In this document: piece by piece, positions 1 to 45,009 of the stretch
How positions within the stretch are numbered: position 1 is the stretch's first letter
Layout of the letters: every line of letters starts with the position of its first letter
Assembly: GCA_016301865.1 (NCBI GenBank)
Contig: JAEDOP010000001.1
Coordinates: 1 to 45,009, forward strand
DNA from: Alphaproteobacteria bacterium
Lineage (GTDB): Bacteria > Pseudomonadota > Alphaproteobacteria > Rs-D84
Reading direction: 5' to 3'
Length of the DNA stretch: 45,009 nucleotides
Position numbers and translations under genes: made by a program
The notes under the pieces: model-generated
What the model was told of the DNA's origin: nothing
The model's database searches: none
The model's input: the letters and a program-made list of their open reading frames with translations, nothing else

Positions 1-1
1 T

Positions 2-346
2 AGTTGCAACAACAACACCTTCGGTAATGGTTGCGGTTCCAACACCTTCGGGAATCAATACGAGAGAAACATCTTCGGAAAAAATTGCTCCTCCAACACC
101 TTCGGTAATATTTGCGGTTCCAACACCTTCGGGGATAATTGCAGCGACAACATCTTCGGTAATAGTTGCAAAAACAACACCTTTGGGCATAATATCCAGT
201 ACAACATCTTCGGTAATAATTGCGACAACAACACCTTCGGTAATAATTGCGATTCCAACACCTTCGGTAATAATTGCGCTTCCAACACCTTCGGTAATAG
301 TTGCAGTTACAATACCATCGGGAATGATTGCAATTACATTAAATTC
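2..346 (+). repeat. 27-nt (9-aa) coding tandem repeat array, 5' window copy
   Basis: Consecutive units of the form aac-acc-ttc-ggt-aat-nnn-tgc-nnn-nnn, in frame with the fibre ORF. Confidence 0.85.
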
Positions 347-613
347 GCATCTTCATCGTCTGCCACAACAAAGTACGACTATTATATACACAACCACTTT
401 GGGGACGGATGCCAATTCATACTTTTCAAAGGTGAGGGGGCGTCATCTCCATCCGCTCAAGTTCAAAACTACAAATTTGCTCAAGGACTGCAAAGAACGT
501 CAAATACATATCTCACAATTGACGGAGTGCGGAGCCGAGCCTATGAGACCAAGGTAGCGAAAAATTCAAGTGGCGAATTGAAGATGTACTGTGAGGTAGA
601 TTTGATACAATAG
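2..613 (+). CDS. Tail fibre / receptor-binding protein, C-terminal part (5'-partial; same repeat gene type as 43621..45009)
   Basis: Frame 2 is open from the window edge to TAG at 611-613. It encodes about 12 tandem 9-aa repeats (N-x-F-G-x-x-C-x-x) followed by a non-repeat C-terminus of about 90 aa. Nt 1-171 are identical to 44700-44870. ORF-track entry 27..557 is a wrong-frame reading of the repeat. Confidence 0.7.
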   Translation, partial: SCNNNTFGNGCGSNTFGNQYERNIFGKNCSSNTFGNICGSNTFGDNCSDNIFGNSCKNNTFGHNIQYNIFGNNCDNNTFGNNCDSNTFGNNCASNTFGNSCSYNTIGNDCNYIKFASSSSATTKYDYYIHNHFGDGCQFILFKGEGASSPSAQVQNYKFAQGLQRTSNTYLTIDGVRSRAYETKVAKNSSGELKMYCEVDLIQ

Positions 614-666
614 TATATCTTCTTCTTTTTGTCTTTTTTGAAAAAACAATTTGTTATATTATAACG

Positions 667-1029
667 ATGATGGAAACAAACATTTGGGTCGAACTTGCAA
701 AATTGGCCGTCGCTTTCCTTGGTGGCGGCGGCCTTTGGGCTTGGATTAAGGCCCGAGAAGATAAGAGAAAAACGCCGTATGATATGTTCCGGGACCTGTT
801 GGCCGAACAAAAAAAGTTTTATGAAGAACGGAACGCGGATTACGAACGGGAAAAGTTGGATTCGGCGGAAAAATCGTCGGTCATTATGCAATCGCATTTT
901 TGCAAATACAAATACACAGACCCAAACGTAGTTTGTCCTATTGATTTGGCAAACGATGAACGTTTGAAAAAGCGTTGCGAACGTATCGGTTATTGCCAAT
1001 TGGCACACGATAAAGAGAATGAACAATGA
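667..1029 (+). CDS. Small membrane protein in the lysis cassette (holin candidate)
   Basis: N-terminal hydrophobic helix WVELAKLAVAFLGGGGLWAWI. The stop overlaps the amidase start (ATGA at 1026-1029). Confidence 0.45.
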   Translation: MMETNIWVELAKLAVAFLGGGGLWAWIKAREDKRKTPYDMFRDLLAEQKKFYEERNADYEREKLDSAEKSSVIMQSHFCKYKYTDPNVVCPIDLANDERLKKRCERIGYCQLAHDKENEQ

Positions 1030-1619
1030 TGAATCAAAAGTTAATACCGATTTTTGACAACGGACACGGCGACAATACGCCGGGCAAACGTTCCCCCCAA
1101 TTCGGAGAGAATTTGCCTATTTTATACGAATGGGAATTTAACCGCGATATTGTCAAGCGTATAGCGGCAATGTGTACGAATGTCCAGATAAAATACCGCG
1201 TGTTAGTCCCGGAAAATAACGATGTATCATTGCAAGCCCGTTGCGAACGTGCAAACCAGATATATAGCGAAACCGGGGGCAAATGTTTTTTATTTAGCAT
1301 ACACGCGAACGCCGGGGGCGGCACAGGTTGGGAGTGTTACACGACAAAGGGCGAAACAAAATCCGACCGAATAGCCGAAATTTTAGCAAACGAATGGCGG
1401 GCAGAGTTTGGCGACCAATGGAGAATCCGGGCGGATTATTCCGACGGGGACGCAGACAAAGAAAGCCAATTTTATATTTTGCAACATACAAAATGCCCGG
1501 CGGTATTGTCCGAAAATTTGTTTATGGATAATTATAAAGATTATCAATTTCTAATGACAGATGCGGGGCGTGAACGGATTGCAAAGGTACATTTTGAAAC
1601 AATACGACTGATTTTATGA
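1026..1619 (+). CDS. N-acetylmuramoyl-L-alanine amidase (Amidase_3-type endolysin)
   Basis: Motifs IFDNGHGDNTPGK, FSIHANAGGGTGWE and SENLFMDN match the zinc amidase_3 pattern. Confidence 0.8.
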   Translation: MMNQKLIPIFDNGHGDNTPGKRSPQFGENLPILYEWEFNRDIVKRIAAMCTNVQIKYRVLVPENNDVSLQARCERANQIYSETGGKCFLFSIHANAGGGTGWECYTTKGETKSDRIAEILANEWRAEFGDQWRIRADYSDGDADKESQFYILQHTKCPAVLSENLFMDNYKDYQFLMTDAGRERIAKVHFETIRLIL

Positions 1620-2221
1620 AAAAATGGGTTTACATTGTCATTGCCGCCGCAATTTTGGCGGTCGTGGCTATTATTTGGGGGCAATCCGCCCGGATAACGC
1701 AATTGAAAGACGAACGCAACAGGTATGAACGCAACACGGAAACGTTGTTGTCGAACGTTGAACATTACCGGGTCCGGGATTCTTTGAATGCCGCACGGGT
1801 GCAATCTCTTGAATTGACCGTACAGGAATACGAACGGTTCCGGGCGGATGATGCGGCGTTGATAAAAGAGTTGAAACAACGCAACCGGGATTTGGCCGCC
1901 GTAAACAAAACCCAATCCCAAACCATCATTGATTTGCGGGCCATTCCACGCGATACCGTGGTTATCCGGGATTCTGTACGAGTTTCATCCGTGGCGGTCC
2001 ATTGCGGGGATGCGTGGTACAATTTCGATGGACTGTTAACCAAAGATGAATTTACGGGAAAGATGGAACACCGGGATTCCCTGTTGTTGGTTGAATCCGT
2101 CCGTTACAAACGGTTCCTTTGGTGGAAAACGAAAAGGATAAAAGACCGCCAATTGGATTGCGTTTCAAAATCGCCGCATAATTCCATAAGGGGATTAGAA
2201 TACGTAGTTATCGAGAAATAA
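1616..2221 (+). CDS. N-terminally membrane-anchored coiled-coil protein, lysis accessory (spanin-like) candidate
   Basis: TM helix WVYIVIAAAILAVVAIIW followed by a charged helical region. The start overlaps the amidase stop. Confidence 0.4.
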   Translation: MKKWVYIVIAAAILAVVAIIWGQSARITQLKDERNRYERNTETLLSNVEHYRVRDSLNAARVQSLELTVQEYERFRADDAALIKELKQRNRDLAAVNKTQSQTIIDLRAIPRDTVVIRDSVRVSSVAVHCGDAWYNFDGLLTKDEFTGKMEHRDSLLLVESVRYKRFLWWKTKRIKDRQLDCVSKSPHNSIRGLEYVVIEK

Positions 2222-2263
2222 ACAGTATATTTGCCTACCTTTATTTTTCTATTTACCATACCA

Positions 2264-2297
2264 ACCGGGTCCCGTTGCGAAATGTGGCCCGGTTTTT
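2264..2297 (+). terminator. Intrinsic terminator candidate after the lysis cassette
   Basis: Stem ACCGGGTC / GGCCCGGT (one G-U pair) followed by TTTT. Confidence 0.5.
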
Positions 2298-2390
2298 CCG
2301 TTTCATCACGGATTTCGCATTTTTAGGCCGTTTTTAGCACGTTTCCCGCTCCGGGTGGTACAAGTTATCGTCCGGACCGTAAAAGTGTCT

Positions 2391-2399
2391 TAAATCGAA
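2391..2399 (+). promoter_or_regulatory. TAAATCGAA box, copy 1 of 3
   Basis: The same 9-mer with similar flanks (..aaaaataac) occurs at 5588-5596 and 13681-13689. All three copies are intergenic. Confidence 0.4.
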
Positions 2400-2454
2400 G
2401 AAACGCAAAAAATAACTTATTTTGGCCCGAACTTGAAAAAATATAGAAAAAACT

Positions 2455-2548
2455 TTTGGAAATTAAAAATAAATGACTACCTTTGTGCCGTGGTTGATAT
2501 GACAACCCGACGGACGCGGCCGGTTCCGCGATTAAAACAATAACAGTT
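2455..2548 (+). promoter_or_regulatory. Promoter plus structured-leader cassette A
   Basis: TTTG at 2455-2458, 19-nt spacer, TAccTTTG at 2478-2485. Hairpin 1 is GGTTG/CAACC (2492-2507). Hairpin 2 is CGCGG-CCGGTT-CCGCG (2515-2530). The ATG is at 2549. Confidence 0.6.
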
Positions 2549-2782
2549 ATGGCAACGTTAAAATACACTACCCGCAAAATTAACCACAATTACAAAATCA
2601 AGGTTTACGGCCTGTACAATGGCAAAAAGGTTAATACGCTTGTTGGCGTTTCCGGGTTCCTTAAAATGGTCAACGATATTGAACTTTGCAACCGTCTTTT
2701 GGACCGGGCATTTGCTTCGATGAATGATAAATGTGTATGCAAATTGCGCCGTGGTTTGAAGATTTCGTTTTACGTTGCTTAA
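2549..2782 (+). CDS. Hypothetical early protein (77 aa)
   Basis: First ORF behind cassette A. No motif recognised. Confidence 0.6.
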   Translation: MATLKYTTRKINHNYKIKVYGLYNGKKVNTLVGVSGFLKMVNDIELCNRLLDRAFASMNDKCVCKLRRGLKISFYVA

Positions 2783-2794
2783 TTTTCCCGAATT

Positions 2795-3010
2795 ATGAAA
2801 GCGATAACCCGTAACGCGATTGGCACGTTTCAAACGATGGCCACAAAGGAAATTAACGGTTTCCGTTTCACGTCTTGGCGTACCCCAGACAATAAGCGTT
2901 TTTTCTTGGCCCCGGCATCCCTCAATTTGAACATCGAAAGATACGGCGTTAATCCCGACCAATACGAAATTTCGTATGTTCTTTTGGGTCAGTTAAATAT
3001 GGTTCGATAA
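2795..3010 (+). CDS. Hypothetical protein (71 aa)
   Basis: ATG ORF in the co-directional array. No motif recognised. Confidence 0.5.
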   Translation: MKAITRNAIGTFQTMATKEINGFRFTSWRTPDNKRFFLAPASLNLNIERYGVNPDQYEISYVLLGQLNMVR

Positions 3011-3089
3011 TACCCGGCGATAACCCTTGTTCCAAATTTTTTCGAAAAGTAACAACGGGCCGGAAAATCGGCCTATTAAAACAACAAAT

Positions 3090-3332
3090 ATGACACGGAC
3101 AAAATTTCAATTATTAGCGATGGGCGCAATGATTATGGCGACGGCAAACGATAAACAGTTATTCGACACGGGGACGTCCAAAGTTTACGTCAAGCCCATA
3201 TCCAGAACGGATTTGCCACGTTGGGACGTAAACGGGGCGGTCATTTACGCAACGGATGAAAAGACGGCTACTAAATACGCGAAGAAACGCGGTTTGTGGC
3301 GGCCCGGAACGATTGTTAAACCAATTAAATAA
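3090..3332 (+). CDS. Hypothetical protein (80 aa, hydrophobic N-terminus)
   Basis: The first ATG is chosen within track ORF 3027..3332, which begins at a TTG. The N-terminus LLAMGAMIMATA looks like a signal or TM segment. Confidence 0.5.
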   Translation: MTRTKFQLLAMGAMIMATANDKQLFDTGTSKVYVKPISRTDLPRWDVNGAVIYATDEKTATKYAKKRGLWRPGTIVKPIK

Positions 3333-3338
3333 ACAGAT

Positions 3339-3572
3339 ATGCAAAAGTACAGATTTTCCAACCCGGCATCATCGGTCGTTGAGGTTTCGAAAAGCCCGTT
3401 GGACCGTCCGGAACCGGGCAACCGTTACACGATTTTCGATTGTCTTTGCCGCCCTTTAGGCCGGAAACAAGGGCCGCACAAGAAATACCAAGTAACCGCG
3501 ATAACACCGGCGGCGGCTGCCCGGATAGCGATTGAGAATTACCGAAAGGATTATGGCCAAGAAATCAAGTAA
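3339..3572 (+). CDS. Hypothetical protein (77 aa)
   Basis: ATG ORF in the co-directional array. Confidence 0.5.
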   Translation: MQKYRFSNPASSVVEVSKSPLDRPEPGNRYTIFDCLCRPLGRKQGPHKKYQVTAITPAAAARIAIENYRKDYGQEIK

Positions 3573-3849
3573 AGCGACCCGGGAACAAATGTACCGGGAA
3601 ATATTGGAACAGTCCGGAATCCGGTTTGAGGATTGCAAAGTTTTGGCCTTTGCGTTCAAACAGGAACGGCGGCCCGAACTGTTCCATTTCGGGTTGATGT
3701 TGCACGAACCGCGCCCGGTTTATTACCTGTTCGATTGTTGGGACAAATACGCCAACGTCATTGTCCCGAAAGATGAAAAGAACGCGGCCGTTATCATTGC
3801 CATTGCAGAAAAGGACGGTGGCGAAAAGACAACCCCAAATTTGCGATAA
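3553..3849 (+). CDS. Hypothetical protein (98 aa)
   Basis: ATG at 3553 inside track ORF 3532..3849, whose own start is TTG. Confidence 0.5.
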   Translation: MAKKSSKATREQMYREILEQSGIRFEDCKVLAFAFKQERRPELFHFGLMLHEPRPVYYLFDCWDKYANVIVPKDEKNAAVIIAIAEKDGGEKTTPNLR

Positions 3850-3850
3850 G

Positions 3851-4408
3851 ATGGAAACAAACCAAATCATTGATGAATTAAAGGCCGTGGCGGGATTGGA
3901 ATGGAACCCAGAACAAAAAGCGTTTTACAAACAGAGGGCGGCCGACGCCCGGGTGGTTGAATGTGTGCTGATGCGGGACGTGTTCACGCCGGACCAAATG
4001 GAAATGTTATTTAAGAACATCGGGTACAAAACGCAACAAAAAATGTGTTATAAGAATGCGGCCCAATTGGTTGAATGCGTCGAATGGATGACCGGGCATT
4101 ATGACCCGAACATACCGCCCGTTAAATATGTTGAGGGTTACGCGTATTATAACGGCCTATTGCCAATTGAACACGCATTTGTCAAGATTGGGGACAAATA
4201 CATTGACCCAACGTTTGAACGGGCCTTGCATCGGGACGTTCGCAAAGAAATGTACGTGTCTTGCATCGAATTGGACCCGGAAACGATGGCACGTTACCAA
4301 GTGGAAACCGGCTTTTACGGCGAACTGTACCTGTATGATTATATGTGCAAGAATCAGCCGGAATTGGCCGCACGAATCCGGTCGAGGAATCAGCACAACA
4401 GGCAATAA
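3851..4408 (+). CDS. Transglutaminase-core-like / papain-fold Cys-His-Asp protein candidate
   Basis: ATG at 3851 lies directly after the previous stop. The pattern MCYKNAAQLVE ... IEHAFVKIGDKYIDPT has the spacing of a Cys...His-A-F/W...Asp transglutaminase-like core. Confidence 0.35.
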   Translation: METNQIIDELKAVAGLEWNPEQKAFYKQRAADARVVECVLMRDVFTPDQMEMLFKNIGYKTQQKMCYKNAAQLVECVEWMTGHYDPNIPPVKYVEGYAYYNGLLPIEHAFVKIGDKYIDPTFERALHRDVRKEMYVSCIELDPETMARYQVETGFYGELYLYDYMCKNQPELAARIRSRNQHNRQ

Positions 4409-4484
4409 AAAACCACACCCGGCGAACCGGGTGCGGCGGTCAAAATACCGTGGAGGGCGATACGGGTAAAAAGACACGGCAAAG

Positions 4485-4527
4485 ATAGGGAATTTCGGCG
4501 AAATACGCCAATTCCCTATTTCTTTTT
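4485..4527 (+). terminator. Intrinsic terminator
   Basis: 10-bp stem ATAGGGAATT / AATTCCCTAT with an inner GGCG/CGCC extension, followed by TTCTTTTT. Confidence 0.7.
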
Positions 4528-4640
4528 GATTCTTACGGGCTTTTTCCTGTATTCGACACATTGATATACGGGTTTCGGTCCGGAATCTTACACCCAGATT
4601 CAAGAAAAATGCACTTTTGTAAAAAAATTAAGAAAAATTT

Positions 4641-4738
4641 TTTGGTTTTAAGAAAAAAGCCCTATATTTGTACCCGGGTTCGATAAAGAAACCCACGGCC
4701 CGGGCCGGTTCCCGGTAAAAATCAACACCAAATACGCA
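4641..4738 (+). promoter_or_regulatory. Promoter plus structured-leader cassette B
   Basis: TTTG at 4641-4644, 18-nt spacer, TAtaTTTG at 4663-4670. Hairpin 1 is GGGTT/AACCC (4676-4694). Hairpin 2 is CCGGG-CCGGTT-CCCGG (4700-4715). The ATG is at 4739. Confidence 0.6.
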
Positions 4739-4981
4739 ATGAAAGCAAAGGTTTCAACGCTGATGGACAACGGAAAGGTAATTAACCATCGCGGATTCGT
4801 GGACGCGGCGAAATGGATTGACGAACGCATTAACTTTTTGTTGACCATCTACAAATTCGATGATTACAAAGTGACAGTAACCGGCAATGTATATCGTTTA
4901 GTTGCGTGGCGCAATGCCGGAAAGCCGGGAACAAATGGCAAGGCTATGAGCGTAACCCACGTTATTACCGTTGTTGAATAG
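4739..4981 (+). CDS. Hypothetical early protein (80 aa)
   Basis: First ORF behind cassette B. Confidence 0.6.
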   Translation: MKAKVSTLMDNGKVINHRGFVDAAKWIDERINFLLTIYKFDDYKVTVTGNVYRLVAWRNAGKPGTNGKAMSVTHVITVVE

Positions 4982-4989
4982 TTAAACCC

Positions 4990-5009
4990 GGGGCCGGGCA
5001 TCCGGCCCC
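4990..5009 (+). promoter_or_regulatory. GC-rich intercistronic hairpin, family copy 1
   Basis: GGGGCCGG-GCAT-CCGGCCCC. The context aacccGGGGCCGGgcaWCCGGCCCCacaa is almost identical at 15353-15372. Confidence 0.55.
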
Positions 5010-5025
5010 ACAATCCAAACCGAAT

Positions 5026-5394
5026 ATGTCCACAAATTATTACAACGAACAGAAACGCCGCAATGGCCGCGTAAACGAAATAAGGTTGAACGGCCGCACG
5101 GCATACATTGCCAATTACCAAGATGAAAACGGCGTATGTTGTTCCAAAATCCGGGAAACAATGGACGCGGCAAACCGGGATATGGAAGAACACGGATACC
5201 ACAAAAAAGGAATCATTGACGAATCCGGATGCGCCCGATACACAATGACCAAACAACAGTTGCAAGACCTGTACAGGGTGTTCGAAAACTTTGTGGCCGA
5301 TTGTACCCAACAGGAATACAACGAAAACAAACAGGCCATAACGGCGGTATATACGCTAATACATAAACACATCAACAACGAAATTTGCAAGTAA
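5026..5394 (+). CDS. Hypothetical protein (122 aa)
   Basis: ATG ORF in the co-directional array. Confidence 0.6.
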   Translation: MSTNYYNEQKRRNGRVNEIRLNGRTAYIANYQDENGVCCSKIRETMDAANRDMEEHGYHKKGIIDESGCARYTMTKQQLQDLYRVFENFVADCTQQEYNENKQAITAVYTLIHKHINNEICK

Positions 5395-5401
5395 CATTGG
5401 C

Positions 5402-5423
5402 CCGGGAATTCCCCGGATTTTTT
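5402..5423 (+). terminator. Intrinsic terminator candidate
   Basis: CCGGG-AATTC-CCCGG followed by ATTTTTTT. Confidence 0.45.
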
Positions 5424-5466
5424 GTATCTTTGTTTCAAATCTGCTCTATTTTATAAAGGATAATGG

Positions 5467-5494
5467 CACGGTTGCGTTGTGAAATGCGGCCGTG
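5467..5494 (+). terminator. Second hairpin / terminator candidate, related to 2264-2297
   Basis: CACGGUUGC / GCGGCCGUG (two G-U pairs) followed by a U-rich tract. The loop shares gttg.gaaatg with the 2264-2297 element. Confidence 0.4.
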
Positions 5495-5513
5495 TTTCCT
5501 TTATGCCCGTATT

Positions 5514-5532
5514 GGCCCATTTCGGGCGATTT
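5514..5532 (+). promoter_or_regulatory. GGCY-ATTT(T)CGGGCGATTT box, copy 1
   Basis: ggcccATTTCGGGCGATTT. Near-identical boxes lie at 26999-27017 (+) and 33902-33920 (-). Confidence 0.5.
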
Positions 5533-5587
5533 GGTGGGCTTTCTCTCGAAAGTGGGCCAACGGACCATCTTTGCGCCAAACGTGCCT

Positions 5588-5596
5588 TAAATCGAA
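5588..5596 (+). promoter_or_regulatory. TAAATCGAA box, copy 2 of 3
   Basis: gccTTAAATCGAAaattcgggaaaattaag; compare 2391 and 13681. Confidence 0.4.
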
Positions 5597-5690
5597 AATT
5601 CGGGAAAATTAAGTTGTCCAAGATTTTTTGACAGCCAAAGACGATTATTTAATGGCCGGAAATAAAACACTAAAAAATTATGAAAATATT

Positions 5691-5786
5691 TTTGGTAATT
5701 AGAAAATAATACCTATCTTTGTATCCGGGTTGAGGAAGCAACCCAACCGACCCGGCGGGTTCCGGGGACAAAAAACGAAAAGAGTT
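5691..5786 (+). promoter_or_regulatory. Promoter plus structured-leader cassette C
   Basis: TTTG at 5691-5694, 19-nt spacer, TAtcTTTG at 5714-5721. Hairpin 1 is GGGTTG/CAACCC (5727-5744). Hairpin 2 is CCCGG-CGGGTT-CCGGG (5751-5766). The ATG is at 5787. Confidence 0.6.
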
Positions 5787-5984
5787 ATGACAACAATTGA
5801 AACTGCCAACCGCACGAAAACAACGTATTTCGTTGAATATATTTGCGACGACATCAACAATACGTATTGGCAATTGGTTCGTTCCCGCGATGCGGCGATA
5901 CTTGCCGCCAACAAAGATTTGAACGATATTTACGCCCATTGCTTCATTTGCGGGATTAACAAACAGGATGTGACGATTTGGTAA
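5787..5984 (+). CDS. Hypothetical early protein (65 aa)
   Basis: ATG at 5787 lies 20 nt after leader hairpin 2. Track ORF 5730..5984 would start inside the leader. Confidence 0.55.
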   Translation: MTTIETANRTKTTYFVEYICDDINNTYWQLVRSRDAAILAANKDLNDIYAHCFICGINKQDVTIW

Positions 5985-5991
5985 ATAACCC

Positions 5992-6011
5992 GGCCCCGCG
6001 CAACCGGGGCC
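5992..6011 (+). promoter_or_regulatory. GC-rich intercistronic hairpin, variant
   Basis: GGCCCCG-CGCAAC-CGGGGCC directly after the stop at 5984. Confidence 0.45.
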
Positions 6012-6025
6012 AATAAGACCCCCGA

Positions 6026-6041
6026 CCGGGCGGATTCCCGG
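6026..6041 (+). promoter_or_regulatory. Promoter-less copy of leader hairpin 2
   Basis: CCGGG-CGGATT-CCCGG, 7 nt upstream of the ATG at 6049. Confidence 0.5.
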
Positions 6042-6048
6042 AACTGTT

Positions 6049-6492
6049 ATGCGATTCAAGATTGACAAAAATTTGAACGTAGTTGCGGCCGAAAAGGTCG
6101 CATCCGTTGAACACGAAACCGTGGCGGTCGAACTTTGCGCCCGTTTCATTGATGCTGGTATGATTGAGGACACGCCCGACAATTGGGGCGAATCTGTATT
6201 GGCGGCAGCCGGAACGCAATACGTTTCCAATGTGTGCGCCGTCTTGGCCGAATACCTGTATGGCGACGAAACCCGTTCCATCCCGGCCGACGTGTTCGAC
6301 GCGTTTTGCGCCCTTACAATCGTGGGCGATGGCGATTGCCCGCATTGCGGCGGCGAATTAAAGTTTATCGAAACAGAGGGCCACGAACTGAAAGATGGCG
6401 ACTATTACACGCCCAATTCATACGAAATTGACAATTACATTTACGAATGCCGTAATTGCGGCGAAACTATTAAAACCGAAAATGAATTATGA
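6049..6492 (+). CDS. Hypothetical protein with C-terminal zinc ribbon
   Basis: CPHCGG ... (40 aa) ... CRNCGE, i.e. two CxxC pairs at the C-terminus. Confidence 0.6.
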   Translation: MRFKIDKNLNVVAAEKVASVEHETVAVELCARFIDAGMIEDTPDNWGESVLAAAGTQYVSNVCAVLAEYLYGDETRSIPADVFDAFCALTIVGDGDCPHCGGELKFIETEGHELKDGDYYTPNSYEIDNYIYECRNCGETIKTENEL

Positions 6493-6719
6493 TGCGAATT
6501 GAACAAGCGATTGCCCGCGCAAAGGAACAGGGCAAAAAGGTATTCAAAAAGGATATTGCGGCCCGTCTTTGGCCGGATTCCACAACGGCCGCCCAACAGG
6601 TAAATATGACGGCGTTGTGTAACGGTGCGACCGCCCGCATTTCCCCGGAATGGGTAAACATAATTTGCGAAATGACCGGATGCACGGCCGATTTCCTGTT
6701 TGGACTATCAAACGAATAA
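6489..6719 (+). CDS. XRE/Cro-like helix-turn-helix transcriptional regulator
   Basis: 76 aa. KKDIAARLWPDSTTAAQQVN...GATARISPEWVNIICEMTGCTADFLFGL fits the HTH_3 pattern including the terminal FLFG. ATGA overlap with the upstream gene. Confidence 0.65.
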   Translation: MMRIEQAIARAKEQGKKVFKKDIAARLWPDSTTAAQQVNMTALCNGATARISPEWVNIICEMTGCTADFLFGLSNE

Positions 6720-6723
6720 GGTT

Positions 6724-6894
6724 ATGAAATACGAAAGTACATTGAATTTGTTTTGGACAATTGTTTGGGGCGTTGTCCTTATCGCGGCAATTGTCGGTAT
6801 CTTCTGGAAAACGGCCGTTTATGCCGTTGCCGTCATTGCGGCGGTTTTCTTTGGTGTGTTTTTACGTGAAGTTATCCGTTTCGCACGGATGTAA
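6724..6894 (+). CDS. Small membrane protein with two TM segments (56 aa)
   Basis: LFWTIVWGVVLIAAIVGIFW and AVYAVAVIAAVFFGVFL. ATG at 6724 is chosen within track ORF 6700..6894. Confidence 0.5.
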   Translation: MKYESTLNLFWTIVWGVVLIAAIVGIFWKTAVYAVAVIAAVFFGVFLREVIRFARM

Positions 6895-6912
6895 TAATAA
6901 AAAGGCGATACG

Positions 6913-8247
6913 ATGAAAGACGAAATGACATTTGACCCGGCGTTGGCCGCATTGGTCGAACCCGAAAAGGAACAGGCGATGGAAATTGCGCCCGGAATGA
7001 CTGTTGAAGAAATCCGCGCCGTGTATTTCAATGCGGATGCGTTGAAAGAACCCGCGTACCGGTTGTTCCAACTCAATTCCGACGGACACCGGTATTATTA
7101 CCGCTTCAACGATGCTGGGGAACCGGAATTTTACCCGTCCGTCACGACGTTGTTAAAACAGGTTATGCCGACCCCGCCCGCCCTGTTGGATTGGATGATT
7201 GCCAACGGCAAGGACGGTTCCGCGGAAAAGCGGGATTTGGCCGCCGCGTATGGAACGTTTATGCACGGCCAATTTGAAACGCTTATTATTAACCGGCGTT
7301 ACGACTTTGATTCCGTCCCGGCCACCTTGTTGACATATATGGAACGGGAAAACTTGCCCGAAAAGGTGTTTGCCGAATGGTTGCCGAAAGTACGAAAAGA
7401 TGTGTTGGCGTTCGCCCAATTCATAAAGGATTGGAACGTAAAGCCGTTGGCCGTAGAAATCGGCTTGTACCATCCGAAATTCCATTATGCCGGTTGCCTT
7501 GACTTGCCGTGCGTTATGACTGACCCGAAAACCGGAAAATCGTTCGTGGCAATTGTGGATTTCAAAAGCGGCCGGAAAGGTTTTTACGAAGAACACGAAT
7601 TGCAATTGCATTTATACCGGGAAATGTGGAATGTCCATTATCCAGAAATGCCGGTTGCCCGTGTGTTCAACTTTTCGCCGAAAGATTGGCGCAAGGCCCC
7701 GACGTACAATTTGAAAGACCAAACGGATTCCGAGAACGCCAAGAAATTGCCGTACCTGTTGGCGTTGGCAACGATTGAGGATGAAAAGCGGGATAACACG
7801 TTGACGATTGTACGCGGCGTTTTGGACCTTGACAAAGGCAAGATTTCCGACAACATCTTGAATTTGTCGTTGGCCGAACTTATCAAGACGAAAGCGGCCG
7901 AAAAGGACGCGCCCGAACAGGCAGCGAAAGCCCCGGAAATTTCCAAAGAGGAAATCGAAATTGCCTTAAAAGCCTTGGGAATTTCTCAGGATGCGCCGGA
8001 ACCCGCCAAGAAAGGCCGAAAACGGGCCGTAAAACGCGCCGAACAGACCGAACCGATAAATTCCCCGTCCGAACCGGAAAAGCCCGTTAAAACGGAAATT
8101 CCGGGAAAATTACCGGATGATGGCGCAATAGACAAATTGCCTTGGGAAAATGAACCGGAATCGGCCAAGCCCGCCGGACCTGCGCCGGAACAGATGGCGG
8201 AACAGGCGGCAAAGGATAATTTGTTAAACGACGAAATCGAACTGTAA
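6913..8247 (+). CDS. PD-(D/E)XK (RecB/Cas4-like fold) exonuclease with a disordered P/E/K-rich C-terminal tail
   Basis: GCLDL ... IVDFKSG ... ELQLHLY matches the D...(D/E)xK...QxxxY nuclease motifs. The last ~130 aa are low-complexity. Confidence 0.6.
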   Translation: MKDEMTFDPALAALVEPEKEQAMEIAPGMTVEEIRAVYFNADALKEPAYRLFQLNSDGHRYYYRFNDAGEPEFYPSVTTLLKQVMPTPPALLDWMIANGKDGSAEKRDLAAAYGTFMHGQFETLIINRRYDFDSVPATLLTYMERENLPEKVFAEWLPKVRKDVLAFAQFIKDWNVKPLAVEIGLYHPKFHYAGCLDLPCVMTDPKTGKSFVAIVDFKSGRKGFYEEHELQLHLYREMWNVHYPEMPVARVFNFSPKDWRKAPTYNLKDQTDSENAKKLPYLLALATIEDEKRDNTLTIVRGVLDLDKGKISDNILNLSLAELIKTKAAEKDAPEQAAKAPEISKEEIEIALKALGISQDAPEPAKKGRKRAVKRAEQTEPINSPSEPEKPVKTEIPGKLPDDGAIDKLPWENEPESAKPAGPAPEQMAEQAAKDNLLNDEIEL

Positions 8248-8248
8248 G

Positions 8249-9136
8249 ATGGCACAACGAACGAAAGATATGTTTACGCGGGATTGGATTATTGAAAATT
8301 CCGTTGATATATTAAGCCGATACGAACCCGGTGTTTTGACAATTCGCGGTTTGCATTATCAATTAGTAAGCCGTGGAATGACAAACGACATTCAACATTA
8401 TAAACGCGTTGTTGCCGCAACCGGTCAAGCCCGTTGGGATGGCGTTATTGCGTTTGACGCGTTTAGTGACCGCGACCGGGCCTTGGCCTGTTCCACATCA
8501 TCCGAATTAACCTATTTGGAAGATGCGGAAGAAATTGCCAAAGAACAGGTCCGTTTGTGGATGACATCATACCACAAAAACCGTTGGGAAAACCAACCAT
8601 ATTATCCGGAAGTTTTCATTGAAAAAAAAGCGTTGGAGGGCGTTTTTTATAAGCCGTGCAAACGTTATGGAATTGCCCTTGGTGCGTGTAAAGGTTATCC
8701 ATCGTTGACGTTCTTACACGATGCCGCAATACGTTTTCGTGCCGCCGCGATGGATGGTAAAATACCAATCATTTTGTATTTCGGCGATTATGACCCATCC
8801 GGCGAAGATATACCCCGGGCGTTAAAGGAAAACATCATAAATTTAGGATGTCCAGATATTGAGGTACGCCGCGTGTGTTTGATGGAAGAACAGGTTTTGG
8901 CGTGGAAATTACCACCCGCACCGGCAAAATTGACCGATTCCCGGACGGCGAATTGGGACGGTTTGGGGCAAGTTGAATTAGATGCCGTAAAACCCGAAAA
9001 ATTGATTTCATTGTTGGATAATGCCGTGGCCGAAATATTCGACGAACGATTGTATTATGAATTGATTACGGCGGAAGAATCGGAACGTAAAATTTTCCGT
9101 GACGATATGAAATATTTTGTTGATAATGAATTGTAA
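8249..9136 (+). CDS. Stand-alone Spo11/Topo VI-A-like protein (5Y-CAP-like plus Toprim; 'Mini-A'-like)
   Basis: R33-G-L-H-Y37 parallels the Spo11 R-x-x-x-Y catalytic tyrosine context. VFIE125KKAL and FGD180YD182PSGEDI match the Toprim E and DxD(P)xG of Topo VI-A. The start lies 1 nt after the exonuclease stop. Confidence 0.55.
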   Translation: MAQRTKDMFTRDWIIENSVDILSRYEPGVLTIRGLHYQLVSRGMTNDIQHYKRVVAATGQARWDGVIAFDAFSDRDRALACSTSSELTYLEDAEEIAKEQVRLWMTSYHKNRWENQPYYPEVFIEKKALEGVFYKPCKRYGIALGACKGYPSLTFLHDAAIRFRAAAMDGKIPIILYFGDYDPSGEDIPRALKENIINLGCPDIEVRRVCLMEEQVLAWKLPPAPAKLTDSRTANWDGLGQVELDAVKPEKLISLLDNAVAEIFDERLYYELITAEESERKIFRDDMKYFVDNEL

Positions 9137-9137
9137 T

Positions 9138-9500
9138 ATGACGGTTAAAGATTTACAAATTGGGTCGCCGGTTTACCGGGTGAAAATAAATTCAATAGAC
9201 GTTTTACGTGTTCGTCTTATTCAGCAAATGAATGATGGGACGCATTCAGTTGGATTGTCGAACGGACTGCGTTGCAATGCCAAGGAAGATGCAACCGAAA
9301 TGCGCAATATCAATTCGTCGGAAACAGTTTGGTATCTCAACATTGAGGATGCCGAATTAGCCCAACTTATGCGCCGTTCCGAACACGTCGAAAACTTGAA
9401 AAAGGCAATGGAAAATGCACAAAACGCGTTTGCCGATGCAATCCAACGTTACGCATTTGCCGAACCGTCAACACCGAAAGAATATGACCTGTCATTGTAG
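9138..9500 (+). CDS. Hypothetical protein (120 aa)
   Basis: ATG directly after the stop at 9136. AT-richer than its surroundings. Confidence 0.55.
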   Translation: MTVKDLQIGSPVYRVKINSIDVLRVRLIQQMNDGTHSVGLSNGLRCNAKEDATEMRNINSSETVWYLNIEDAELAQLMRRSEHVENLKKAMENAQNAFADAIQRYAFAEPSTPKEYDLSL

Positions 9501-9675
9501 CGAACGTTCAAAGAAAATTCCAGAACGTAGATGGAAAATTTTACAATATCACTGCAATTATTCCGCATTTGGTGGATATAGATATAATTATTCCGATTAT
9601 AGTTGTATAAGATGCGAAATTTGTGGTGCGGTTTGGAGAACAAACGCAAAATATGTTGATGAAATAAAACGGTAA
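9484..9675 (+). CDS. Small Cys-rich (zinc-binding?) protein (63 aa)
   Basis: MTCHC ... C ... CIRCEIC. The ATG at 9484 is chosen within track ORF 9415..9675. Confidence 0.45.
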   Translation: MTCHCSERSKKIPERRWKILQYHCNYSAFGGYRYNYSDYSCIRCEICGAVWRTNAKYVDEIKR

Positions 9676-9679
9676 TACT

Positions 9680-10405
9680 ATGCGAGGAAGAATTTACAGA
9701 AATGAACAGGGCGCGGCAATCCTTGAATTGCCCGAAATCGGCCGGTTGCACATCGGCAAAAAACAGATGGGCCAAAACGGCAAGGAATACCCGGTGTCCG
9801 TGGATTATTTCATACCGGCCGGAAAGTATGCCGGGATGTTCACGCAAGCGTTGGGCGATAAGCCGCAAACCATCCAAGTAATATTCCCGGATGATTCCCC
9901 GGAAAAGGTATGCAACGAAAGGTACGAATATCGCGACAATGCGGGTGCATTGGTTGCCAAGGGCGACGGACGGACGTTCGAAATTTGGGACGGCAAAAAA
10001 TACGTTCCATATTCGGTTGATGCTTACCCGGATATTATGGACCAAATCGCAAAGAACAACCCGACCAAGCGCGGGACCGACAACTGGGATATTGTCTTAA
10101 CATTGCGGTTCATTGTCCCGGCCGTCCGGGGAATCGTTGGCGTGTGGCAATTTTCGACCAAGGGCAAGGCATCAAGCGTCCGGAATATCCGGGAATCGTT
10201 CGACGGTGTGCAAATGATGCGCGGAACGGTTACGCAAAGTGTGTTTGATTTATCTGTACAGTTTGCCAAGAGTAACAAACCGGGCGTATCGTCCCGTTAT
10301 CCTGTTGTATCGTTGGTTGCCAACGATACCCGGATTGAGGCAATACGCAAAGCGATTGCACCAACGCAAAATTTGTCGTTACTGTTGCCGGATGGAAAAA
10401 AATAA
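9680..10405 (+). CDS. Hypothetical protein of the recombination/replication module (241 aa)
   Basis: Long ATG ORF. I could not assign a family with confidence. Confidence 0.6.
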   Translation: MRGRIYRNEQGAAILELPEIGRLHIGKKQMGQNGKEYPVSVDYFIPAGKYAGMFTQALGDKPQTIQVIFPDDSPEKVCNERYEYRDNAGALVAKGDGRTFEIWDGKKYVPYSVDAYPDIMDQIAKNNPTKRGTDNWDIVLTLRFIVPAVRGIVGVWQFSTKGKASSVRNIRESFDGVQMMRGTVTQSVFDLSVQFAKSNKPGVSSRYPVVSLVANDTRIEAIRKAIAPTQNLSLLLPDGKK

Positions 10406-10406
10406 C

Positions 10407-10414
10407 TATATTTG
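10407..10414 (+). promoter_or_regulatory. TAnnTTTG (-7-like) promoter motif upstream of the HNH gene
   Basis: TAtaTTTG. A CAACGG/CCGTTG hairpin follows in the leader. There is no clear -33 TTTG. Confidence 0.3.
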
Positions 10415-10517
10415 TGGCAACAAACGTGTGTGGCCGCGCACGAACTGAAATTTAATGCCCTGTAAAGTAAGCCAACGGCGGCCACCGTTGACCGAAATAC
10501 GGGGCGTTTTTGATTTT

Positions 10518-10883
10518 ATGGATTACAGACGACTATATGAAAATCATTATGGCATAACGATTCCGTCGGAATATGAAATACACCATATTGATTTCAACAG
10601 GGACAACAATAACATTGAAAACCTTTTGTTGTTGCCGAAAGATTTGCACCGGAAATTGCATTGGGTCCGGAATACATCTTGCGTAAATCTTGACGGATTT
10701 TTTGATTTCCAAGGAATTGCCGCACAACGTCCAATGGATTACGAACGGCGTTGCATAAATGCCGCGTTGGATGTTTACGACAAATTGCAAATTTGGTCGT
10801 GTCGGAAGAATTGCGAAGATATGAAATTGCATTTTCCCGGATGTGCTAGTTATTATGATTATTCAATTTTTAGAATTAGTTAA
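10518..10883 (+). CDS. HNH endonuclease (free-standing)
   Basis: EIHHIDFNRDNNNIENLLLLPKDLHRKLH is an H-N-H motif. The gene is an AT-rich island. ATG at 10518 is chosen within track ORF 10455..10883. Confidence 0.75.
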   Translation: MDYRRLYENHYGITIPSEYEIHHIDFNRDNNNIENLLLLPKDLHRKLHWVRNTSCVNLDGFFDFQGIAAQRPMDYERRCINAALDVYDKLQIWSCRKNCEDMKLHFPGCASYYDYSIFRIS

Positions 10884-11663
10884 ATGGAAACGCGAACATT
10901 CAAAATTGATAATTACATAACGGTTCCCGGATTCGCTATTGTCGAACTTGGATTGTCTGGGAACGATTTGTTGTGTTATTCGTTGATATACGGATTTACC
11001 CAAGACAAAGAGACCGAATTTCGTGGGTCATTGAATTACGTTGCATCGGCCTTGAACGTGACGAAGCAGAACGCCAAAAAGATTATTGACCGGTTGATTG
11101 ACCGGGGATTGATTGAGAAACGCGAAATGTTCTTTTCCGGCGTGAAATTTTGCCATTATGTCGCAAACAGATACGGCGTTGCTGAAATAGCAACGGGGCG
11201 TTGTCAAAACAACAACGGGGGTGTTGCTGAAATAGCAACGGGGGGTGTTGCTAAAATAGCAACGAATATTGATAATAAAGATAATTCTATTGATAACATA
11301 GAAGATACCGCCGACGGCGTTTTATTCCCGACCGAACCGGCATTTGAAACGGTTACAGTTACCCGGCCGCACCGGACCGCTGAACCGGCCGCGTGTCTGT
11401 TCGAAAATTCCAGGTTCGCTGATTACAATGCGTTTGCCGCCGAATTTACGGCCCCGAAATTTGCGGACGTGGATATTGTGTATTATTACCACGCCGTTGC
11501 CGATTGGTCCGCGCAACACGGGCGAAAAATGAAAGATTGGATTGCAACGGCGCGGAATTTCATTCGTGGCGATATGGAAAAGGGCAAGTTGCACCGGAAA
11601 AGCGGGACCGGGCCGGCATTGTCCCCGGATGCAATCAAATATTTACAAGATATGGCTGATTAA
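10884..11663 (+). CDS. Replication initiator / replisome-organiser-like winged-HTH protein
   Basis: N-terminal LCYSLIYGFTQ...SLNYVASALNVTKQNAKKIIDRLIDRGLIEKRE resembles a wHTH. The gene contains iteron-like DNA repeats internally (11178-11263). Confidence 0.5.
   Translation: METRTFKIDNYITVPGFAIVELGLSGNDLLCYSLIYGFTQDKETEFRGSLNYVASALNVTKQNAKKIIDRLIDRGLIEKREMFFSGVKFCHYVANRYGVAEIATGRCQNNNGGVAEIATGGVAKIATNIDNKDNSIDNIEDTADGVLFPTEPAFETVTVTRPHRTAEPAACLFENSRFADYNAFAAEFTAPKFADVDIVYYYHAVADWSAQHGRKMKDWIATARNFIRGDMEKGKLHRKSGTGPALSPDAIKYLQDMAD
11174..11305 (+). repeat. Iteron array plus AT-rich tract (candidate replication origin)
   Basis: The palindromic 17-mer GTTGCTGAAATAGCAAC occurs at 11178-11194, 11223-11239 and 11247-11263 (the last as GTTGCTAAAATAGCAAC), with a degenerate copy near 11201. 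An AT-rich stretch follows with TATTGATAA twice (about 11267 and 11289). Confidence 0.55.
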
Positions 11664-11666
11664 GCG

Positions 11667-12566
11667 ATGGAACAGAACAACAACCAAATTGCCGTCCGGC
11701 CGGTACAGAAAACGGCCGTTATGATACGCCGGGAAATGGTCAAGATTCCCGCCGTTATGGGAGCGTTGGGACCTGTTGAAAGGGCCGTGTTTCTTGCGTC
11801 CACGGCGAAAACCATTGCCGAATATAACGCCGCCGAACTTTCCGCCGAATTGGCCGTGGCCTTGAAATGGATTTGCAAAGATGTTGGGTACAGGTCCCCG
11901 GATGAAAGCGACCGCCAATATTTGGTAATACGGACCGCCGAAATACTGAAACGGTATTATACCGGTTTAACGTTAAAGGATTTCCGGATGGCTTTCGAAA
12001 TGAGCATAACCGGAGAATTGGATGATTTCTTGCCGCGTGGACGCGATGGCCAACCCGACCGGAACCATTACCAACAATTCAACGCTGAATATGTTTGCAA
12101 GATTTTGAACGCATACAAAGGCCGCCGGGCGTGGGTATTGAGGAAAGCACATGAAGCGGTCCCGAAAGAAGAACCCAAACCGGACCCAGAACGCGAAAAG
12201 TATTACAGAAACGAAACCCGGAAAGGATGTATCAAGGCGTTCGAATCATTCAAGGAAAACCGCCGGTTGCCCGAAATGTCGCCAATTGACGAAATGTTAT
12301 ATTACAACGAATTGGCTGCCGTCGGGCTTGCTGATGAAATCGAAATTACATTGGCCGACCAAAAGGAAATTTTGCAACGCACAATCAACGATTACGCCCG
12401 GCGCGGATATATCGGCGACGTTCGCCGGTTAAAGGAATCTGGAACCGACGACCCGGAATTGAAACACGGTTCGTTCGTATTGGCCCGGCGCAAGGCGTTG
12501 AAAGCCGCATTTGCCAAGATGGCGGCCAACGGAATTAACATAACGGATTATATCAAATTAGACTGA
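11667..12566 (+). CDS. Hypothetical protein, replication module (299 aa)
   Basis: Long ATG ORF immediately downstream of the initiator. No motif recognised. Confidence 0.6.
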   Translation: MEQNNNQIAVRPVQKTAVMIRREMVKIPAVMGALGPVERAVFLASTAKTIAEYNAAELSAELAVALKWICKDVGYRSPDESDRQYLVIRTAEILKRYYTGLTLKDFRMAFEMSITGELDDFLPRGRDGQPDRNHYQQFNAEYVCKILNAYKGRRAWVLRKAHEAVPKEEPKPDPEREKYYRNETRKGCIKAFESFKENRRLPEMSPIDEMLYYNELAAVGLADEIEITLADQKEILQRTINDYARRGYIGDVRRLKESGTDDPELKHGSFVLARRKALKAAFAKMAANGINITDYIKLD

Positions 12567-13324
12567 TGGAAAAGCCGTGTACGACGTGCCGATATGGTCA
12601 AAAACAATTCATACAAAGGCCACGGCCGGACAAATATTTGTATGAATTACACAACGTTTACGCAGGAATTATTTGCACTAAATACAACGGTCCGTTTGGG
12701 CGGGATTGCCAAGATTACAAAAATTGGCGTGTCATTCAAAGGGCCGAAAAATTACAACGAAAGATGGAACAGAAAATTAAGATTTCGGCGGTTATTGGGA
12801 TTGACCCGGGAAGCAATGGCGGTCTGGCGGTATTCATTCCGGGCCAAAACGTCAAGGTCGTAAGGATGCCGAAAGACATTACCGAATTGCGGGATTTATT
12901 CGCGTATTACAACGACAATTTCAAACCGATTGTGTTTCTTGAAAAATTGTCCGTCCGGCCCGATGATGTTATGGTACAGGGCGACCGGGCCGCAATGGGA
13001 AAGTTGTACAGGATACAAAAGATGATGGCCAATTTTGAACACTTGAAAGCCCTAATTGAAACGGCCGGAATCCCGTATGTATTGGTTCATCCTCTTTCGT
13101 GGCAAACCAAATTGAAATTGAGGGTACGCGGCCAACACGAAGAAAAGGCCGACCGGAAACGCCGTTACAAGGAAGCGGCCGCGCAATATTACCCGGGCGT
13201 CAATGTTACGTTATGGAACGCGGATGCCCTGTTGTTAATGCATTTTGGACGTTGGGCGTTGGTCAATGAACCGAAATGGGTAAAGGCGAATTTGCCGGAA
13301 CGTGAATACCTAAAATTATTTTGA
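12566..13324 (+). CDS. RuvC-like Holliday junction resolvase
   Basis: VIGIDPGSNGGLAV (Asp motif), VFLEKL (Glu) and NADALLLMHFG (DA motif) fit the RuvC fold. The N-terminus carries CTTC. Confidence 0.65.
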   Translation: MEKPCTTCRYGQKQFIQRPRPDKYLYELHNVYAGIICTKYNGPFGRDCQDYKNWRVIQRAEKLQRKMEQKIKISAVIGIDPGSNGGLAVFIPGQNVKVVRMPKDITELRDLFAYYNDNFKPIVFLEKLSVRPDDVMVQGDRAAMGKLYRIQKMMANFEHLKALIETAGIPYVLVHPLSWQTKLKLRVRGQHEEKADRKRRYKEAAAQYYPGVNVTLWNADALLLMHFGRWALVNEPKWVKANLPEREYLKLF

Positions 13325-13325
13325 A

Positions 13326-13652
13326 ATGCCGACCAAGATATTTACGACCATAACCGGCCCGTGTCCGTTCGGAAAGAACGTAACGATTGATACCCCGGGT
13401 TGCCGGTCGTGCGAATACTTTTACAGGACCGGAACCGGGATGTTCTTCTGGTGCAACAATCCCGTTCCAAAATTGGAAGAATCCGTGCTAAAATCCGGCG
13501 AAAGTGTACCGAAAACGACTAAAAATGTTCCAGAGACACGGAAACGCGTACCCAAAACCACAAAATCGGGTACAGAACCCAAGAAACGAGGACGCCCGGC
13601 CGGAAAGGCCGAAAAGAAGCCCGTAAAGACACGCAAAAAGAAAAATGGATAA
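13326..13652 (+). CDS. Cys-rich N-terminal domain plus basic tail with an AT-hook (DNA-binding protein candidate)
   Basis: CPFG..C..C...C at the N-terminus. The tail reads VPKTTKNVPETRKRVPKTTK..KKRGRPAGK, which contains an RGRP AT-hook core. Confidence 0.5.
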   Translation: MPTKIFTTITGPCPFGKNVTIDTPGCRSCEYFYRTGTGMFFWCNNPVPKLEESVLKSGESVPKTTKNVPETRKRVPKTTKSGTEPKKRGRPAGKAEKKPVKTRKKKNG

Positions 13653-13680
13653 GTTGTACCAAGACGGGCCAAAATGCCCG

Positions 13681-13689
13681 TAAATCGAA
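13681..13689 (+). promoter_or_regulatory. TAAATCGAA box, copy 3 of 3
   Basis: cccgTAAATCGAAaatttggcaaaaataacg, preceded by the hairpin ACGGGC/GCCCGT (13664-13681). Confidence 0.4.
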
Positions 13690-13741
13690 AATTTGGCAAA
13701 AATAACGCCCGGTTGTTGGAGACACCAAAATTGTTTGATTT

Positions 13742-14146
13742 ATGAATTTTAAGTATAAAATAGCACGTTATTTATGTGGGACGTTGCAAACGTCGGACAT
13801 TTCATTTACTAAACGAAATGCCGCCGAAAATTGTATAAATGGACAGGTAAACCCGCAACAATGGTTTATACTGAAATTGGGCGGATTGAAAGATATTTGC
13901 GCGAGGGCGGTAAAGAAATACGGCAAAGAATCACAAAAGCGGATGGCAATTGAAGAAACGTCCGAATTGATAAACGCATTAATGAAAGAAACACGGGGCC
14001 GTGTTACTGATGCCGATATAATAACGGAAATAGCCGACGTGCAAATTATGATGGAACAATTATCTATCATATACGGTTATGAAGAGGTAGCAAGGGAACG
14101 AGAACGTAAGTTGGAACGATTAGTTGCACGAATAACCAATGGTTAA
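13742..14146 (+). CDS. mazG: MazG-like nucleotide pyrophosphohydrolase
   Basis: RMAIEETSELINALMKE ... ITEIADVQIMMEQL matches the EExxE...ExxD MazG helices. Confidence 0.6.
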   Translation: MNFKYKIARYLCGTLQTSDISFTKRNAAENCINGQVNPQQWFILKLGGLKDICARAVKKYGKESQKRMAIEETSELINALMKETRGRVTDADIITEIADVQIMMEQLSIIYGYEEVARERERKLERLVARITNG

Positions 14147-14330
14147 TGTTTGTATTCATCGCGACCCATACGGAGCGTACCGGGTATTTTGCAAGCGTGC
14201 CAAATACAAACATTGGCACGAATTAGGAAAACACCGGGAAACCGACGCGGCGTTTGAACAGGCATTGGCGGCCGGAACGGTTGTCTGGTTGCCGAAAATC
14301 ATTGAACCGCCAACGTTGTTTGAAAAATAA
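14139..14330 (+). CDS. Hypothetical protein (63 aa)
   Basis: The ATG overlaps the end of the MazG gene. Confidence 0.5.
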   Translation: MVNVCIHRDPYGAYRVFCKRAKYKHWHELGKHRETDAAFEQALAAGTVVWLPKIIEPPTLFEK

Positions 14331-14341
14331 ATGAAAAAAGT

Positions 14342-14435
14342 TTTGGTAATTAAAAATAAATACTTACCTTTGTATCCGGGTTGAGGTTACAACCCGACGG
14401 CCCGGGCCGGTTCCCGGATATAAAACTAATGAGTT
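14342..14435 (+). promoter_or_regulatory. Promoter plus structured-leader cassette D
   Basis: TTTG at 14342-14345, 19-nt spacer, TAccTTTG at 14365-14372. Hairpin 1 is GGGTTG/CAACCC (14378-14395). Hairpin 2 is CCGGG-CCGGTT-CCCGG (14402-14417). The ATG is at 14436. Confidence 0.6.
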
Positions 14436-14669
14436 ATGAAAGCAAAGGAACTTAAAAACGGGACGTACACAATTAGCGGTATTACCAAAGAAGAAATTAT
14501 TGCGATGGCCGATTATATGGCGTTTGCTGAAAGAGCCGAACACGGTTATATGCACAATGTTGAGGAAATGCGCAAAAGGATTGACGAAATACGCGAAAAT
14601 GGGACTACCGAAAAAATATATATGATGGAATTTTTATTTCGTTGTATGGCAAACGATTTGAGGAAATAA
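14436..14669 (+). CDS. Hypothetical early protein (77 aa)
   Basis: First ORF behind cassette D. Confidence 0.6.
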   Translation: MKAKELKNGTYTISGITKEEIIAMADYMAFAERAEHGYMHNVEEMRKRIDEIRENGTTEKIYMMEFLFRCMANDLRK

Positions 14670-14674
14670 GGAAT

Positions 14675-14748
14675 TGCGTCGTAGTGTAACGGTAACACCC
14701 AAGTTTTTGGCACTTGTATTCCCCGTTCGAATCGGGGCGGCGCAACCA
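14675..14748 (+). tRNA. tRNA-Gln (anticodon TTG), CCA encoded
   Basis: Hand-folded cloverleaf. Acceptor TGCGTCG/CGGCGCA (one G-U pair), D arm GTGT/ACAC, anticodon stem CAAGT/ACTTG with loop TT-TTG-GC, T arm CCCCG-TTCGAAT-CGGGG, discriminator A, then CCA. Confidence 0.8.
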
Positions 14749-14756
14749 AAAAAAAT

Positions 14757-14838
14757 ACCCGTGTGGCGAAATGGTAGCCGCGCAACACTCAAAATATTGT
14801 ACCGTAATGGTGTGCCGGTTCGAATCCGGCCACGGGTA
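14757..14838 (+). tRNA. tRNA-Leu (anticodon CAA), long variable arm
   Basis: Acceptor ACCCGTG/CACGGGT, D region TGGCGAAATGGTAGCCGCG (Leu-type), anticodon loop CT-CAA-AA, variable arm ACC-GTAAT-GGT, T arm GCCGG-TTCGAAT-CCGGC. Confidence 0.8.
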
Positions 14839-14848
14839 CGAAAACGGA

Positions 14849-14864
14849 CCGGGCCGATTCCCGG
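14849..14864 (+). promoter_or_regulatory. Promoter-less copy of leader hairpin 2 directly after tRNA-Leu
   Basis: CCGGG-CCGATT-CCCGG, 21 nt upstream of the ATG at 14886. Confidence 0.5.
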
Positions 14865-14885
14865 AAACATAAAACCAAATGTCTT

Positions 14886-15341
14886 ATGATGGACACGAAA
14901 AGATTTCAAAAGTATTACCAATCCGGGCCGCATTTCCGGATTGAGAACCCGAACCCGTGTTGGGCTGAAAAACGCGGCTTAAAATGGGACCGTGGCGATT
15001 GCGCCATACGTGCGTTGGCCAACGCCATTTCCTGTTCGTGGGTCGAATCGTTCGAATACTTGACCGCCAAGGCCCGCCGGGATTTCAACGTACCGAATGA
15101 CGGCCCCGGATTCCGCCGTTGGTTGATTGAGGGCGGCGCGGCTTGGACCCATTGCTCGGCCGTCAAGGGTAAATCCCGAATGACCGCGAAACAGTTTGCG
15201 GAAACGCACCCAACCGGCCGTTATGTCATTACGGTTGCATCCCACGAAACCGCGTGTGTTGATGGTGTTATTCTGGACGCGTGGAATTGCGGAGAAAAAG
15301 CGGTTGTCGGTTATTTCGATATGTCGAATTTTAAGTTATAA
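14886..15341 (+). CDS. Papain-fold Cys-His(-Asp) enzyme candidate (151 aa)
   Basis: RGDCAIRALANAI ... YVITVASHETACVDGVILDAWN has a nucleophile Cys at a helix start and a downstream His/Asp, as in cysteine-peptidase-like folds. Confidence 0.35.
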   Translation: MMDTKRFQKYYQSGPHFRIENPNPCWAEKRGLKWDRGDCAIRALANAISCSWVESFEYLTAKARRDFNVPNDGPGFRRWLIEGGAAWTHCSAVKGKSRMTAKQFAETHPTGRYVITVASHETACVDGVILDAWNCGEKAVVGYFDMSNFKL

Positions 15342-15352
15342 TTCATTAACCC

Positions 15353-15372
15353 GGGGCCGGGCAACCGGCCCC
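15353..15372 (+). promoter_or_regulatory. GC-rich intercistronic hairpin, family copy 2
   Basis: GGGGCCGG-GCAA-CCGGCCCC, with the same flanks as 4990-5009. Confidence 0.55.
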
Positions 15373-15388
15373 ACAAACAGGCGATACG

Positions 15389-16807
15389 ATGTATATTAAA
15401 AGATTGGAATTGTTGAATTTCCAAGTTATCGAACAGTTTTCCGCCGACTTTGACGGAACGGTTTATTTCGTGACCGGAGACAACGAATTAGGCAAATCCA
15501 CATTGTTAAAGGCAATAGGCGCACTGTTGACCGGCCAACGTGACGATGTGTTACGTAACGGCGCGTCAAAGGGCTTTGCCAAAATGGTTGTGGGCGACGA
15601 TGGCGAAGAATACGACGTACAATTGTCGTTCACGGAAGCGAACCCACGCGGAACGCTTACCATCAAGCAAAAGACAACCGGGATGGCGACTAACAACGTT
15701 TCGATGTTGCAACGCATTTTCGGGTATCAAGATTTCGACGCGGTGGAATTTTCCCGTTGGTCCGAAACCGCCGAGGGCCGCCGCAAACAAATTGCCGTGG
15801 TTAAATCTCTGTTGCCCGAAAAGGTCCGGAACAGGATTGCGGAAATTGACGAAACCGTTACAACGATGAAAGCGGAACGCACCGGCGTAAACCGGGATGT
15901 AAAGACGTTTGCCGCCCTGTATGAATCCATCGAAAAACAGTTGGCCCCGGGCGATGTTGAGAAATACGCCGTGCCCGTGGACGTTACCGCGTTGATGGAA
16001 CGCCAAAAGACCAATGCGCAATTGATTGAAAAGGCAAAGACGGTACGCGCCGCCGTTGCGCAACGCACTCAACAGTTGGCCGAAATCCCCGACAGAATGA
16101 AAGTGGTTGACGAAACGTTGACCGCAGCGAAACGGGCCATTGACGAAACTGTTGCCGCCGCGAAAGCCGCGTACGAAAAGGCCATTGCCGATGCAAAGAT
16201 TGCCCGCGAAAAGGCTGATGCCGCCCACGCGGAAGCAATCGCCGCAATCGAAGCCGACCGCAAAGCGTTTGCCGAACGCAAGGCCAACGGCGAAAGTTGG
16301 TTGGCAAAGTACGAAGCAAACAACCCCGAAAAAACCGACGTTCCGGCCCTGTTGGCCGATGCGGAAGCCCACAACAAAAGGTACAATCTTGTCTGCCAAT
16401 ACAAGGAAAAGAAACAACAGTACGAAACCGTCAAGGCCAAGGCCGAAAAGATGGATACGGACATTGACAAATTGGCAAGCGAACGCGCTGGGTTGATTGC
16501 ATCCGCCGAATTGCCGATTGCCGGGTTGTCATTTACTGATGATGGGTTGACGTTGAACGGCATTCCGTTTGTCCCGGGCAAGGTTTCCGATTCTCAAATT
16601 TTAATGACGGCAACGAAACTGGTTGTTGCGTCAAATCCTAATACGCGGATATTCCGAATTGCACGTGGCGAAAGTTTGGGCGCAAAGAGGTTGGCGGAAA
16701 TTATCGAAATTGCCCGCGAAAATCATTTCCAGGGCTTCGTTGAGAACGTGGTACGCGGTCAAGAAGAATTGCGCATTGAAGAATATACGGAATTTGAGAA
16801 AAAATAG
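15389..16807 (+). CDS. SMC/Rad50/RecN-like ATPase (Walker A head plus coiled coil)
   Basis: MYIKRLELLNFQ...VYFVTGDNELGKSTLLKAI is a typical SMC-type N-terminal head. The middle is a long A/E/K-rich coiled coil. The C-terminal head is degenerate (VSDSQ..., RIFRIARGESLG). Confidence 0.6.
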   Translation: MYIKRLELLNFQVIEQFSADFDGTVYFVTGDNELGKSTLLKAIGALLTGQRDDVLRNGASKGFAKMVVGDDGEEYDVQLSFTEANPRGTLTIKQKTTGMATNNVSMLQRIFGYQDFDAVEFSRWSETAEGRRKQIAVVKSLLPEKVRNRIAEIDETVTTMKAERTGVNRDVKTFAALYESIEKQLAPGDVEKYAVPVDVTALMERQKTNAQLIEKAKTVRAAVAQRTQQLAEIPDRMKVVDETLTAAKRAIDETVAAAKAAYEKAIADAKIAREKADAAHAEAIAAIEADRKAFAERKANGESWLAKYEANNPEKTDVPALLADAEAHNKRYNLVCQYKEKKQQYETVKAKAEKMDTDIDKLASERAGLIASAELPIAGLSFTDDGLTLNGIPFVPGKVSDSQILMTATKLVVASNPNTRIFRIARGESLGAKRLAEIIEIARENHFQGFVENVVRGQEELRIEEYTEFEKK

Positions 16808-16914
16808 TGACTTTGAATGCGCGGATAGGATGAATTTGCAACCCATCCGAAAAGGTACGCCGATTGCCCGGCCGCGCTTTTCAATCAATCGGTAACATAT
16901 TAAATCGGCAAGAA

Positions 16915-17484
16915 ATGCAAAGCGAAATTTGGAAAGATGTACCCGGTTATTCCGGGTTGTATCAAGTTAGCAATTTGGGACGTGTTAAAAGTCTTGCGCG
17001 GGTTGATGCGAACAAACATTTTGTGCGTGAAAGAATCTTGAAACAATCAAATCGCGGGAATGGTTATAACGTTGTTGTTCTGTATTCAAAAGGACACAAA
17101 ATGTTTGCCGTTCATCGGTTGGTAGCGTTGGCGTTCATTCCGAATCCGGACGGGTTGCCGCAAGTCAACCATAAAAACGAAAACAAAACAGATAACCGGG
17201 TTGAAAATTTGGAATGGTGTACGGCAAGACAAAACGCGAATTATGGAACAAACAGGGCAAGAATTTCGAAAACCCGTAAATGTTCCAAAAGATGCAAAGA
17301 AGATGTTGAAAGGCGTAAACGTCCAATTGTTCAGTATGATTTATCCGGTAATTTTATACGGCGTTATGATAGTATTTCGGCCGCAAAAATTGAAAACGGA
17401 ATCCCTGTAAACAATGGTTCGTTAAATGCGTGTTTGAAAGGAAAACAAAAAACTGCTTATAATTACGTGTGGAAATATGATTGA
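16915..17484 (+). CDS. HNH homing endonuclease with NUMOD4-like N-terminus (copy 1)
   Basis: EIWKDVPGYSGLYQVSNLGRVKS (NUMOD4-like), VHRLVALAF..QVNHKNENKTDNRVENLEWCT (HNH), and a C-terminal ISAAKIE..AYNYVWKY DNA-binding motif. The gene is an AT-rich island. Confidence 0.75.
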   Translation: MQSEIWKDVPGYSGLYQVSNLGRVKSLARVDANKHFVRERILKQSNRGNGYNVVVLYSKGHKMFAVHRLVALAFIPNPDGLPQVNHKNENKTDNRVENLEWCTARQNANYGTNRARISKTRKCSKRCKEDVERRKRPIVQYDLSGNFIRRYDSISAAKIENGIPVNNGSLNACLKGKQKTAYNYVWKYD

Positions 17485-17893
17485 CAAAGAAACACAACAA
17501 AAGATTGCATCTTGTAAGGCTTTACAGGGAATGACGGTCGAAGATTTCATTAAAAACGACCGGTTCCGCGAAAACTTGGCCGGTTACTTGACCGAACAAC
17601 GGGAAACCCGCAAGACGGCCCGCGCATCATACGCGGCGATGCGAAAGGTTGGCGGCGCAAAGGGTTACAAATTGCCCGCCCACGTATGCGACAAATTCAT
17701 TGACGTTTCCGTTGACCAATTCGCAGAACTGTTTATGGCCGTAATTGCCAAGCGATACAACGGCCCGTTTGCTGAACGTCAATACATCCGACAATTAGGG
17801 ATGCAAGCGTACAATTTGACCGTTGCGCAATATGTCGTTGAAGAATACCCGGAATTGGAAGCCGTGTTGCTTCCAAAAGCAAAAGCGAATTGA
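17477..17893 (+). CDS. Hypothetical protein (138 aa)
   Basis: ATG ORF that overlaps the end of the HNH gene. Confidence 0.55.
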   Translation: MIDKETQQKIASCKALQGMTVEDFIKNDRFRENLAGYLTEQRETRKTARASYAAMRKVGGAKGYKLPAHVCDKFIDVSVDQFAELFMAVIAKRYNGPFAERQYIRQLGMQAYNLTVAQYVVEEYPELEAVLLPKAKAN

Positions 17894-17895
17894 CG

Positions 17896-18294
17896 ATGGA
17901 CAAAATAAGCGAATCCGGCATTATTACGGATAACGGACAATTGCGGTTGCCGATGGACCGGTTAAACGCGTTTTTCGCGGCCAATAAGGGCAAACGGGTT
18001 GTCGTCCGGTTCGAAGCCGCCGCGCCCGGTTCAACCGAATTGCAATTGGCGTATTATTTCAATTACATTGTTCCGACCATACAAACGGCCCTTTGGGAAA
18101 ACGGCGACCGCCGGACCGAAAAACAGGTTGATTTGTGGTTGCGTCAACAATGCGCAAGTTGTTACAATGATTATGGCGGAGTGTTGGAAGCCCGGCAAAT
18201 ATCCAAACCGGATTTCTCCGATTTCATCGAATGGTTGAAACAGTTTGCCGCCGAAAACCTGTATGTTTATATTGAGGACCCGAGAACACTTTAA
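17896..18294 (+). CDS. Hypothetical protein (132 aa)
   Basis: ATG at 17896. The track start at 17890 is a TTG overlapping the previous stop. Confidence 0.55.
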   Translation: MDKISESGIITDNGQLRLPMDRLNAFFAANKGKRVVVRFEAAAPGSTELQLAYYFNYIVPTIQTALWENGDRRTEKQVDLWLRQQCASCYNDYGGVLEARQISKPDFSDFIEWLKQFAAENLYVYIEDPRTL

Positions 18295-18305
18295 TAAAAA
18301 ACAAT

Positions 18306-18482
18306 ATGCGAAAGATTAACGAAAACAATTATGTGGATTTTACCATTACCGGGCCGGGTTGGTCTTTGACTGTTGCCACGTTCAAAAACGCGGTTGGCGA
18401 ATGGAAAGATATAACCCGCGCCGGATGCACGTTGTACGGTAACAAGCCCGACGGAACACGGGCAATCATTGATTCCAAATAA
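18306..18482 (+). CDS. Hypothetical small protein (58 aa; below the ORF-track cutoff)
   Basis: Hand translation gives MRKINENNYVDFTITGPGWSLTVATFKNAVGEWKDITRAGCTLYGNKPDGTRAIIDSK. It fills a gap otherwise covered only by the antisense ORF 18291..18509. Confidence 0.45.
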   Translation: MRKINENNYVDFTITGPGWSLTVATFKNAVGEWKDITRAGCTLYGNKPDGTRAIIDSK

Positions 18483-18502
18483 CACATAAAAGGCGATACG
18501 AA

Positions 18503-19366
18503 ATGACAATTAACGACGTTTTATTTTTCGATACCGAAACGACCGGCATACCAGACCGTTCGGCCAAATGGGACACGGACTTTGCAGATTACCCGCACGT
18601 TGTGCAAATGGCGTGGATTCACGGTTGCAAGGTTGAAAACCACATTATCCGCCCGGATGGGTGGGAAATCCCGGATGATACCGTGGCGGTCCACGGCATA
18701 ACCACGGAATACGCGTTGGAACACGGGGAACCGTTCGCCGCCGTTGTGGATATGTTCATACAGGATTGCCACGATGCCGGGTTAATTTGCGGTCACAACA
18801 TACATTTCGATACCGGCATTGTCAAAGCCAACATCTTGCGCGAACTTGGCCGGGAATATTACGAGGCAAACGACGTGGAAACCGCGTTGTATAAGGGCAA
18901 GCGAATTGACACGATGCGCCCGACGATGAAATGGGTTGATGCCCGGATGGCGAACGGCCGGTTGAAATTCCCGAATCTTTCCGAACTGTATTCCCGTTGT
19001 TTCCCGGGCGAAACGTTCCCGGCGCACAATGCGATTGAGGATGTAAAGGCAGTTGCCCGTTGTTTGCCCGTTATCCTTGAATTGGGGTTGGTTGAACTGA
19101 AAGTAAAGGAATACCCGGAAGAACAACAGAATAACCCGGTTTCCGCCTTTGCTAACGCCGACGCGGCAAGCGATGCCGCTAAGATTGCGGCCGATGCGGC
19201 AAAGAAATTCGGAGCGGCCCCGGAAACGTCCGGAAATGGCCCTATTTTGGACGCAAAACAAAAAGATGATAAATTACCCATCCAACCGGCGAAAGCCCCG
19301 GAAATCGAAAATTTCACAAAAATAAGCGATGCGGCGGCCGAACTGTTGGACCAAAACGATTTCTAA
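18503..19366 (+). CDS. DnaQ-like DEDDh 3'-5' exonuclease with a low-complexity C-terminal tail
   Basis: FFDTETTG (Exo I), GHNIHFDTG (Exo II) and HNAIEDV (Exo III). Confidence 0.8.
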   Translation: MTINDVLFFDTETTGIPDRSAKWDTDFADYPHVVQMAWIHGCKVENHIIRPDGWEIPDDTVAVHGITTEYALEHGEPFAAVVDMFIQDCHDAGLICGHNIHFDTGIVKANILRELGREYYEANDVETALYKGKRIDTMRPTMKWVDARMANGRLKFPNLSELYSRCFPGETFPAHNAIEDVKAVARCLPVILELGLVELKVKEYPEEQQNNPVSAFANADAASDAAKIAADAAKKFGAAPETSGNGPILDAKQKDDKLPIQPAKAPEIENFTKISDAAAELLDQNDF

Positions 19367-19368
19367 TT

Positions 19369-19566
19369 ATGCCAGAGACAATTGAATTTCGCAACACGCC
19401 CGGATTAACCCGGGAATATGTCAACAATTGGTTGATTCACGCCCGCAAGGACAAGGCGGCCCCGGCGCAAATCGCCGTATTGGAAGATATTTTGAAATTG
19501 ATTGATGTTGCATTAACAGTATTGCAACCCGAACCGGCGGCCCCGAAAAACAAGAAACAATCCTAA
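19369..19566 (+). CDS. Hypothetical protein (65 aa)
   Basis: ATG ORF 2 nt after the previous stop. Confidence 0.5.
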   Translation: MPETIEFRNTPGLTREYVNNWLIHARKDKAAPAQIAVLEDILKLIDVALTVLQPEPAAPKNKKQS

Positions 19567-19579
19567 TACCAATAGCGAT

Positions 19580-20200
19580 ATGGAAAAAGAATTACAAACC
19601 ATCCCGACCGAAAAGGACTTTAATTTGTCCAAGGTCAAATTGTTGCCGAAAGGCGGAATCCAAGCGGAATACCAAGTAACGCAAACCGTTGACGGCGAAA
19701 CGTCGTTGATTGACCGAAACGAAACGTGTACCCGCGACGTACACCCGGATTTATTGGCGATGTTCACGGACTTGCGTACCATTGTGGCCCGCGTGTTCAA
19801 CATTACGTCGTTTCTTACTTTGTTGGAATCCGACGATATGAAATTGCCCGAATCCAAAAAAATGTTGGCCCGCAATTTCGCAAACGAACTGTTAGCCAAA
19901 ATTGAGGTTCGCGGCGTGTCTTGGTCTGGAACAGACGACAACACCGGCGTTGTCATTACCGCCGTGTTTGAAACCCCGAATGGCCTAAAAACGTGCATCA
20001 ACACCCCGCGTATTAAGATGGTAACGATTTCTTTCGGGTTTGAGGAAGAATTGGAAACCATCGTGGAATCCATCAAAAAAGAGGTTTACGCGTATTTGTT
20101 CAAGGGCAAACAGGCGCAAATGTCTTTGTTCGGCGACAACGGCGCGGCCGATGATGAACCGGACCCGTTGGATAACCCCGATGATATGCCCGCTTTATAA
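19580..20200 (+). CDS. Hypothetical protein with an acidic C-terminal tail (206 aa)
   Basis: Ends ...GAADDEPDPLDNPDDMPAL. No family recognised. Confidence 0.6.
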   Translation: MEKELQTIPTEKDFNLSKVKLLPKGGIQAEYQVTQTVDGETSLIDRNETCTRDVHPDLLAMFTDLRTIVARVFNITSFLTLLESDDMKLPESKKMLARNFANELLAKIEVRGVSWSGTDDNTGVVITAVFETPNGLKTCINTPRIKMVTISFGFEEELETIVESIKKEVYAYLFKGKQAQMSLFGDNGAADDEPDPLDNPDDMPAL

Positions 20201-20628
20201 TGGAACCGTTCTTGATTGATACCCGCGAACAATACGACCTTTGCAAAGCGCACGGAATCGAACCGTTGGTTGACCGGCGTTTTACAATGGAAATCCGTTT
20301 GCGGGTTTCAATCCAAAGAGAATTGTTCGGGACCGGCCATACCCCGGAGGAAAACGAAAGGTTTTATCGTTGGTGTTGGGACCATTACCCGCACATTTGC
20401 GCGGAATGTATGCGGCCGTTGCGTCAATATTCGGCAACTTATGTATCGCACATAATGACACGCGGGGCGCACCCGGAAACCGCCCACGATTGCCGGAACG
20501 TTAACATTCTGTGTTTTTCGCACCATTCCGTTTGGGAAAATGGCGACCGGCGCAATATGCGGATATACCGGGCAAATCTGTTAATTGTTGAACAGTTGAA
20601 AAAAGAATATGCAACCGTTAAATTTTGA
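20200..20628 (+). CDS. Zn-finger / HNH-like (beta-beta-alpha-Me) nuclease candidate
   Basis: CAEC ... SHIMTRGAHPETAHDCRNVNILCFSHHSVWENG has a Cys/His arrangement reminiscent of HNH/NinG-type phage nucleases. Confidence 0.35.
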   Translation: MEPFLIDTREQYDLCKAHGIEPLVDRRFTMEIRLRVSIQRELFGTGHTPEENERFYRWCWDHYPHICAECMRPLRQYSATYVSHIMTRGAHPETAHDCRNVNILCFSHHSVWENGDRRNMRIYRANLLIVEQLKKEYATVKF

Positions 20629-20860
20629 TGGCGCCAACATAGTTTTTGGCGCGAACCAACCCGAATATCAACCATTACCGGCCGAACGTGTCGGAAAGCC
20701 CGAAACCGGCCAAATCAATACGTGTTGGGAACTTTCCCCGGATGAACTGAAACAGATACAGGAAACCGGCAAAATTTGGGTTTCCCTGTTGACATTTGGA
20801 CAACCATTGCAACCCGTGTTGGTTTCCGTTGACAAACCCGAACCATACGACCCGGAATGA
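20609..20860 (+). CDS. Hypothetical protein (83 aa)
   Basis: ATG ORF overlapping the upstream gene by 20 nt. Confidence 0.5.
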   Translation: MQPLNFDGANIVFGANQPEYQPLPAERVGKPETGQINTCWELSPDELKQIQETGKIWVSLLTFGQPLQPVLVSVDKPEPYDPE

Positions 20861-21174
20861 AAGATTACAACGAATTGGTACGCCGGTCCATCCGGAAAGA
20901 CTTTGCCAAAGCAAATTTCAAGCGGAATGCCCGCGTACCGAAAACGCCGCATCCAAAGAACACGAAACGCGTTTTGTCGGTTAATGTGCAATGCGAATAT
21001 TACCGATTTCGGAAATACTTTGTTGGCCGTTTGGTGCGAATCGTGGATGATGCCATTTCGGGCGTATGGGTTGAATTTGTCCGTGATGCGGACCGGAAAA
21101 GTTTGAACGCCGCTGCCGGATGGTCCGACAATAAACGAAAGTATTTGTTATCTGGAGCGAAATTTGACGATTAA
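20857..21174 (+). CDS. Hypothetical protein (105 aa)
   Basis: ATGA overlap with the upstream gene. Confidence 0.55.
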   Translation: MKDYNELVRRSIRKDFAKANFKRNARVPKTPHPKNTKRVLSVNVQCEYYRFRKYFVGRLVRIVDDAISGVWVEFVRDADRKSLNAAAGWSDNKRKYLLSGAKFDD

Positions 21175-21221
21175 GCACGAAAAAAACGCTTATTTTGAAA
21201 AACGGATATAACTAATTGATT

Positions 21222-21641
21222 ATGAACAAAGTATTTTTGAAAGGGAACGTTGGACAAGACCCGCGCATTACCACGTTCCAAGATGGAGGAAAGGTCGCGC
21301 AATTTACATTGGCAACGACCGAACGCGGATTTACGACCCGGGACGGTAAACAGATTCCCAACGTAACCTATTGGCACAATATCGTTGTCAAGCGCACCGG
21401 GCTTGCGGGCGTGTGCGAACAGTACGTGAAAAAGGGAACCCCGCTTTTGATTGTCGGCAAGATTCAAACGCGGTCGTATGAGGATAACGCCGGACAAACC
21501 CGGTATGTTACCGAAATCATCGTGGAAGAAATGGAATTGTTGGGCGGTCAAAAGCGCGAACCGGCCCCCGCCCCGGAACCTGAATACAGGCCGACCGGCG
21601 GCGGTTATCAACCGATGGAATCGTATGATGATTTGCCGTAG
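21222..21641 (+). CDS. ssb: Single-stranded DNA-binding protein
   Basis: MNKVFLKGNVGQDP..FTLAT.. ..WHNIVV....A......KG..L.V.G.IQTRSYED..GQTRYVTEIIV is an OB-fold SSB pattern. A Gly/Pro-rich linker and an acidic tip YDDLP follow. Confidence 0.85.
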   Translation: MNKVFLKGNVGQDPRITTFQDGGKVAQFTLATTERGFTTRDGKQIPNVTYWHNIVVKRTGLAGVCEQYVKKGTPLLIVGKIQTRSYEDNAGQTRYVTEIIVEEMELLGGQKREPAPAPEPEYRPTGGGYQPMESYDDLP

Positions 21642-21661
21642 GATTCAAAAACCGAACGATT

Positions 21662-22174
21662 ATGCAAATTGACCGTAAAGATTACAACTCGGACCAACAC
21701 GACGTTTACAAGGCGTTGTCGGTAAAACAACCGTATGCGGATTTGTTAACGCGTGTTGTGTACCGGGATGAATCCGGGGAATACCACGCCGAAAAAACAA
21801 TTGAGGTGCGCACCAGGAATACCAATTATCGCGGCGACCTCTTGGTTTGTGCATCCGCTAAACCGGAATTGCCCGGCCGGATGTCCGGCGTTACTTGCGG
21901 ATTCGTGGAATTGTACGACGTTAAGCCAATCGAACAATTCACGCCGGAAGATTGGGCCGCAACTTGCATCCCAGAAAAGGACCGCCCGCGCAAGGGTTAC
22001 GGATGGATGATGCGCAACCCGCGCCGCGTCGTGGAAATGCCGATTAAGGGCCAATTGGGCGTTTACAACCTTATCGTGCCGAAAGGCGACATCACGGAAT
22101 ATCCCCGGGCAATGGCCTTGGATTCCGACGGATGGGATATTGTGCAACAACATATTAAACCGAAAAGAAAATGA
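21662..22174 (+). CDS. ASCH (PUA-like) domain protein
   Basis: ALSVKQPYADLL...KTIEVRTRNTNYRGDLLVCAS matches the ASCH core pattern. Confidence 0.5.
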   Translation: MQIDRKDYNSDQHDVYKALSVKQPYADLLTRVVYRDESGEYHAEKTIEVRTRNTNYRGDLLVCASAKPELPGRMSGVTCGFVELYDVKPIEQFTPEDWAATCIPEKDRPRKGYGWMMRNPRRVVEMPIKGQLGVYNLIVPKGDITEYPRAMALDSDGWDIVQQHIKPKRK

Positions 22175-22347
22175 CAATCAAAACCATTTTATTGCCTGTT
22201 GAAAAGGCGGCATTTATCCAAAAGAACGCATCCGAATATGGTTGCAATTTGGTTGAACTTGCCATTGCCGGGAATAATTCGGCCAAAGTGACCGTTACCG
22301 GCGAAGATGATAACGTAAAAAAATTGTTTGACGAAATTGGCGAATGA
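22171..22347 (+). CDS. Hypothetical small protein (58 aa; below the ORF-track cutoff)
   Basis: Hand translation gives MTIKTILLPVEKAAFIQKNASEYGCNLVELAIAGNNSAKVTVTGEDDNVKKLFDEIGE. There are ATGA overlaps at both ends (22171-22174 and 22344-22347). Confidence 0.5.
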   Translation: MTIKTILLPVEKAAFIQKNASEYGCNLVELAIAGNNSAKVTVTGEDDNVKKLFDEIGE

Positions 22348-22934
22348 TGGAATACGAAGATTATTGGAAACAGAGATTAACGCCTTACGATATTGAATTG
22401 GCGATAATGGTTGAATCCGTGACCGGGAAACCGTGCGAATTGAAGAATGGCGGCGACAATTTCTTTTTCGAAGCGGATTACGAAAAGCACAACGAACCGG
22501 AATATATTTTGGCCATTTGGGACGCAATAGAGGGCCGGACCGGAAAACGCCTTTTGGAAATAAAAGACGACCCCGAACGTCACGCCCTGTTTGTCCGTGT
22601 TAAGTTTTCCGATACCCAATACCCGGGAATCATCCGGCCAACGCGTGACCAATCCCCGCAAGAAACATTCGGAAGCATATATTGTCATAAATTGGTCGAA
22701 ATTCGGGCAATACAGGTTGAACGGGACAACGCCGAATCCGTATTGCAATTTGTCGGAAACGGCGAATGGGAAATTGAACGCCGCCCGGGCGGAAAAGCAA
22801 TGTTCCATTTCCGTAATGCGGCCGGTTCCGTTTATGCCCACGCTCCGGAACATTCATACATCGTTTATATTGCACCGGAACGGTTCGAAATCGTAGATAA
22901 AGAAACGTTCGAAAGGGAATACGAATTACGATGA
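22344..22934 (+). CDS. Hypothetical protein (196 aa)
   Basis: ATG ORF in the co-directional array. Confidence 0.6.
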   Translation: MMEYEDYWKQRLTPYDIELAIMVESVTGKPCELKNGGDNFFFEADYEKHNEPEYILAIWDAIEGRTGKRLLEIKDDPERHALFVRVKFSDTQYPGIIRPTRDQSPQETFGSIYCHKLVEIRAIQVERDNAESVLQFVGNGEWEIERRPGGKAMFHFRNAAGSVYAHAPEHSYIVYIAPERFEIVDKETFEREYELR

Positions 22935-23143
22935 AGAATGAACAATTACCGTTGGCAATGGCAACAGAAACCGAACGATTGAGCGATTTGAAATGCGGCG
23001 ATTGCATCCATCGCCGGTTATCCGGATGTTGGGCGCCGCAATACGTGTGCGAAATAGACGGATTCACCGTTGATAAAGACGGCCCCGCGTGTATTTCAGT
23101 ATTACCAAAAAACACAAAACACTATGGCAAGAGCAGCGATTGA
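22931..23143 (+). CDS. Hypothetical Cys-rich protein (70 aa)
   Basis: CGDCIHRRLSGCWAPQYVC...C. ATGA overlap with the upstream gene. Confidence 0.5.
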   Translation: MKNEQLPLAMATETERLSDLKCGDCIHRRLSGCWAPQYVCEIDGFTVDKDGPACISVLPKNTKHYGKSSD

Positions 23144-23369
23144 AATTGTTTCCGATGCGAAACGAAAGATTGACAAAGAACGACAACGTGGCGATTTTCG
23201 ACCCGCACCGTATTTCGATGCGCAAGCGGCCGCCGGAATGTGCGACCCTACGAATTACGGCGGTAACAACAAATCCGAATGGATAAAGAAATTGGCAACC
23301 GCCGCCGCGTACATCCTTTGCGAAATCGAAACAATACAAGCAATTAAGGGCGACGGAATATTGAAATGA
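23124..23369 (+). CDS. Hypothetical protein (81 aa)
   Basis: ATG at 23124 is chosen within track ORF 23070..23369. Confidence 0.5.
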   Translation: MARAAIEIVSDAKRKIDKERQRGDFRPAPYFDAQAAAGMCDPTNYGGNNKSEWIKKLATAAAYILCEIETIQAIKGDGILK

Positions 23370-23509
23370 TAATATTGTTTCAAAACAAAGAACAATTCTT
23401 GTTGTTGCCAACATTTGGAATCGTTTTCGATGATGGCAGCGTTTGGTTTACTGTCGCATTTGCCTTTTATGGCGTATCGTTTCGCGTGTATAGGTTCCCG
23501 GATGATTGA
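23366..23509 (+). CDS. Possible small hydrophobic protein (47 aa)
   Basis: ATGA overlap with the upstream stop. Hand translation gives MIILFQNKEQFLLLPTFGIVFDDGSVWFTVAFAFYGVSFRVYRFPDD. Weak call. Confidence 0.3.
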   Translation: MIILFQNKEQFLLLPTFGIVFDDGSVWFTVAFAFYGVSFRVYRFPDD

Positions 23510-23565
23510 CACCCGGGAATCGTTATGTTTTGAAAATTAACTAACTTTGCAAAAACCCCTGAATT

Positions 23566-24105
23566 ATGGAACAGACCGAACCAAAAAAGAAAGGACGCAA
23601 ACCACAATGGACTGATACCAAAGTGGAAATTATGTGCAAGGCCATTGCAGACGGTAAGAGTTACAAAGACGCTTTTACGGCCGCCCGTGTGTCCAAAGCG
23701 ACGTTTTATAAGCATCTTGCCGAAGATTCGGACTTTCAAGACCGAGTAAAAAAGGCCGAACAGACATACCAAGAATGGTACGATTCCCAATTGGTAGTTG
23801 ACTGTAAACGTTCATTGCTTGAACTGATACGCGGTTACGAATGGGATGAAACCACAACGGAAACGGCAACGGGGAAAGACGGCAAAGAAGCGGTTACGAA
23901 AAAAAAGGTTGTCCACAAAAAGGCTGCGCCGAATCCAACGGCGATTATCTTTGCATTGTGCAACCGTGCGCCGGGCGAATGGTCCAATAAGCACATCCAA
24001 GAATTAAGCGGAAAGATTGAAACGGAAACCAAACCGGGCATTACGTTGGCCAATGTTCCAGATAACCTGTTGGCGCAAGTTATTGACGCAATAAATGGGA
24101 AATAA
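23566..24105 (+). CDS. terS: Terminase small subunit
   Basis: N-terminal HTH (GRKPQWTDTKVEIMCKAIADGKSYKDAFTAARVSKATFYKHLAED) and a position upstream of terL. TAacTTTG lies at 23542-23549. Confidence 0.6.
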   Translation: MEQTEPKKKGRKPQWTDTKVEIMCKAIADGKSYKDAFTAARVSKATFYKHLAEDSDFQDRVKKAEQTYQEWYDSQLVVDCKRSLLELIRGYEWDETTTETATGKDGKEAVTKKKVVHKKAAPNPTAIIFALCNRAPGEWSNKHIQELSGKIETETKPGITLANVPDNLLAQVIDAINGK

Positions 24106-24143
24106 TGTTCGGATATTGCGCACATAGGAATTTATAATTTAAT

Positions 24144-24482
24144 ATGGCAAAATATATACATCGCAATATTTGGAATTGGGGCCGAAAAGATACCATCGTA
24201 ATTGCGGACGGTCGCGCATTGTGTCAATTGTCCGTTGAGGATGAAAACCCGGCCGTTGCGTATTTGTCCGATGTTATCGTGTTGGAATCGGCCCGTGGTT
24301 GTGGCCTTGGTAATGACTTGTTGGAAGCGGCAAAGGAACACGCCCGGGAAATGGGCGCAAAAATGTTGTGTTTGTGGGCGGACCCGGAACAATGGGTGGT
24401 TGAGTGGTACAAACGGCACGGATTCAAACAACAATGCGTGTATGATGATGGGATGGTTGGTTTAACGTTTGATTTGGAATAA
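24144..24482 (+). CDS. GNAT-family N-acetyltransferase (112 aa)
   Basis: VIVLESARGCGLGNDLLEAAKEHAREMGAKML...YKRHGF contains the acetyl-CoA binding motif A (R/Q-x-x-G-x-G/A). Confidence 0.7.
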   Translation: MAKYIHRNIWNWGRKDTIVIADGRALCQLSVEDENPAVAYLSDVIVLESARGCGLGNDLLEAAKEHAREMGAKMLCLWADPEQWVVEWYKRHGFKQQCVYDDGMVGLTFDLE

Positions 24483-26998
24483 TGGACGTTGATACGATGC
24501 AAATAACCCGGATGTTGACCGAACACCCGGAAATGTTCTTGCAAGAGGGCGCACGGCGAAACCTGTTGTGGTACGCGCAATATATGGACCCCAACTTTCA
24601 GCCAACGCCGTTCCATCGGGCGTATTATGCCGTATTGGACCGGTTCGCCAAACGCCAAATCAAAAAACTAATCATACAGGCCCCGCCGCAACACGGAAAA
24701 GCATTGCGGGAAGATACGCCGGTATTGACGACAAGCGGATGGAAAAGACACGCGGATTTGCGGCCCGGAGATTATGTATTTGGCGAAGATGGGAAACCGC
24801 GCCGTGTTAAATGGAATAGCGGCGTTTATAAATGCGAATCGCAACGTGTGTGTTTCGCCGATGGCTTTTCGTTGATTGCGGCCCGTCAACACGAATGGGT
24901 CGTGTATGCGGACCACGACGACCATAAAGGCCGTATCCGGGAAATCGTCGAAACTCAAAATTTGTTTTCAAGACGGAACCGGCGCAATCCATATATCCCG
25001 GCCAATGCAATTATTGATATGCCGAAGCGTGATTTGCCTATTTCGCCGTATCTGTTGGGTCTTTGGTTGGGCGACGGGAATAGTTTTGACAAATGGATAA
25101 GTTGCGGGGCGGAAGATATTGAACACTTGCGGCCATTTGCGGTTCAAATCAAACAGGACAAAACGGCATATCGTGTACATTTGTGCGGATTGGAAACGAA
25201 AGATTTGCGCCGCATTAGTGTATTGTTCAACAAACATATCCCCGTCGAATATTTGTTGGCAGATGTTGAAAGTAGGCGCGAATTATTACGTGGATTGATG
25301 GATACGGATGGATGCGTCAATACACGGGGAACGTGCGAATTTTGCCAGAAAGACGGCCAATTAGCAAACGATGTTTACGTGTTGTTGCGGACATTGGGTT
25401 ATAAGCCAACGCGACACACATACATTGCGCGTCTATATGGAAAAGATTGTGGCAATAAGGTTCGAATAACGTTTAATCCGGACCGGGACGATAAAATCTT
25501 TGACATTCAGCGAAAACAACAAAGATTGGAAAATAAATCGTGTTTGGACCGGGACGATAAAAAACGATTCTTTATTGAATCTGTTAACGAATACGGAAAT
25601 GCGGACGTTAATTGTATTGAGGTTGACGGCGGAATATATCTTGCGGGATATGAACTTGTACCAACGCATAATTCCCAAGGGTCAAGCCGGTTTCTTCCAT
25701 CCGATATGTTGGGCCATTTCCCGGATTTGAAGATATGTATTTGTTCGTATGCGGCGACCATTGCAAAGGATTTCAACCGGGACGTTCAACGTTTGATTGA
25801 TTCGGATAAATACCGGGCCATATTCCCAGATACGCAATTGAACGGGTCGAACGTTGTTACAGTTGCCAATAATTACTTGCGAAATTCGGACGTTTTCGAA
25901 ATCGTGAATCATACCGGTTCGTTGCGTGTCGTTGGTCGTGGTGGTTCGCTTACATCCAAGACCGTTGACGTAATGATTTACGATGATTTGTATAAGGATT
26001 CGACGGAAGCGAATAGCCCGATAATCCGGACGGCCGCGTGGGATTGGTTCACGAAAGTTGCACAAACCCGTTTGCACAATGATTCGCAACAATTGGTTGT
26101 GTTTACCCGATGGAACCCCGACGACATTATTGGCAAAATCATTGAATCGGAAAAGGTTATTTTTGTAGAAAAATGGTCCGATTTAGACAACATCCCGTCC
26201 GGGGCGTGGGTATTGGTCAACTTTGAAGCAATCAAGACCGGCGAACCGACGGAAATTGACAACAGGGAACCCGGGCAACCGTTATGGCCGCAACGTCATT
26301 CGTTGGAACGCCTGTTGCAACAAAAACAATTGGACCCGTTGGGTTTCCAATGCCTGTACCAAGGTAATCCGGGCGATGCAACCGCATATCTTTACCAACC
26401 GTTCAAAACGTGGGTCGAAAAATCGGAATGGGGCCAATATATCCGTTCGGGTTGTTACGTTGATGTTGCAGACGAGGGCGATGATTTCTTATTTGCCGCA
26501 ACTTATGACATTTACCGTTCCGAAAATCAAATTTGGAATGAAGCCAAACACCGGATGGAACCGTTGTTGTTTGTGCTGATAACGGACATTGAATTTACCG
26601 ACGAGCCAACCGACGTTACGACCGTGACAGTACCCCGGATGATTAACAACAATGGCGTACAAAAAGCGTGGATTGAATCGAACAACGGCGGGTCCCAATT
26701 CGAAAAGACCGTGAAAAAAAAGGTTCGGGCGTTGACGGTCCCGTTTTACCAAAGCGAAAACAAGGAATCCCGGATTGTAACGAATGCGCCGTTTGTAAAT
26801 CAATATATCATTATGCCGTTCGGGTGGGAAACCCGGTACAAGAAATTCCACGACCATATCGTTGGGTTCTTACGCAAGTTCGATGCGAACACCCACGACG
26901 ACGACGCGGACGGATTGACCGGAATATACGAAAAGGAAATTGCCGACGGAAATACGAAACCATATAACGCCGCATCACGTGGCGTTCGCGTCCATTAA
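24482..26998 (+). CDS. terL: Terminase large subunit, interrupted by an intein (838-aa precursor, about 514 aa after splicing)
   Basis: QAPPQHGK|[intein]|SQGSS restores a GKS Walker A. Walker B is VDVMIYDDLYKD. A C-terminal nuclease-type region follows. Confidence 0.85.
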   Translation: MDVDTMQITRMLTEHPEMFLQEGARRNLLWYAQYMDPNFQPTPFHRAYYAVLDRFAKRQIKKLIIQAPPQHGKALREDTPVLTTSGWKRHADLRPGDYVFGEDGKPRRVKWNSGVYKCESQRVCFADGFSLIAARQHEWVVYADHDDHKGRIREIVETQNLFSRRNRRNPYIPANAIIDMPKRDLPISPYLLGLWLGDGNSFDKWISCGAEDIEHLRPFAVQIKQDKTAYRVHLCGLETKDLRRISVLFNKHIPVEYLLADVESRRELLRGLMDTDGCVNTRGTCEFCQKDGQLANDVYVLLRTLGYKPTRHTYIARLYGKDCGNKVRITFNPDRDDKIFDIQRKQQRLENKSCLDRDDKKRFFIESVNEYGNADVNCIEVDGGIYLAGYELVPTHNSQGSSRFLPSDMLGHFPDLKICICSYAATIAKDFNRDVQRLIDSDKYRAIFPDTQLNGSNVVTVANNYLRNSDVFEIVNHTGSLRVVGRGGSLTSKTVDVMIYDDLYKDSTEANSPIIRTAAWDWFTKVAQTRLHNDSQQLVVFTRWNPDDIIGKIIESEKVIFVEKWSDLDNIPSGAWVLVNFEAIKTGEPTEIDNREPGQPLWPQRHSLERLLQQKQLDPLGFQCLYQGNPGDATAYLYQPFKTWVEKSEWGQYIRSGCYVDVADEGDDFLFAATYDIYRSENQIWNEAKHRMEPLLFVLITDIEFTDEPTDVTTVTVPRMINNNGVQKAWIESNNGGSQFEKTVKKKVRALTVPFYQSENKESRIVTNAPFVNQYIIMPFGWETRYKKFHDHIVGFLRKFDANTHDDDADGLTGIYEKEIADGNTKPYNAASRGVRVH
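24701..25672 (+). mobile_element. Intein (324 aa) with a LAGLIDADG homing endonuclease domain, inserted in the terL P-loop
   Basis: Starts ALREDTPVLT (Ala1) and ends VPTHN followed by +1 Ser. Block B is GFSLIAARQHEW. Block F is VNCIEVDGG. LAGLIDADG motifs are LLGLWLGDGN and LLRGLMDTDGC. The endonuclease core is AT-richer than the exteins. Confidence 0.8.
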
Positions 26999-27017
26999 GG
27001 CCATTTTCGGGCGATTT
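26999..27017 (+). promoter_or_regulatory. GGCY-ATTTTCGGGCGATTT box, copy 2
   Basis: ggccATTTTCGGGCGATTT lies immediately after the terL stop. CGTTTGGCGAAAAG follows and is also echoed at 33851-33864. Confidence 0.5.
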
Positions 27018-27098
27018 TAGCCACGTTTGGCGAAAAGTTAAGGAATTACCCATTTCACAAAAGAAAATTGATTTGGTGCGATTTCTTGAAAAAATAAC

Positions 27099-27106
27099 TA
27101 CATTTG
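27099..27106 (+). promoter_or_regulatory. TAnnTTTG (-7-like) motif: candidate late/structural operon promoter
   Basis: TAcaTTTG lies 58 nt upstream of the ATG at 27164. The nearest upstream TTTG (27072-27075) is 23 nt away, longer than in cassettes A-D. Confidence 0.4.
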
Positions 27107-27163
27107 CAAACGAAAGCGGCCAAGGGTAAGCCGTGAAACCATAAACAATTAAAATTCTGTATT

Positions 27164-27814
27164 ATGTCACTTATTTGTCAATGCCCGGCCGCCGCCGCAA
27201 TTGCGACCATTCCGAACGTCACTTGCCCGGAAAATTTCGGCCAAATCCAAAAAGTTGCATTCCAACGCTTGTATAAAGCGAATGGAGTACGAAACAGTTT
27301 TACCACAACCGCCGACATTAAGTTGAAAGCGTCTTGGACCGCGTTGTTGTCCGCCGAAGATGGTTCGAAAGTGGTTGTTTCGCCTTACATCAATGCCCCG
27401 GCCGATTCCGGCGGCGATGCTCGTATGACATCCGGAGGAAACGATGATTTGGGCGGTATCGCCGAGGTATTGGGCGGCAACCCCGTTCAATTCGACGGGT
27501 CCTTGCGTTCCATCCCTCAATCCGTCATTAAGGTGATGAAAGCGTTGCAATGCGAAGCCAACGCCGGAAACCTTGGCGTGTTCCTGTTCGACGAAAACGG
27601 GAAAATAGAAGCAATCCAAGACGAAACCACGCCGACCACGTATTACCCTATTCCAATTCGTGCGTTGTTCATCGGGTCCAAGATTCACGGCAATTTCGGC
27701 GCCAAGGATTCCAACGCAATATCTTGGCAATATCCCGACAATTATTCGGACGATTTGGCCATTGTCACACCGTCCGATTTCAACCCGTTAACCGATTTGG
27801 TCCCTGCTGAATAA
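27164..27814 (+). CDS. Putative virion structural protein (216 aa)
   Basis: First gene behind the candidate late promoter. No motif assigned. Confidence 0.45.
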   Translation: MSLICQCPAAAAIATIPNVTCPENFGQIQKVAFQRLYKANGVRNSFTTTADIKLKASWTALLSAEDGSKVVVSPYINAPADSGGDARMTSGGNDDLGGIAEVLGGNPVQFDGSLRSIPQSVIKVMKALQCEANAGNLGVFLFDENGKIEAIQDETTPTTYYPIPIRALFIGSKIHGNFGAKDSNAISWQYPDNYSDDLAIVTPSDFNPLTDLVPAE

Positions 27815-28008
27815 TGAACGCCAAGACAACCACGGTAACGTTGGTTGCGAACGGCGTTACCCGGGAATTTGAATTTTCCCACGCGGAACGATTGTTAAGG
27901 ATGCCGAATAACGGCGGTTGGAAATTGCCAGAAAAAACGAAATTCGAATTTAGCGTGAACTATGGGTTACGACGTTGCCAAGATAAGGAAAAAAATAGCG
28001 GAAAATAA
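27814..28008 (+). CDS. Hypothetical protein (64 aa)
   Basis: The ATG overlaps the upstream stop (TAATG). Confidence 0.45.
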   Translation: MNAKTTTVTLVANGVTREFEFSHAERLLRMPNNGGWKLPEKTKFEFSVNYGLRRCQDKEKNSGK

Positions 28009-29704
28009 ACGTTCCGCCGTTTTGAGCCGTGCGCGATTGCATCAAATGCGTATCAAATTCCACACGGTCAAACGGGTTACGTCTTTCAATTCGCCGTACA
28101 TTTCTATTCCATTAACGCAATTTCTTGCAATGGTGGAAAATATCTTGCCGCACGATAAGTTTGTATTGTTCAAAGCACTTTTCCGTTATCCCATCAAAAC
28201 GAATGAGATAACGGAAATATGCTTTGCCAAGTTAAGCCGCATATTTGACGGCCGCAACCCCGCGTTCAATTATCAATTCGCAAATTCCGCCCAACGCGAT
28301 GATTGGGAACAATACAGGTTAAACAAGTTGAATGAACCCGAAGTATGGTCAACGAAAGGATGGGAATTTTTCAAATCCGAAATTAATTCCGTTTTAATCG
28401 TTGACGTGGCCCGGGAACAGACAACCGAATTGCCGGAACCGTATTTTTATTGGCTACCAATTGACGATGTAATTACATACAAAGCGAACCCGACAACGGG
28501 CCAAATGGATTATATCGTTTTCCGTCGCAAAGACGAAATCATTGTTTTGGACGATGAAACGTACCGGGTATGGGACGATGAAAAGCATACCGGCCAATTG
28601 GTCGGTTTGCCGAAAATTGAAGCCCCGCACGATTTGGGTTATTGCCCGGCCCGTTTCTTTTGGACCGAACCCATTTCGTTGGACGACCCGGACGTAAAGG
28701 CATCCCCGTTGTCCGCCGAATTGGAAAGTTTGGATTGGTTCGAATTTTTCCACATTTCCAAACGCCAATTGGACCTTATGGGTGCATATCCGATTTTGTC
28801 CGGGTACGAACAAAGTTGCGATTTCACGAACGCGGAAAATGGCGATTATTGCGACGGTGGGTTTTTGCGTGACAAACAAGGCCGTTACCGTCTTGATATG
28901 GCCGGATTACTGTTGCGTTGTCCGAAATGCGGGAACAAACGCATCGTCGGGGCCGGGTCCTTTGTGGAAATCCCTGTACCAAATGAAGCGGAAAACCAAC
29001 CAGATTTGCGCAACCCAGTACAGATATTGAACGTTGACCGCAACGCCCTTGATTACAATGTTGAGGAACAAAAGCGGTTGCGGGAAGAAATCATTACGGC
29101 CGTTGTCGGTCAAGAAGAAATCGTAACGAACCGCGACGCGTACAACGAACAACAGGTACAAGCGAATTTCGAAAACGTGACAACCGTTTTGAACCGGGTA
29201 AAAAAGGGTTTCGAAGCCGCCCAACAATGGGTTGACGAGACCGTTTGCCGGTTACGTTATGGACGGTATTTCATATCGGCAAAAATCAATTACGGCACGG
29301 AATTTTATTTGTATTCCCCGGATGAATTGCGGGCGCGTTATAAGGCCGCGAAGGAATCCGGCGCGTCCGAATCCGAATTGGATATGATGCAAAACCAAAT
29401 TCTGGAAACGGAATACAGGAACGACCCGGTACAATTACGCCGTATGAAGATATTGGCCGAACTTGAACCGTTCCGCCATCTTTCGCGGGTTGAGGTTAAC
29501 GAACTGTTTTCCAAAAATCTTGTATCAGAAACGGATTTGCGTATTAAATTGAACTTTCCTAATTTTGTACGCAGATTCGAACGCGAAAACACAAACATTT
29601 TGGATTTCGGTTCGGAAATTGACTACCAACGCAAGATTGAAACTATTATGGCCGAATTGCGGCGTTATGCCGATGAACAGAAACCGCAACCGGCGAATGT
29701 ATAA
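27962..29704 (+). CDS. Portal protein candidate (580 aa)
   Basis: Size and position (first large gene after terL, upstream of the scaffold and capsid genes). The start is uncertain; an alternative ATG lies at 28046. Contains a Cys4 cluster C..C...CPKC. Confidence 0.5.
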   Translation: MGYDVAKIRKKIAENKRSAVLSRARLHQMRIKFHTVKRVTSFNSPYISIPLTQFLAMVENILPHDKFVLFKALFRYPIKTNEITEICFAKLSRIFDGRNPAFNYQFANSAQRDDWEQYRLNKLNEPEVWSTKGWEFFKSEINSVLIVDVAREQTTELPEPYFYWLPIDDVITYKANPTTGQMDYIVFRRKDEIIVLDDETYRVWDDEKHTGQLVGLPKIEAPHDLGYCPARFFWTEPISLDDPDVKASPLSAELESLDWFEFFHISKRQLDLMGAYPILSGYEQSCDFTNAENGDYCDGGFLRDKQGRYRLDMAGLLLRCPKCGNKRIVGAGSFVEIPVPNEAENQPDLRNPVQILNVDRNALDYNVEEQKRLREEIITAVVGQEEIVTNRDAYNEQQVQANFENVTTVLNRVKKGFEAAQQWVDETVCRLRYGRYFISAKINYGTEFYLYSPDELRARYKAAKESGASESELDMMQNQILETEYRNDPVQLRRMKILAELEPFRHLSRVEVNELFSKNLVSETDLRIKLNFPNFVRRFERENTNILDFGSEIDYQRKIETIMAELRRYADEQKPQPANV

Positions 29705-29725
29705 CAATTAAAACCGTGAAAAGCG

Positions 29726-30172
29726 ATGATTACGAAAGATGGGCGCGATACCCCGATTGAGAAATTGACCCCGGACAACTACATTGTTCCAAAGGGCGAA
29801 GAAAAGTACTACCACGCCGTTATTGAGGTTCGGCAATTCGACCCCAAGACCGGCAACAGACTTTCGAAACCCCGTGTGCAAAAGTTTGGCAAAAAGATTT
29901 TTGAAGCCCACGTTGGCGATTCGTTGCGTAAACAGGGTTACACCGTCACGATTTTGCACGACCCTAACGTGTGGTTGAAAGAACAGGCCGAAAAGGCAGA
30001 ACAACAGGCCAAAGAACAGGCGGAAGCCAAGGCAAAGGCCGAACAAGAAAAGTTTGATGCCGCCGTTGCCGCCGCCGTTGCCAAGGCCCTTGCCGAACAA
30101 AAGGCGCAACAGGAACAGGCCGAACCGGCCAAGAAACCGGGCCGCCCCGCAAAGACTGAAACGGAAAAATAA
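29726..30172 (+). CDS. Hypothetical head-module protein with an A/E/K-rich coiled-coil tail
   Basis: C-terminal AEKAEQQAKEQAEAKAKAEQEK... ending KKPGRPAK (AT-hook-like). Confidence 0.55.
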   Translation: MITKDGRDTPIEKLTPDNYIVPKGEEKYYHAVIEVRQFDPKTGNRLSKPRVQKFGKKIFEAHVGDSLRKQGYTVTILHDPNVWLKEQAEKAEQQAKEQAEAKAKAEQEKFDAAVAAAVAKALAEQKAQQEQAEPAKKPGRPAKTETEK

Positions 30173-30229
30173 CCGCCCGGGCGAACGAAAGTAAATTGAT
30201 AATAACCAAAAATTCAAAGGGAAAGAATT

Positions 30230-31189
30230 ATGGCACTTACAACCGAACTATTGAACGCCAACGCCGCATTGTCTGGCTTGACGGATGAACAGAAAACCGC
30301 CATTGTCGAAATGTCCAAGAACGACGAAACCGCCGTTATCGGGCAAAAGACCGGCGAAATTTACGGCGGATTGGACGCGGACATTTTGGCCGCATCTGGA
30401 ATCGCCAAGAACGGGGCCGAAAAGACCTATGATTACGCCAAACGTGTTATTGGCGAAATCAAGGGCCAAGCGGGAAACGCCGCCGAACTGCAAACCAAGG
30501 TTTCCGAATTGGAAAAAGAGAAAACCCGTTTGGAAACCGTTATTGCCAAGGGCGGCGGGGACGCGGAAACCAAACGCCAATTGGACCAAGCCAAGGCTGA
30601 TTTGGCCAACGTAACCAAGGAATATACCGACCTTAAAACCAAGTACGACACGGCCGAAAGCGAACACGCAAAAGCCCTGTTTGGAATGAAGATTGACGGC
30701 GAATTTGCCAAGGCAACCGCCGGATTGAAATTTAAGGCCGATTTGCCCGCGTCTGTCATAGCCGTTTTGACTGAACAAGCGATTACCAAGGTTAAGGCGA
30801 TGAATCCGGAATACATTGATGATGGAAACGGCGGCAAGACTTTGGCATTTATGGAAAACGGCGCGGTAAAGCGCAACCCGGAAAACAATTTGCGTCCTTT
30901 CACGGCGGCGGAATTGGTCGCCAAGGAACTTTCAACAATGGGTGTGTTGGAAACCGGACGTAGGCAAACCGGGGCCGGAAGCCAAGGCGGCCAAGGCGGA
31001 AACGGTGGGAACAGTTCGGGTGGAACTGTTGACCTTTCGGGCGCACGGACGCAAGACGAAGCCCACGAAATCATTGCAAAACAACTGATGGCGGCGGGCA
31101 AAATCAACGGTTCCAAGGAATTTAACGACGCAATGCAACAGGCGTGGAAAGACAACCGCGATGTTATCAAGGCGTTACCTATCCGTTAA
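30230..31189 (+). CDS. Scaffolding protein candidate
   Basis: Highly helical and charged 319-aa protein with a G/Q/N-rich linker, immediately upstream of the capsid gene. Confidence 0.45.
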   Translation: MALTTELLNANAALSGLTDEQKTAIVEMSKNDETAVIGQKTGEIYGGLDADILAASGIAKNGAEKTYDYAKRVIGEIKGQAGNAAELQTKVSELEKEKTRLETVIAKGGGDAETKRQLDQAKADLANVTKEYTDLKTKYDTAESEHAKALFGMKIDGEFAKATAGLKFKADLPASVIAVLTEQAITKVKAMNPEYIDDGNGGKTLAFMENGAVKRNPENNLRPFTAAELVAKELSTMGVLETGRRQTGAGSQGGQGGNGGNSSGGTVDLSGARTQDEAHEIIAKQLMAAGKINGSKEFNDAMQQAWKDNRDVIKALPIR

Positions 31190-31260
31190 CAAGAAAAAAG
31201 AACAACACCGGGTAAAGGGTCAATCCGGCAAAAACATTAACAATTAAAACTTTACGCATT

Positions 31261-32379
31261 ATGTCACTTGTAGCAACCCGCGTGCAAAATTGGCGTGTCG
31301 AAAATCCGGAATTTGACCGTAATATGGCCCGCCCGTTGGAATACGGCGCATTGGATTTCTTCATTGAGCAAACCAACGCCGCAAATTCCATCATCAACCC
31401 CAACTTGCGCGACCGTGCCTTTGAATCCATAGGCAACACCGTGCAAATCCCCGTTATCAATTACGATGGCGACGTGACCGTTTCCAACGCCCGTTCTTGC
31501 GTCATTGCAGACGACGAAAACACGTCCGCGTTGTACACCGTGAATTGGGTAACGTTGGCCGTCGGTTTCACAATGGTTCCCCAACTGTACAGGAACAACG
31601 AAATTTCCTACGAACACGATTTTGCCCGCAAGATGGAAAAGGTTTGCCGCGCCCTTGCAACCGCAATGGATGTACAGGCAATAGCCGCCCTTGAAGCGAA
31701 CAAAACCCAAGTATTCAAGGATAAGTTGTATTACACCGTCACGTCCAATTCCGTGCAGATTCCTTGGAACGCCCGAATGGAATTTTTGTCGGATATGAAC
31801 GCGATGATGAGGGCAAACGCTTATCCGGAGATGTTGCACGTCATCGGCGGCGCGGGCTTCGATTCCCTCGTCCGCAAGATGGCCGAACACGACATTTACA
31901 ACGATGTCAACAAACGCTTGGAATACGACAACAAAGTGTTCCACTACACCAACAACATTGTGAACGAGTCCGGCATCTTTGCAACCGGTTACATCGTGGC
32001 CGATGGCAACGTGGGTGTCCTTACCCGCGTGGACCGCGAAGCGTTGAACCGCACCGTAGCCAATTCCCACGAATGGGATGTTGTGCGCTTGCCTTTTATT
32101 GACTTGCCTGTGGGTTCCCACTATTACACCGCCGTTGGCGACCAATCCGCAATTGCCGGTGCGGCATCCGCCGATATGGTGTGCAACGTCAAAGAATATT
32201 TCGGGTTCTCTGTTGACGTAGCCTTTTTGGTTGCGTACAATTCCGACCCGACAACCGTTGCCAACCCGATTATCAAGGTTGAGTTGGCCGCACCGGGTAA
32301 CGCAAATCCGTTCGCCACACCTGTTGAGGTCGTGAACAGTACTACCAATCCGGTAAACACGAAAGAGGTCACGGCCTAA
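31261..32379 (+). CDS. Major capsid protein candidate
   Basis: 372 aa, follows the scaffold-like gene and is followed by the strongest terminator in the window. Confidence 0.55.
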   Translation: MSLVATRVQNWRVENPEFDRNMARPLEYGALDFFIEQTNAANSIINPNLRDRAFESIGNTVQIPVINYDGDVTVSNARSCVIADDENTSALYTVNWVTLAVGFTMVPQLYRNNEISYEHDFARKMEKVCRALATAMDVQAIAALEANKTQVFKDKLYYTVTSNSVQIPWNARMEFLSDMNAMMRANAYPEMLHVIGGAGFDSLVRKMAEHDIYNDVNKRLEYDNKVFHYTNNIVNESGIFATGYIVADGNVGVLTRVDREALNRTVANSHEWDVVRLPFIDLPVGSHYYTAVGDQSAIAGAASADMVCNVKEYFGFSVDVAFLVAYNSDPTTVANPIIKVELAAPGNANPFATPVEVVNSTTNPVNTKEVTA

Positions 32380-32406
32380 TCTCGGCACATCCAAAACATT
32401 ATTTCG

Positions 32407-32440
32407 CGGGGACGGGTAACAAAACCCCGTCCCCGTTTTT
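32407..32440 (+). terminator. Intrinsic terminator after the capsid gene
   Basis: 10-bp GC stem CGGGGACGGG / CCCGTCCCCG, followed by TTTTT. Confidence 0.8.
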
Positions 32441-32461
32441 CATTTCAAAAAGGTTTCGACA

Positions 32462-33820
32462 ATGATACGATTGCAAGACATACAAACCGCGTTGTTGCCC
32501 GTCGTTGGTTGGCAACAGGATTACAACCCGGAAAAGCAAATTGACAACGAATTGTGCCAATCGGAAAGCGGTTTGACGTTCCAAGGGGCGCACCCGCTTT
32601 GCACGTTGGCGAACGTCCGGGCGATTATGCCGGACGATTATTTGTACAGTTATCCCGCGTGGAATCAAATAATGACGTACAAACGCGGGTTTAAGGTACG
32701 CCAAGACGGGAATGTTTGGATTGCCAATTATGACAATACCGGAATCGTACCCGCCGCAACCGATTTTAACCAAGACTTTAACAACGCCTTTGGTTCGGAA
32801 TTGGCGGGCGCGTGGGTAAAATATGATATGGTTTCGGACTTTGTGCGGAACTTGACCATTAACGGAATCAATACGGCCGTCCAAAATTTCATCCAAGAAA
32901 AGCAATTGCAACAGGAAACCCGCAATCTTTTGGAACGTCGTACATTCTTCGACGGGGCCGCCCGGTTGGCCGCGACAATAGACCCGACCGGAAAGATTGT
33001 TGGTTTCGAAATCGTGCCGGTCCGGGCGATGGGCGTTACTACGAAAATTGAACGAATTGGGTTGCAAATGGTTGGCGGAACCGGAACGGTCCGTTTGTAC
33101 CTGTTCCATTCGTCGCAAGTTGCCCCAATGCGCGTAATTGATTTGGCGTTTACCAACACCAACGGCGGGTTCCAATGGTTTACCCCGGCCGAACCCATTT
33201 ATTTGCCATACATCCCTGGAACGGATGGAAACGGCAACGATTCCGGCGGTGCGTGGTTCCTCTGTTACAATCAAAACGAATTGCCCGCCGGGATGCGGGC
33301 GTTGAACGTATCAAAGGATTGGTCGGTTGAGCCGTGCCAAACGTGCCTTGGCGGTTCGATTGAATCTTGGCGGCAAATGACCAAGTATTTACAGGTTTCC
33401 CCGTTCGGGATTCACGCACCGTTGGATTTCCACGATTACCCGGAAATGTTCGATGTTGGCCAAATCGGTTATACGAATACGATGAATTACGGAATGAACG
33501 TCGAAATATCCGTTGGTTGCGATTTAACCGATTTCATCATTTCCCAACGCGGGATTTTCGCAACGGTAATCCAAAAACAGGTCGCGGCAAACGTATTGCG
33601 TACAATCGCGATGAACCCGGACGTTCGGGTTAACCGTAACCAAGTAAACGTCACGCGTGACGAACTGTTGTATGAACTTGACGGCGCACCCACGGGCCGG
33701 GCGTCCGGGCTTGGGTATGAACTGAAACAGGCATACCGGGCGTTGTCGCTTGATACCCGGGGATTGGACCGCGTGTGTTTGCAATGCAACAACCACGGCG
33801 TGAAATATCGCACGGTATAA
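32462..33820 (+). CDS. Virion structural protein, function unassigned (452 aa)
   Basis: Long ATG ORF in the head/neck region. Confidence 0.55.
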   Translation: MIRLQDIQTALLPVVGWQQDYNPEKQIDNELCQSESGLTFQGAHPLCTLANVRAIMPDDYLYSYPAWNQIMTYKRGFKVRQDGNVWIANYDNTGIVPAATDFNQDFNNAFGSELAGAWVKYDMVSDFVRNLTINGINTAVQNFIQEKQLQQETRNLLERRTFFDGAARLAATIDPTGKIVGFEIVPVRAMGVTTKIERIGLQMVGGTGTVRLYLFHSSQVAPMRVIDLAFTNTNGGFQWFTPAEPIYLPYIPGTDGNGNDSGGAWFLCYNQNELPAGMRALNVSKDWSVEPCQTCLGGSIESWRQMTKYLQVSPFGIHAPLDFHDYPEMFDVGQIGYTNTMNYGMNVEISVGCDLTDFIISQRGIFATVIQKQVAANVLRTIAMNPDVRVNRNQVNVTRDELLYELDGAPTGRASGLGYELKQAYRALSLDTRGLDRVCLQCNNHGVKYRTV

Positions 33821-33901
33821 GTTAATTTTGCAAGAAATGGCGTATAACGGGCGTTTGGCCGAAAGATGATAAATTACCTGTCTTTTTGACGAAACGCCCG
33901 G

Positions 33902-33920
33902 AAATCGCCCGAAAATAGCC
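33902..33920 (-). promoter_or_regulatory. GGCY-ATTTTCGGGCGATTT box, copy 3 (inverted)
   Basis: The + strand reads AAATCGCCCGAAAATagcc, the reverse complement of ggctATTTTCGGGCGATTT. It lies 12 nt upstream of the ATG at 33932. Confidence 0.5.
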
Positions 33921-33931
33921 AAAACGGGGAT

Positions 33932-34444
33932 ATGGGAATATTAAACGACTTGCGGAAACGTGTTGCGGACGTGAACGACGGTTTGCAGACCGGCGAATTG
34001 GTCCGCAACGTCGTTGTTAAACATCCCGACGACATCTTGGAATTGCAAAAACAACAGTTGTTCGCCGGTTTAGCGTCCAACGGTCAAGACATCCGCCCGT
34101 ATTATTCGGAAGATTTGAAACCGTCTGGATATTTTTACACCGTCGAATCGGCCGGGCGTTATGCAGCGTGGAAAAAAGACAGTATCAATTACCCATACAC
34201 TGCCAACAGGAACCCGGATGCGCCAAACCTGTACATCAATGGCCGGTTTCACGATGAATTGGGCGTACAGTTTGCCGGGGATTCCGTGGGAATCGTCGGA
34301 ACAACCGGATATGCAAAAGGAATCATCGCCAAATATGGCATTACCACGTTCGGTTTGATGATGGCAAATTGGATGGTTATATTTACCGAACGCGGCGCAT
34401 ACGATGAATTGATGAACGAATTAAAAACACGTCTTTATGTCTAA
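33932..34444 (+). CDS. Hypothetical structural protein (170 aa)
   Basis: ATG ORF in the neck/tail region. Confidence 0.55.
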   Translation: MGILNDLRKRVADVNDGLQTGELVRNVVVKHPDDILELQKQQLFAGLASNGQDIRPYYSEDLKPSGYFYTVESAGRYAAWKKDSINYPYTANRNPDAPNLYINGRFHDELGVQFAGDSVGIVGTTGYAKGIIAKYGITTFGLMMANWMVIFTERGAYDELMNELKTRLYV

Positions 34445-35030
34445 CACAAACGCACCCATCATCAAAAACCCGGTTATGTTGGACCGGGTAATTGGGGAAA
34501 TACAAATCGGATTGGTTGAAAATTTGCCGTGGTTGGACGCGGCATTTGGCCGTTCGCAACGTCTTACAAAGATGATGAACGGCAAAAAGATAATTACGCC
34601 GAATGTCTATTGCGGCGGCTGGAACGGCCACGGCGAAAACGATTACATCGAAACGTCCCCGGATTCCAAGATTGGTAATTTCGCGTTCTTTGAAATTGAG
34701 GACCCGCAAACCATTGACGCGGGGCCGTGGGCGCGTGAAATCAAAGCCCCGTTCGGCCTTATCGTTTGGTTCGATTTAACCCGGGTGTATAATGAGCCGG
34801 ACAACCGGAATACCGAATACATCAAAGCCCAAATCTTGAGCGTCTTGAATGGCCGGGCCGGTTGGCATTTAACCGGAGGTCGTATTGTCGTGAATAAGAT
34901 TTACGAACGCGCCGAAAACATATACCGGGGTTATACGCTTTCGGAAATTGACAATCAATTTTTGATGCATCCGTTCTACGCATTCCGGTTTGACGGGCTT
35001 TTGGAATTTGATGAATTATGTTTGGAATAA
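34437..35030 (+). CDS. Hypothetical structural protein (197 aa; tail tube or neck candidate)
   Basis: ATG ORF overlapping the upstream stop. Assigned by position only. Confidence 0.5.
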   Translation: MSNTNAPIIKNPVMLDRVIGEIQIGLVENLPWLDAAFGRSQRLTKMMNGKKIITPNVYCGGWNGHGENDYIETSPDSKIGNFAFFEIEDPQTIDAGPWAREIKAPFGLIVWFDLTRVYNEPDNRNTEYIKAQILSVLNGRAGWHLTGGRIVVNKIYERAENIYRGYTLSEIDNQFLMHPFYAFRFDGLLEFDELCLE

Positions 35031-35287
35031 TCGAATATGTTTGTTGGGTTGCGGTCGTTGCTTTGGCGGCCGCGTTCCTGTTGGGGCTTGTCGTTAAATG
35101 GGGCGTGTTGGAATGGTTGCAAATCCACGCGCCCAACGACTTTTTCGGACAACTGTTCAATTGTAAATTCTGTTGTTCGTGGTGGGTTTCCGTCGTTTTT
35201 TCGTTAACTTTGTGCGTGGCAACGGGCCAATGGTGGTTGTTGGCCGTGCCGATTTGTTCAACAATAATCGCCCGGGAACTTTGGTAA
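35018..35287 (+). CDS. Small polytopic membrane protein (89 aa)
   Basis: Hydrophobic segments VCWVAVVALAAAFLLGLVV, WWVSVVFSLTLCVA and WWLLAVPICSTII, plus the motif FNCKFCCSWW. Confidence 0.5.
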   Translation: MFGIIEYVCWVAVVALAAAFLLGLVVKWGVLEWLQIHAPNDFFGQLFNCKFCCSWWVSVVFSLTLCVATGQWWLLAVPICSTIIARELW

Positions 35288-35802
35288 TGGAAGAAAAATT
35301 TGAAACAATTAATGGGTTTGGCGCAAAATATATTGTGTCTAACTTTGGCCGTGTGTTTGGCAATAACGGAAAGGAATTAAAGCCGGGAACGAATAATTGC
35401 GGTTATAAATATGTTATCTTGTGCAATAAGGGAACGCGCAAAAAAATGTATGTACACCGATTGGTTGCCGATGCTTTTGTTGAGAACAAAAACGGGTATA
35501 ATGAAATCAACCATATTGACGAAAATAAAGCTAACAATATTTGGTTGAATCTTTGTTGGTGTTCGCACGTTCAAAATTCCCGATTTGCAACACGAGGTTT
35601 CCGAATTGCAAAAGCATTGAGAAACGGCAAGGCGTCAAAATCTGTTTTGCAATTCGATAAATTGGGTAATCTTGTAAAACAATGGCCGTCCGTTAGTGAA
35701 ATCGAACATGTTTTGGGTTTTTGTCATTCAAGTATTGCGGCTTGTTGCCGTGGGGAAAATGCTATGGCATATAATTTCAAATGGGAATATGCAAACGGTT
35801 AA
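35287..35802 (+). CDS. HNH homing endonuclease with NUMOD4-like N-terminus (copy 2)
   Basis: FETINGFGAKYIVSNFGRVF, VHRLVADAF, EINHIDENKANNIWLNLCWCS and a C-terminal AYNFKWEY. It is a paralogue of 16915..17484 and is AT-rich. ATG at 35287 is chosen within track ORF 35173..35802. Confidence 0.7.
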   Translation: MEEKFETINGFGAKYIVSNFGRVFGNNGKELKPGTNNCGYKYVILCNKGTRKKMYVHRLVADAFVENKNGYNEINHIDENKANNIWLNLCWCSHVQNSRFATRGFRIAKALRNGKASKSVLQFDKLGNLVKQWPSVSEIEHVLGFCHSSIAACCRGENAMAYNFKWEYANG

Positions 35803-36574
35803 AATAGGAAAACATACGGTGGAAATGTACGACACAATCGAAGAATTGCCGATTGTGCGTTTCCATAAATACCAAAAGTTGTTGTTGATTGATGCGGGGA
35901 TTGGTGCGGACATCAACGCATTCGACCAACGCATTGAGAAAACGCGCCGATTCCTTATGGACGGCAAGACAGACAATGCGCAAAAGGAATTGGAAAATTT
36001 GCGCCAATCCGTTTTCCTTATTCAATCCGGCATCAACCCGAAACACCGGGCGTTTGCGGCATTGGTCGCCAAGATGGACGGCGTGGAATGCGGCGACGTG
36101 TCCGATGATGGATTGGCCAAGTTGACCGAAAAGTTGAACGATGCGCCGGAGGGCGAATTGACCGCCCAATTGGATGCGGTCAAAAAAAAAATTGACGCGG
36201 AATTAAGGTTGTATTTTCCCGGCATATTTGCCGATTCGGAAATAAAAGAATATTACGACCTTTTGAAGAAACGGACGATGGCGGTTTTGGCGAACATTAT
36301 TGCGGGCGTAAACAGCCCGGATGCAACGCCGGAAATCGAAAAGTTGACCACGGCGTTAATAACGTATTCCGACCCGAAATCGTTTGCCGGTTCGGAAGGC
36401 GTGGAAATTCAGTTTGACCGGCAATTTGAAAACCTTTGTTTGGTTTTGTCCGAACAATTGCACGTCAAACCCAAGGATTATACCGTTTTGGAATTTTACA
36501 ACGCGTTCGATTTTGTCAAGGAAAGGGCGAAACAGGCCGAAAAGGCCCAAAAACGGGCCAAATCTGGGCGTTAA
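35789..36574 (+). CDS. Tail assembly chaperone candidate (261 aa)
   Basis: Lies immediately upstream of the tape measure gene. ATG at 35789 is chosen within track ORF 35696..36574. Confidence 0.4.
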   Translation: MQTVKIGKHTVEMYDTIEELPIVRFHKYQKLLLIDAGIGADINAFDQRIEKTRRFLMDGKTDNAQKELENLRQSVFLIQSGINPKHRAFAALVAKMDGVECGDVSDDGLAKLTEKLNDAPEGELTAQLDAVKKKIDAELRLYFPGIFADSEIKEYYDLLKKRTMAVLANIIAGVNSPDATPEIEKLTTALITYSDPKSFAGSEGVEIQFDRQFENLCLVLSEQLHVKPKDYTVLEFYNAFDFVKERAKQAEKAQKRAKSGR

Positions 36575-36646
36575 GGCGAAAAGACATACAATTTACCATC
36601 AAATGAAAGAAACGCCGTTATACGGCATTTTTAACGAAAATAAGTT

Positions 36647-39600
36647 ATGGACAACCCGAACCCGATTTATTACCGCGATTTAATTAAGCCGGATAATTCA
36701 ATTACCAATTTGATTACCCAATTGGATGAATTGATACAAAAGTACGAATCCGCTAAAAGCAAGATTCAAGGCGCGGCGGCGGAAGCGGCAAAGAGTATGA
36801 GCAATTTATCCGGGGCAACGGAAGAACAACGGCAACAAATTTCAATGTTAACGGCGGAATCCGACAAATTGGCCGCCGCATACAAGAAAAGCAACGACGC
36901 CGAAAGTGAAACGTACCGCCGCCGTCAACAGGTTATCGCGGCCGTCAAGGAACAACAACGGATTGACAAATTAGTTGTTGAATTGAACCATTCCAAAGCG
37001 GGTTCTTATAACAGGTTGTCGGCCCAATACCGTTTGAACAAAATTCGTCTTAACGAGATGTCGGCGGAAGAACGGAAAGGAACGGAAGCCGGGCGGCAAT
37101 TGGAAACTGAAACGCGGTTGATTTATGAGGAAATGAGCCGGTTACAACAAGCGACCGGCAAATATACGTTGGAAGTTGGCCATTATCAAAACGCATTAAA
37201 GGCGTTGCCGGGACCCATCAACCAAGTTGTTACGGGCTTTTCCAATATGCGTTCCCAATTGCACACCATCGGAACGTCAAATTTGCCGTTGGCCGCAAAG
37301 GCGATGCAAGGTTTTTCAACGGTTATGTTTGGAACAATCGGTATCATCCTTTCGTTTGTTCGTTACTTAACCGGAGCGGCGCAAACGATGCGTGAATTTG
37401 AGCAGGCCAACGCCAATTTGGCTACGATTTTGGGAACGTCCCGGGATGGGATGAAAGCGTTAACCGATTCGGCGTTGTCATTGGGCCGAATAACTGAATA
37501 CACGGCCCGGCAAGTTACCGAATTGCAAACCGAATTGGCAAAACTTGGTTTCGGCCAAGGTTCAATTATAGCGATGCAAAAACCCGTATTGGAATTTGCA
37601 ACGGCCGTTGGGGCGAATCTTGCCGACGCGGCGGCCGTGGCCGGTTCTACCTTGCGGGCGTTCAATCTTCGAAGCGCGGAAACGGAAGAAACATTGGCAA
37701 CGTTGGCCGTCGCAACAAACAAGTCGGCATTGTCATTCGACCGAATCCAAACATCCATCGGTACGGTTTTTCCTGTTGCAAATGCGTTCGGTTTGACGGT
37801 TAAAGATACGACCGCGTTGTTGGGCGCATTGGCAAACGCCGGGTTCGATGCGTCAAGCGCGGCAACGGCAGCCCGTAACATCATTTTGTATTTGGCTGAC
37901 GCGAACGGAAAGTTGGCAAAGGCGATGGGCGGACCGGCAAAGACGTTCGACGAAATCATTGATGGAATGATTGAGTTACGCAAGGCCGGAACGGATTTGA
38001 ACGAAGCGTTGGAATTGACCGACAAACGAAGCGTTGCAGCCTTTTCGGCCCTGTTGTCTGGTGCGGAATCCGCCCGGGAATTGCGGCAATCATTGGAAGA
38101 TGTTAACGGCGAATTGGAACGCATTTCGGAAGAACGTTTGAATACGGTTGAGGGTTCGACAAAGTTATTGCAATCAGCGTGGGAGGGTTTAACGTTGGCG
38201 TTCCAAAATTCCAATGGCGCAATCAAAGATACGATTGATTGGTTAACCCGTTTGGTACAGGCGACGCAACGAGCATTGTTCCCGCAATCCACGTTCATTT
38301 CGGAATCGGCCGATAAATACACGAAACAATTTCAAGAATTTTACGCCAAAAATGGCGCGGAAGCGGCAACGGCATTTATTGACAACTTTATGGCCGATTA
38401 CGAAAAGTTGGCAGAAAAGACGGGCCGCGAAGCCAAATACGGCGACGGCCTGTTGAATCGTTGGTTGGGCTTTGGCGACAAACAGGTTGCCGCAAAGGCG
38501 GCTGCCGGTTCATTGGAAGCGATACGGCAAGCCCGTGGCGTTGTCCTTTCCCAAATCGAAAACGATACCCGGGAAAGCGAACAACAGGCATTGAGGGCGG
38601 CCGAATTGGCCGAACAACAGGCGAACCAAAAACGGGAAAAATTAAGCAAAGAACAGAAAAAGGCGATTGAAGCGGCAAAGAAACAACGTATTGCCGACCG
38701 CCGGGCCGTTATCGAATCAATTGATTTGGAAATTGCCATAACGGAAGCCGGTACGGATAAGATGTTGCAATTGCGCCAAGATAGAATCGAAGCGCAACGG
38801 CAATTGGAATTGGAACAGAACAGGCAAAAGGCCGCGTCCGAACGCCAAGACGAAGCCGCCATTAACGCCAAATATAACAAACAACGGTTGGATGCCGTCA
38901 AGGCGTTTAAAACGGAAATTGCTAAATTGAACGTTCAACGGTTACAGGCGGAACAACAGGCAATCCAATTGGAAATTGCGATAACGGAAGATGGGACCGA
39001 CCGGATGTTGGAATTGCGGTTGGCCAACATCGAAAAGCAACGCGAAATCGAAATTGCGCAAAACCGACAAAAGGATGAAAAGGTACGCCAAGCGGAAACG
39101 GCCATTAATGCCAAATACGACGCGTTGAGTTTGAGGGAATCCGCCGATTTCAACAATAAGTTGGCGCAACGGGATTTGGCGGCCGCCCAAGATTTGGCCC
39201 AAGCGGAATTTGATTTGTTGAACCGAAACGAACACCAAAAAACGTTGTTCCGGTTGCAACAGGAAAAGGCCCGGTTGGAAGCCGTTTTGAAATTGAACGA
39301 AACGGCCACAAATAAAATGACGGCCGACGAAATCAAGGCCATAAAAACGACCATTTCCGGGATTGAAAAGGAATCGAAGAAATTGGGTTATAACAATCTT
39401 TACGAATTGTTGGGTCTCGGGTTGAATTCCGACCAACAAAACGCATTGAACACGGCGATTGATTCCATTAAAGATTCCGTCGGTTCATTGGTTGATTCTT
39501 GGAACCAAGCGGCGGAAGCGGCCGTTAATGCGGCGAACGCCCAAGTTGACGCCGCGCAACGAGCGTTGGACGCAGAAATTGAAGCCCGGAACGCCGGTTA

Positions 39601-40279
39601 TGCCAATAAGGTCGAAACCGCGCAAAAGGACTTGGAATTGGCCAAGAATAACCAAGAAAAGGCGTTAAAGGAACAACAGAAAGCCCAAAAGGCACAATTG
39701 GCCGTCGATTCGATTACGCAAGCGTCAAGTTTAATAACCGCATCGGCAAATATTTGGAAATCGTTGTCCGCTATTCCTATTGTTGGTCCGGGATTGGCCG
39801 CCGCCGCGTTGGTTACAATGTGGGCTTCGTTTGCGGCTGCCAAGATTAAGGCCGTACAGGTATCGAAGCAACAAACAGAACAATACGGCGACGGTACGGT
39901 TGAGTTGTTACAGGGCGGAAGCCACGCAAGCGGCCACGACATTGATTTGGGAACGAAGAAAGACGGAACCCAGCGACGTGCAGAGGGCGGCGAATTTTTC
40001 GCCGTCATTAACAAGCGTAATTCGCGCCGATTCCGTGATGTTATCCCGGACGTTATCAATTCGTTTAACGATGGCACATTTGCGGACCGTTACCAACGCG
40101 CAAACGCCGCAATGGCCGGTTATGCCGTCGGATTAGTTGGCGGCGGTACCACGGACGTTTCCGGGCTTGAAAAGGACGTTGCCGCAATCCGTCAACAGGG
40201 CGACGAAACCCGTTATGTTGATGGGCAAGGAAACACGATTATTCGGTACAAGAATTTAACCCGTAAAATCAAATCGTAA
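36647..40279 (+). CDS. Tail tape measure protein
   Basis: 1210 aa and helical. The core region FEQANANLATILGTSRDGMKALTDSALSLGRITEYTARQVTELQTELAKLGF... is typical of tape measure proteins. It contains an internal 81-aa tandem duplication. Confidence 0.85.
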   Translation: MDNPNPIYYRDLIKPDNSITNLITQLDELIQKYESAKSKIQGAAAEAAKSMSNLSGATEEQRQQISMLTAESDKLAAAYKKSNDAESETYRRRQQVIAAVKEQQRIDKLVVELNHSKAGSYNRLSAQYRLNKIRLNEMSAEERKGTEAGRQLETETRLIYEEMSRLQQATGKYTLEVGHYQNALKALPGPINQVVTGFSNMRSQLHTIGTSNLPLAAKAMQGFSTVMFGTIGIILSFVRYLTGAAQTMREFEQANANLATILGTSRDGMKALTDSALSLGRITEYTARQVTELQTELAKLGFGQGSIIAMQKPVLEFATAVGANLADAAAVAGSTLRAFNLRSAETEETLATLAVATNKSALSFDRIQTSIGTVFPVANAFGLTVKDTTALLGALANAGFDASSAATAARNIILYLADANGKLAKAMGGPAKTFDEIIDGMIELRKAGTDLNEALELTDKRSVAAFSALLSGAESARELRQSLEDVNGELERISEERLNTVEGSTKLLQSAWEGLTLAFQNSNGAIKDTIDWLTRLVQATQRALFPQSTFISESADKYTKQFQEFYAKNGAEAATAFIDNFMADYEKLAEKTGREAKYGDGLLNRWLGFGDKQVAAKAAAGSLEAIRQARGVVLSQIENDTRESEQQALRAAELAEQQANQKREKLSKEQKKAIEAAKKQRIADRRAVIESIDLEIAITEAGTDKMLQLRQDRIEAQRQLELEQNRQKAASERQDEAAINAKYNKQRLDAVKAFKTEIAKLNVQRLQAEQQAIQLEIAITEDGTDRMLELRLANIEKQREIEIAQNRQKDEKVRQAETAINAKYDALSLRESADFNNKLAQRDLAAAQDLAQAEFDLLNRNEHQKTLFRLQQEKARLEAVLKLNETATNKMTADEIKAIKTTISGIEKESKKLGYNNLYELLGLGLNSDQQNALNTAIDSIKDSVGSLVDSWNQAAEAAVNAANAQVDAAQRALDAEIEARNAGYANKVETAQKDLELAKNNQEKALKEQQKAQKAQLAVDSITQASSLITASANIWKSLSAIPIVGPGLAAAALVTMWASFAAAKIKAVQVSKQQTEQYGDGTVELLQGGSHASGHDIDLGTKKDGTQRRAEGGEFFAVINKRNSRRFRDVIPDVINSFNDGTFADRYQRANAAMAGYAVGLVGGGTTDVSGLEKDVAAIRQQGDETRYVDGQGNTIIRYKNLTRKIKS
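38720..39205 (+). repeat. 243-nt (81-aa) tandem duplication inside the tape measure gene
   Basis: I(D/Q)LEIAITE(A/D)GTD(K/R)ML(Q/E)LR...NRQK...AINAKY starts at 38720 and again at 38963. Confidence 0.7.
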
Positions 40280-42759
40280 TGAATCCAATATACAAATTTC
40301 AATTGTCCGCCGATTCGGCAACGCAACGGGCGTTTCCGATTTATAAGGATGATTTGGCAAAGGATTTTGAAAAGGAATCCGGCGAAGAATTTTTCCGGGC
40401 CAAGTTGTCCGGAAATTTGACGTTTGAAAGCGACGATTATACGTTTATCGTTTCCAAAGCGTTTGACACGCAATTTGCATTAGAAATCTTTATATCATAC
40501 AATGCCGGTCAATCGTGGACATCATATTGGCGCGGGACCTTTTGGAAAACAGATTGCGACTTTGACGACGACGCAATGACGGTTTCCGTTAAACCAACCG
40601 TTTGGGACCAATACAACGATGTTTTGGCCGGGATGGATAAGGAATACAACCTTATCGAATTAGCCCCGGAAATCGCACCCGTAAAGGCCGATAAACGGCC
40701 AATGGTACAAGTTTATGTCCCGGGCCAATCCGTAATCGGTTGTTTCCTTTCCGGTATGTGGTGGGAACAGGAAGCCGAACCGGAAAGCGACAAAACGAAA
40801 TTGGTTAATGATTTCCATTTTTCGTTGAATAAGGTAATGACGGTTGCGGATGTTTCCGGCACGATGTCGCCACAATTGCCAACCGCGTTTACAAAGGAAT
40901 ATTCCGGGGATGATAGGTTTAACCCACAAACGACAGGAACAACAGAATTTACCGCATCTGGTTATAAATTGGTATATCTTTATGACACGGGTTCTGGTTA
41001 TTCTGTTTATAGTTGGACCGTTGTTCGGGTTTCCGATAATACTGCATTATGGCAATATGTAATGGGCAATCAATTCCCGCCGTCAAATTTCACGCAAATA
41101 ACATTAACCCCGATTTCCGGAAGCGGGGCGACGGGGAATGTAACATTAAATTTTCGTGATATACCCGTGTATTCCCGTTTCGTATGCGATACACCAACAA
41201 TCGTTATTGGCGGGTCAACGCTGAATACATACGAAATCCCGGCCGATGATATTGTGGAAAACAACCGCAATTATCATTACGTTATCGGTTATTATTTCCC
41301 GGAAACAATCATATTTTCAACCGCATTAGTATCAACCCCGACCCAATGGGGATTATATCAACCGGGCCAATACTATTTGAATCCGGCCGACATTTCAACG
41401 GCAGGATTGGGCGAAGCGTTCCCCGTTGCGCGTAATGCGTGGGGCCTTGTATCAATTTGGTATGCCTTTTCGTTGATTGATTGGGTTGTGGAATCATCGG
41501 CCCGGCAACCGTTCACGATTAGCCACGCATACCCGATTTCGTCGGTTATATCGGTATTGTTGGCCAAGATTGCGCCCGGCATAACCCACGCGGCAACCAC
41601 GGATTATTCCCAATTCCTTTATGGAACAAATCTTATTGGAATAACACAAACTTTGTTGATAACCCCGAAATCAAATTTGATTACGGCGGGTTATGACCAA
41701 CCGGCACAAAAGGCCCCGATTACGTTAAAGGATGTTTTGGATATGTTGCGCGATTGTTTCCGGTGTTATTGGTTTATAGACGAACAAAACCGTTTCCGGG
41801 TTGAACATATCCAATATTTCCGCAATGGCGGTTCGTATTCCGCTTCGCCTGTTGTGGGTATTGACTTGACAACACAAAAGGTTCCGCGCAATGGGAAAGA
41901 ATGGGCGTTTGCCCGGAACCAATATAAATTCGACAAACCAGAAATGGCGGCGCGTTATCAATTTGGTTGGATGGATGATGTTACACAATTGTTTGAGGGT
42001 TATCCGATTGATATTATTTCGAAATATGTGAATCCGGACAATATCGAACAAATTGATGTGTCAAAATTTACATCCGATATTGATTATATTTTGTTGAACC
42101 CGGGCGACATTTCAAAGGATGGTTTTGTTTTGATGTCTGGGCAAAGCGAAAATTATTTGTCCGAGACAATAGAAAAAAGTGGTACCCCGTCAAACGGAAT
42201 AGCGTTTGATGAATTTAGTTTATCCCAATTTAAGGGAAAGATGGTTACGGTACGGGTAAAAAGTACGTTGGCCGGGGTAAAACTTGCGCAATTTGACGGG
42301 GCCTTTGAATATGAAGATATTGGCATACTTGAACAGGCAAACACGGAATATTCATTTACTTTTGAAGCAAAGTATTTGATTGTTGGAATGTATGACGCAT
42401 CGGCAAATTTTGTTGGGTCATTGATTGCCGTTTATGCTGATATGTATAAATTGCCATATCTTAATTGTATTATTGATTCGAACGACCACTATTTGCAAAA
42501 CGCGTATGTTGCATTTTGCATATTACAACAGTATTACGCATTTGATATGCCTGCTTATCATTATGAAATTAATGGCAAACAGATGTACGCGTATGGCATC
42601 AAGAAATTAAAGAACCAAACGTTAAGATTTCCGGTTTTGAATGACCCGGATTTGGTACAATTAGTAAAAACGAATTTGGGGAATGGTACGATTGAAAAAT
42701 TGTCCGTAAATTTGTCAAGTCGGAACGCAAATGCAACATTAAAGTATGATACCGAATAA
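40279..42759 (+). CDS. Tail tip / baseplate structural protein (826 aa; distal-tail position)
   Basis: The start overlaps the tape measure stop (TAATG). Assigned by size and position. Confidence 0.5.
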   Translation: MNPIYKFQLSADSATQRAFPIYKDDLAKDFEKESGEEFFRAKLSGNLTFESDDYTFIVSKAFDTQFALEIFISYNAGQSWTSYWRGTFWKTDCDFDDDAMTVSVKPTVWDQYNDVLAGMDKEYNLIELAPEIAPVKADKRPMVQVYVPGQSVIGCFLSGMWWEQEAEPESDKTKLVNDFHFSLNKVMTVADVSGTMSPQLPTAFTKEYSGDDRFNPQTTGTTEFTASGYKLVYLYDTGSGYSVYSWTVVRVSDNTALWQYVMGNQFPPSNFTQITLTPISGSGATGNVTLNFRDIPVYSRFVCDTPTIVIGGSTLNTYEIPADDIVENNRNYHYVIGYYFPETIIFSTALVSTPTQWGLYQPGQYYLNPADISTAGLGEAFPVARNAWGLVSIWYAFSLIDWVVESSARQPFTISHAYPISSVISVLLAKIAPGITHAATTDYSQFLYGTNLIGITQTLLITPKSNLITAGYDQPAQKAPITLKDVLDMLRDCFRCYWFIDEQNRFRVEHIQYFRNGGSYSASPVVGIDLTTQKVPRNGKEWAFARNQYKFDKPEMAARYQFGWMDDVTQLFEGYPIDIISKYVNPDNIEQIDVSKFTSDIDYILLNPGDISKDGFVLMSGQSENYLSETIEKSGTPSNGIAFDEFSLSQFKGKMVTVRVKSTLAGVKLAQFDGAFEYEDIGILEQANTEYSFTFEAKYLIVGMYDASANFVGSLIAVYADMYKLPYLNCIIDSNDHYLQNAYVAFCILQQYYAFDMPAYHYEINGKQMYAYGIKKLKNQTLRFPVLNDPDLVQLVKTNLGNGTIEKLSVNLSSRNANATLKYDTE

Positions 42760-43609
42760 CAATTTATCCGTATTGCCTTGGTACACATCCATTGAGCAAC
42801 AGAATGCCCGGAAATGGTGGGTTTACAACAGGGTTTACCCGTTGTTTACCCCGGCAATGTTTATGTTGCCGTTCCAAATCTTGCGCACCCATTGGGACGG
42901 AACAACCATTTCGTCGTTCCGGGTTTATACCAAAACGGGCGTGTTGGTTGGGGACTTTACTCAAGCAATATTGGACGCCGGAATTACCATTAAACCGTTT
43001 ACATCGTTTGGGTATGATGTAATCGTGTTTGGCGGCCAAACGCCCGTGTTCACGCAATTCGCAAACGGCCAATATTACGCAACGATTTCGGACGGACTTC
43101 AAACGTGGTATTCCGAAATGTTTACGGTCGTAAATGATATTGAACCGTATTTGAAAATAGTTTGGTGGGATAATGAGGATTTCACGATGGACGCCGGAAC
43201 GATTGTGTACACAAACCCCGCGTTCAAGAACGTTTTGTATCTTCAAAGTGATTTGGCAAAACCTGAATATCAGTTTGAGGAAGAAGGCGAAACCCGGGAT
43301 GGTTACTTTTTCCCGACAAAACAGATTTCGGAAAAAAGATACCGTTTCAATTTCCTTGCGTCCGAATACCTGTTGGATGTTATGCGTTTTATCCGGATGG
43401 CCGATTTCGCGGAAATTGAATACCACGGCCAACGTTATAGTTTGGACACGTTCTTAATTACCCCGGAATGGGAAGATAACGGCGACGTTGCTGCGGTTGA
43501 AGCGGTTTTTGATACGGCAACAGTTGCGAAAAAAATCGGTTTGGGTTACATAAAAGCCCAACGCGGCAATTTCAACGACGATTTCAATAACGATTATAAT
43601 AACCAATAA
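42746..43609 (+). CDS. Tail tip / baseplate structural protein (287 aa)
   Basis: Overlaps the upstream gene and lies just upstream of the fibre gene. Confidence 0.5.
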   Translation: MIPNNNLSVLPWYTSIEQQNARKWWVYNRVYPLFTPAMFMLPFQILRTHWDGTTISSFRVYTKTGVLVGDFTQAILDAGITIKPFTSFGYDVIVFGGQTPVFTQFANGQYYATISDGLQTWYSEMFTVVNDIEPYLKIVWWDNEDFTMDAGTIVYTNPAFKNVLYLQSDLAKPEYQFEEEGETRDGYFFPTKQISEKRYRFNFLASEYLLDVMRFIRMADFAEIEYHGQRYSLDTFLITPEWEDNGDVAAVEAVFDTATVAKKIGLGYIKAQRGNFNDDFNNDYNNQ

Positions 43610-43620
43610 TACATTGAATT

Positions 43621-45009
43621 ATGGCAAATTATGAGACATTAAAGACGGCGATACAAAGTGTTGTTAAAACAAATGGCAACAACGAAATAACGGGCGCATT
43701 GCTTCAGCAAGCGTTGTTGGCAATGATAAATTCTTTGGGGTCCGGTTATCAGCTTGTCGGTGTGGCAACGCCGACAACAAATCCGGGCACTCCAGATGCC
43801 AAGGTATTTTATATAGCCAACGGCAAAGGAAGTTATGTCAACTTTAGTGGTCTTGAGGTAACGGAGAATGACGGATTAGTAATCTTCACATACGATAGCA
43901 AGTGGGTTAAGAATAATGTTGCTATTCCTACCAAGGAAGGAGGAACCGTAGAGGTATTGGCAGAGACAATGATAAATACTACATATTCGCAATTACGGAA
44001 TATGAGAAACAGTGGTACCCTTGTTCCCGGTATGCAATATCGTATTACGGACTATGCTTGCACCACAACCCAAGAAAATACTCAATCAGCAGGTCATCCA
44101 TTTGACATCATAGTAACTGCCGATAGCAAGAACACATTGAACGAGGTAGCAAGAGCCATTCAGCACGAAGGGGACACCTATTTCGCTGATTGTGACCTTT
44201 CCGCTTGGAAGATATGGTATTGCCTTGACAATGATGCTACAAAATTCGCTTGGGCAGATAGTACCAATGGCAAAGGTGTCATATATAGGATGATTGATGA
44301 ATGGAACAATGATGTGCCGTATGATTTCAAAAACATTCAGTTCGCAAGGGATTTGGCGGTTATCTCTCATAATAGCGCATTGACCGGGACTATCTATTGC
44401 TATACCTTTAGCATGTTCCTTGATGGCTTCAGTATGAATGCTACTGCAAGCGATGAAAGTGTTATAATAAAGCAACTTATTGCGAGTGTGGGATACGCAT
44501 TTTTTGGAAATAATAAAATAGAATCATATAGTTTCGGCGTATGTAGGCTTAATGATATAATATTCTTCACGGATAGTAAGAGTAAAATAGTCGGACATTT
44601 CTCCAACATCTTCGGAAGAAATTGCTCCTCCAATACCTTCGGTAATATTTGCGGTTCCAACACCTTCGGGGATAATTGCAGCGACAACATCTTCGGTAAT
44701 AGTTGCAACAACAACACCTTCGGTAATGGTTGCGGTTCCAACACCTTCGGGAATCAATACGAGAGAAACATCTTCGGAAAAAATTGCTCCTCCAACACCT
44801 TCGGTAATATTTGCGGTTCCAACACCTTCGGGGATAATTGCAGCGACAACATCTTCGGTAATAGTTGCAACAACAACACCTTCGGTAATGGTTGCGGTTC
44901 CAACACCTTCGGGAATAATTGCAGCGACAACATCTTCGGTAATAATTGCAGCAACAACACCTTCGGGGATAATTGCAGCGACAACATCTTCGGTAATAGT
45001 TGCAAAAAC
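43621..45009 (+). CDS. Tail fibre / receptor-binding protein, N-terminal part (3'-partial, runs off the window)
   Basis: Hand translation is open for 463 codons: MANYETLKTAIQSVVKTNGNNEITGALLQQALLAMINSLG... then a low-GC central domain, then 9-aa repeats from about 44602. It is absent from the ORF track because no stop codon is reached. Confidence 0.75.
   Translation, partial: MANYETLKTAIQSVVKTNGNNEITGALLQQALLAMINSLGSGYQLVGVATPTTNPGTPDAKVFYIANGKGSYVNFSGLEVTENDGLVIFTYDSKWVKNNVAIPTKEGGTVEVLAETMINTTYSQLRNMRNSGTLVPGMQYRITDYACTTTQENTQSAGHPFDIIVTADSKNTLNEVARAIQHEGDTYFADCDLSAWKIWYCLDNDATKFAWADSTNGKGVIYRMIDEWNNDVPYDFKNIQFARDLAVISHNSALTGTIYCYTFSMFLDGFSMNATASDESVIIKQLIASVGYAFFGNNKIESYSFGVCRLNDIIFFTDSKSKIVGHFSNIFGRNCSSNTFGNICGSNTFGDNCSDNIFGNSCNNNTFGNGCGSNTFGNQYERNIFGKNCSSNTFGNICGSNTFGDNCSDNIFGNSCNNNTFGNGCGSNTFGNNCSDNIFGNNCSNNTFGDNCSDNIFGNSCKN
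44602..45009 (+). repeat. 27-nt (9-aa) coding tandem repeats organised in a 162-nt higher-order repeat
   Basis: About 15 units N-x-F-G-x-x-C-x-x. The 162-nt super-units start at 44605 and 44767, and again at window position 68. Confidence 0.85.

Follow-up and report, generated by a model that had tools for sequence, protein, structure and literature searches.

The window, i.e., the whole stretch of 45,009 nucleotides analysed here, represents the essentially complete genome (about 45 kb) of a Bacteroidales siphovirus, as indicated by its PHROGs genes and the identity of its portal protein, and bears all of its long ORFs on the plus strand. In protein searches, the portal (27962-29704) was 66-68% identical to its counterparts in the cultured 44-45 kb Bacteroidales siphoviruses BKO1-3, AS73P1 and PDS1 (Bacteroides phage BKO1-3, Alistipes phage AS73P1 and Parabacteroides phage PDS1). 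According to the PHROGs assignments, recombination and replication genes are found in the first half of the window, and the small terminase (23566-24105), the large terminase (24482-26998) and the portal follow. Hence, portal and PHROGs gene set together define a phage genome with an early half, at about 1-24 kb, and a late half. Two tRNA genes are encoded on the plus strand (tRNA-Gln, 14675-14748, and tRNA-Leu, 14757-14839), located between the ORF of cassette D and a pseudoknot at 14845-14864, both described below. A phage sigma factor serving the late genes was also considered, an idea derived from the annotation of PDS1 gp43; it was dropped as gp43 occupies the small-terminase place and shows no similarity to ORF 22344-22934 of the window.

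Within the early half, four cassettes are present on the plus strand (A, 2455-2548; B, 4641-4738; C, 5691-5786; D, 14342-14435), precisely where a preceding sequence-only reading had placed them, each proceeding from a Bacteroidota promoter via a hairpin where the transcript is predicted to begin (hairpin 1), a pseudoknot and an A-rich spacer to an ATG. The housekeeping promoter of Bacteroides is composed of a -33 TTTG and a -7 TAnnTTTG element (PMC7366714), and the cassette promoters fit this consensus. In cassette A (promoter 2455-2485), TTTG at 2455-2458 is separated by 19 nt from the -7 box TACCTTTG at 2478-2485; the corresponding elements are TTTG at 4641-4644, an 18-nt spacer and TATATTTG at 4663-4670 in B (4641-4670), TTTG at 5691-5694, a 19-nt spacer and TATCTTTG at 5714-5721 in C (5691-5721), and TTTG at 14342-14345, a 19-nt spacer and again TACCTTTG at 14365-14372 in D (14342-14372). 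The pattern TTTG-N17-21-TAnnTTTG-N3-12-GGTT matches the window four times, in each case at a cassette, versus 0.12 matches expected, and none of 100 shuffles reached four. The assignment to Bacteroidota-type promoters made from the sequence is supported. Without the GGTT part, TTTG-N17-21-TAnnTTTG has ten matches in the window, among which cassettes A to D are the only intergenic ones on the plus strand.

Hairpin 1 reads GGTTG-ATATGA-CAACC in A (2492-2507, at the predicted transcript start), GGGTT-N9-AACCC in B (4676-4694), GGGTTG-AGGAAG-CAACCC in C (5727-5744) and CGGGTTG-AGGTTA-CAACCCG in D (14377-14396), all on the plus strand. The form GGGTTG-N6-CAACCC, initially proposed for all cassettes, is consequently found in C and D, whereas A has GGTTG-N6-CAACC and B a nine-nucleotide loop. 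The second structure, on the plus strand as well, is CGG-A-CGCGG-CCG-GTT-CCGCG in A (2511-2530), CGG-C-CCGGG-CCG-GTT-CCCGG in B (4696-4715) and D (14398-14417), and CCG-A-CCCGG-CGG-GTT-CCGGG in C (5747-5766). The A-rich tracts, too, have the lengths previously given; they extend over 18 nt in A (2531-2548), 23 nt in B, 20 nt in C and 18 nt in D, and are predicted by folding to be unpaired. Directly behind them start the ORFs 2549-2782 (77 aa, phrog_32997), 4739-4981 (80 aa), 5787-5984 (65 aa) and 14436-14669 (77 aa), respectively, which in agreement with the sequence-only reading are not similar to each other in BLASTP.

Besides the cassettes, the window has two plus-strand pseudoknots lacking a promoter, bringing the number of copies to six, as had been counted before. 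The first of them (6022-6041, CCG-A-CCGGG-CGG-ATT-CCCGG; 20.9 bits, E 5e-4) is separated by 7 nt from the ATG of ORF 6049-6492 and has a GC hairpin upstream (5992-6011), an arrangement that recurs in relatives. The second (14845-14864, CGG-A-CCGGG-CCG-ATT-CCCGG; 25.8 bits, E 2e-5) begins 5 nt (GAAAA) past tRNA-Leu, with 21 nt between its end and the ATG of ORF 14886-15341, and the same order of tRNA, AAAA and pseudoknot was found again in 9-10 distinct relatives. A strict architecture scan and a covariance model agree on these six copies, all of them on the plus strand and between 2.5 and 15 kb; the model scores cassettes A to D at 53-69 bits, while the next-best match in the window after the six copies is at 11 bits. 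In the vicinity of the terminase genes (small terminase included), the portal gene and the tail genes, scanning the window gave no copy. The six small ORFs behind the cassettes and the promoter-less copies are mutually dissimilar (BLASTP).

The stems previously assigned to a second hairpin (CGCGG/CCGCG in A, CCGGG/CCCGG in B and D, CCCGG/CCGGG in C), together with the loop C(C/G)GGTT, were all confirmed. This constant stretch is not a loop, however, as its first three bases pair with the three nucleotides of the linker just 5' of the stem. The complete element is a compact H-type pseudoknot of 20 nt, consisting of a 3-bp helix S1, a 1-nt connector L1, a 5-bp helix S2 and a 3-nt connector L3. 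Linker ACGG always goes with loop CCGGTT and linker ACCG always with CGGGTT. L1 is A or C, mostly A, and L3 ends in UU or UA, its positions 2-3 being mostly UU. Invariant beyond the need for pairing are a G-C at position 3 of S1 and a G-C at position 4 of S2.

Evidence for both helices comes from relatives, in many of which conservation and covariation are upheld. A pattern scan of IMG/VR retrieved about 40 true cassettes, 28 of them distinct, from roughly 20 phage contigs of mostly 42-46 kb. In the alignment of these 28, 92% of the cells are paired and the covariation score amounts to 0.25 versus 0.07 in shuffles, none of 500 reaching 0.25. The middle pair of S1, which is never unpaired, is represented 15 times by GC and 13 times by CG, and three S2 pairs as well as the closing pair of hairpin 1 covary, too. 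A second alignment was built from 16 distinct copies upstream of a single orthologous gene, the homologues of the cassette A ORF, which had been retrieved by protein homology. Here, all 128 cells are paired, both sides have changed in six of the eight pairs, and S1 occurs as CGG/CCG, CCG/CGG, ACG/CGT and CTG/CAG; as the segment was located via the S2 stem, S1 alone is unbiased in this alignment. When an S2 hairpin with A-rich tail and ATG was the sole criterion for choosing candidates, 46 of 145 had all three S1 pairs in register, compared to 0-3 in shifted registers. In an IMG/VR scan leaving both middle bases of S1 free (S...S), the 103 distinct contexts were divided into 71 with C/G and 32 with G/C, and none was non-complementary. 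Moreover, ten cassette pairs with 65-nt upstream flanks at least 90% identical have different yet fully compensated helices, which shows the changes to be recurrent and not due to one inherited event. Overall, at least 6 variants of S1 and at least 10 of S2 were encountered.

Folding energies of single sequences, in contrast, were not better than those of shuffles (z between +0.1 and -1.4), so the support for the structure is from covariation, not thermodynamics. In the minimum-energy fold of B and D, a 5' CCGGG pairs with the 5' arm of S2; inspection of the aligned sequences showed this competing pairing to be out of register between copies and not retained in L026, and it is treated here as a by-product of the CCGGG-rich sequence. 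Copies with a single mismatch comprise 8 with G.U and 6 with A.C, a ratio not decisive for the question of which strand is transcribed. In pseudoknots, it is feasible to cross the deep groove of a 5-bp helix with 1 nt and the shallow groove of a 3-bp helix with 3 nt. Since the connectors are thus long enough and selection is unlikely to have maintained a hairpin of just 3 bp on its own, S1 and S2 are read as forming together and not as the two states of a switch. Comparative sequence analysis hence indicates that the pseudoknot is under selection as an RNA structure in both of its helices.

Such compensatory change bears directly on the idea that the cassettes act at the level of DNA, either as palindromic repressor operators or as homology patches for phage recombination, with no function of the RNA. 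The inverted repeats do adjoin promoters, and an identical B-type cassette stands ahead of three different ORF starts (L003; L004 and L010; L016), reminiscent of the modules with promoter and stem-loop (PeSL) in T4 (PMC4122927). A dimeric DNA-binding protein, however, would conserve bases and not complementarity, whereas in the present element bases change without loss of pairing in either of two interleaved helices, the shorter having only 3 bp, and interleaved complementarity with fixed connectors of 1 and 3 nt fits a pseudoknot and not an operator. In addition, every family-like copy found is on the gene strand and at a constrained distance to the ATG. We consequently regard a DNA-level role as highly improbable; recombination between phages may well make use of the cassettes, which leaves the covariation unexplained. 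The PeSL elements of T4-like phages are also short, repeated cassettes of an early host-type promoter and a stem-loop, distributed among small variable early ORFs and preceding unrelated genes (PMC4122927, PMC2839356), just as four full and two partial copies precede dissimilar ORFs in the window. In PeSL, however, a terminator stem-loop comes first and the promoter second, while the structures described here are located downstream of the promoter, within the 5' UTR; they comprise a pseudoknot, show RNA covariation and are also found where no promoter is present.

For hairpin 1, the 71 distinct segments separating a -7 box from its pseudoknot were evaluated. Of these, 70% (versus 17% of shuffles) contain a stem of at least 5 bp, and 56% (versus 4.5%) one of at least 6 bp. 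At least nine unrelated stem sequences occupy this place, among them GGGTTG/CAACCC, GGGTCA/TGGCCC, GGATTCG/TGAATCC, CGGAACGA/TTGTTCCG and GTGTTGA/TCAACAC, with the stem beginning 2-6 nt past the -7 box. If transcription starts about 5 nt past the box, as the promoter geometry suggests, hairpin 1 would be located at about +1. Stem-loops preceded by fewer than about 4 unpaired nucleotides at the 5' end, as in the ompA-type 5' UTR, protect against 5'-end-dependent entry of RNase E. Hairpin 1 would resemble this stabiliser in being within a few nucleotides of the predicted transcript start, a likeness not extending to the pseudoknot, which is internal and tied to the start codon. In a subgroup including PDS1 and BKO1-3, the distance between box and pseudoknot is only 15 nt and hairpin 1 is missing, from which it follows that hairpin 1 and pseudoknot are separable modules. 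With about 10 unpaired nucleotides ahead of it, the pseudoknot of PDS1 and BKO1-3 is not a 5'-terminal protector.

The pseudoknot was found in more than 100 distinct copies in IMG/VR phages and in further ones in the cultured phages, sitting on the gene strand behind promoters, tRNAs or preceding ORFs. BKO1-3 has copies on the gene strand of its early region at 13961, 13672 and 5678 plus a variant with an L3 of 4 nt at 11601, and PDS1, examined over bases 1-24000, has them at 1912, 2207 and 10418, likewise in the early region and on the gene strand. Among 92 distinct contexts, 74 have a promoter upstream, 9 the 3' end of a tRNA followed by AAAA, and 9 are otherwise intercistronic; a second IMG/VR scan revealed many copies between the stop codon of an ORF 2549-2782 homologue and the next gene. 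In the same 92 contexts, the pseudoknot most often ends 14-22 nt ahead of an ATG opening an ORF of at least 40 codons (mode 18-20 nt), and a minor class has 7 nt instead. The constant relation of the pseudoknot is hence its distance to the start codon, not that to a promoter or 5' end. The sequence-only reading, by which the structure belongs to the extreme 5' end of the transcript, had to be revised, as the pseudoknot also follows tRNAs, other cistrons and, in cultured relatives, promoters without hairpin 1. Promoter, 5' hairpin, pseudoknot and A-rich spacer are separable parts and not one indivisible unit. A stimulator of frameshifting or read-through was considered as well and rejected, the distance from an upstream stop codon being inconsistent and most copies having no upstream ORF.

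Contigs of bacterial genomes were scanned with the full-cassette pattern, and hosts may themselves use the pseudoknot alone. Among the matches listed, true cassettes were only present on contigs about 2-47 kb long that had been assigned to unrelated MAGs and are probably phage contigs; none was in a bacterial chromosome, the matches in Bacteroidota chromosomes being due to chance. Most of the matches listed were chance matches in GC-rich genomes. Deposited phage genomes, searched with 25 kb by megablast and with cassette D by blastn, yielded no full cassette; only the promoter part matched other Bacteroidota phages.

The roles offered in the sequence-only reading, namely mRNA stabilisation, binding of a regulator and translation control independent of Shine-Dalgarno (SD) pairing, all stay in play as hypotheses. 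Taken together, we tentatively propose, as the likeliest reading and one that could well be correct, that the element is a portable cis-acting leader of early phage mRNAs shielding and insulating an A-rich ribosome landing pad devoid of an SD sequence. Host RNA polymerase with the Bacteroidota housekeeping sigma factor would start at the TTTG/TAnnTTTG promoter, and the RNA would begin at or a few nucleotides from hairpin 1, resulting in a 5'-terminal stem-loop. This stem-loop would hinder decay depending on the 5' end, because Bacteroidota lack RNase J and 5'-3' exonuclease activity and depend on RNase E/G and RNase Y (PMC10234816). In these bacteria, cleavage favours A, and 5'P decay intermediates preferentially start with A (PMC10234816). 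With S1 and S2 stacked into about 8 bp, the pseudoknot would then mark the 5' edge of an A-rich, unstructured and SD-less landing pad having approximately the length of a normal Bacteroides 5' UTR. Bacteroides mRNAs are without SD sequences, are enriched in A at positions -3, -6 and -11 to -15 and have a modal 5' UTR of 23 nt (PMC7366714), so that the pseudoknot stands where an ordinary leader would begin. Being self-contained and, on this view, very stable, it could serve as a boundary keeping the landing pad single-stranded whatever is transcribed upstream, be it a promoter leader, a tRNA trailer or an ORF, and would also block nucleases coming from the 5' side. The outcome would be strong and context-independent expression of the early gene downstream.

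The combination of SD-less, A-rich leaders with decay by RNase E/G and RNase Y would favour such a two-part leader, with hairpin 1 as cap and the pseudoknot as shield. It agrees with the variety of sequences found upstream, with the confinement to early genes and with the recurrence of identical cassettes in front of different ORFs, the last of which is expected of a portable unit made up of promoter, hairpin, pseudoknot and spacer. Conflicting with this leader model is the 7-nt class, where the pseudoknot should hinder binding of the 30S subunit. Also, a generic barrier could be any hairpin, GC hairpins being indeed found before other genes, and the model leaves unexplained why a pseudoknot is kept. 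The conserved G-C pairs proximal to the helix junction, the restriction of L1 to A or C and the U-rich L3 could instead reflect recognition by a specific partner.

This leads to the main rival, which we consider rather unlikely, namely that the pseudoknot is the operator of a specific trans-acting partner, be it the ribosome itself or an RNA-binding protein of either the phage (early or middle) or the host (e.g., ribosomal protein S1), by which an early-gene regulon is co-regulated and its translation, for example, shut off or boosted. Each genome has the one motif in front of six or more unrelated early genes but not of late genes, and a protein bound 14-22 nt from the ATG could occlude the 30S footprint. 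T4 RegA, acting on many early mRNAs, provides one model for such an operator. Another is the leader of gene 32 in T4 and T2, where gp32 nucleates on a 5' pseudoknot and spreads over an A/U-rich leader, and in which a compact, coaxially stacked H-type pseudoknot is likewise followed by an unstructured A-rich tract extending into the initiation region (PMC3014915). Similarly, the present element combines an H-type pseudoknot supported by covariation with an A-rich spacer predicted to be unpaired. In contrast to gene 32, however, it shares no sequence similarity with that operator, is with 20 nt much smaller and is mostly found 14-22 nt from the ATG instead of about 67 nt upstream. Pseudoknots and structured leaders are among the known targets of ribosomal protein S1 (PMC7038950, PMC3858243). 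The invariant G-C pairs at S1 position 3 and S2 position 4, along with an L3 of mostly UU and an L1 of mostly A, would suit a binding site, but the conserved positions are all at the helix junction, so that folding constraints could explain them as well. Whereas gene 32 is one autoregulated gene for a single-stranded DNA-binding protein, the element described here precedes many unrelated genes, and this diversity of downstream genes makes autogenous control of the gene 32 type unlikely. No candidate partner was found, the widely conserved first early gene, ORF 2549-2782, belonging to no Pfam family. In the search for such a protein, 1199 homologues of this ORF were retrieved, none of the 120 listed having a Pfam domain or an informative name, and its AlphaFold model (pLDDT 58.6) was too poor for a fold search.

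A further possibility, to which we assign still less probability, is that the pseudoknot acts as an SD-independent ribosome recruiter by docking the Bacteroidota 30S subunit, directly or via S1, with a constant spacing to the start codon. If true, this would allow efficient internal initiation on polycistronic early mRNAs and out-competing of host mRNAs, and the element would be a minimal bacterial IRES-like module.

Only a slight chance is given to hairpin 1 and pseudoknot together forming an RNA for processive antitermination, enabling early transcripts to read through about 30 kb of same-strand genes. The put RNAs of phage HK022 are cis-acting antiterminators and also consist of two RNA structures just downstream of early promoters in a one-strand genome. 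Correspondingly, two structured elements directly follow each of the four early promoters of the window, all genes are on one strand, strong GC hairpins are found after the first ORFs, and no further intergenic host-type promoter was detected in the window after 14342. However, these GC hairpins are without U tracts, and an intrinsic-terminator scan of the window returned 37 terminator-like sites versus 36.8 expected, i.e., no enrichment. No terminators to be overcome are evident, copies also occur far from promoters, between cistrons and after tRNAs, their constrained distance to a start codon is left unexplained, and there is no similarity to put or, by sequence or Rfam, to other known antiterminator RNAs.

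A small ligand-binding riboswitch of the preQ1-I type (RF00522), which likewise is a small H-type pseudoknot near the translation start with an A-rich 3' tract, can practically be dismissed, as only one of the six copies (cassette D) matches, by its stem and A-rich tail, at 15 bits (E 0.78) against a gathering threshold of 39, the helix order is reversed with the short helix first, the loop has 6 instead of about 12 nt, the second helix is formed with the 5' flank and not the 3' tail, an L1 of 1 nt, no L2 and an L3 of 3 nt leave no room for a ligand pocket, and the downstream genes are unrelated small ORFs in which no domains for queuosine synthesis or transport were found. In line with the claim that the RNA is novel, an Rfam 15 cmscan of the whole window at the gathering threshold gave the two tRNAs only, the best E value in E-value mode over 14300-14480 and 2400-6100 was 0.78, and keyword searches of a paper collection did not retrieve any description of the pseudoknot motif.

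The element thus belongs to a known kind, that of structured cis-acting phage leaders and promoter-associated mobile cassettes. What appears to be new is the motif itself, with the architecture of its pseudoknot, along with its employment by phages of the SD-less Bacteroidota. It is a promising candidate for a novel mode of control over mRNA use where SD pairing is lacking. Bacteroidota are the dominant Gram-negative phylum of the gut, their translation is SD-less and little is known about their post-transcriptional control. The carriers are common gut and rumen phages of about 45 kb, and with the cultured BKO1-3 (Bacteroides koreensis) and PDS1 (Parabacteroides distasonis) the proposed function is directly testable. 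Should the element set translation efficiency or mRNA lifetime, gene models would have to be corrected, because deposited annotations often extend the start of the downstream gene through it, and a compact and portable expression or insulator part would be at hand for Bacteroides engineering. It would then also show a route by which phages achieve expression in an SD-less host.

In the cultured relatives BKO1-3 (locus L233) and PDS1 (locus L234), as well as in homologue records, deposited gene models begin upstream of the real ATG and run through the 20-nt pseudoknot, which is therefore concealed within annotated coding sequences. This applies to gp22 (13674-13979) and gp9 (5433-5723) of BKO1-3, to gp_5 (1886-2203) of PDS1 and to the protein records P0009, P0017, P0037 and others. 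For the 77-aa protein encoded after cassette A, many database homologues are given as 90-115 aa.

The pseudoknot is missing from another element of both cultured phages, where a promoter is followed by a stem resembling hairpin 1 (GTGGTT-N7-AACCAT; 22312-22345 in PDS1 and, on the minus strand, 38636 in BKO1-3). Promoter and stem lie upstream of the gene adjoining the large terminase gene. The PDS1 record calls this neighbouring gene 'RNA polymerase sigma factor', and the BKO1-3 record calls it 'Rnase E'; since its position corresponds to that of the small terminase gene in the window, both names seem questionable. In hairpin 1 itself, most loops of the window and its relatives open with AGGA or AGGT, for example AGGAAG in cassette C (5733-5738) and AGGTTA in cassette D (14384-14389). 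This amounts to a Shine-Dalgarno-like purine motif in the apical loop, which is curious, as the host clade does without Shine-Dalgarno pairing.

Very GC-rich intercistronic hairpins of 7-8 bp (e.g., GGGGCCGG-GCAT-CCGGCCCC) are found in the window at 4990-5009, 5992-6011 and 15353-15372, starting 5-11 nt past a stop codon and flanked by AACCC on the 5' side and ACAA or AAUAA on the 3' side, without a U tract. Two of the three are located 16 nt upstream of the next ATG, while the remaining one (5992-6011) precedes the pseudoknot at 6022. Comparable elements occur in relatives L056, L062 and L069 and in many loci among the candidates selected by the S2 hairpin. These hairpins may mark sites of processing, stabilise 3' ends or terminate transcription in an unconventional way.

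Six A-rich 38-nt repeats of the form GCCAAA-N-TAAATCGAAAATT-N-AAAATAA (2378-2415, 5575-5612, 8075-8112, 13668-13705, 19288-19325 and 20681-20718) are only weakly alike (66-79%); cassettes A and C are each preceded by one of them at a distance of 40-80 nt. The repeats could be low-complexity sequence that matches by chance, or else promoter elements of the upstream type. Within ORF 10884-11663, whose PHROG similarity to a replication initiator is weak, a 24-nt unit is repeated 3.8 times at a spacing of 22-24 nt (11178-11264), each unit containing the inverted repeat GTTGCT-AAAATA-AGCAAC followed by GGGGG. In their arrangement, these repeats look iteron-like and may mark a replication origin. 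At the window ends, 27-nt (9-codon) tandem repeats form arrays of 12 (12-338, overlapping ORF 27-557) and 15 copies (44604-45004) with about 73% match, and bases 1-300 and 44700-44999 are 90% alike. Probably, they are two parts of a single array, divided by the point at which the assembly, circular or terminally redundant, was linearised.

Finally, the early operon holds embedded tRNA genes, followed by about 2-5 nt, mostly A (typically AAAA), a pseudoknot and the next gene, both in the window (14675-14864) and in relatives L003, L009, L011, L012, L022, L023, L034, L210, L255, L260, L279 and L316. Once the tRNA 3' end is processed, the predicted 5' end of the downstream mRNA would lie a few nucleotides ahead of the pseudoknot.

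Follow-up and report, generated by a model that had tools for sequence, protein, structure and literature searches.

The DNA analysed here, referred to as the window, is a stretch of 45,009 nucleotides. It is the genome of a tailed phage, in which terminase, portal, tape measure and endolysin are encoded. Comparison of its first 25 kb with known phages by megablast yielded no match. At 8249..9136, on the forward strand, lies a reading frame that starts with ATG and encodes 295 amino acids, as seen from the list of open reading frames and a PHROG match. That the gene is real is shown by the 1,983 homologues retrieved in the first search, of which the nearest is 98% identical. We here call it Mini-A (see below).

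The surroundings of the gene are densely packed. Upstream, at 6913..8247 of the same strand, a protein of 444 amino acids with a long acidic/proline-rich tail is encoded. As an earlier note on this DNA had claimed, it is a PD-(D/E)XK exonuclease: it matches PDDEXK_1 of Pfam with an E-value of 2.2e-5, which passes the cut-off of that family, and phrog_298 (“exonuclease”) with 3.4e-30. Its stop codon (TAA, 8245-8247) is followed by a single base, G at 8248, and then by the ATG of Mini-A at 8249. The stop codon of Mini-A (TAA, 9134-9136) is again followed, 1 nt later, by an ATG at 9138, which opens a frame of 120 amino acids (9138..9500, forward strand) with no match to Pfam or any other family. 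Since the gap of 1 nt is found on both sides of Mini-A, the spacing reflects operon packing and is nothing special to the exonuclease/Mini-A junction. A Gp3-like protein (PF18897, Pfam E 5.9e-31) follows at 9680..10405, also on the forward strand. In the 98%-identical relative (L089) the 120-residue frame is missing and Mini-A directly precedes the Gp3-like gene. The Gp3-like family also adjoins the exonuclease in phage TCUEAP2 and contig L098, and in relatives it stands directly 3' of it.

Neither a DNA polymerase catalytic subunit, a primase or a helicase nor a GHKL/Top6B protein was found among the window frames scanned with Pfam or PHROGs, which agrees with the earlier note. The window does hold genes for a replication-initiator-like protein (10884-11663), a RuvC-like resolvase (12566-13324), a RecN/SbcC-like ATPase of the AAA_15/AAA_23 type (15389-16807, 6 kb from Mini-A) and a DnaQ-like exonuclease (18503-19366).

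Mini-A is predicted by AF2 to consist of two domains and a helical hairpin. A first model, built from a shallow alignment, rendered the N-terminal domain poorly; the second, built from a deeper one, reached a pLDDT of 86. All features are encoded on the forward strand. The N-terminal winged-helix/5Y-CAP-like domain (8276..8563, about residues 10-105) has predicted helices at 11-22, 32-40, 48-64 and 90-105 with pLDDT >90. It holds R33, read from the sequence as cgc at 8345-8347, and, after R33-G-L-H, the putative catalytic tyrosine Y37 (tat, 8357-8359). The Toprim domain (8600..8938, about residues 118-230) adopts a beta-alpha topology in the model, with E125 (gaa, 8621-8623, within I124-E125-K126) after the strand 118-124 and the DxD motif after the strand 172-178. 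The latter is part of F178-G-D180-Y-D182-P-S-G185 (D180-G185, 8786-8803; D180 gat 8786-8788, D182 gac 8792-8794). All motifs listed in the earlier note are thus present, and its distance of about 90 residues between Y37 and E125 is 88 when counted. The T2BI box Q241-V-E243-L-D-A-V247 (8969..8989) is followed by the C-terminal hairpin (8993..9130, residues 249-294), whose helices 249-263 and 266-294 are modelled with a pLDDT of about 90 and have no alignment to Top6A. Pfam, NCBIfam and PADLOC revealed no fused ATPase domain, be it of the ABC type or another, and no zinc-binding, primase polymerase or RNA-polymerase domain.

Judged by its sequence, the product of 8249..9136 is a further member of the published Mini-A subfamily and type IIB topoisomerase A-subunit-like. 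Both the definition of this family and its T2BI signature, xWELDAL, go back to Takahashi et al. 2020 (PMC7671362), where Mini-A was originally detected with Topo VIII queries and is represented by 23 reference sequences. The window protein matches PHROG 6247, “DNA topoisomerase”, with an E-value of 3.7e-56. Clustering of its family at 50% identity leaves no fewer than 7,889 clusters. A homologue occurs in 84 phage records, many of them carrying the label “DNA topoisomerase”; the one of Elizabethkingia phage TCUEAP2, so labelled, is 71% identical. Homologues in Listeria, Pseudomonas, Salmonella, Xylella, Brevundimonas and Microbacterium phages are 28-36% identical over 80-95% of the length. The first three of these host genera are shared with the Mini-A proteins of PMC7671362, and the homologues carry xWELDAL. 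The claim of a stand-alone Top6A/Spo11-like 5Y-CAP plus Toprim protein of the Mini-A kind is supported.

R33, Y37, E125, D180, D182 and G185 are each found in 240 of 240 diverse homologues; a lack of conservation of Y37 and the DxD residues, which the earlier note had named as refuting its claim, was thus not observed. E243 is kept in 237 of them, and the E-L-D-A positions in 237-240. In an alignment of 59 sequences (A3), R33, Y37, E125, D180, D182 and the string E-L-D-A are invariant, and the consensus at the T2BI box is xWELDAL. The window protein has QVELDAV instead; it retains the E-L-D-A core with V for W and V for L and is a variant, not the canonical string. At position 242, 166 of the 240 homologues have W and 59 have V. 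At position 36, Y (200 of 240) prevails over H and F (20 each), which makes H36 a minority variant. The H, not Y or F, before the tyrosine and the V for the T2BI tryptophan are the points in the motifs that speak against the reading preferred below.

The type IIB topoisomerase/Spo11 family has three branches, of which, to our knowledge, Mini-A alone functions without an ATPase subunit. Common as it is in phages, with thousands of sequence clusters, the literature searched contained no biochemical or genetic study of it and no reported activity or role. The window contributes no new kind of system.

How close is Mini-A to Top6A? Sequence and profile searches of Pfam, NCBIfam and PDB returned no matches, whether the query was the protein alone or one of the profiles A1 and A3. 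Against Pfam the window protein has none at E<=1, and the thresholds of TP6A_N (PF04406) and the TOP6A-Spo11 Toprim family (PF21180) were not reached; TP6A_N weakly matches 2 of 59 relatives, below threshold. True Top6A proteins match PF21180, PF20768 and PF04406. With hhalign, full-length comparison to small and medium Top6A profiles always paired the Toprim motifs correctly, yet with a probability of just 1-9%. Because of this low probability the comparison was split by domain and controlled by shuffling of columns. In the N-terminal domain LTIRGLHY37 was paired with STLRELYY106 of Top6A (P 7e-4), that is R33/Y37 with R102/Y106, and none of 100 shuffles reached the score. The Toprim domain scored 26.6 against 12.1 +/- 2.2 for the shuffles, again with 0 of 100 reaching it; here E125 was paired with E202, and D180/D182 with D254/D256. 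The C-terminal domain did not yield an alignment of the T2BI boxes (P 0.057), and E243 would correspond to Top6A E342 by motif and position only. The match begins at about Top6A residue 84, and the full 5Y-CAP with its B-subunit-binding N-terminal segment is absent.

The structural evidence is divided. With the first model, Foldseek ranked Top6A of M. mazei first (9o8p_A) and 9o7o_A second among the PDB matches; the former match, at a marginal E-value of 4.9e-3 and a probability of 1.0, covers 179 columns, and in this run Top6A is the best PDB match to the fold of the Toprim half. With the second model neither Top6A nor Spo11 nor JetD appeared in the top 50, and nothing reached E<=1e-3. A structure search of BFVD gave one PDS1-like fragment and weak Toprim/primase matches. 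Taken together, the comparisons suggest a remote homology of Mini-A to Top6A. The Toprim signature had been called identical in form to that of Top6A; the motifs do pair, but the link is much more remote than this wording implied, direct searches being empty. The earlier note had named the lack of any Top6A-like match in profile or structure searches as refuting; domain-wise hhalign and one Foldseek run gave such a match, the other Foldseek run did not.

In Top6A, R102 and E342 form a clasp that restrains cleavage, and the roles of the active-site residues are likewise described there (PMC13040014). The six active-site and clasp residues are kept in Mini-A, and by analogy with E342Q of Top6A an E243Q exchange might be expected to cause hyper-cleavage.

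The genomic context was surveyed at 85 Mini-A loci by clustering the neighbours. No conserved neighbour family, be it a “Mini-B” or another partner, emerged across them. Copies that are 65-82% identical occupy other slots and unrelated phage backbones, and a 70%-identical copy resides in Mu-like transposable phages. Among close relatives with the exonuclease still in place, Mini-A is missing from some, frameshifted in others and replaced in one. Of the cultivable relatives, PDS1 appears to have it frameshifted, while AS73P1, C1_85S2P and BKO1-3 carry an intact copy. In the temperate contexts it is found on the lytic side of the repressor, immediately 3' of it. The RecN/SbcC-like ATPase was considered as a partner and rejected: it is a gene of the PDS1-like backbone, with or without Mini-A, and other Mini-A phages lack it at the sensitivity of tblastn. 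Mini-A is an accessory gene: it is mobile and dispensable, lies in early and replication/recombination regions and has no conserved partner.

We consider it likely that the window encodes a Mini-A member that acts as a putative tyrosine-linked break-and-rejoin enzyme and is carried as a mobile accessory early gene. From its motifs, Mini-A probably cleaves and rejoins DNA via a tyrosine link. As a homodimer it would cut DNA with the help of Mg2+, whereby Y37 would become joined to the 5' phosphate of the cut DNA. A clasp of R33 and E243 would restrain the cutting and the break would be resealable. Such an enzyme would break and rejoin DNA independently of ATP and would not be a strand-passing topoisomerase. 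With low certainty, it may act early in infection, on the DNA of the phage or of the host, whose topology it would relax or alter or in which it would set controlled breaks, and possibly do so independently of the replication mode of the phage.

Other readings have to be weighed against this one. The earlier note had proposed a break-and-resect pair, in which double-strand breaks set by Mini-A would be resected by the co-translated PD-(D/E)XK exonuclease, be it for recombination-dependent replication or for the destruction of host DNA. The 1-nt junction, which the window shares with two relatives of 98% and 82% identity, the recombination genes of a window without own polymerase, primase and helicase, and the presence of annealing proteins or nucleases near some Mini-A genes (in NP1 Sak4 and a Cas4-like exonuclease; also a weak Rad52-like neighbour) would fit this idea. 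However, only 3 of the 85 loci, all of one narrow lineage, have the exonuclease immediately upstream of Mini-A; in a relative of 80% identity the order is rearranged to exonuclease, Gp3-like gene, Mini-A, and PDS1/TCUEAP2-like phages have Mini-A behind a DnaQ-like exonuclease, with the PD-(D/E)XK gene about 9 kb away. The adjacency is an accident of one lineage and not a conserved pairing. The absence, frameshifting or replacement of Mini-A in close relatives that retain the exonuclease and its presence in Mu-like phages point in the same direction; transposable phages of this kind depend on host DNA that is intact and do not require a start primed by recombination. Moreover, Spo11-bound ends need endonucleolytic clipping, and a 5'-tyrosyl adduct would block, not feed, a 5'-to-3' end-dependent exonuclease. 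The functional pair thus appears decidedly improbable. A start of replication could also be envisaged without the exonuclease, if Mini-A nicked the phage origin and remained bound to the resulting 5' end in the manner of a rolling-circle HUH initiator, for which its tyrosine/5'-link chemistry would be suitable. Precisely this role has been proposed for the skuldviruses of Asgard archaea (Medvedeva et al., bioRxiv 10.1101/2021.07.29.453957) and in a 2026 preprint on a Lokiarchaeon virus, in both cases for viruses without other replication protein. The window, in contrast, already has its replication-initiator-like gene, homologues of Mini-A are carried by phages that have a primase, helicase, polymerase or Mu-type transposase of their own, and a repeat scan of 2200-6100 and 13600-15400 disclosed no origin-like structure but only short two-copy repeats at chance level and two tRNAs. 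An essential role in starting replication also fits poorly with a Mini-A that is absent, frameshifted or replaced in close relatives. The initiator reading appears very improbable.

Mini-A might, instead, be an exchangeable cassette and not a replication enzyme at all, sharing a variable slot with orphan C5-methyltransferases near other anti-defence genes, its controlled, tyrosine-linked breakage serving counter-defence or host takeover. This we hold to be unlikely. More broadly put, an accessory factor could alter host or phage DNA or interfere with Toprim/SMC-type defence of the host and so aid infection in particular hosts, e.g., if altered DNA topology or ends made a host surveillance system fail; this wording, too, is of rather low probability. 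The idea draws on location: in Parabacteroides phage PD491P1 a C5-cytosine methylase occupies the Mini-A slot between genes that are 93% and 99% identical to those of PDS1, contig L110 contains both, and in L146 the CBASS inhibitor Acb3 is found two genes 3' of Mini-A. Genes of nucleotide modification (PAPS-reductase-like, dGTP diphosphohydrolase, ThyX) recur nearby, and the position on the lytic side of the repressor, the presence of copies on unrelated backbones, the patchy distribution and the occasional frameshifts are in line with it. Yet this is guilt by location without statistics, most neighbours are unannotated, a mechanism is not evident, phage methylases and morons gather in any variable slot, and PADLOC yields just weak matches to the JetD motif. 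Another reading is a purely hydrolytic Toprim nuclease or a non-catalytic DNA-binding protein (JetD-, OLD- or primase-like), in which the conserved tyrosine would be structural or DNA-binding and not a nucleophile. JetD3 weakly matches 12 of 59 members (best E 5.8e-4), some UniRef homologues are named “DUF2399”, one phage labels its homologue “DNA binding protein”, PDS1 labels the C-terminal half “DNA primase”, and the weak BFVD hits are of the same kind. In the window protein, however, the JetD3 match (E 9e-4) is confined to residues 168-205, i.e., about 38 residues around the DxD, so that the kinship with JetD previously considered shrinks to this region. Zinc-binding, primase polymerase and ATPase domains are absent, the R-x-x-x-Y pair is invariant and aligned with R102/Y106 of Top6A, and the glutamate at the clasp position is also conserved, although hhalign did not align its box. 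We therefore regard the hydrolytic or non-catalytic reading as very improbable.

The retained active-site and clasp residues, the behaviour as a mobile, dispensable cassette instead of a fixed partner of an exonuclease or a replication core gene, and the methylase in the slot of one phage narrow the plausible roles. They also point to informative pairs for comparison, e.g., PDS1-like phages from Bacteroides and Parabacteroides that have or lack Mini-A.

Among known systems, Top6A/Spo11 (M. mazei Top6A, PDB 9O8P; M. jannaschii, 1D3Y) has the same order of domains, but the window protein lacks a GHKL partner and has an extra C-terminal helical hairpin, and the sequence relationship is visible solely by profile-profile comparison. 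With JetD/MksG of Wadjet it shares a Toprim DxD region of Topo VI-A-like flavour; in contrast to JetD, Mini-A lacks the JetD N-terminal domain and keeps the invariant R/Y pair, and JetA, JetB and JetC of the SMC operon are not found in the window. Identity with DnaG-type primases or the OLD family (GajA) was rejected for want of zinc-binding and RNA-polymerase or ABC ATPase domains. Like Mini-A, the plasmid-borne Topo VIII is a type IIB A-like module on a mobile element; it differs by its fused or split GHKL-transducer half and a T2BI box RVELNAM, both absent here. With the published Mini-A proteins, finally, the window protein has in common a size of about 300 amino acids, a phage-encoded, stand-alone existence with no B subunit nearby, a shortened 5Y-CAP with R-x-x-x-Y, the Toprim E plus DxDxxG and a C-terminal T2BI box; it differs in belonging to a Bacteroidota-phage subclade, in which QVELDAV replaces xWELDAL, and in having H36 in place of the usual Y or F.

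The Mini-A gene occupies 8249-9136 of the forward strand and encodes, from an ATG start, 295 amino acids, exactly as the earlier note had placed it. The gene 5' of it (6913-8247, +) had been called a PD-(D/E)XK exonuclease, which is borne out by matches to PDDEXK_1 (E 2.2e-5) and phrog_298 "exonuclease" (E 3.4e-30). Its stop codon TAA lies at 8245-8247 and is indeed separated by a single base from the ATG at 8249. The Mini-A stop codon, in turn, is followed by one base and then the ATG of the next gene at 9138. Such close packing is therefore a feature of the operon as a whole and not peculiar to the junction of exonuclease and Mini-A. The motif residues cited at the time can all be read in the protein: R33-G-L-H-Y37, I124-E125-K126 and F178-G-D180-Y-D182-P-S-G185. 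The exonuclease ends in a low-complexity tail of about 170 residues (~275-444), rich in acidic residues, proline, alanine and lysine, which lies outside the nuclease-domain match.

Searches of Pfam, NCBIfam and PDB sequences with the window protein gave no match. In PHROGs, residues 29-290 match phrog_6247 "DNA topoisomerase" (E 3.7e-56). Of the suggested kinship to JetD there remains a weak PADLOC match, confined to residues 168-205 (E 9e-4). A first homologue search yielded 1,983 proteins; the best 120 of these are all at least 69% identical and include the "DNA topoisomerase" of Elizabethkingia phage TCUEAP2 (71%). By tblastn, a homologue is found in 84 deposited phage genomes, "(putative) DNA topoisomerase" being a frequent annotation. 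Among their hosts are Pseudomonas (NP1/PaMx25 group), Salmonella (Chi-like), Xylella, Xanthomonas, Brevundimonas, Roseobacter, Flavobacterium, Cellulophaga, Microbacterium, Listeria and a haloarchaeon. With a family profile, an exhaustive search produced 7,889 clusters (50% identity) at E ≤ 1e-3, 811 of them at E ≤ 1e-30, mostly of about 300 aa.

Mini-A proteins were defined by Takahashi et al. (PMC7671362) as virus-encoded proteins of ~300 aa, built of 5Y-CAP and Toprim domains only, with a conserved arginine and the catalytic tyrosine, the Toprim residues E and DxDxxG, a C-terminal "T2BI box" of the form xWELDAL (R/KxExxA/S in Topo VI, RVELNAM in Topo VIII) and no B subunit nearby. An alignment of 59 sequences, the window protein and diverse homologues of 28-86% identity, displays the T2BI consensus "xWELDAL"; invariant are R33, Y37, E125, D180, D182, P183-S-G185 and E243-L-D-A246. 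In a set of 240 sequences R33, Y37, E125, K126, D180 and D182 each occur in 240/240 and E243 in 237/240; the tyrosine and the DxD pair on which the earlier note had relied are thus conserved throughout. At position 36, 200 of them have Y, 20 have H and 20 have F; at position 242, 166 have W and 59 have V. This conservation marks the window protein, by its motifs, as a probable Mini-A of a Bacteroidota-phage subclade with the variant motifs R-G-L-H-Y and Q-V-E-L-D-A-V.

The tests of its kinship to Top6A are uneven in strength. Family HMM profiles gave no PDB match at E ≤ 10, and Pfam TP6A_N was touched by just 2 of 59 members (best E 1.3e-3). Against reference profiles of real Top6A and Spo11 sequences, taken from the PDB and a homologue search, full-length hhalign consistently paired E125 with E202 and D180/D182 with D254/D256 of the M. 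mazei enzyme (P 0.004-0.06). Domain-wise alignment of the N-terminal domains paired LTIRGLHY37 with STLRELYY106 (P 7e-4). The N domain scored 25.0 versus 11.7 ± 3.1 after column shuffling, the Toprim domain 26.6 versus 12.1 ± 2.2; in either case 0 of 100 shuffles reached the observed score. In the AF2 secondary structure, which has the Toprim-fold pattern, E125 ends strand 1 and the DxD follows strand 3. A first AF2 model, with the Toprim half well predicted and the N domain not, retrieved M. mazei Top6A from 350,542 chains by Foldseek at ranks 1 (9o8p_A; E 4.9e-3, probability 1.0, 179 columns) and 2 (9o7o_A). With the better model (pLDDT 86, pTM 0.64), Top6A, Spo11 and JetD were absent from the top 50 and nothing reached E ≤ 1e-3. 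Of the models m00764c2e3505 and m2e935e347ffb, it is thus the lower-confidence one that puts Top6A first and the higher-confidence, full-length one that leaves it outside the top 50; the way the domains are arranged, or the N-terminal domain itself, may account for the discrepancy. The Top6A-like match claimed from the sequence therefore stands in domain-wise hhalign and first-model Foldseek, but not in the Pfam, NCBIfam and PDB searches or with the better model. Homology of both domains to Top6A, in the correct catalytic register, is supported; the kinship is remote.

According to a cryo-EM study of M. mazei Topo VI from 2026 (PMC13040014), Y106 forms the 5'-phosphotyrosine, E202, D254 and D256 bind the metal, and R102 with E342, the T2BI glutamate, builds an electrostatic clasp that keeps the tyrosine off the Toprim site; the mutant E342Q hyper-cleaves. 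For Mini-A, the corresponding residues are R33, Y37, E125, D180, D182 and E243, and practically none of them varies. hhalign pairs the first five with Top6A residues; E243 would correspond to E342 only by motif and position, since hhalign left the T2BI box unaligned. On the most economical reading, Mini-A would be a homodimer that cuts DNA through Y37 in an Mg2+-dependent manner, the R33-E243 clasp would control this cutting, and the break could be resealed. Dimerisation, cleavage, adduct formation and religation are what we infer; a literature search found no biochemical report on any Mini-A. ATP-driven strand passage is unlikely because the ATPase gate is absent.

The window is a PDS1/TCUEAP2-like siphovirus of Bacteroidota with every gene on the + strand. 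After the endolysin (1026-1619) comes an early and replication/recombination block: exonuclease, Mini-A, Gp3-like gene (9680-10405), HNH gene, replication-initiator-like gene (10884-11663), RuvC-like resolvase (12566-13324), MazG-like gene, tRNA-Gln(ttg) and tRNA-Leu(caa) (14675-14839), RecN/SbcC-like ATPase (15389-16807) and DnaQ-like exonuclease (18503-19366). TerS, TerL, portal and tape measure represent the packaging and structural functions. As had been noted, no GHKL ATPase (Topo VI-B) partner, polymerase catalytic subunit, primase or helicase was detected in Pfam and PHROGs scans of window ORFs; the initiator-like gene is present. Four HNH endonuclease genes are scattered along the genome (10455-10883, 16864-17484, 20200-20628, 35173-35802), two with NUMOD4/NUMOD1 motifs; the place of the first is taken in L089, the 98%-identical relative, by a PAPS-reductase-like gene. 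tRNA-Gln(ttg) also occurs in Alistipes phage AS73P1. The large terminase (24482-26998), with 838 aa far above the usual length, matches terminase profiles in three separate stretches, and residues ~50-290 match primase and helicase-loader profiles, which suggests an intein or other insertion; in PDS1, two CDS are annotated for the terminase.

Clustering of neighbours across 85 Mini-A loci revealed about 45 distinct immediate neighbourhoods and no neighbour family that recurs from one context to another. The exonuclease lies directly 5' of Mini-A only in the window and its relatives L089 (98%) and L097 (82%); in L098 (80%) the order is exonuclease, Gp3-like gene, Mini-A. TCUEAP2, PDS1 and 23 IMG/VR contigs have Mini-A ~9 kb away from the PD-(D/E)XK gene, flanked by a DnaQ-like exonuclease and an acidic-tailed protein of 229 aa. 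Both of these flanking genes are present in the window too, at 54% and 49% identity to their TCUEAP2 counterparts and with an acidic-tailed protein of 206 aa, but just a 213-nt spacer separates them (19367-19579). Mini-A has therefore moved between slots among related phages. The spacer holds a possible ORF of ~65 aa from 19370.

Copies at 70-75% identity lie directly 3' of the repressor in Mu-like transposable phages, in the order S24 repressor, small ORFs, Mini-A, rve transposase, MuB-like ATPase, GemA. The 70%-identical copy of L095/L096 belongs to an early operon (~3580-10888), those of L125, L127 and L159 are 58-62% identical, and all five have repressor/Ner-like genes on one side and transposase, MuB-like ATPase and GemA on the other. 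Another copy precedes a gene for a 1,314-aa DnaG-type primase; in Pseudomonas phage NP1, Mini-A stands between ligase and Sak4 annealing protein.

Twelve cultured phage records carry the window's RecN-like ATPase at >40% identity. Among these, Mini-A at ≥60% identity is limited to TCUEAP2, AS73P1, C1_85S2P, BKO1-3 and PDS1; the loci fetched from PD482P1 and PD691P3 contain no Mini-A-sized gene. In Parabacteroides phage PDS1 (L002; 9001-9887) a 1-nt deletion falls inside the E125-K-K-A codons and the gene is annotated as two, "DNA topoisomerase" and "DNA primase"; either this viable phage carries a pseudogene or the record contains a sequencing error. Frameshifts, at differing positions, are also present in about ten metagenomic copies, for which sequencing error may be responsible. 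In Parabacteroides phage PD491P1 (L177) the slot, whose flanks are 93% and 99% identical to PDS1 genes, is occupied by a C5-cytosine DNA methylase (5715-6767; PF00145, E 5.9e-46), and in L110 Mini-A and a methylase (5872-6723) lie there side by side. The slot looks like a hot spot of cassette exchange. In view of patchy presence, frameshifts and replacement by a methylase, Mini-A shows the behaviour of an accessory gene that can be exchanged, not that of a core gene of replication.

These observations bear on its role. The earlier note had proposed that Mini-A cuts and the exonuclease resects. This functional pair is weakened, as the adjacency is restricted to three of the 85 loci, Mini-A also occurs in Mu-like phages and relatives can dispense with it. 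Moreover, 5'-tyrosyl adducts obstruct 5'-end-dependent exonucleases, and the predicted adduct of Mini-A would hinder such an enzyme. A rolling-circle-like initiator, as proposed for Asgard skuldviruses, is unlikely here because an initiator-like gene is already present in the window phage and Mini-A also occurs in phages that bring a complete replication machinery with them. There are hints of counter-defence or host takeover: the slot is shared with methylases, and in L146 a homologue of the CBASS inhibitor Acb3 (6596-7381; PF25187, E 3.3e-31) is found two genes 3' of Mini-A; these hints, however, come only from gene location. We commit to a predicted activity: a clasp-regulated tyrosine/Toprim break-and-rejoin enzyme that acts early and independently of the mode of replication.

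The Mini-A family, its name, motifs, viral distribution and lack of a B subunit were published in 2019/2020, and databases already name homologues "DNA topoisomerase". What the window adds is a further member with variant motifs. The conservation of clasp and active site, the slot mobility, the replacement by a methylase and the occurrence in Mu-like phages are modest additions, useful for the design of experiments. Compared with Top6A and Spo11, the window protein stays below the curated membership thresholds, and it differs from Top6A in having no N-terminal segment for B-subunit binding.

Follow-up and report, generated by a model that had tools for sequence, protein, structure and literature searches.

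A predicted class 3 intein with an embedded LAGLIDADG endonuclease in the Walker A motif of a gut phage large terminase

Introduction

Why should the large terminase subunit (TerL) of a phage carry 324 additional residues in the middle of its nucleotide-binding loop? The question is raised by the terL gene of the window analyzed here, a 45,009 nt stretch (positions 1 to 45,009 of contig JAEDOP010000001.1) of an uncultured gut Bacteroidota-type siphophage. It belongs to an abundant phage family of roughly 44–45 kb, whose closest cultured relatives infect Bacteroides, Parabacteroides, Alistipes and Elizabethkingia. TerL P-loops interrupted by class 3 inteins have been on record since 2010 and 2016 (PMC2807308, PMC5050341), and the insert is very probably another mobile intein of this class, with a Hint splicing domain and a double-motif LAGLIDADG endonuclease, for which both splicing and homing are predicted.

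Organization of the interrupted terL gene

The terL open reading frame (24482..26998, forward strand) encodes an 838-residue TerL precursor in which an in-frame insert (residues 74–397, ALREDTPV...ELVPTHN) separates Lys73 from the Ser of the Walker A motif, APPQHGK^S (carets mark extein-intein boundaries or, in empty alleles, the junction; Table 1). Removal of the insert in silico gives a 514-residue TerL with the junction ...QAPPQHGK-SQGSSRFL.... The translation reproduces exactly the coordinates and length that the initial annotation assigned to the insert, and its expectation that excision would restore a P-loop in a terminase of about 514 residues is borne out by many natural homologues of exactly 514 residues with an identical junction.

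The C-extein matches the large terminase subunit family phrog_38 of PHROG (E 6.7e-75) and TIGR01630 (E 1.4e-11). Spliced TerL scores above the Pfam Terminase_6N cut-off (27 bits vs a cut-off of 22) with no match to Terminase_1, and the 838-residue precursor falls below the Terminase_6N cut-off. There is no match of spliced TerL to the PDB at E≤1 (phmmer), so the Walker A motif is assigned on other grounds: the [AG]x4GK[ST] motif, the Terminase_6N, PHROG and TIGR01630 matches, and an AF2 model of P0001, an allele with an empty site. This model has a strand at residues 62–66, a loop at 67–72 and a helix at 73–88, as in P-loop topology, and its Foldseek matches are large terminases; it was built from a shallow alignment (at least 77% identity) with a pLDDT of 66.6, and can be used for fold class and local topology but nothing finer. 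Because the insert splits the P-loop between GK and S, the 838-residue precursor would be unable to form one and unspliced TerL cannot work; we can soundly infer that packaging depends on protein splicing.

Table 1. Coordinates of features in the interrupted terL gene
Feature	Position (nt)	Strand	Remarks
TerL N-extein, aa 1–73	24482..24700	+	Collinear with empty-site homologues
Walker A part A-P-P-Q-H-G-K	24680–24700	+	End of N-extein
Predicted intein, class 3 type, 324 aa	24701..25672	+	LAGLIDADG homing endonuclease embedded
Block A (ALREDTPVLTTSGW)	24701..24742	+	Residue 1 = Ala; aligns to ALALDTPLPTPSGW of 6bs8
Block B (GFSLIAARQHEW)	24863..24898	+	His64 = position 10; Trp66 = position 12 (W of WCT)
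LAGLIDADG homing endonuclease domain, approximate limits	25013..25570	+	Pfam LAGLIDADG_3
LAGLIDADG motif 1, LLGLWLGDGN	25052–25081	+	Asp125
LAGLIDADG motif 2, LLRGLMDTDGC	25283–25315	+	Asp203
Block F (DVNCIEVDGGIYLAG)	25604..25648	+	Cys305 = position 4, predicted branch-forming nucleophile
Block G (ELVPTHN + Ser+1)	25652..25675	+	Thr322 (T of WCT), His323, Asn324
TerL C-extein	25673..26998	+	Remaining ATPase domain and nuclease domain; first residue Walker A Ser

Splicing domain and class 3 signature

The insert is related to inteins in both sequence and predicted fold, and the resemblance greatly exceeds what chance would give. Its best PDB match by phmmer is the class 3 Msm DnaB-i1 intein (6bs8, E 6e-12), and the class 3 inteins 6bs8 and 6rix are the best PDB sequence matches of its N and C halves alike. 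Alignment to mycobacteriophage TerL inteins by tblastn extends over 100% of the insert length (E 3e-44, ~35% identity), and the insert is collinear over its full length with the Bethlehem MP-Be intein (P1/W67/C320/T339/N341/T+1), the Cjw1 intein (GK^A...HN^T) and the Baka TerL intein. The AF2 model of the intein (pLDDT 96, pTM 0.93) has PI-SceI, TliVMA and PI-PfuI as its top Foldseek matches (E 1e-19; for PI-SceI, E 4e-19 and TMq 0.76–0.79); the best mini-intein matches are class 3, with target-normalized TM-scores (TMt) of ~0.8, and Hedgehog Hint domains also match. The Pfam Hint models remain below their cut-offs on the insert (e.g. Hint_2, 18 bits vs 28.4), and the Hint fold and its blocks A, B, F and G are recognized from the AF2 model and the Foldseek and phmmer matches.

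The residues expected at the active site are in place. With Ala as residue 1, the intein has no nucleophile at its N-terminus; the C-terminus has the penultimate His and terminal Asn of inteins and is followed by a nucleophilic +1 residue. The absence of Cys, Ser or Thr at residue 1, the W-C-T triplet and the presence of Ser rather than Cys at +1 together are as defined for class 3, for which the mechanism has also been described (PMC2807308). The corresponding codons are gca (24701–24703, Ala1), tgg (24896–98, Trp66), tgt (25613–15, Cys305), acg (25664–66, Thr322), aat (25670–72, Asn324) and tcc (25673–25675, Ser+1). Trp66, Cys305 and Thr322 share alignment columns with W67/C320/T339 of MP-Be, the class 3 prototype, and with W67/C118/T137 of Msm DnaB-i1. 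Counting against a class 3 assignment, block B position 7 is Ala here vs Asp, Ser or Thr in characterized class 3 inteins, although MP-Be splices without need of the residue at this position (PMC2807308).

Conservation among related alleles follows the same residues. His64, Trp66 and Cys305 are invariant in 22/22 alleles, as is Thr322, and His323-Asn324^Ser is likewise invariant in 22 alleles; Ala1 is found in 17/17 alleles of the type present here (type A, see below). Across these 17 alleles, which are only 68–94% identical, A1, H64, W66, D125, D203, C305, T322, H323 and N324 do not vary.

Direct reading of the translation and codons thus agrees with the initial annotation on Ala1, W66/C305/T322/N324 and Ser+1, the W-C-T columns coincide with those of the prototype, and the Hint fold that it presumed is recovered. 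Its placing of Cys at block F position 4 also holds, but the block string it gave does not, and block F must begin one residue earlier (DVNC...).

Endonuclease domain

The two LAGLIDADG motifs named in the initial annotation lie in a segment that matches Pfam LAGLIDADG_3 (E 8.5e-9, 36 bits vs a cut-off of 22.5), and the catalytic residues D125 and D203 are invariant among the alleles compared. The domain has the alpha-beta-beta-alpha-beta-beta-alpha pseudo-dimer arrangement of double-motif LAGLIDADG enzymes, and the fold matches PI-SceI and PI-PfuI (Foldseek). Estimates of dN/dS are ~0.09 for the intein, with the splicing and endonuclease domains both included, 0.074 for the endonuclease (vs P0006) and 0.11 for the C-extein; for the endonuclease the range is 0.04–0.13, and purifying selection on it is as strong as on TerL.

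Empty and occupied terL alleles

The insert is absent from ~98 of the 120 closest TerL clusters, with which the in-silico spliced TerL is collinear; these have an uninterrupted QHGKSQGSSR and most are exactly 514 residues. TerL homologues number roughly 3,500 in all. An empty site is also seen at the DNA level in L003, a syntenic 44-kb relative, where the junction reads …CCGCCACAACACGGTAAA^TCACAGGGTTCAAGCCGA…. Orthologous alleles thus lack the insert precisely and the host protein is left collinear, which, with the Hint fold, Asn324 and Ser+1, identifies the insert as an intein.

The one site is home to two inteins, the Ala1 form present here (type A) and a second, Leu1 form (type B). Exteins that are 98–99% identical as protein (95–96% in nucleotide sequence) may be empty, carry the intein described here or carry the second one, and intein and extein identities are uncorrelated (rho 0.04). 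The canonical flank is present in all intein-bearing alleles (21/21) vs 78/99 of those without a P-loop intein (Fisher p 0.011, phylogeny not corrected for). Differences between alleles are concentrated within ~35 nt ahead of the junction, a pattern that co-conversion or target-site selection would produce. A megablast search of terL against 50,697 phage records gave no match, indicating no close cultured relative at the DNA level.

Predicted splicing and homing

Splicing most likely would follow the class 3 route, with the intein removing itself after translation. Cys305 of block F would attack the Lys73-Ala1 peptide bond, activated by His64 and Trp66 of block B, to give a thioester branched intermediate, and the N-extein would next be transferred to the hydroxyl of Ser+1. 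Cyclization of Asn324 would release the intein, and an O-to-N shift would restore ...QHGK-SQGS... in an active 514-residue TerL. The endonuclease, whether free or embedded, is predicted to cut intein-less terL in co-infections at ...CAACACGG(A/T)AAA^TC(A/C)CA(A/G)GG..., and repair of the cut gene would copy the intein in. Homing of this kind would account for the intein being present in some members of this phage population and missing from others.

Alternative explanations

Two readings of the insert can be set aside: a collinear non-intein domain is rejected as empty alleles exist, and a group I or group II intron is rejected by the continuous reading frame and an Rfam search of the window that gives only two tRNAs. 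It is also scarcely credible that the insert represents an intein in decay or already inactive, or an insertion domain that has become domesticated, in a terL copy that is non-functional or works unspliced. An exact-sequence look-up of the 838-residue protein found no record, which would suit this reading; but the frame is intact, the catalytic residues are kept across diverged alleles with low dN/dS, intein-bearing alleles are present on many near-complete ~44 kb contigs from independent samples, and the split GK^S P-loop is incompatible with unspliced function. Splicing by another route, either by direct attack of Ser+1 on the N-junction (class 2-like) or in a class 1-like manner with Cys305 only structural or assisting, we regard as very improbable. 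Although Ala1 is found in class 2 (KlbA) inteins too, such inteins are without the WCT triplet and rely on Cys+1 (PMC2807308), and a KlbA-like assignment is rejected by the triplet and the Ser at +1. The invariant W66, C305 and T322 align moreover with residues that are essential in MP-Be, and among solved structures the nearest relatives of the insert belong to class 3.

Whether the endonuclease is still a homing enzyme is a separate matter. The intein could splice and yet be passed on only vertically or through ordinary recombination between phages, and there are observations that suit this: synonymous sites between type-A alleles are near saturation (pS 0.45–0.79), indicating that the association of the type-A intein is old, and these phages often recombine into mosaics (e.g. 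upstream of terL, L003/L006 have a different gene from that of the window). However, the strong purifying selection on the endonuclease and the invariance of both catalytic Asp residues argue for continued activity, as do the uncoupling of intein and extein identities, the differing occupancy of near-identical exteins and the clustering of allele differences ahead of the junction. TerL P-loop inteins are known to splice and to have active endonucleases, that of the homologous Baka TerL intein among them (PMC5050341). Loss of homing activity is thus unlikely, and a mobile class 3 intein remains the preferred reading.

Relationship to other inteins

The mycobacteriophage inteins of Cjw1 and Kostya gp8 (TerL1-a) and Baka gp6 (TerL1-b) are likewise inserted between the Walker A Lys and Ser/Thr (PMC5050341), as is apparent from Cjw1 NGK^ALDVETP...TPTHN^T vs QHGK^A...HN^S in the window. 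They resemble the window intein in having Ala1, the W-C-T residues and an internal double-motif LAGLIDADG endonuclease, at ~35% identity over the full length, but differ in their actinophage hosts, Terminase_1 exteins and Thr+1, whereas the window has a Terminase_6N extein, Ser+1 and Ala at block B position 7. The extein type is a point against the proposed reading, as P-loop class 3 inteins characterized to date lie in Terminase_1 proteins. The P-loop site is thus shared with TerL1-a but the extein family is not, and the window intein is a homologue at an analogous P-loop site rather than the same allele.

The MP-Be 'DnaB' intein (Bethlehem gp11; PMC2807308), which is actually in a terminase, has the same endonuclease architecture, and its W67/C320/T339/N341 correspond to W66/C305/T322/N324; it differs in having Pro1 and Thr+1 in place of Ala1 and Ser+1, and in occupying another TerL site (TerL1-c) outside of the P-loop. 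The Msm DnaB-i1 class 3 mini-intein (6BS8; PMC6195587) is the top mini-intein match in structure (TMt ~0.8) and shares the 'AL..DTP' start, HxW, C[IV]EVD and VPTHN end, but it has no endonuclease, lies in DnaB and forms a Cys48-Cys118 redox disulfide. PI-SceI and other VMA-type inteins share the two-domain Hint plus LAGLIDADG fold, but are class 1 (Cys1) and only ~16% identical, and in PI-SceI a further region for DNA recognition is present. Inteins of crAss-like phages (Delta group; PMC7886860) also interrupt terL in Bacteroidota gut phages, but in a different phage order, and have been described as Hint-Hop type and not as class 3.

Redox sensitivity

That Cys305 could render splicing redox-sensitive, as the initial annotation suggested, is no more than an analogy drawn from Msm DnaB-i1. 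The Cys48-Cys118 pair is not conserved position for position, and the Cys48 column is occupied by Ser47 here. There is a Cys45 two residues upstream of Ser47 that is invariant in type A, where the type B intein has Thr; Cys51 is not conserved. A reversible Cys305-Cys45 disulfide, with Cys45 on the beta-strand that carries Cys48 in Msm, might make splicing conditional, such that gut oxygen or oxidative stress would pause packaging in type A but not in the insensitive type B. We consider this improbable; if true, oxidation would block terminase maturation in phages of obligate anaerobes, and the population would hold both redox-sensitive and redox-insensitive packaging alleles.

Biological significance

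The current understanding of inteins is unchanged by this finding, but it bears on how these genes are read. The terL gene should be annotated as encoding a precursor, an intein and a 514-residue mature enzyme, and it would be a mistake to read the intein as a novel terminase domain. The intein is compact, its model is of high confidence and its junction has Ser+1, and as such a class 3 intein it may also serve as a protein-engineering tool. Class 3 TerL P-loop inteins have been characterized mainly in actinobacteriophages, and the window would extend them to an abundant gut phage family of ~44–45 kb. Public metagenomes offer a natural population in which homing could be studied, with empty, type-A and type-B alleles on near-identical terL genes, together with candidate resistant target-site variants. 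Natural variants at the site include QTGK in P0046 and alleles with SELSSR or SEGSSR, which may be resistant to cleavage and so complement the empty, type-A and type-B forms.

An intein within the terminase P-loop

Translation of the terL precursor (see the table of features below) gives the insert exactly the boundaries and the 324-aa length proposed in the initial annotation, and deleting it in silico restores, as was also proposed there, a GKS P-loop within a 514-aa TerL reading …LIIQAPPQHGK-SQGSSRFL…, in which APPQHGKS matches the Walker A pattern [AG]x4GK[ST]. The insert has a GC3 of 0.448, lower than that of the TerL extein (0.559), and an Rfam search of the window found no intron.

The insert splits the P-loop of its host protein, a large terminase. 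The whole ORF matches PHROG phrog_38 ('terminase large subunit'; E 6.7e-75) and TIGR01630 (E 1.4e-11), and relative to the Pfam Terminase_6N cut-off of 22 bits the spliced TerL lies above (27 bits) and the precursor below; a phmmer search of the PDB with the spliced TerL gave no match. An AF2 model of an empty allele (P0001, 92% identical), of moderate confidence only (pLDDT 66.6), has its best Foldseek matches among large terminases (PhiV-1, Sf6 gp2, D6E, T7, T4 gp17 and P74-26), and its strand 62–66, loop 67–72 and helix 73–88 place the K73|S74 junction at the P-loop/helix boundary. The nearest cultured relatives of this TerL (~66% identity; Elizabethkingia phage TCUEAP2, Alistipes phage AS73P1, Bacteroides phage BKO1-3 and Parabacteroides phage PDS1) are all intein-less and have genomes of ~43–45 kb.

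Features of the window, with intein residues numbered within the insert
Feature	Coordinates	Strand	Remarks
Two adjacent phage tRNA genes	14675-14839	+	tRNA-Gln(TTG), tRNA-Leu(CAA)
HNH/NUMOD4/NUMOD1 ORF	16864-17484	+	free-standing homing endonuclease; also in L003 and L006
TerS-like ORF	23566-24105
GNAT acetyltransferase ORF	24144-24482	+	112 aa; Acetyltransf_7 E 3e-10; directly upstream of terL, its stop overlapping the terL start
terL precursor ORF	24482..26998	+	838 aa, by translation
Lys73 codon aaa	24698-24700	+	read directly in sequence
Intein ALREDTPV…ELVPTHN	24701..25672	+	324 aa; precursor residues 74-397
Ala1 codon gca	24701-03	+	read directly in sequence
Cys45	24833-24835		outside canonical splicing blocks
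Trp66 codon tgg	24896-98	+	read directly in sequence
LAGLIDADG motif 1	intein residues 118-127		LLGLWLGDGN; expected acidic residue Asp125
LAGLIDADG motif 2	intein residues 195-205		LLRGLMDTDGC; expected acidic residue Asp203
Cys305 codon tgt	25613-15	+	read directly in sequence
Thr322-His323-Asn324 codons acg cat aat	25664-72	+	read directly in sequence
Ser+1 codon tcc	25673-75	+	read directly in sequence
580-aa ORF	27962-29704		no Pfam match; same length and position in L003 and L006

Empty and occupied alleles

A homologue search with the spliced TerL found 3,570 sequences, and we examined the best 120 cluster representatives (79–92% identical). The spliced protein is collinear with its intein-free homologues, and the site is uninterrupted (…QHGKSQGSSR… or close variants) in 98 of the 120, the majority being exactly 514 aa. 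An empty site is also seen at the DNA level in L003, a syntenic contig of 44,003 nt, which reads …CAACACGGTAAA|TCACAGGGTTCAAGC… where the window has …CAACACGGAAAA|[intein]|TCCCAAGGGTCAAGC…, the two exteins sharing 86% nucleotide identity. These empty alleles prove the insert boundaries, and the uninterrupted homologues together with the L003 site rule out a collinear non-intein domain.

Of the best 120 representatives, 16 share the window's 324-aa Ala1 intein (type A), and five (P0007, P0063, P0064, P0076 and P0103, the last at L009 357-2870) have a 321–323 aa intein (type B) at the identical K|S junction. Type B has Leu at residue 1, retains the H..W, C and T-H-N residues, includes a LAGLIDADG/Hom_end domain and is 30–38% identical to type A. 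The one remaining representative, P0041 (834 aa), has an empty P-loop site; its nuclease domain is interrupted at the motif HDDG|CDGLTG by a 320-aa Cys1…VSN|C intein, which matches Pfam Hint_2 (E 1.2e-7) and lacks a recognisable endonuclease domain; the window TerL is intact at that position (THDDDADGLTG).

Hint fold and class 3 signature

Sequence and structure together identify the insert, in agreement with the initial annotation, as an intein of Hint fold that carries a LAGLIDADG endonuclease; cleavage by the latter is predicted. Its best PDB sequence matches are the class 3 mini-inteins Msm DnaB-i1 (6bs8, E 6e-12) and MchDnaB-1 (6rix/6riy), with ALREDTPVLTTSGW…QHEW pairing with ALALDTPLPTPSGW…QHQW in the N-terminal half and VNCIEVDGGIYLAGYELVPTHN with VRCVEVDNPEHLYLAGPGMVPTHN in the C-terminal half. 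Pfam LAGLIDADG_3 is significant (36 bits, cut-off 22.5) and all Pfam Hint models fall under their cut-offs. The AF2 model from a 54-sequence alignment (pLDDT 96.0, pTM 0.93) matches PI-SceI best in the PDB (E 4e-19, TMq 0.76–0.79), with the TliVMA, PhoVMA and PI-PfuI inteins next; the top mini-intein matches are the class 3 structures 6bs8 and 6rix (TMt ~0.8), and Hedgehog Hint domains rank lower.

Class 3 inteins lack the N-terminal nucleophile, have a Trp-Cys-Thr (WCT) triplet at blocks B12/F4/G5 and Ser or Thr at +1, and form the first branched intermediate on the block F Cys (PMC2807308). For the prototype we used Bethlehem gp11, whose residues P1/S62/W67/C320/T339/N341/T+1 agree with the numbering in that paper. 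In a MAFFT alignment the window intein, the prototype and the TerL inteins of Cjw1 and Baka are collinear over their full length, endonuclease included, and W66, C305, T322 and N324 share columns with prototype W67, C320, T339 and N341. The Cjw1 junctions read …NGK|ALDVETP…TPTHN|T and those in the window QHGK|A…HN|S. All 17 type A alleles (68–94% identical) keep A1, H64, W66, D125, D203, C305, T322, H323 and N324. The class 3 signature first noted (Ala1, W66, C305, T322, Ser+1) is thus borne out; Cys is at block F position 4 as described, and only the block string needs a cosmetic shift, to start at Asp302 (DVNC…). The WCT triplet and the Ser at +1 rule out class 2, and from class membership we infer the class 3 splicing route with a Cys305 branched intermediate.

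Redox control of this intein is speculative, by analogy with Msm DnaB-i1, in which, under oxidative stress, a disulfide links Cys48 to the catalytic Cys118 (PMC6195587). The Cys48 column lies in a C-[FY]-x-V-x-F motif in Msm, Cjw1 and Baka, whereas the window has Ser47, and its Cys51 is not conserved. Cys45 lies on the same predicted strand (43–52), two residues upstream of the Cys48 equivalent; 17 of 17 type A inteins have it, and type B has Thr there.

Selection and mobility

Several lines of evidence point to a functional, mobile element, with splicing and cleavage predicted. When the window is compared codon by codon with three other type A alleles, the intein proves to be under strong purifying selection; in the comparison with P0006, the intein as a whole has a dN/dS of 0.094 (0.168, 0.074 and 0.060 for the Hint N-terminal part, endonuclease and Hint C-terminal part), comparable with 0.110 for the C-extein. 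Intein and extein identities are uncorrelated among type A alleles (Spearman 0.04, p 0.64); for instance, P0009 and P0020 share 95% identity in their exteins and 77% in their inteins, and the corresponding figures for P0020 and P0060 are 83% and 94%. One terL backbone occurs in three states, with type A (P0060), type B (P0064) or no intein (P0046), and with exteins 98–99% identical in protein and 95–96% in DNA; the two inteins thus appear to compete for a single homing site. Nucleotide differences among the three cluster in the ~35 nt that immediately precede the junction, which fits co-conversion or target-site selection.

Canonical QHGK/S[QS]GSSR flanks are present in all 21 alleles with a P-loop intein, and 21 of the 99 intein-less at the P-loop carry variants (Fisher p 0.011), an association that is only suggestive since the test ignores allele relatedness. 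The variants, in about a fifth of intein-less alleles, include QTGK, QSGK, QFGK, HGQS, SELSSR and SEGSSR, and may be endonuclease-resistant targets. Alleles with altered residues at the insertion site include P0046, P0071, P0111, P0118, P0062 and P0014, the last without the Walker A Lys (HGQS).

Genome context

The genes around terL fit a packaging module, and all long ORFs of the window are on the + strand. In the related contigs L003 and L006 a 55–56-aa ORF replaces the GNAT ORF upstream of terL. The HNH/NUMOD4/NUMOD1 ORF is a second mobile-element-type gene of this genome. A 27-nt tandem array (consensus ACAACACCTTCGGTAATAATTGCGGTT) lies at both window ends (12-338 and 44604-45004; 12 and 15 copies, super-periods of 81 and 162 nt), and the first 25 nt of the window are found again at 44700 and its last 25 nt at 151; the window thus has the appearance of a circular or permuted ~44.7-kb genome cut within the array. 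The array may be coding (9-aa repeats; ORF 27-557 begins inside it) or an iteron region.

Relation to known inteins

WCT inteins reside in helicase-like proteins, phage large terminases among them, and most lie in ATPase P-loops (Tori et al. 2010, PMC2807308). TerL inteins splice, and the Baka and Bethlehem endonucleases cleave intein-less alleles (Kelley et al., PMC5050341); a 2025 survey lists 293 actinophage TerL inteins, many of class 3 (10.1101/2025.01.02.630785), and TerL inteins are on record in gut crAss-like phages (PMC7886860). By tblastn, full-length relatives of the window intein are found in TerL of Mycobacterium, Gordonia, Rhodobacter, Salmonella, Vibrio, Lactococcus and Klebsiella phages, and metagenomic relatives typically interrupt diverse P-loops as GK|A…THN|S/T. 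Our literature search found no paper on this particular intein. The initial finding is real, and both its description and its interpretation are correct: the terminase P-loop carries an ordinary but clean, well-populated example of a class 3 homing intein, with splicing and homing predicted. Its novelty is the Terminase_6N-type extein and the lineage, an uncultured ~45-kb phage whose nearest cultured TerL relatives infect Bacteroides, Parabacteroides, Alistipes and Elizabethkingia.

What the first reader, a model, noticed from the sequence alone, without database searches (positions are those of the whole stretch)
44602..45009. Tail fibre built from a cysteine-containing nonapeptide repeat (N-x-F-G-x-x-C-x-x), at least 27 copies, in near-identical 162-nt higher-order units
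About 15 units are visible at the 3' end and about 12 at the 5' end of the window. Each 9-residue unit keeps Asn, Phe/Ile, Gly and one Cys at fixed positions, for example NTFGNICGS / NTFGDNCSD / NIFGNSCNN / NTFGNGCGS. This periodicity suggests a beta-solenoid with stacked Asn and Cys ladders. It does not match the repeat types I know (hexapeptide, pentapeptide, 14-residue YadA-head, collagen). At the DNA level six units form a 162-nt super-repeat that recurs with 100% identity over 171 nt. That implies very recent unequal recombination and offers a ready mechanism for changing fibre length and tip spacing.
Basis: partly seen in the sequence, partly recalled or inferred. Interest (0 to 1): 0.6.

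Follow-up and report, generated by a model that had tools for sequence, protein, structure and literature searches.

The report
Nine-residue-repeat phage receptor-binding fibre
The repeat is real and forms the rod of the host-recognition tail protein of a ~45 kb Bacteroidota phage. The protein belongs to a very large family that no domain or structure library describes, but the copy number and the "171-nt perfect repeat" are blurred because the contig breaks inside the repeat.

Summary
Both window ends lie in one gene (43621-45009, continued at 2-613). It sits where receptor-binding tail proteins sit: after the tape measure and two distal-tail genes, before a holin-like ORF and the endolysin.

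**Architecture:** a 106-residue virion anchor, a conserved head domain, a rod of N-[T/I]-F-G-x-x-C-x-x units, and a conserved cap.

**Repeat:** the 15 + 12 visible units are real. However, nt 1-171 repeat 44700-44870 and the last 55 nt repeat 121-175, so "at least 27" double-counts. In-frame closures give 16 or 21 units.

**Higher-order repeat:** a genuine 120-nt exact repeat at offset 162 lies inside the 3' array.

**Structure:** AlphaFold2 folds the window's own rod and cap as a confident beta-solenoid (pLDDT 86.6). Family-wide statistics show a two-unit, 18-residue period. The nearest folds are left-handed beta-helices, only loosely (TM 0.38 or less).

**Known families:** no Pfam, NCBIfam or PDB match at or above any threshold. 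The family has about 1,870 clusters at 50% identity.

**Variation:** positions 6, 8 and 9 are hypervariable. Arrays range from 4 to 43 units, even between proteins with identical flanks.

This scan met the same module before on other DNA. Ordinary in role, undescribed in fold.

The parts
43621..45009 (+). 5' part of the receptor-binding fibre gene (463 codons, open at the contig end)
   Evidence: ORF list. Homologues cover it from end to end.
43621..43938 (+). N-terminal virion-anchor domain (residues 1-106)
   Evidence: 58% identical to the first 105 residues of the otherwise unrelated 1061-aa protein at the same position in relative L003. 50-63% identical to the N-termini of Alistipes, Parabacteroides and Bacteroides phage proteins. 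Matches phrog_36068 over residues 4-101.
43963..44520 (+). Conserved head domain (about residues 115-300; motifs LVPGxQYRITDYxCTTTQ, AGHxFDIIVTAD, WKIWYCLDND, GKGVIYRMIDEWNNDxPYDFKNI). The boundaries are approximate.
   Evidence: Mean pairwise identity 70% among 26 homologues. pLDDT about 90 in model 1. Only a sub-threshold Pfam DUF7850 match. Shared with the Clostridium phage phiCT453A tail fibre.
44524..44604 (+). Three degenerate lead-in units (SYSFGVCRL NDIIFFTDS KSKIVGHFS)
   Evidence: In register with the array.
44605..45009 (+). 15 nonapeptide units N-[T/I]-F-G-x-x-C-x-x (3' array)
44635..44754 (+). 120-nt exact copy 1 of the 162-nt higher-order repeat (copy 2 is 44797-44916)
44797..44916 (+). 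120-nt exact copy 2 of the higher-order repeat
1..171 (+). Contig-start sequence identical to 44700-44870 (end redundancy, or a further copy)
121..175 (+). 55 nt identical to the contig's last 55 nt (44955-45009). This is the point of in-frame circular closure.
2..613 (+). 3' part of the same gene: part-unit 2-13, 12 units 14-337, cap domain 338-610, stop 611-613
   Evidence: AlphaFold2 model of this piece has pLDDT 86.6.
338..610 (+). Conserved C-terminal cap (IKFASSSSATTKY..NHFGDGC..QVQNYxFAQG..YETKVAKNSxGELKxYCExDLI). It contains one more degenerate unit.
   Evidence: 72% mean pairwise identity. pLDDT 86-97.
42746..43609 (+). Upstream 287-aa tail protein (counterpart of PDS1 gp59 'putative tail fiber')
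   Evidence: phrog_35885 at 8.5e-88. Synteny.
40279..42759 (+). 826-aa distal-tail protein following the tape measure
   Evidence: phrog_19383. Synteny with PDS1 gp58.
36647..40279 (+). Tail length tape measure protein
   Evidence: phrog_20660 at 5.5e-186.
667..1029 (+). 120-aa ORF in the holin position. It has no family hit.
   Evidence: Position before the endolysin. PDS1 gp61, a holin, follows gp60.
1026..1619 (+). Endolysin (amidase type)
   Evidence: phrog_435 at 1.9e-33.

Best explanation
The array is the rod of the receptor-binding tail protein of a ~45 kb siphovirus-type Bacteroidota phage. The phage genome was assembled as one contig that breaks inside the repeat.

The protein has four parts: a lineage-specific N-terminal anchor, which plugs into the tail tip, and then a portable head-rod-cap module.

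In the rod, two 9-residue units make one 18-residue coil of a single-chain beta-solenoid.
- Asn1, Phe3, Gly4 and Cys7 are the scaffold. I infer that Phe and Cys are packed in the core, and that Asn and Gly sit at turns.
- Positions 6, 8 and 9, and less so 2 and 5, are hypervariable and rich in Tyr, Ser, Asn, Asp and Gly. I infer that they are exposed and form a ladder-like binding face for a repetitive host surface polymer such as capsule or O-antigen.

The units are similar at the DNA level. In-register recombination or slippage therefore adds, removes and reshuffles coils, which changes the size and chemistry of the binding face.

**Shown here:** the gene's position, the anchor sharing, the family, the solenoid prediction, the 18-residue period, the hypervariable positions, and the spread of copy number.

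**Inferred:** which residues are buried, the ligand, the oligomeric state, and that the recombination is real rather than an assembly effect.
For: **Context**
- Terminase, portal, tape measure, two tail genes, this gene, a holin-like ORF, then endolysin.
- The same order is found in Parabacteroides phage PDS1.
- The portal is 66-68% identical to those of Bacteroides, Alistipes and Parabacteroides phages of about 45 kb.

**Module swapping**
- Relative L003 has an 87%-identical upstream gene. Its protein at this position keeps the 106-residue anchor (58% identity) but carries an unrelated 1061-aa body.
- None of the 80 closest IMG/VR relatives has the array.
- The head-plus-repeat part also occurs in the annotated tail fibre of Clostridium phage phiCT453A.
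- The module also sits next to an endolysin and an integrase in a Bacteroidales genome.

**Family size**
- More than 5,583 homologues at 90% clustering.
- 1,866 clusters at 50% identity.

**Fold**
- The window's own 203-residue rod plus cap gives pLDDT 86.6 and pTM 0.85, with an identical strand pattern in every unit.
- All 27 PDB matches at E <= 1e-3 are 18-residue-per-coil left-handed beta-helices.

**18-residue period**
- Departures from consensus at core positions correlate at even unit lags. For a non-Phe residue at position 3, the correlations at lags 1 to 4 are 0.04, 0.36, 0.10 and 0.26.
- None of 300 shuffles reached this. It was seen in two separate protein sets.

**Hypervariability**
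- Pairwise identity is 0.85-0.96 at positions 1, 3, 4 and 7, against 0.14-0.28 at positions 6, 8 and 9.

**Copy number**
- Arrays hold 4-43 units.
- Pairs whose flanks are 95-100% identical differ by clean in-register blocks: 11 vs 5, 7 vs 4, 17 vs 8 units.
Against: - No experiment, virion proteomics or solved structure exists for any member that I could find.
- The full-length homologue model was poor (pLDDT 61.9), and its weak matches were to right-handed helices. Handedness is therefore uncertain.
- Foldseek TM-scores to left-handed helices are low (0.2-0.38, rmsd about 10 A).
- The even-lag signal could partly reflect 54-nt duplication history rather than stacking.
- Copy-number differences between near-identical proteins come from short-read metagenome assemblies, which can collapse such repeats. 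Six of 58 genome loci end inside an array.
- The strongly conserved head domain could be the true ligand-binding or catalytic part.
- Monomer or trimer was not tested.
Confidence: 0.68

Rival explanations
1. The rod is a three-chain intertwined fibre shaft (a triple beta-helix, as in T4 gp5 or gp12), not a single-chain solenoid. The 9-residue unit would then be one step of each chain around a common axis.
For: - Tail fibres are usually trimers (general knowledge).
- Short helices precede the head domain in some homologues and link tandem modules. They could be trimeric necks.
- Cys or His ladders on a three-fold axis are known from the T4 gp37 tip (from memory).
Against: - A monomer prediction folds the rod confidently on its own (pLDDT 86.6, pTM 0.85). 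Intertwined shafts usually do not do this.
- The two-unit period has no obvious meaning in a three-fold intertwined helix.
- The matches are to single-chain solenoids.
Confidence: 0.12
2. The module is an enzymatic tailspike. The conserved head domain would be a depolymerase or deacetylase acting on host polysaccharide. The repeat rod would be only a spacer or stabiliser, and its variability would be neutral.
For: - The head is the most conserved part (70% identity, many invariant Asp, Glu and His).
- In relative L003 the same slot holds a large, different protein, which I suspect is tailspike-like. It has no Pfam hit.
Against: - There is no match to any enzyme family or solved enzyme.
- Variation in the rod is not neutral-looking. 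It is confined to three positions per unit with a Tyr/Ser/Asn/Asp bias, while the scaffold positions stay 85-96% conserved.
Confidence: 0.15
3. The higher-order repeat and the apparent copy-number variation are assembly artefacts. The true gene would have one fixed array, and exact long repeats, contig-end duplication and 'deletions' between homologues would all come from short-read graph mis-traversal.
For: - The contig ends are redundant.
- Six of 58 related loci stop inside arrays.
- The differences between near-identical proteins are exactly the kind that repeat collapse produces.
Against: - Array length ranges from 4 to 43 units across hundreds of divergent, fully flanked proteins from many assemblies. 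Collapse alone cannot explain that.
- The 27-nt periodicity and the protein family are independent of any one assembly.
Confidence: 0.2

Closest known systems
Tail fibre protein gp53 (AJA42543.1) of Clostridium phage phiCT453A
   Same: - A head-type domain (LVPGQGYLMTDY...) followed by 9-residue N-x-[FL]-G-x-x-C-like units.
- tblastn E 6e-16 over window residues 96-463.
- It is annotated as a tail fibre and lies after the baseplate genes and before holin and endolysin.
   Different: - Only 26.6% identical.
- Myovirus-type baseplate context, with a different (DUF3751) N-terminus.
- The units are much more degenerate and often lack Cys.
- The C-terminus is different.
- No functional or structural study was found.
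Left-handed parallel beta-helix of hexapeptide-repeat acyltransferases (NeuO 3JQY, OatWY 2WLE, GlmU, LpxA, LpxD)
   Same: - Best and only significant structural matches (E 5e-5 to 1e-3, 27 hits).
- The coil length is also 18 residues (18 per coil in LbH is established knowledge; here).
- The stretch F-G-x-x-C-x resembles one [LIV]-G-x-x-[STAV]-x hexad.
   Different: - TM-scores of only 0.2-0.38.
- No Hexapep Pfam hit.
- The coil is 2 x 9, with every 9-mer equivalent in the DSSP pattern, not 3 x 6.
- The core is Phe/Cys/Asn rather than aliphatic.
- No acyltransferase context.
RTX nonapeptide beta-roll (GGxGxDxUx)
   Same: A 9-residue unit with two units per 18-residue turn (established knowledge of RTX rolls).
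   Different: - No GGxGxD calcium-binding motif.
- No RTX Pfam hit.
- No beta-roll among the 50 PDB matches listed.
- One Cys per unit.
Right-handed beta-helix phage tailspikes (P22, HK620, phiAB6, CBA120)
   Same: The same role and genome position. They are single-chain solenoids that recognise surface polysaccharide. They gave weak matches to the full-length model.
   Different: - The matches are not significant (E >= 0.02).
- Tailspike coils have about 22-27 irregular residues and are not sequence repeats (general knowledge).
- No catalytic signature was found in the window's protein.
Cys-ladder beta-solenoids such as Tenebrio molitor antifreeze protein (recalled from memory, not tested)
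   Same: A short, regular coil with one or two Cys per coil lining the core.
   Different: That protein has a 12-residue coil with obligatory disulfides. Here Cys is replaceable by hydrophobic residues, and the phage lives in a reduced gut or rumen habitat.

Membership tests
Phage receptor-binding tail fibre / tailspike (functional class) | Encoded at the distal end of the tail module, after the tape measure and distal-tail genes and before lysis genes | tested here: met
   The order is identical in Parabacteroides phage PDS1.
Phage receptor-binding tail fibre / tailspike (functional class) | Conserved N-terminal anchor joined to an exchangeable distal part | tested here: met
   Residues 1-106 are shared with unrelated bodies in L003 and in Alistipes, Parabacteroides and Bacteroides phages.
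Phage receptor-binding tail fibre / tailspike (functional class) | Present in the virion and needed for adsorption | not testable with these tools
   No proteomic or genetic data were found.
Uncatalogued head-rod-cap nonapeptide module (phiCT453A gp53-like) | Head domain + N-x-F-G-x-x-C-x-x array + conserved cap, in that order | tested here: met
   The joined protein aligns end to end with homologues at 55-69% identity.
Hexapeptide-repeat left-handed beta-helix (Pfam Hexapep, PF00132) | [LIV]-[GAED]-x2-[STAV]-x hexapeptide periodicity recognised by the family model | tested here: not met
   No Hexapep hit at E <= 1 or among the 28 family members at E <= 0.1. The period is 9, not 6.
Hexapeptide-repeat left-handed beta-helix (Pfam Hexapep, PF00132) | Left-handed 18-residue triangular coil | tested here: inconclusive
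   An 18-residue period is supported, and the best Foldseek hits are LbH. But TM is at most 0.38, the model coordinates were not inspectable, and model 1 leaned towards right-handed folds.
RTX beta-roll | GGxGxDxUx calcium-binding nonapeptide | tested here: not met
   The unit consensus is N-[ST]-F-G-N-x-C-x-x. No RTX Pfam hit.
Pfam DUF7850 (head domain) | Score above the gathering threshold (27 bits) | tested here: not met
   13.4 bits for the window and 19.2 bits for P0032. Five of 28 members match weakly.
DGR-diversified receptor-binding protein | Template/variable repeat pair | tested here: not met
   The only long direct-repeat families in the window are the array itself, a 95-nt promoter element and a weak 46-nt family. 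A reverse transcriptase was not searched for specifically.

The most novel reading that the evidence does not exclude
The rod would be a distinct beta-solenoid class: two equivalent 9-residue half-turns per 18-residue coil, with a Phe/Cys/Asn core. Phages of several gut phyla would use it as a natural hypervariable display scaffold, and in-register recombination between units would reprogram specificity.

In addition, the contig's two ends may record two array lengths co-existing in one sampled population. The 5' end closes the circle with 16 units and the 3' end with 21. The difference is one 135-nt exchange between the 51-nt exact repeats at 44820-44870 and 44955-45005.
Probability: 0.3. Interest if true: 0.7.

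Novelty: new variant of a known kind. Interest (0 to 1): 0.5.

Why it matters
Host recognition is the least predictable part of gut and rumen phage genomes. This module is abundant: about 1,870 clusters at 50% identity, in phages or prophages found in Bacteroidales, Clostridia, Treponema, Mollicutes-like and Elusimicrobia assemblies. Yet it has no domain model, no solved structure and no paper that I could find.

A family model and one structure would let thousands of 'hypothetical' phage proteins be annotated as receptor-binding proteins. They would also locate the specificity-determining positions (6, 8 and 9 of each unit).

In Bacteroidales, capsule phase variation is reported as the main route to co-existence with phages, phiPDS1 included (bioRxiv 10.1101/2024.11.17.624012). 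A recombining repeat face is a plausible phage counter-move, but that link is my inference.

Practically, the repeat breaks short-read assemblies and is open in four of six reading frames. It therefore misleads contig circularisation, copy counts and gene calling.

Tried and rejected
**Searches that found nothing**
- Pfam, NCBIfam and PHROGs scans of both gene pieces gave no hit on the head, rod or cap that reached a family's curated threshold. The only clear hit was a PHROG of unknown function on the anchor, and the best hit on the head was a weak DUF7850 match.
- PDB sequence and profile searches gave nothing.
- Five literature searches (nonapeptide or nine-residue repeats, beta-solenoid receptor-binding proteins, left-handed beta-helix tail fibres, DUF7850, phiCT453A) gave nothing relevant.
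- The phiPDS1 paper says nothing about gp60.

**Readings I rejected**
- A 27-residue (three-unit) coil. The window's 81-nt sub-period and some three-unit deletions suggested it. I rejected it in favour of 18 residues, because core-position deviations peak at even lags in two protein sets.
- Obligatory disulfides or metal sites at Cys7. Single units replace Cys with Tyr, Ile, Phe or Leu, and the window has 19 Cys in 21 units.
- A DGR mechanism. There is no template/variable repeat pair.
- Comparing copy number in the closest phages failed. None of the 80 IMG/VR relatives found through the upstream gene carries this module.

**Limits of the tools**
- The full-length homologue model was too poor for fold assignment.
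- The BFVD search added only one hexapeptide-repeat phage protein.
Full report
**1. What the window is**

The window is a whole 45,009-bp contig (C86) of an 807-kb, 121-contig bin. It carries a complete-looking tailed-phage gene set:
- large terminase, 24482-26998
- portal, 27962-29704
- structural proteins
- tape measure, 36647-40279
- an 826-aa protein, 40279-42759
- a 287-aa tail protein, 42746-43609
- the gene in question, from 43621

The portal is 66-68% identical to those of Bacteroides, Alistipes and Parabacteroides siphophages of about 45 kb. All 80 portal matches are to Bacteroidota phages apart from one unnamed faecal phage and one Pseudanabaena phage.

Four copies of a Bacteroidota-type promoter element (TTTG ... 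TAnnTTTG) also point to a Bacteroidota host. Membership of the small bin is therefore probably a binning accident. That is my inference.

**2. One gene across both ends**

- The ORF from 43621 is still open at 45009. A reading frame is already open at nt 2 and stops at 611-613.
- Behind it lie a 120-aa ORF (667-1029) and an amidase-type endolysin (1026-1619).
- Parabacteroides phage PDS1 has exactly this order: tape measure, gp58, gp59 'putative tail fiber', gp60, holin.

So the two ends belong to one gene of a circular or permuted genome.

**3. The ends are redundant**

- Nt 1-171 equal 44700-44870. The last 55 nt equal 121-175. There is no simple prefix-equals-suffix overlap.
- The literal join gives a stop at once.
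- Two closures are in frame and free of stops:
  - 44870->172 gives 563 aa and 16 units;
  - 45009->176 gives 608 aa and 21 units.
- Nt 1-120 match 44835-44954 at only 72.5%. The contig is therefore a circle with a tail, not a clean circle.

Three readings remain:
- two co-existing alleles that differ by a 135-nt exchange between the 51-nt exact repeats at 44820-44870 and 44955-45005;
- one 21-unit gene plus a spurious lead-in;
- a longer array of at least 27 units.

The 55-nt overlap looks like a k = 55 graph signature, but the assembler is unknown to me.

**4. The repeat itself**

- The 3' array has 15 units (44605-45009). The 5' array has 12 units (14-337).
- Tandem Repeats Finder reports periods of 27, 81 and 162 nt.
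- Inside the contiguous 3' array, 44635-44754 equals 44797-44916 exactly (120 nt, offset 162). Other offsets reach at most 51 exact nt. A six-unit higher-order repeat therefore exists apart from the end problem, if that stretch is correctly assembled.

**5. Architecture and family**

The joined protein has:
- an anchor, residues 1-106;
- a head domain, about residues 115-300;
- three degenerate lead-in units;
- the array;
- a 91-residue cap that contains one more degenerate unit, NHFGDGCQF.

Family size and composition:
- A word-indexed search found more than 5,583 homologues, none of them carrying a source's name and only two with any precomputed Pfam domain.
- An exhaustive search with the window's own rod plus cap found 1,866 clusters at 50% identity, 364 of them below 1e-30. 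Lengths reach 2,482 aa.
- Many members carry two or more tandem head-rod-cap modules.
- No match reaches a curated threshold in Pfam or NCBIfam, and the PDB sequence and profile searches found nothing. The head gives only a sub-threshold DUF7850 signal.

**6. It is a swappable module**

- Among the 80 closest IMG/VR relatives found through the upstream gene, none has the array.
- In L003 the upstream protein is 87% identical. The gene at this position keeps the anchor (58% over 106 residues) and then continues as an unrelated 1061-aa protein.
- Cultured Alistipes, Parabacteroides and Bacteroides phages share only the anchor.
- Conversely, the head plus a degenerate array occurs in the annotated tail fibre of Clostridium phage phiCT453A, a myovirus-type prophage.
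- The module also occurs in assemblies labelled Bacteroidales, Clostridia, Treponema, Acholeplasmataceae/Mariniplasma, Elusimicrobiaceae and Bacilli, mostly from rumen and gut.
- In one 1.1-Mb Bacteroidales contig it sits between an endolysin and an integrase.

**7. Fold**

- A 519-aa complete homologue gave a poor model (pLDDT 61.9; rod 65-84). Its PDB matches, all to right-handed helices, were not significant.
- The window's own 203-residue rod plus cap, with a 94-row alignment, gave pLDDT 86.6 and pTM 0.85. Every unit showed the same pattern: a bridge at position 8 and a strand at positions 2-3.
- Its 27 PDB matches at E <= 1e-3 are all left-handed beta-helices of hexapeptide acyltransferases. 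TM-scores are only 0.2-0.38.
- The viral structure library added one hexapeptide-repeat phage protein.

So it is a solenoid whose local geometry resembles the LbH fold, but it is not a member by sequence.

**8. Coil length**

I asked whether a departure from consensus in one unit predicts one in later units.
- In 148 arrays from the first homologue set, a non-Phe residue at position 3 correlates 0.03, 0.25, 0.02 and 0.13 at lags 1-4.
- In 184 arrays from 142 different 50%-identity representatives, the values are 0.04, 0.36, 0.10 and 0.26. Positions 4, 5, 7 and 8 (aromatic) show the same even-lag pattern. None of 300 within-array shuffles reached the observed statistic.

The structural unit is therefore two nonapeptides, 18 residues. 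This is the same arithmetic as the LbH coil and the RTX beta-roll. A contribution from the history of two-unit duplications cannot be excluded.

**9. Scaffold versus surface**

- Over 2,456 units, the frequencies are Asn1 97%, Ser/Thr2 87%, Phe3 89%, Gly4 88% and Cys7 88%. The commonest replacements for Cys are Phe, Tyr and Leu.
- Positions 6, 8 and 9 are dominated by Tyr, Ser, Asn, Asp and Gly.
- Between homologues, identity is 0.85-0.96 at positions 1, 3, 4 and 7, against 0.14-0.28 at positions 6, 8 and 9. The head is 0.70 and the cap 0.72.

This is the pattern of a conserved frame displaying variable residues. I infer a binding face for a repetitive surface polymer.

**10. Copy number**

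- Arrays run from 4 to 43 units, with a median of 11.
- Proteins with 95-100% identical flanks differ by clean in-register blocks: P0045 vs P0084, 11 vs 5 units; P0096 vs P0103, 7 vs 4; P0035 vs P0048, 17 vs 8.
- The caveat is short-read collapse. Six of 58 genome loci end inside an array.
- With about 4.8 A per coil (general solenoid geometry), 21 units span about 5 nm. The effect of gaining or losing units is better described as a change in the area of the binding face than as a change in fibre length.

**11. Earlier notes of this scan**

- Earlier follow-ups on other genomes reached matching descriptions: an uncatalogued head-rod-cap nonapeptide module with phiCT453A gp53 as the closest known protein, and a hypervariable nine-residue-repeat fibre split across contig ends.
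- A first-stage note on this window described the end structure.
- I re-derived each point here.

**12. Verdict**

This is a real and statistically overwhelming repeat. Its role is ordinary: a phage receptor-binding protein. The repeat fold family is undescribed. The specific claims of at least 27 copies and a 171-nt fresh duplication are not established.

Noticed in passing
window 2436-2530, 4621-4715, 5672-5766, 14323-14417 (+): Four copies of a ~95-nt element. Each has a Bacteroidota-type promoter (TTTG ... TAnnTTTG) followed by two conserved GC-rich hairpins (GGGTTGAGG..AACCC and CCGGGCCGGTTCCCGG). It may be a shared 5' leader or regulatory RNA of early or middle operons. No Rfam family matches it at gathering score.
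   Followed up: partly
window 14675-14748 and 14757-14839 (+): Two phage-encoded tRNAs, Gln(TTG) and Leu(CAA). They lie just downstream of the fourth promoter/hairpin element.
   Followed up: no
window 44605-45009, both strands: The repeat DNA has no stop codon in four of six frames, and only one stop in a fifth. This produces several long spurious ORFs, for example 44524-45009 on the minus strand. They could mislead gene callers.
   Followed up: yes
whole window / bin G000: The contig is binned with an 807-kb, 121-contig genome rated 87.8% complete. Its portal, its anchor domain and its promoters all point to a Bacteroidales phage. This is probably a binning artefact.
   Followed up: partly
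L003 4879-8064: The closest relative carries, behind the same 106-residue anchor, an unrelated 1061-aa protein with no Pfam match. This is another uncharacterised receptor-binding body at the same slot.
   Followed up: partly
window 24482-26998: The large-terminase ORF is 838 aa. The terminase matches lie mostly in residues 400-824. The N-terminal ~400 residues give other terminase hits and weak primase and helicase-loader hits. It may be a fusion or a mis-set start.
   Followed up: no
homologue P0035 (453 aa), units 9-10: One unit has 8 instead of 9 residues (NSFGNDCS|NIFRNDCRF), which shifts the register mid-array. The near-identical P0048 lacks the whole distal half. This is either a tolerated bulge or an assembly or frameshift scar.
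   Followed up: no
homologues P0137, P0144, P0151 (2,046-2,482 aa): Some family members are very long and hit the rod-plus-cap query in several separate stretches, so they carry several rod/cap-like regions along one chain. Two-module proteins of about 1,000 aa are common.
   Followed up: no
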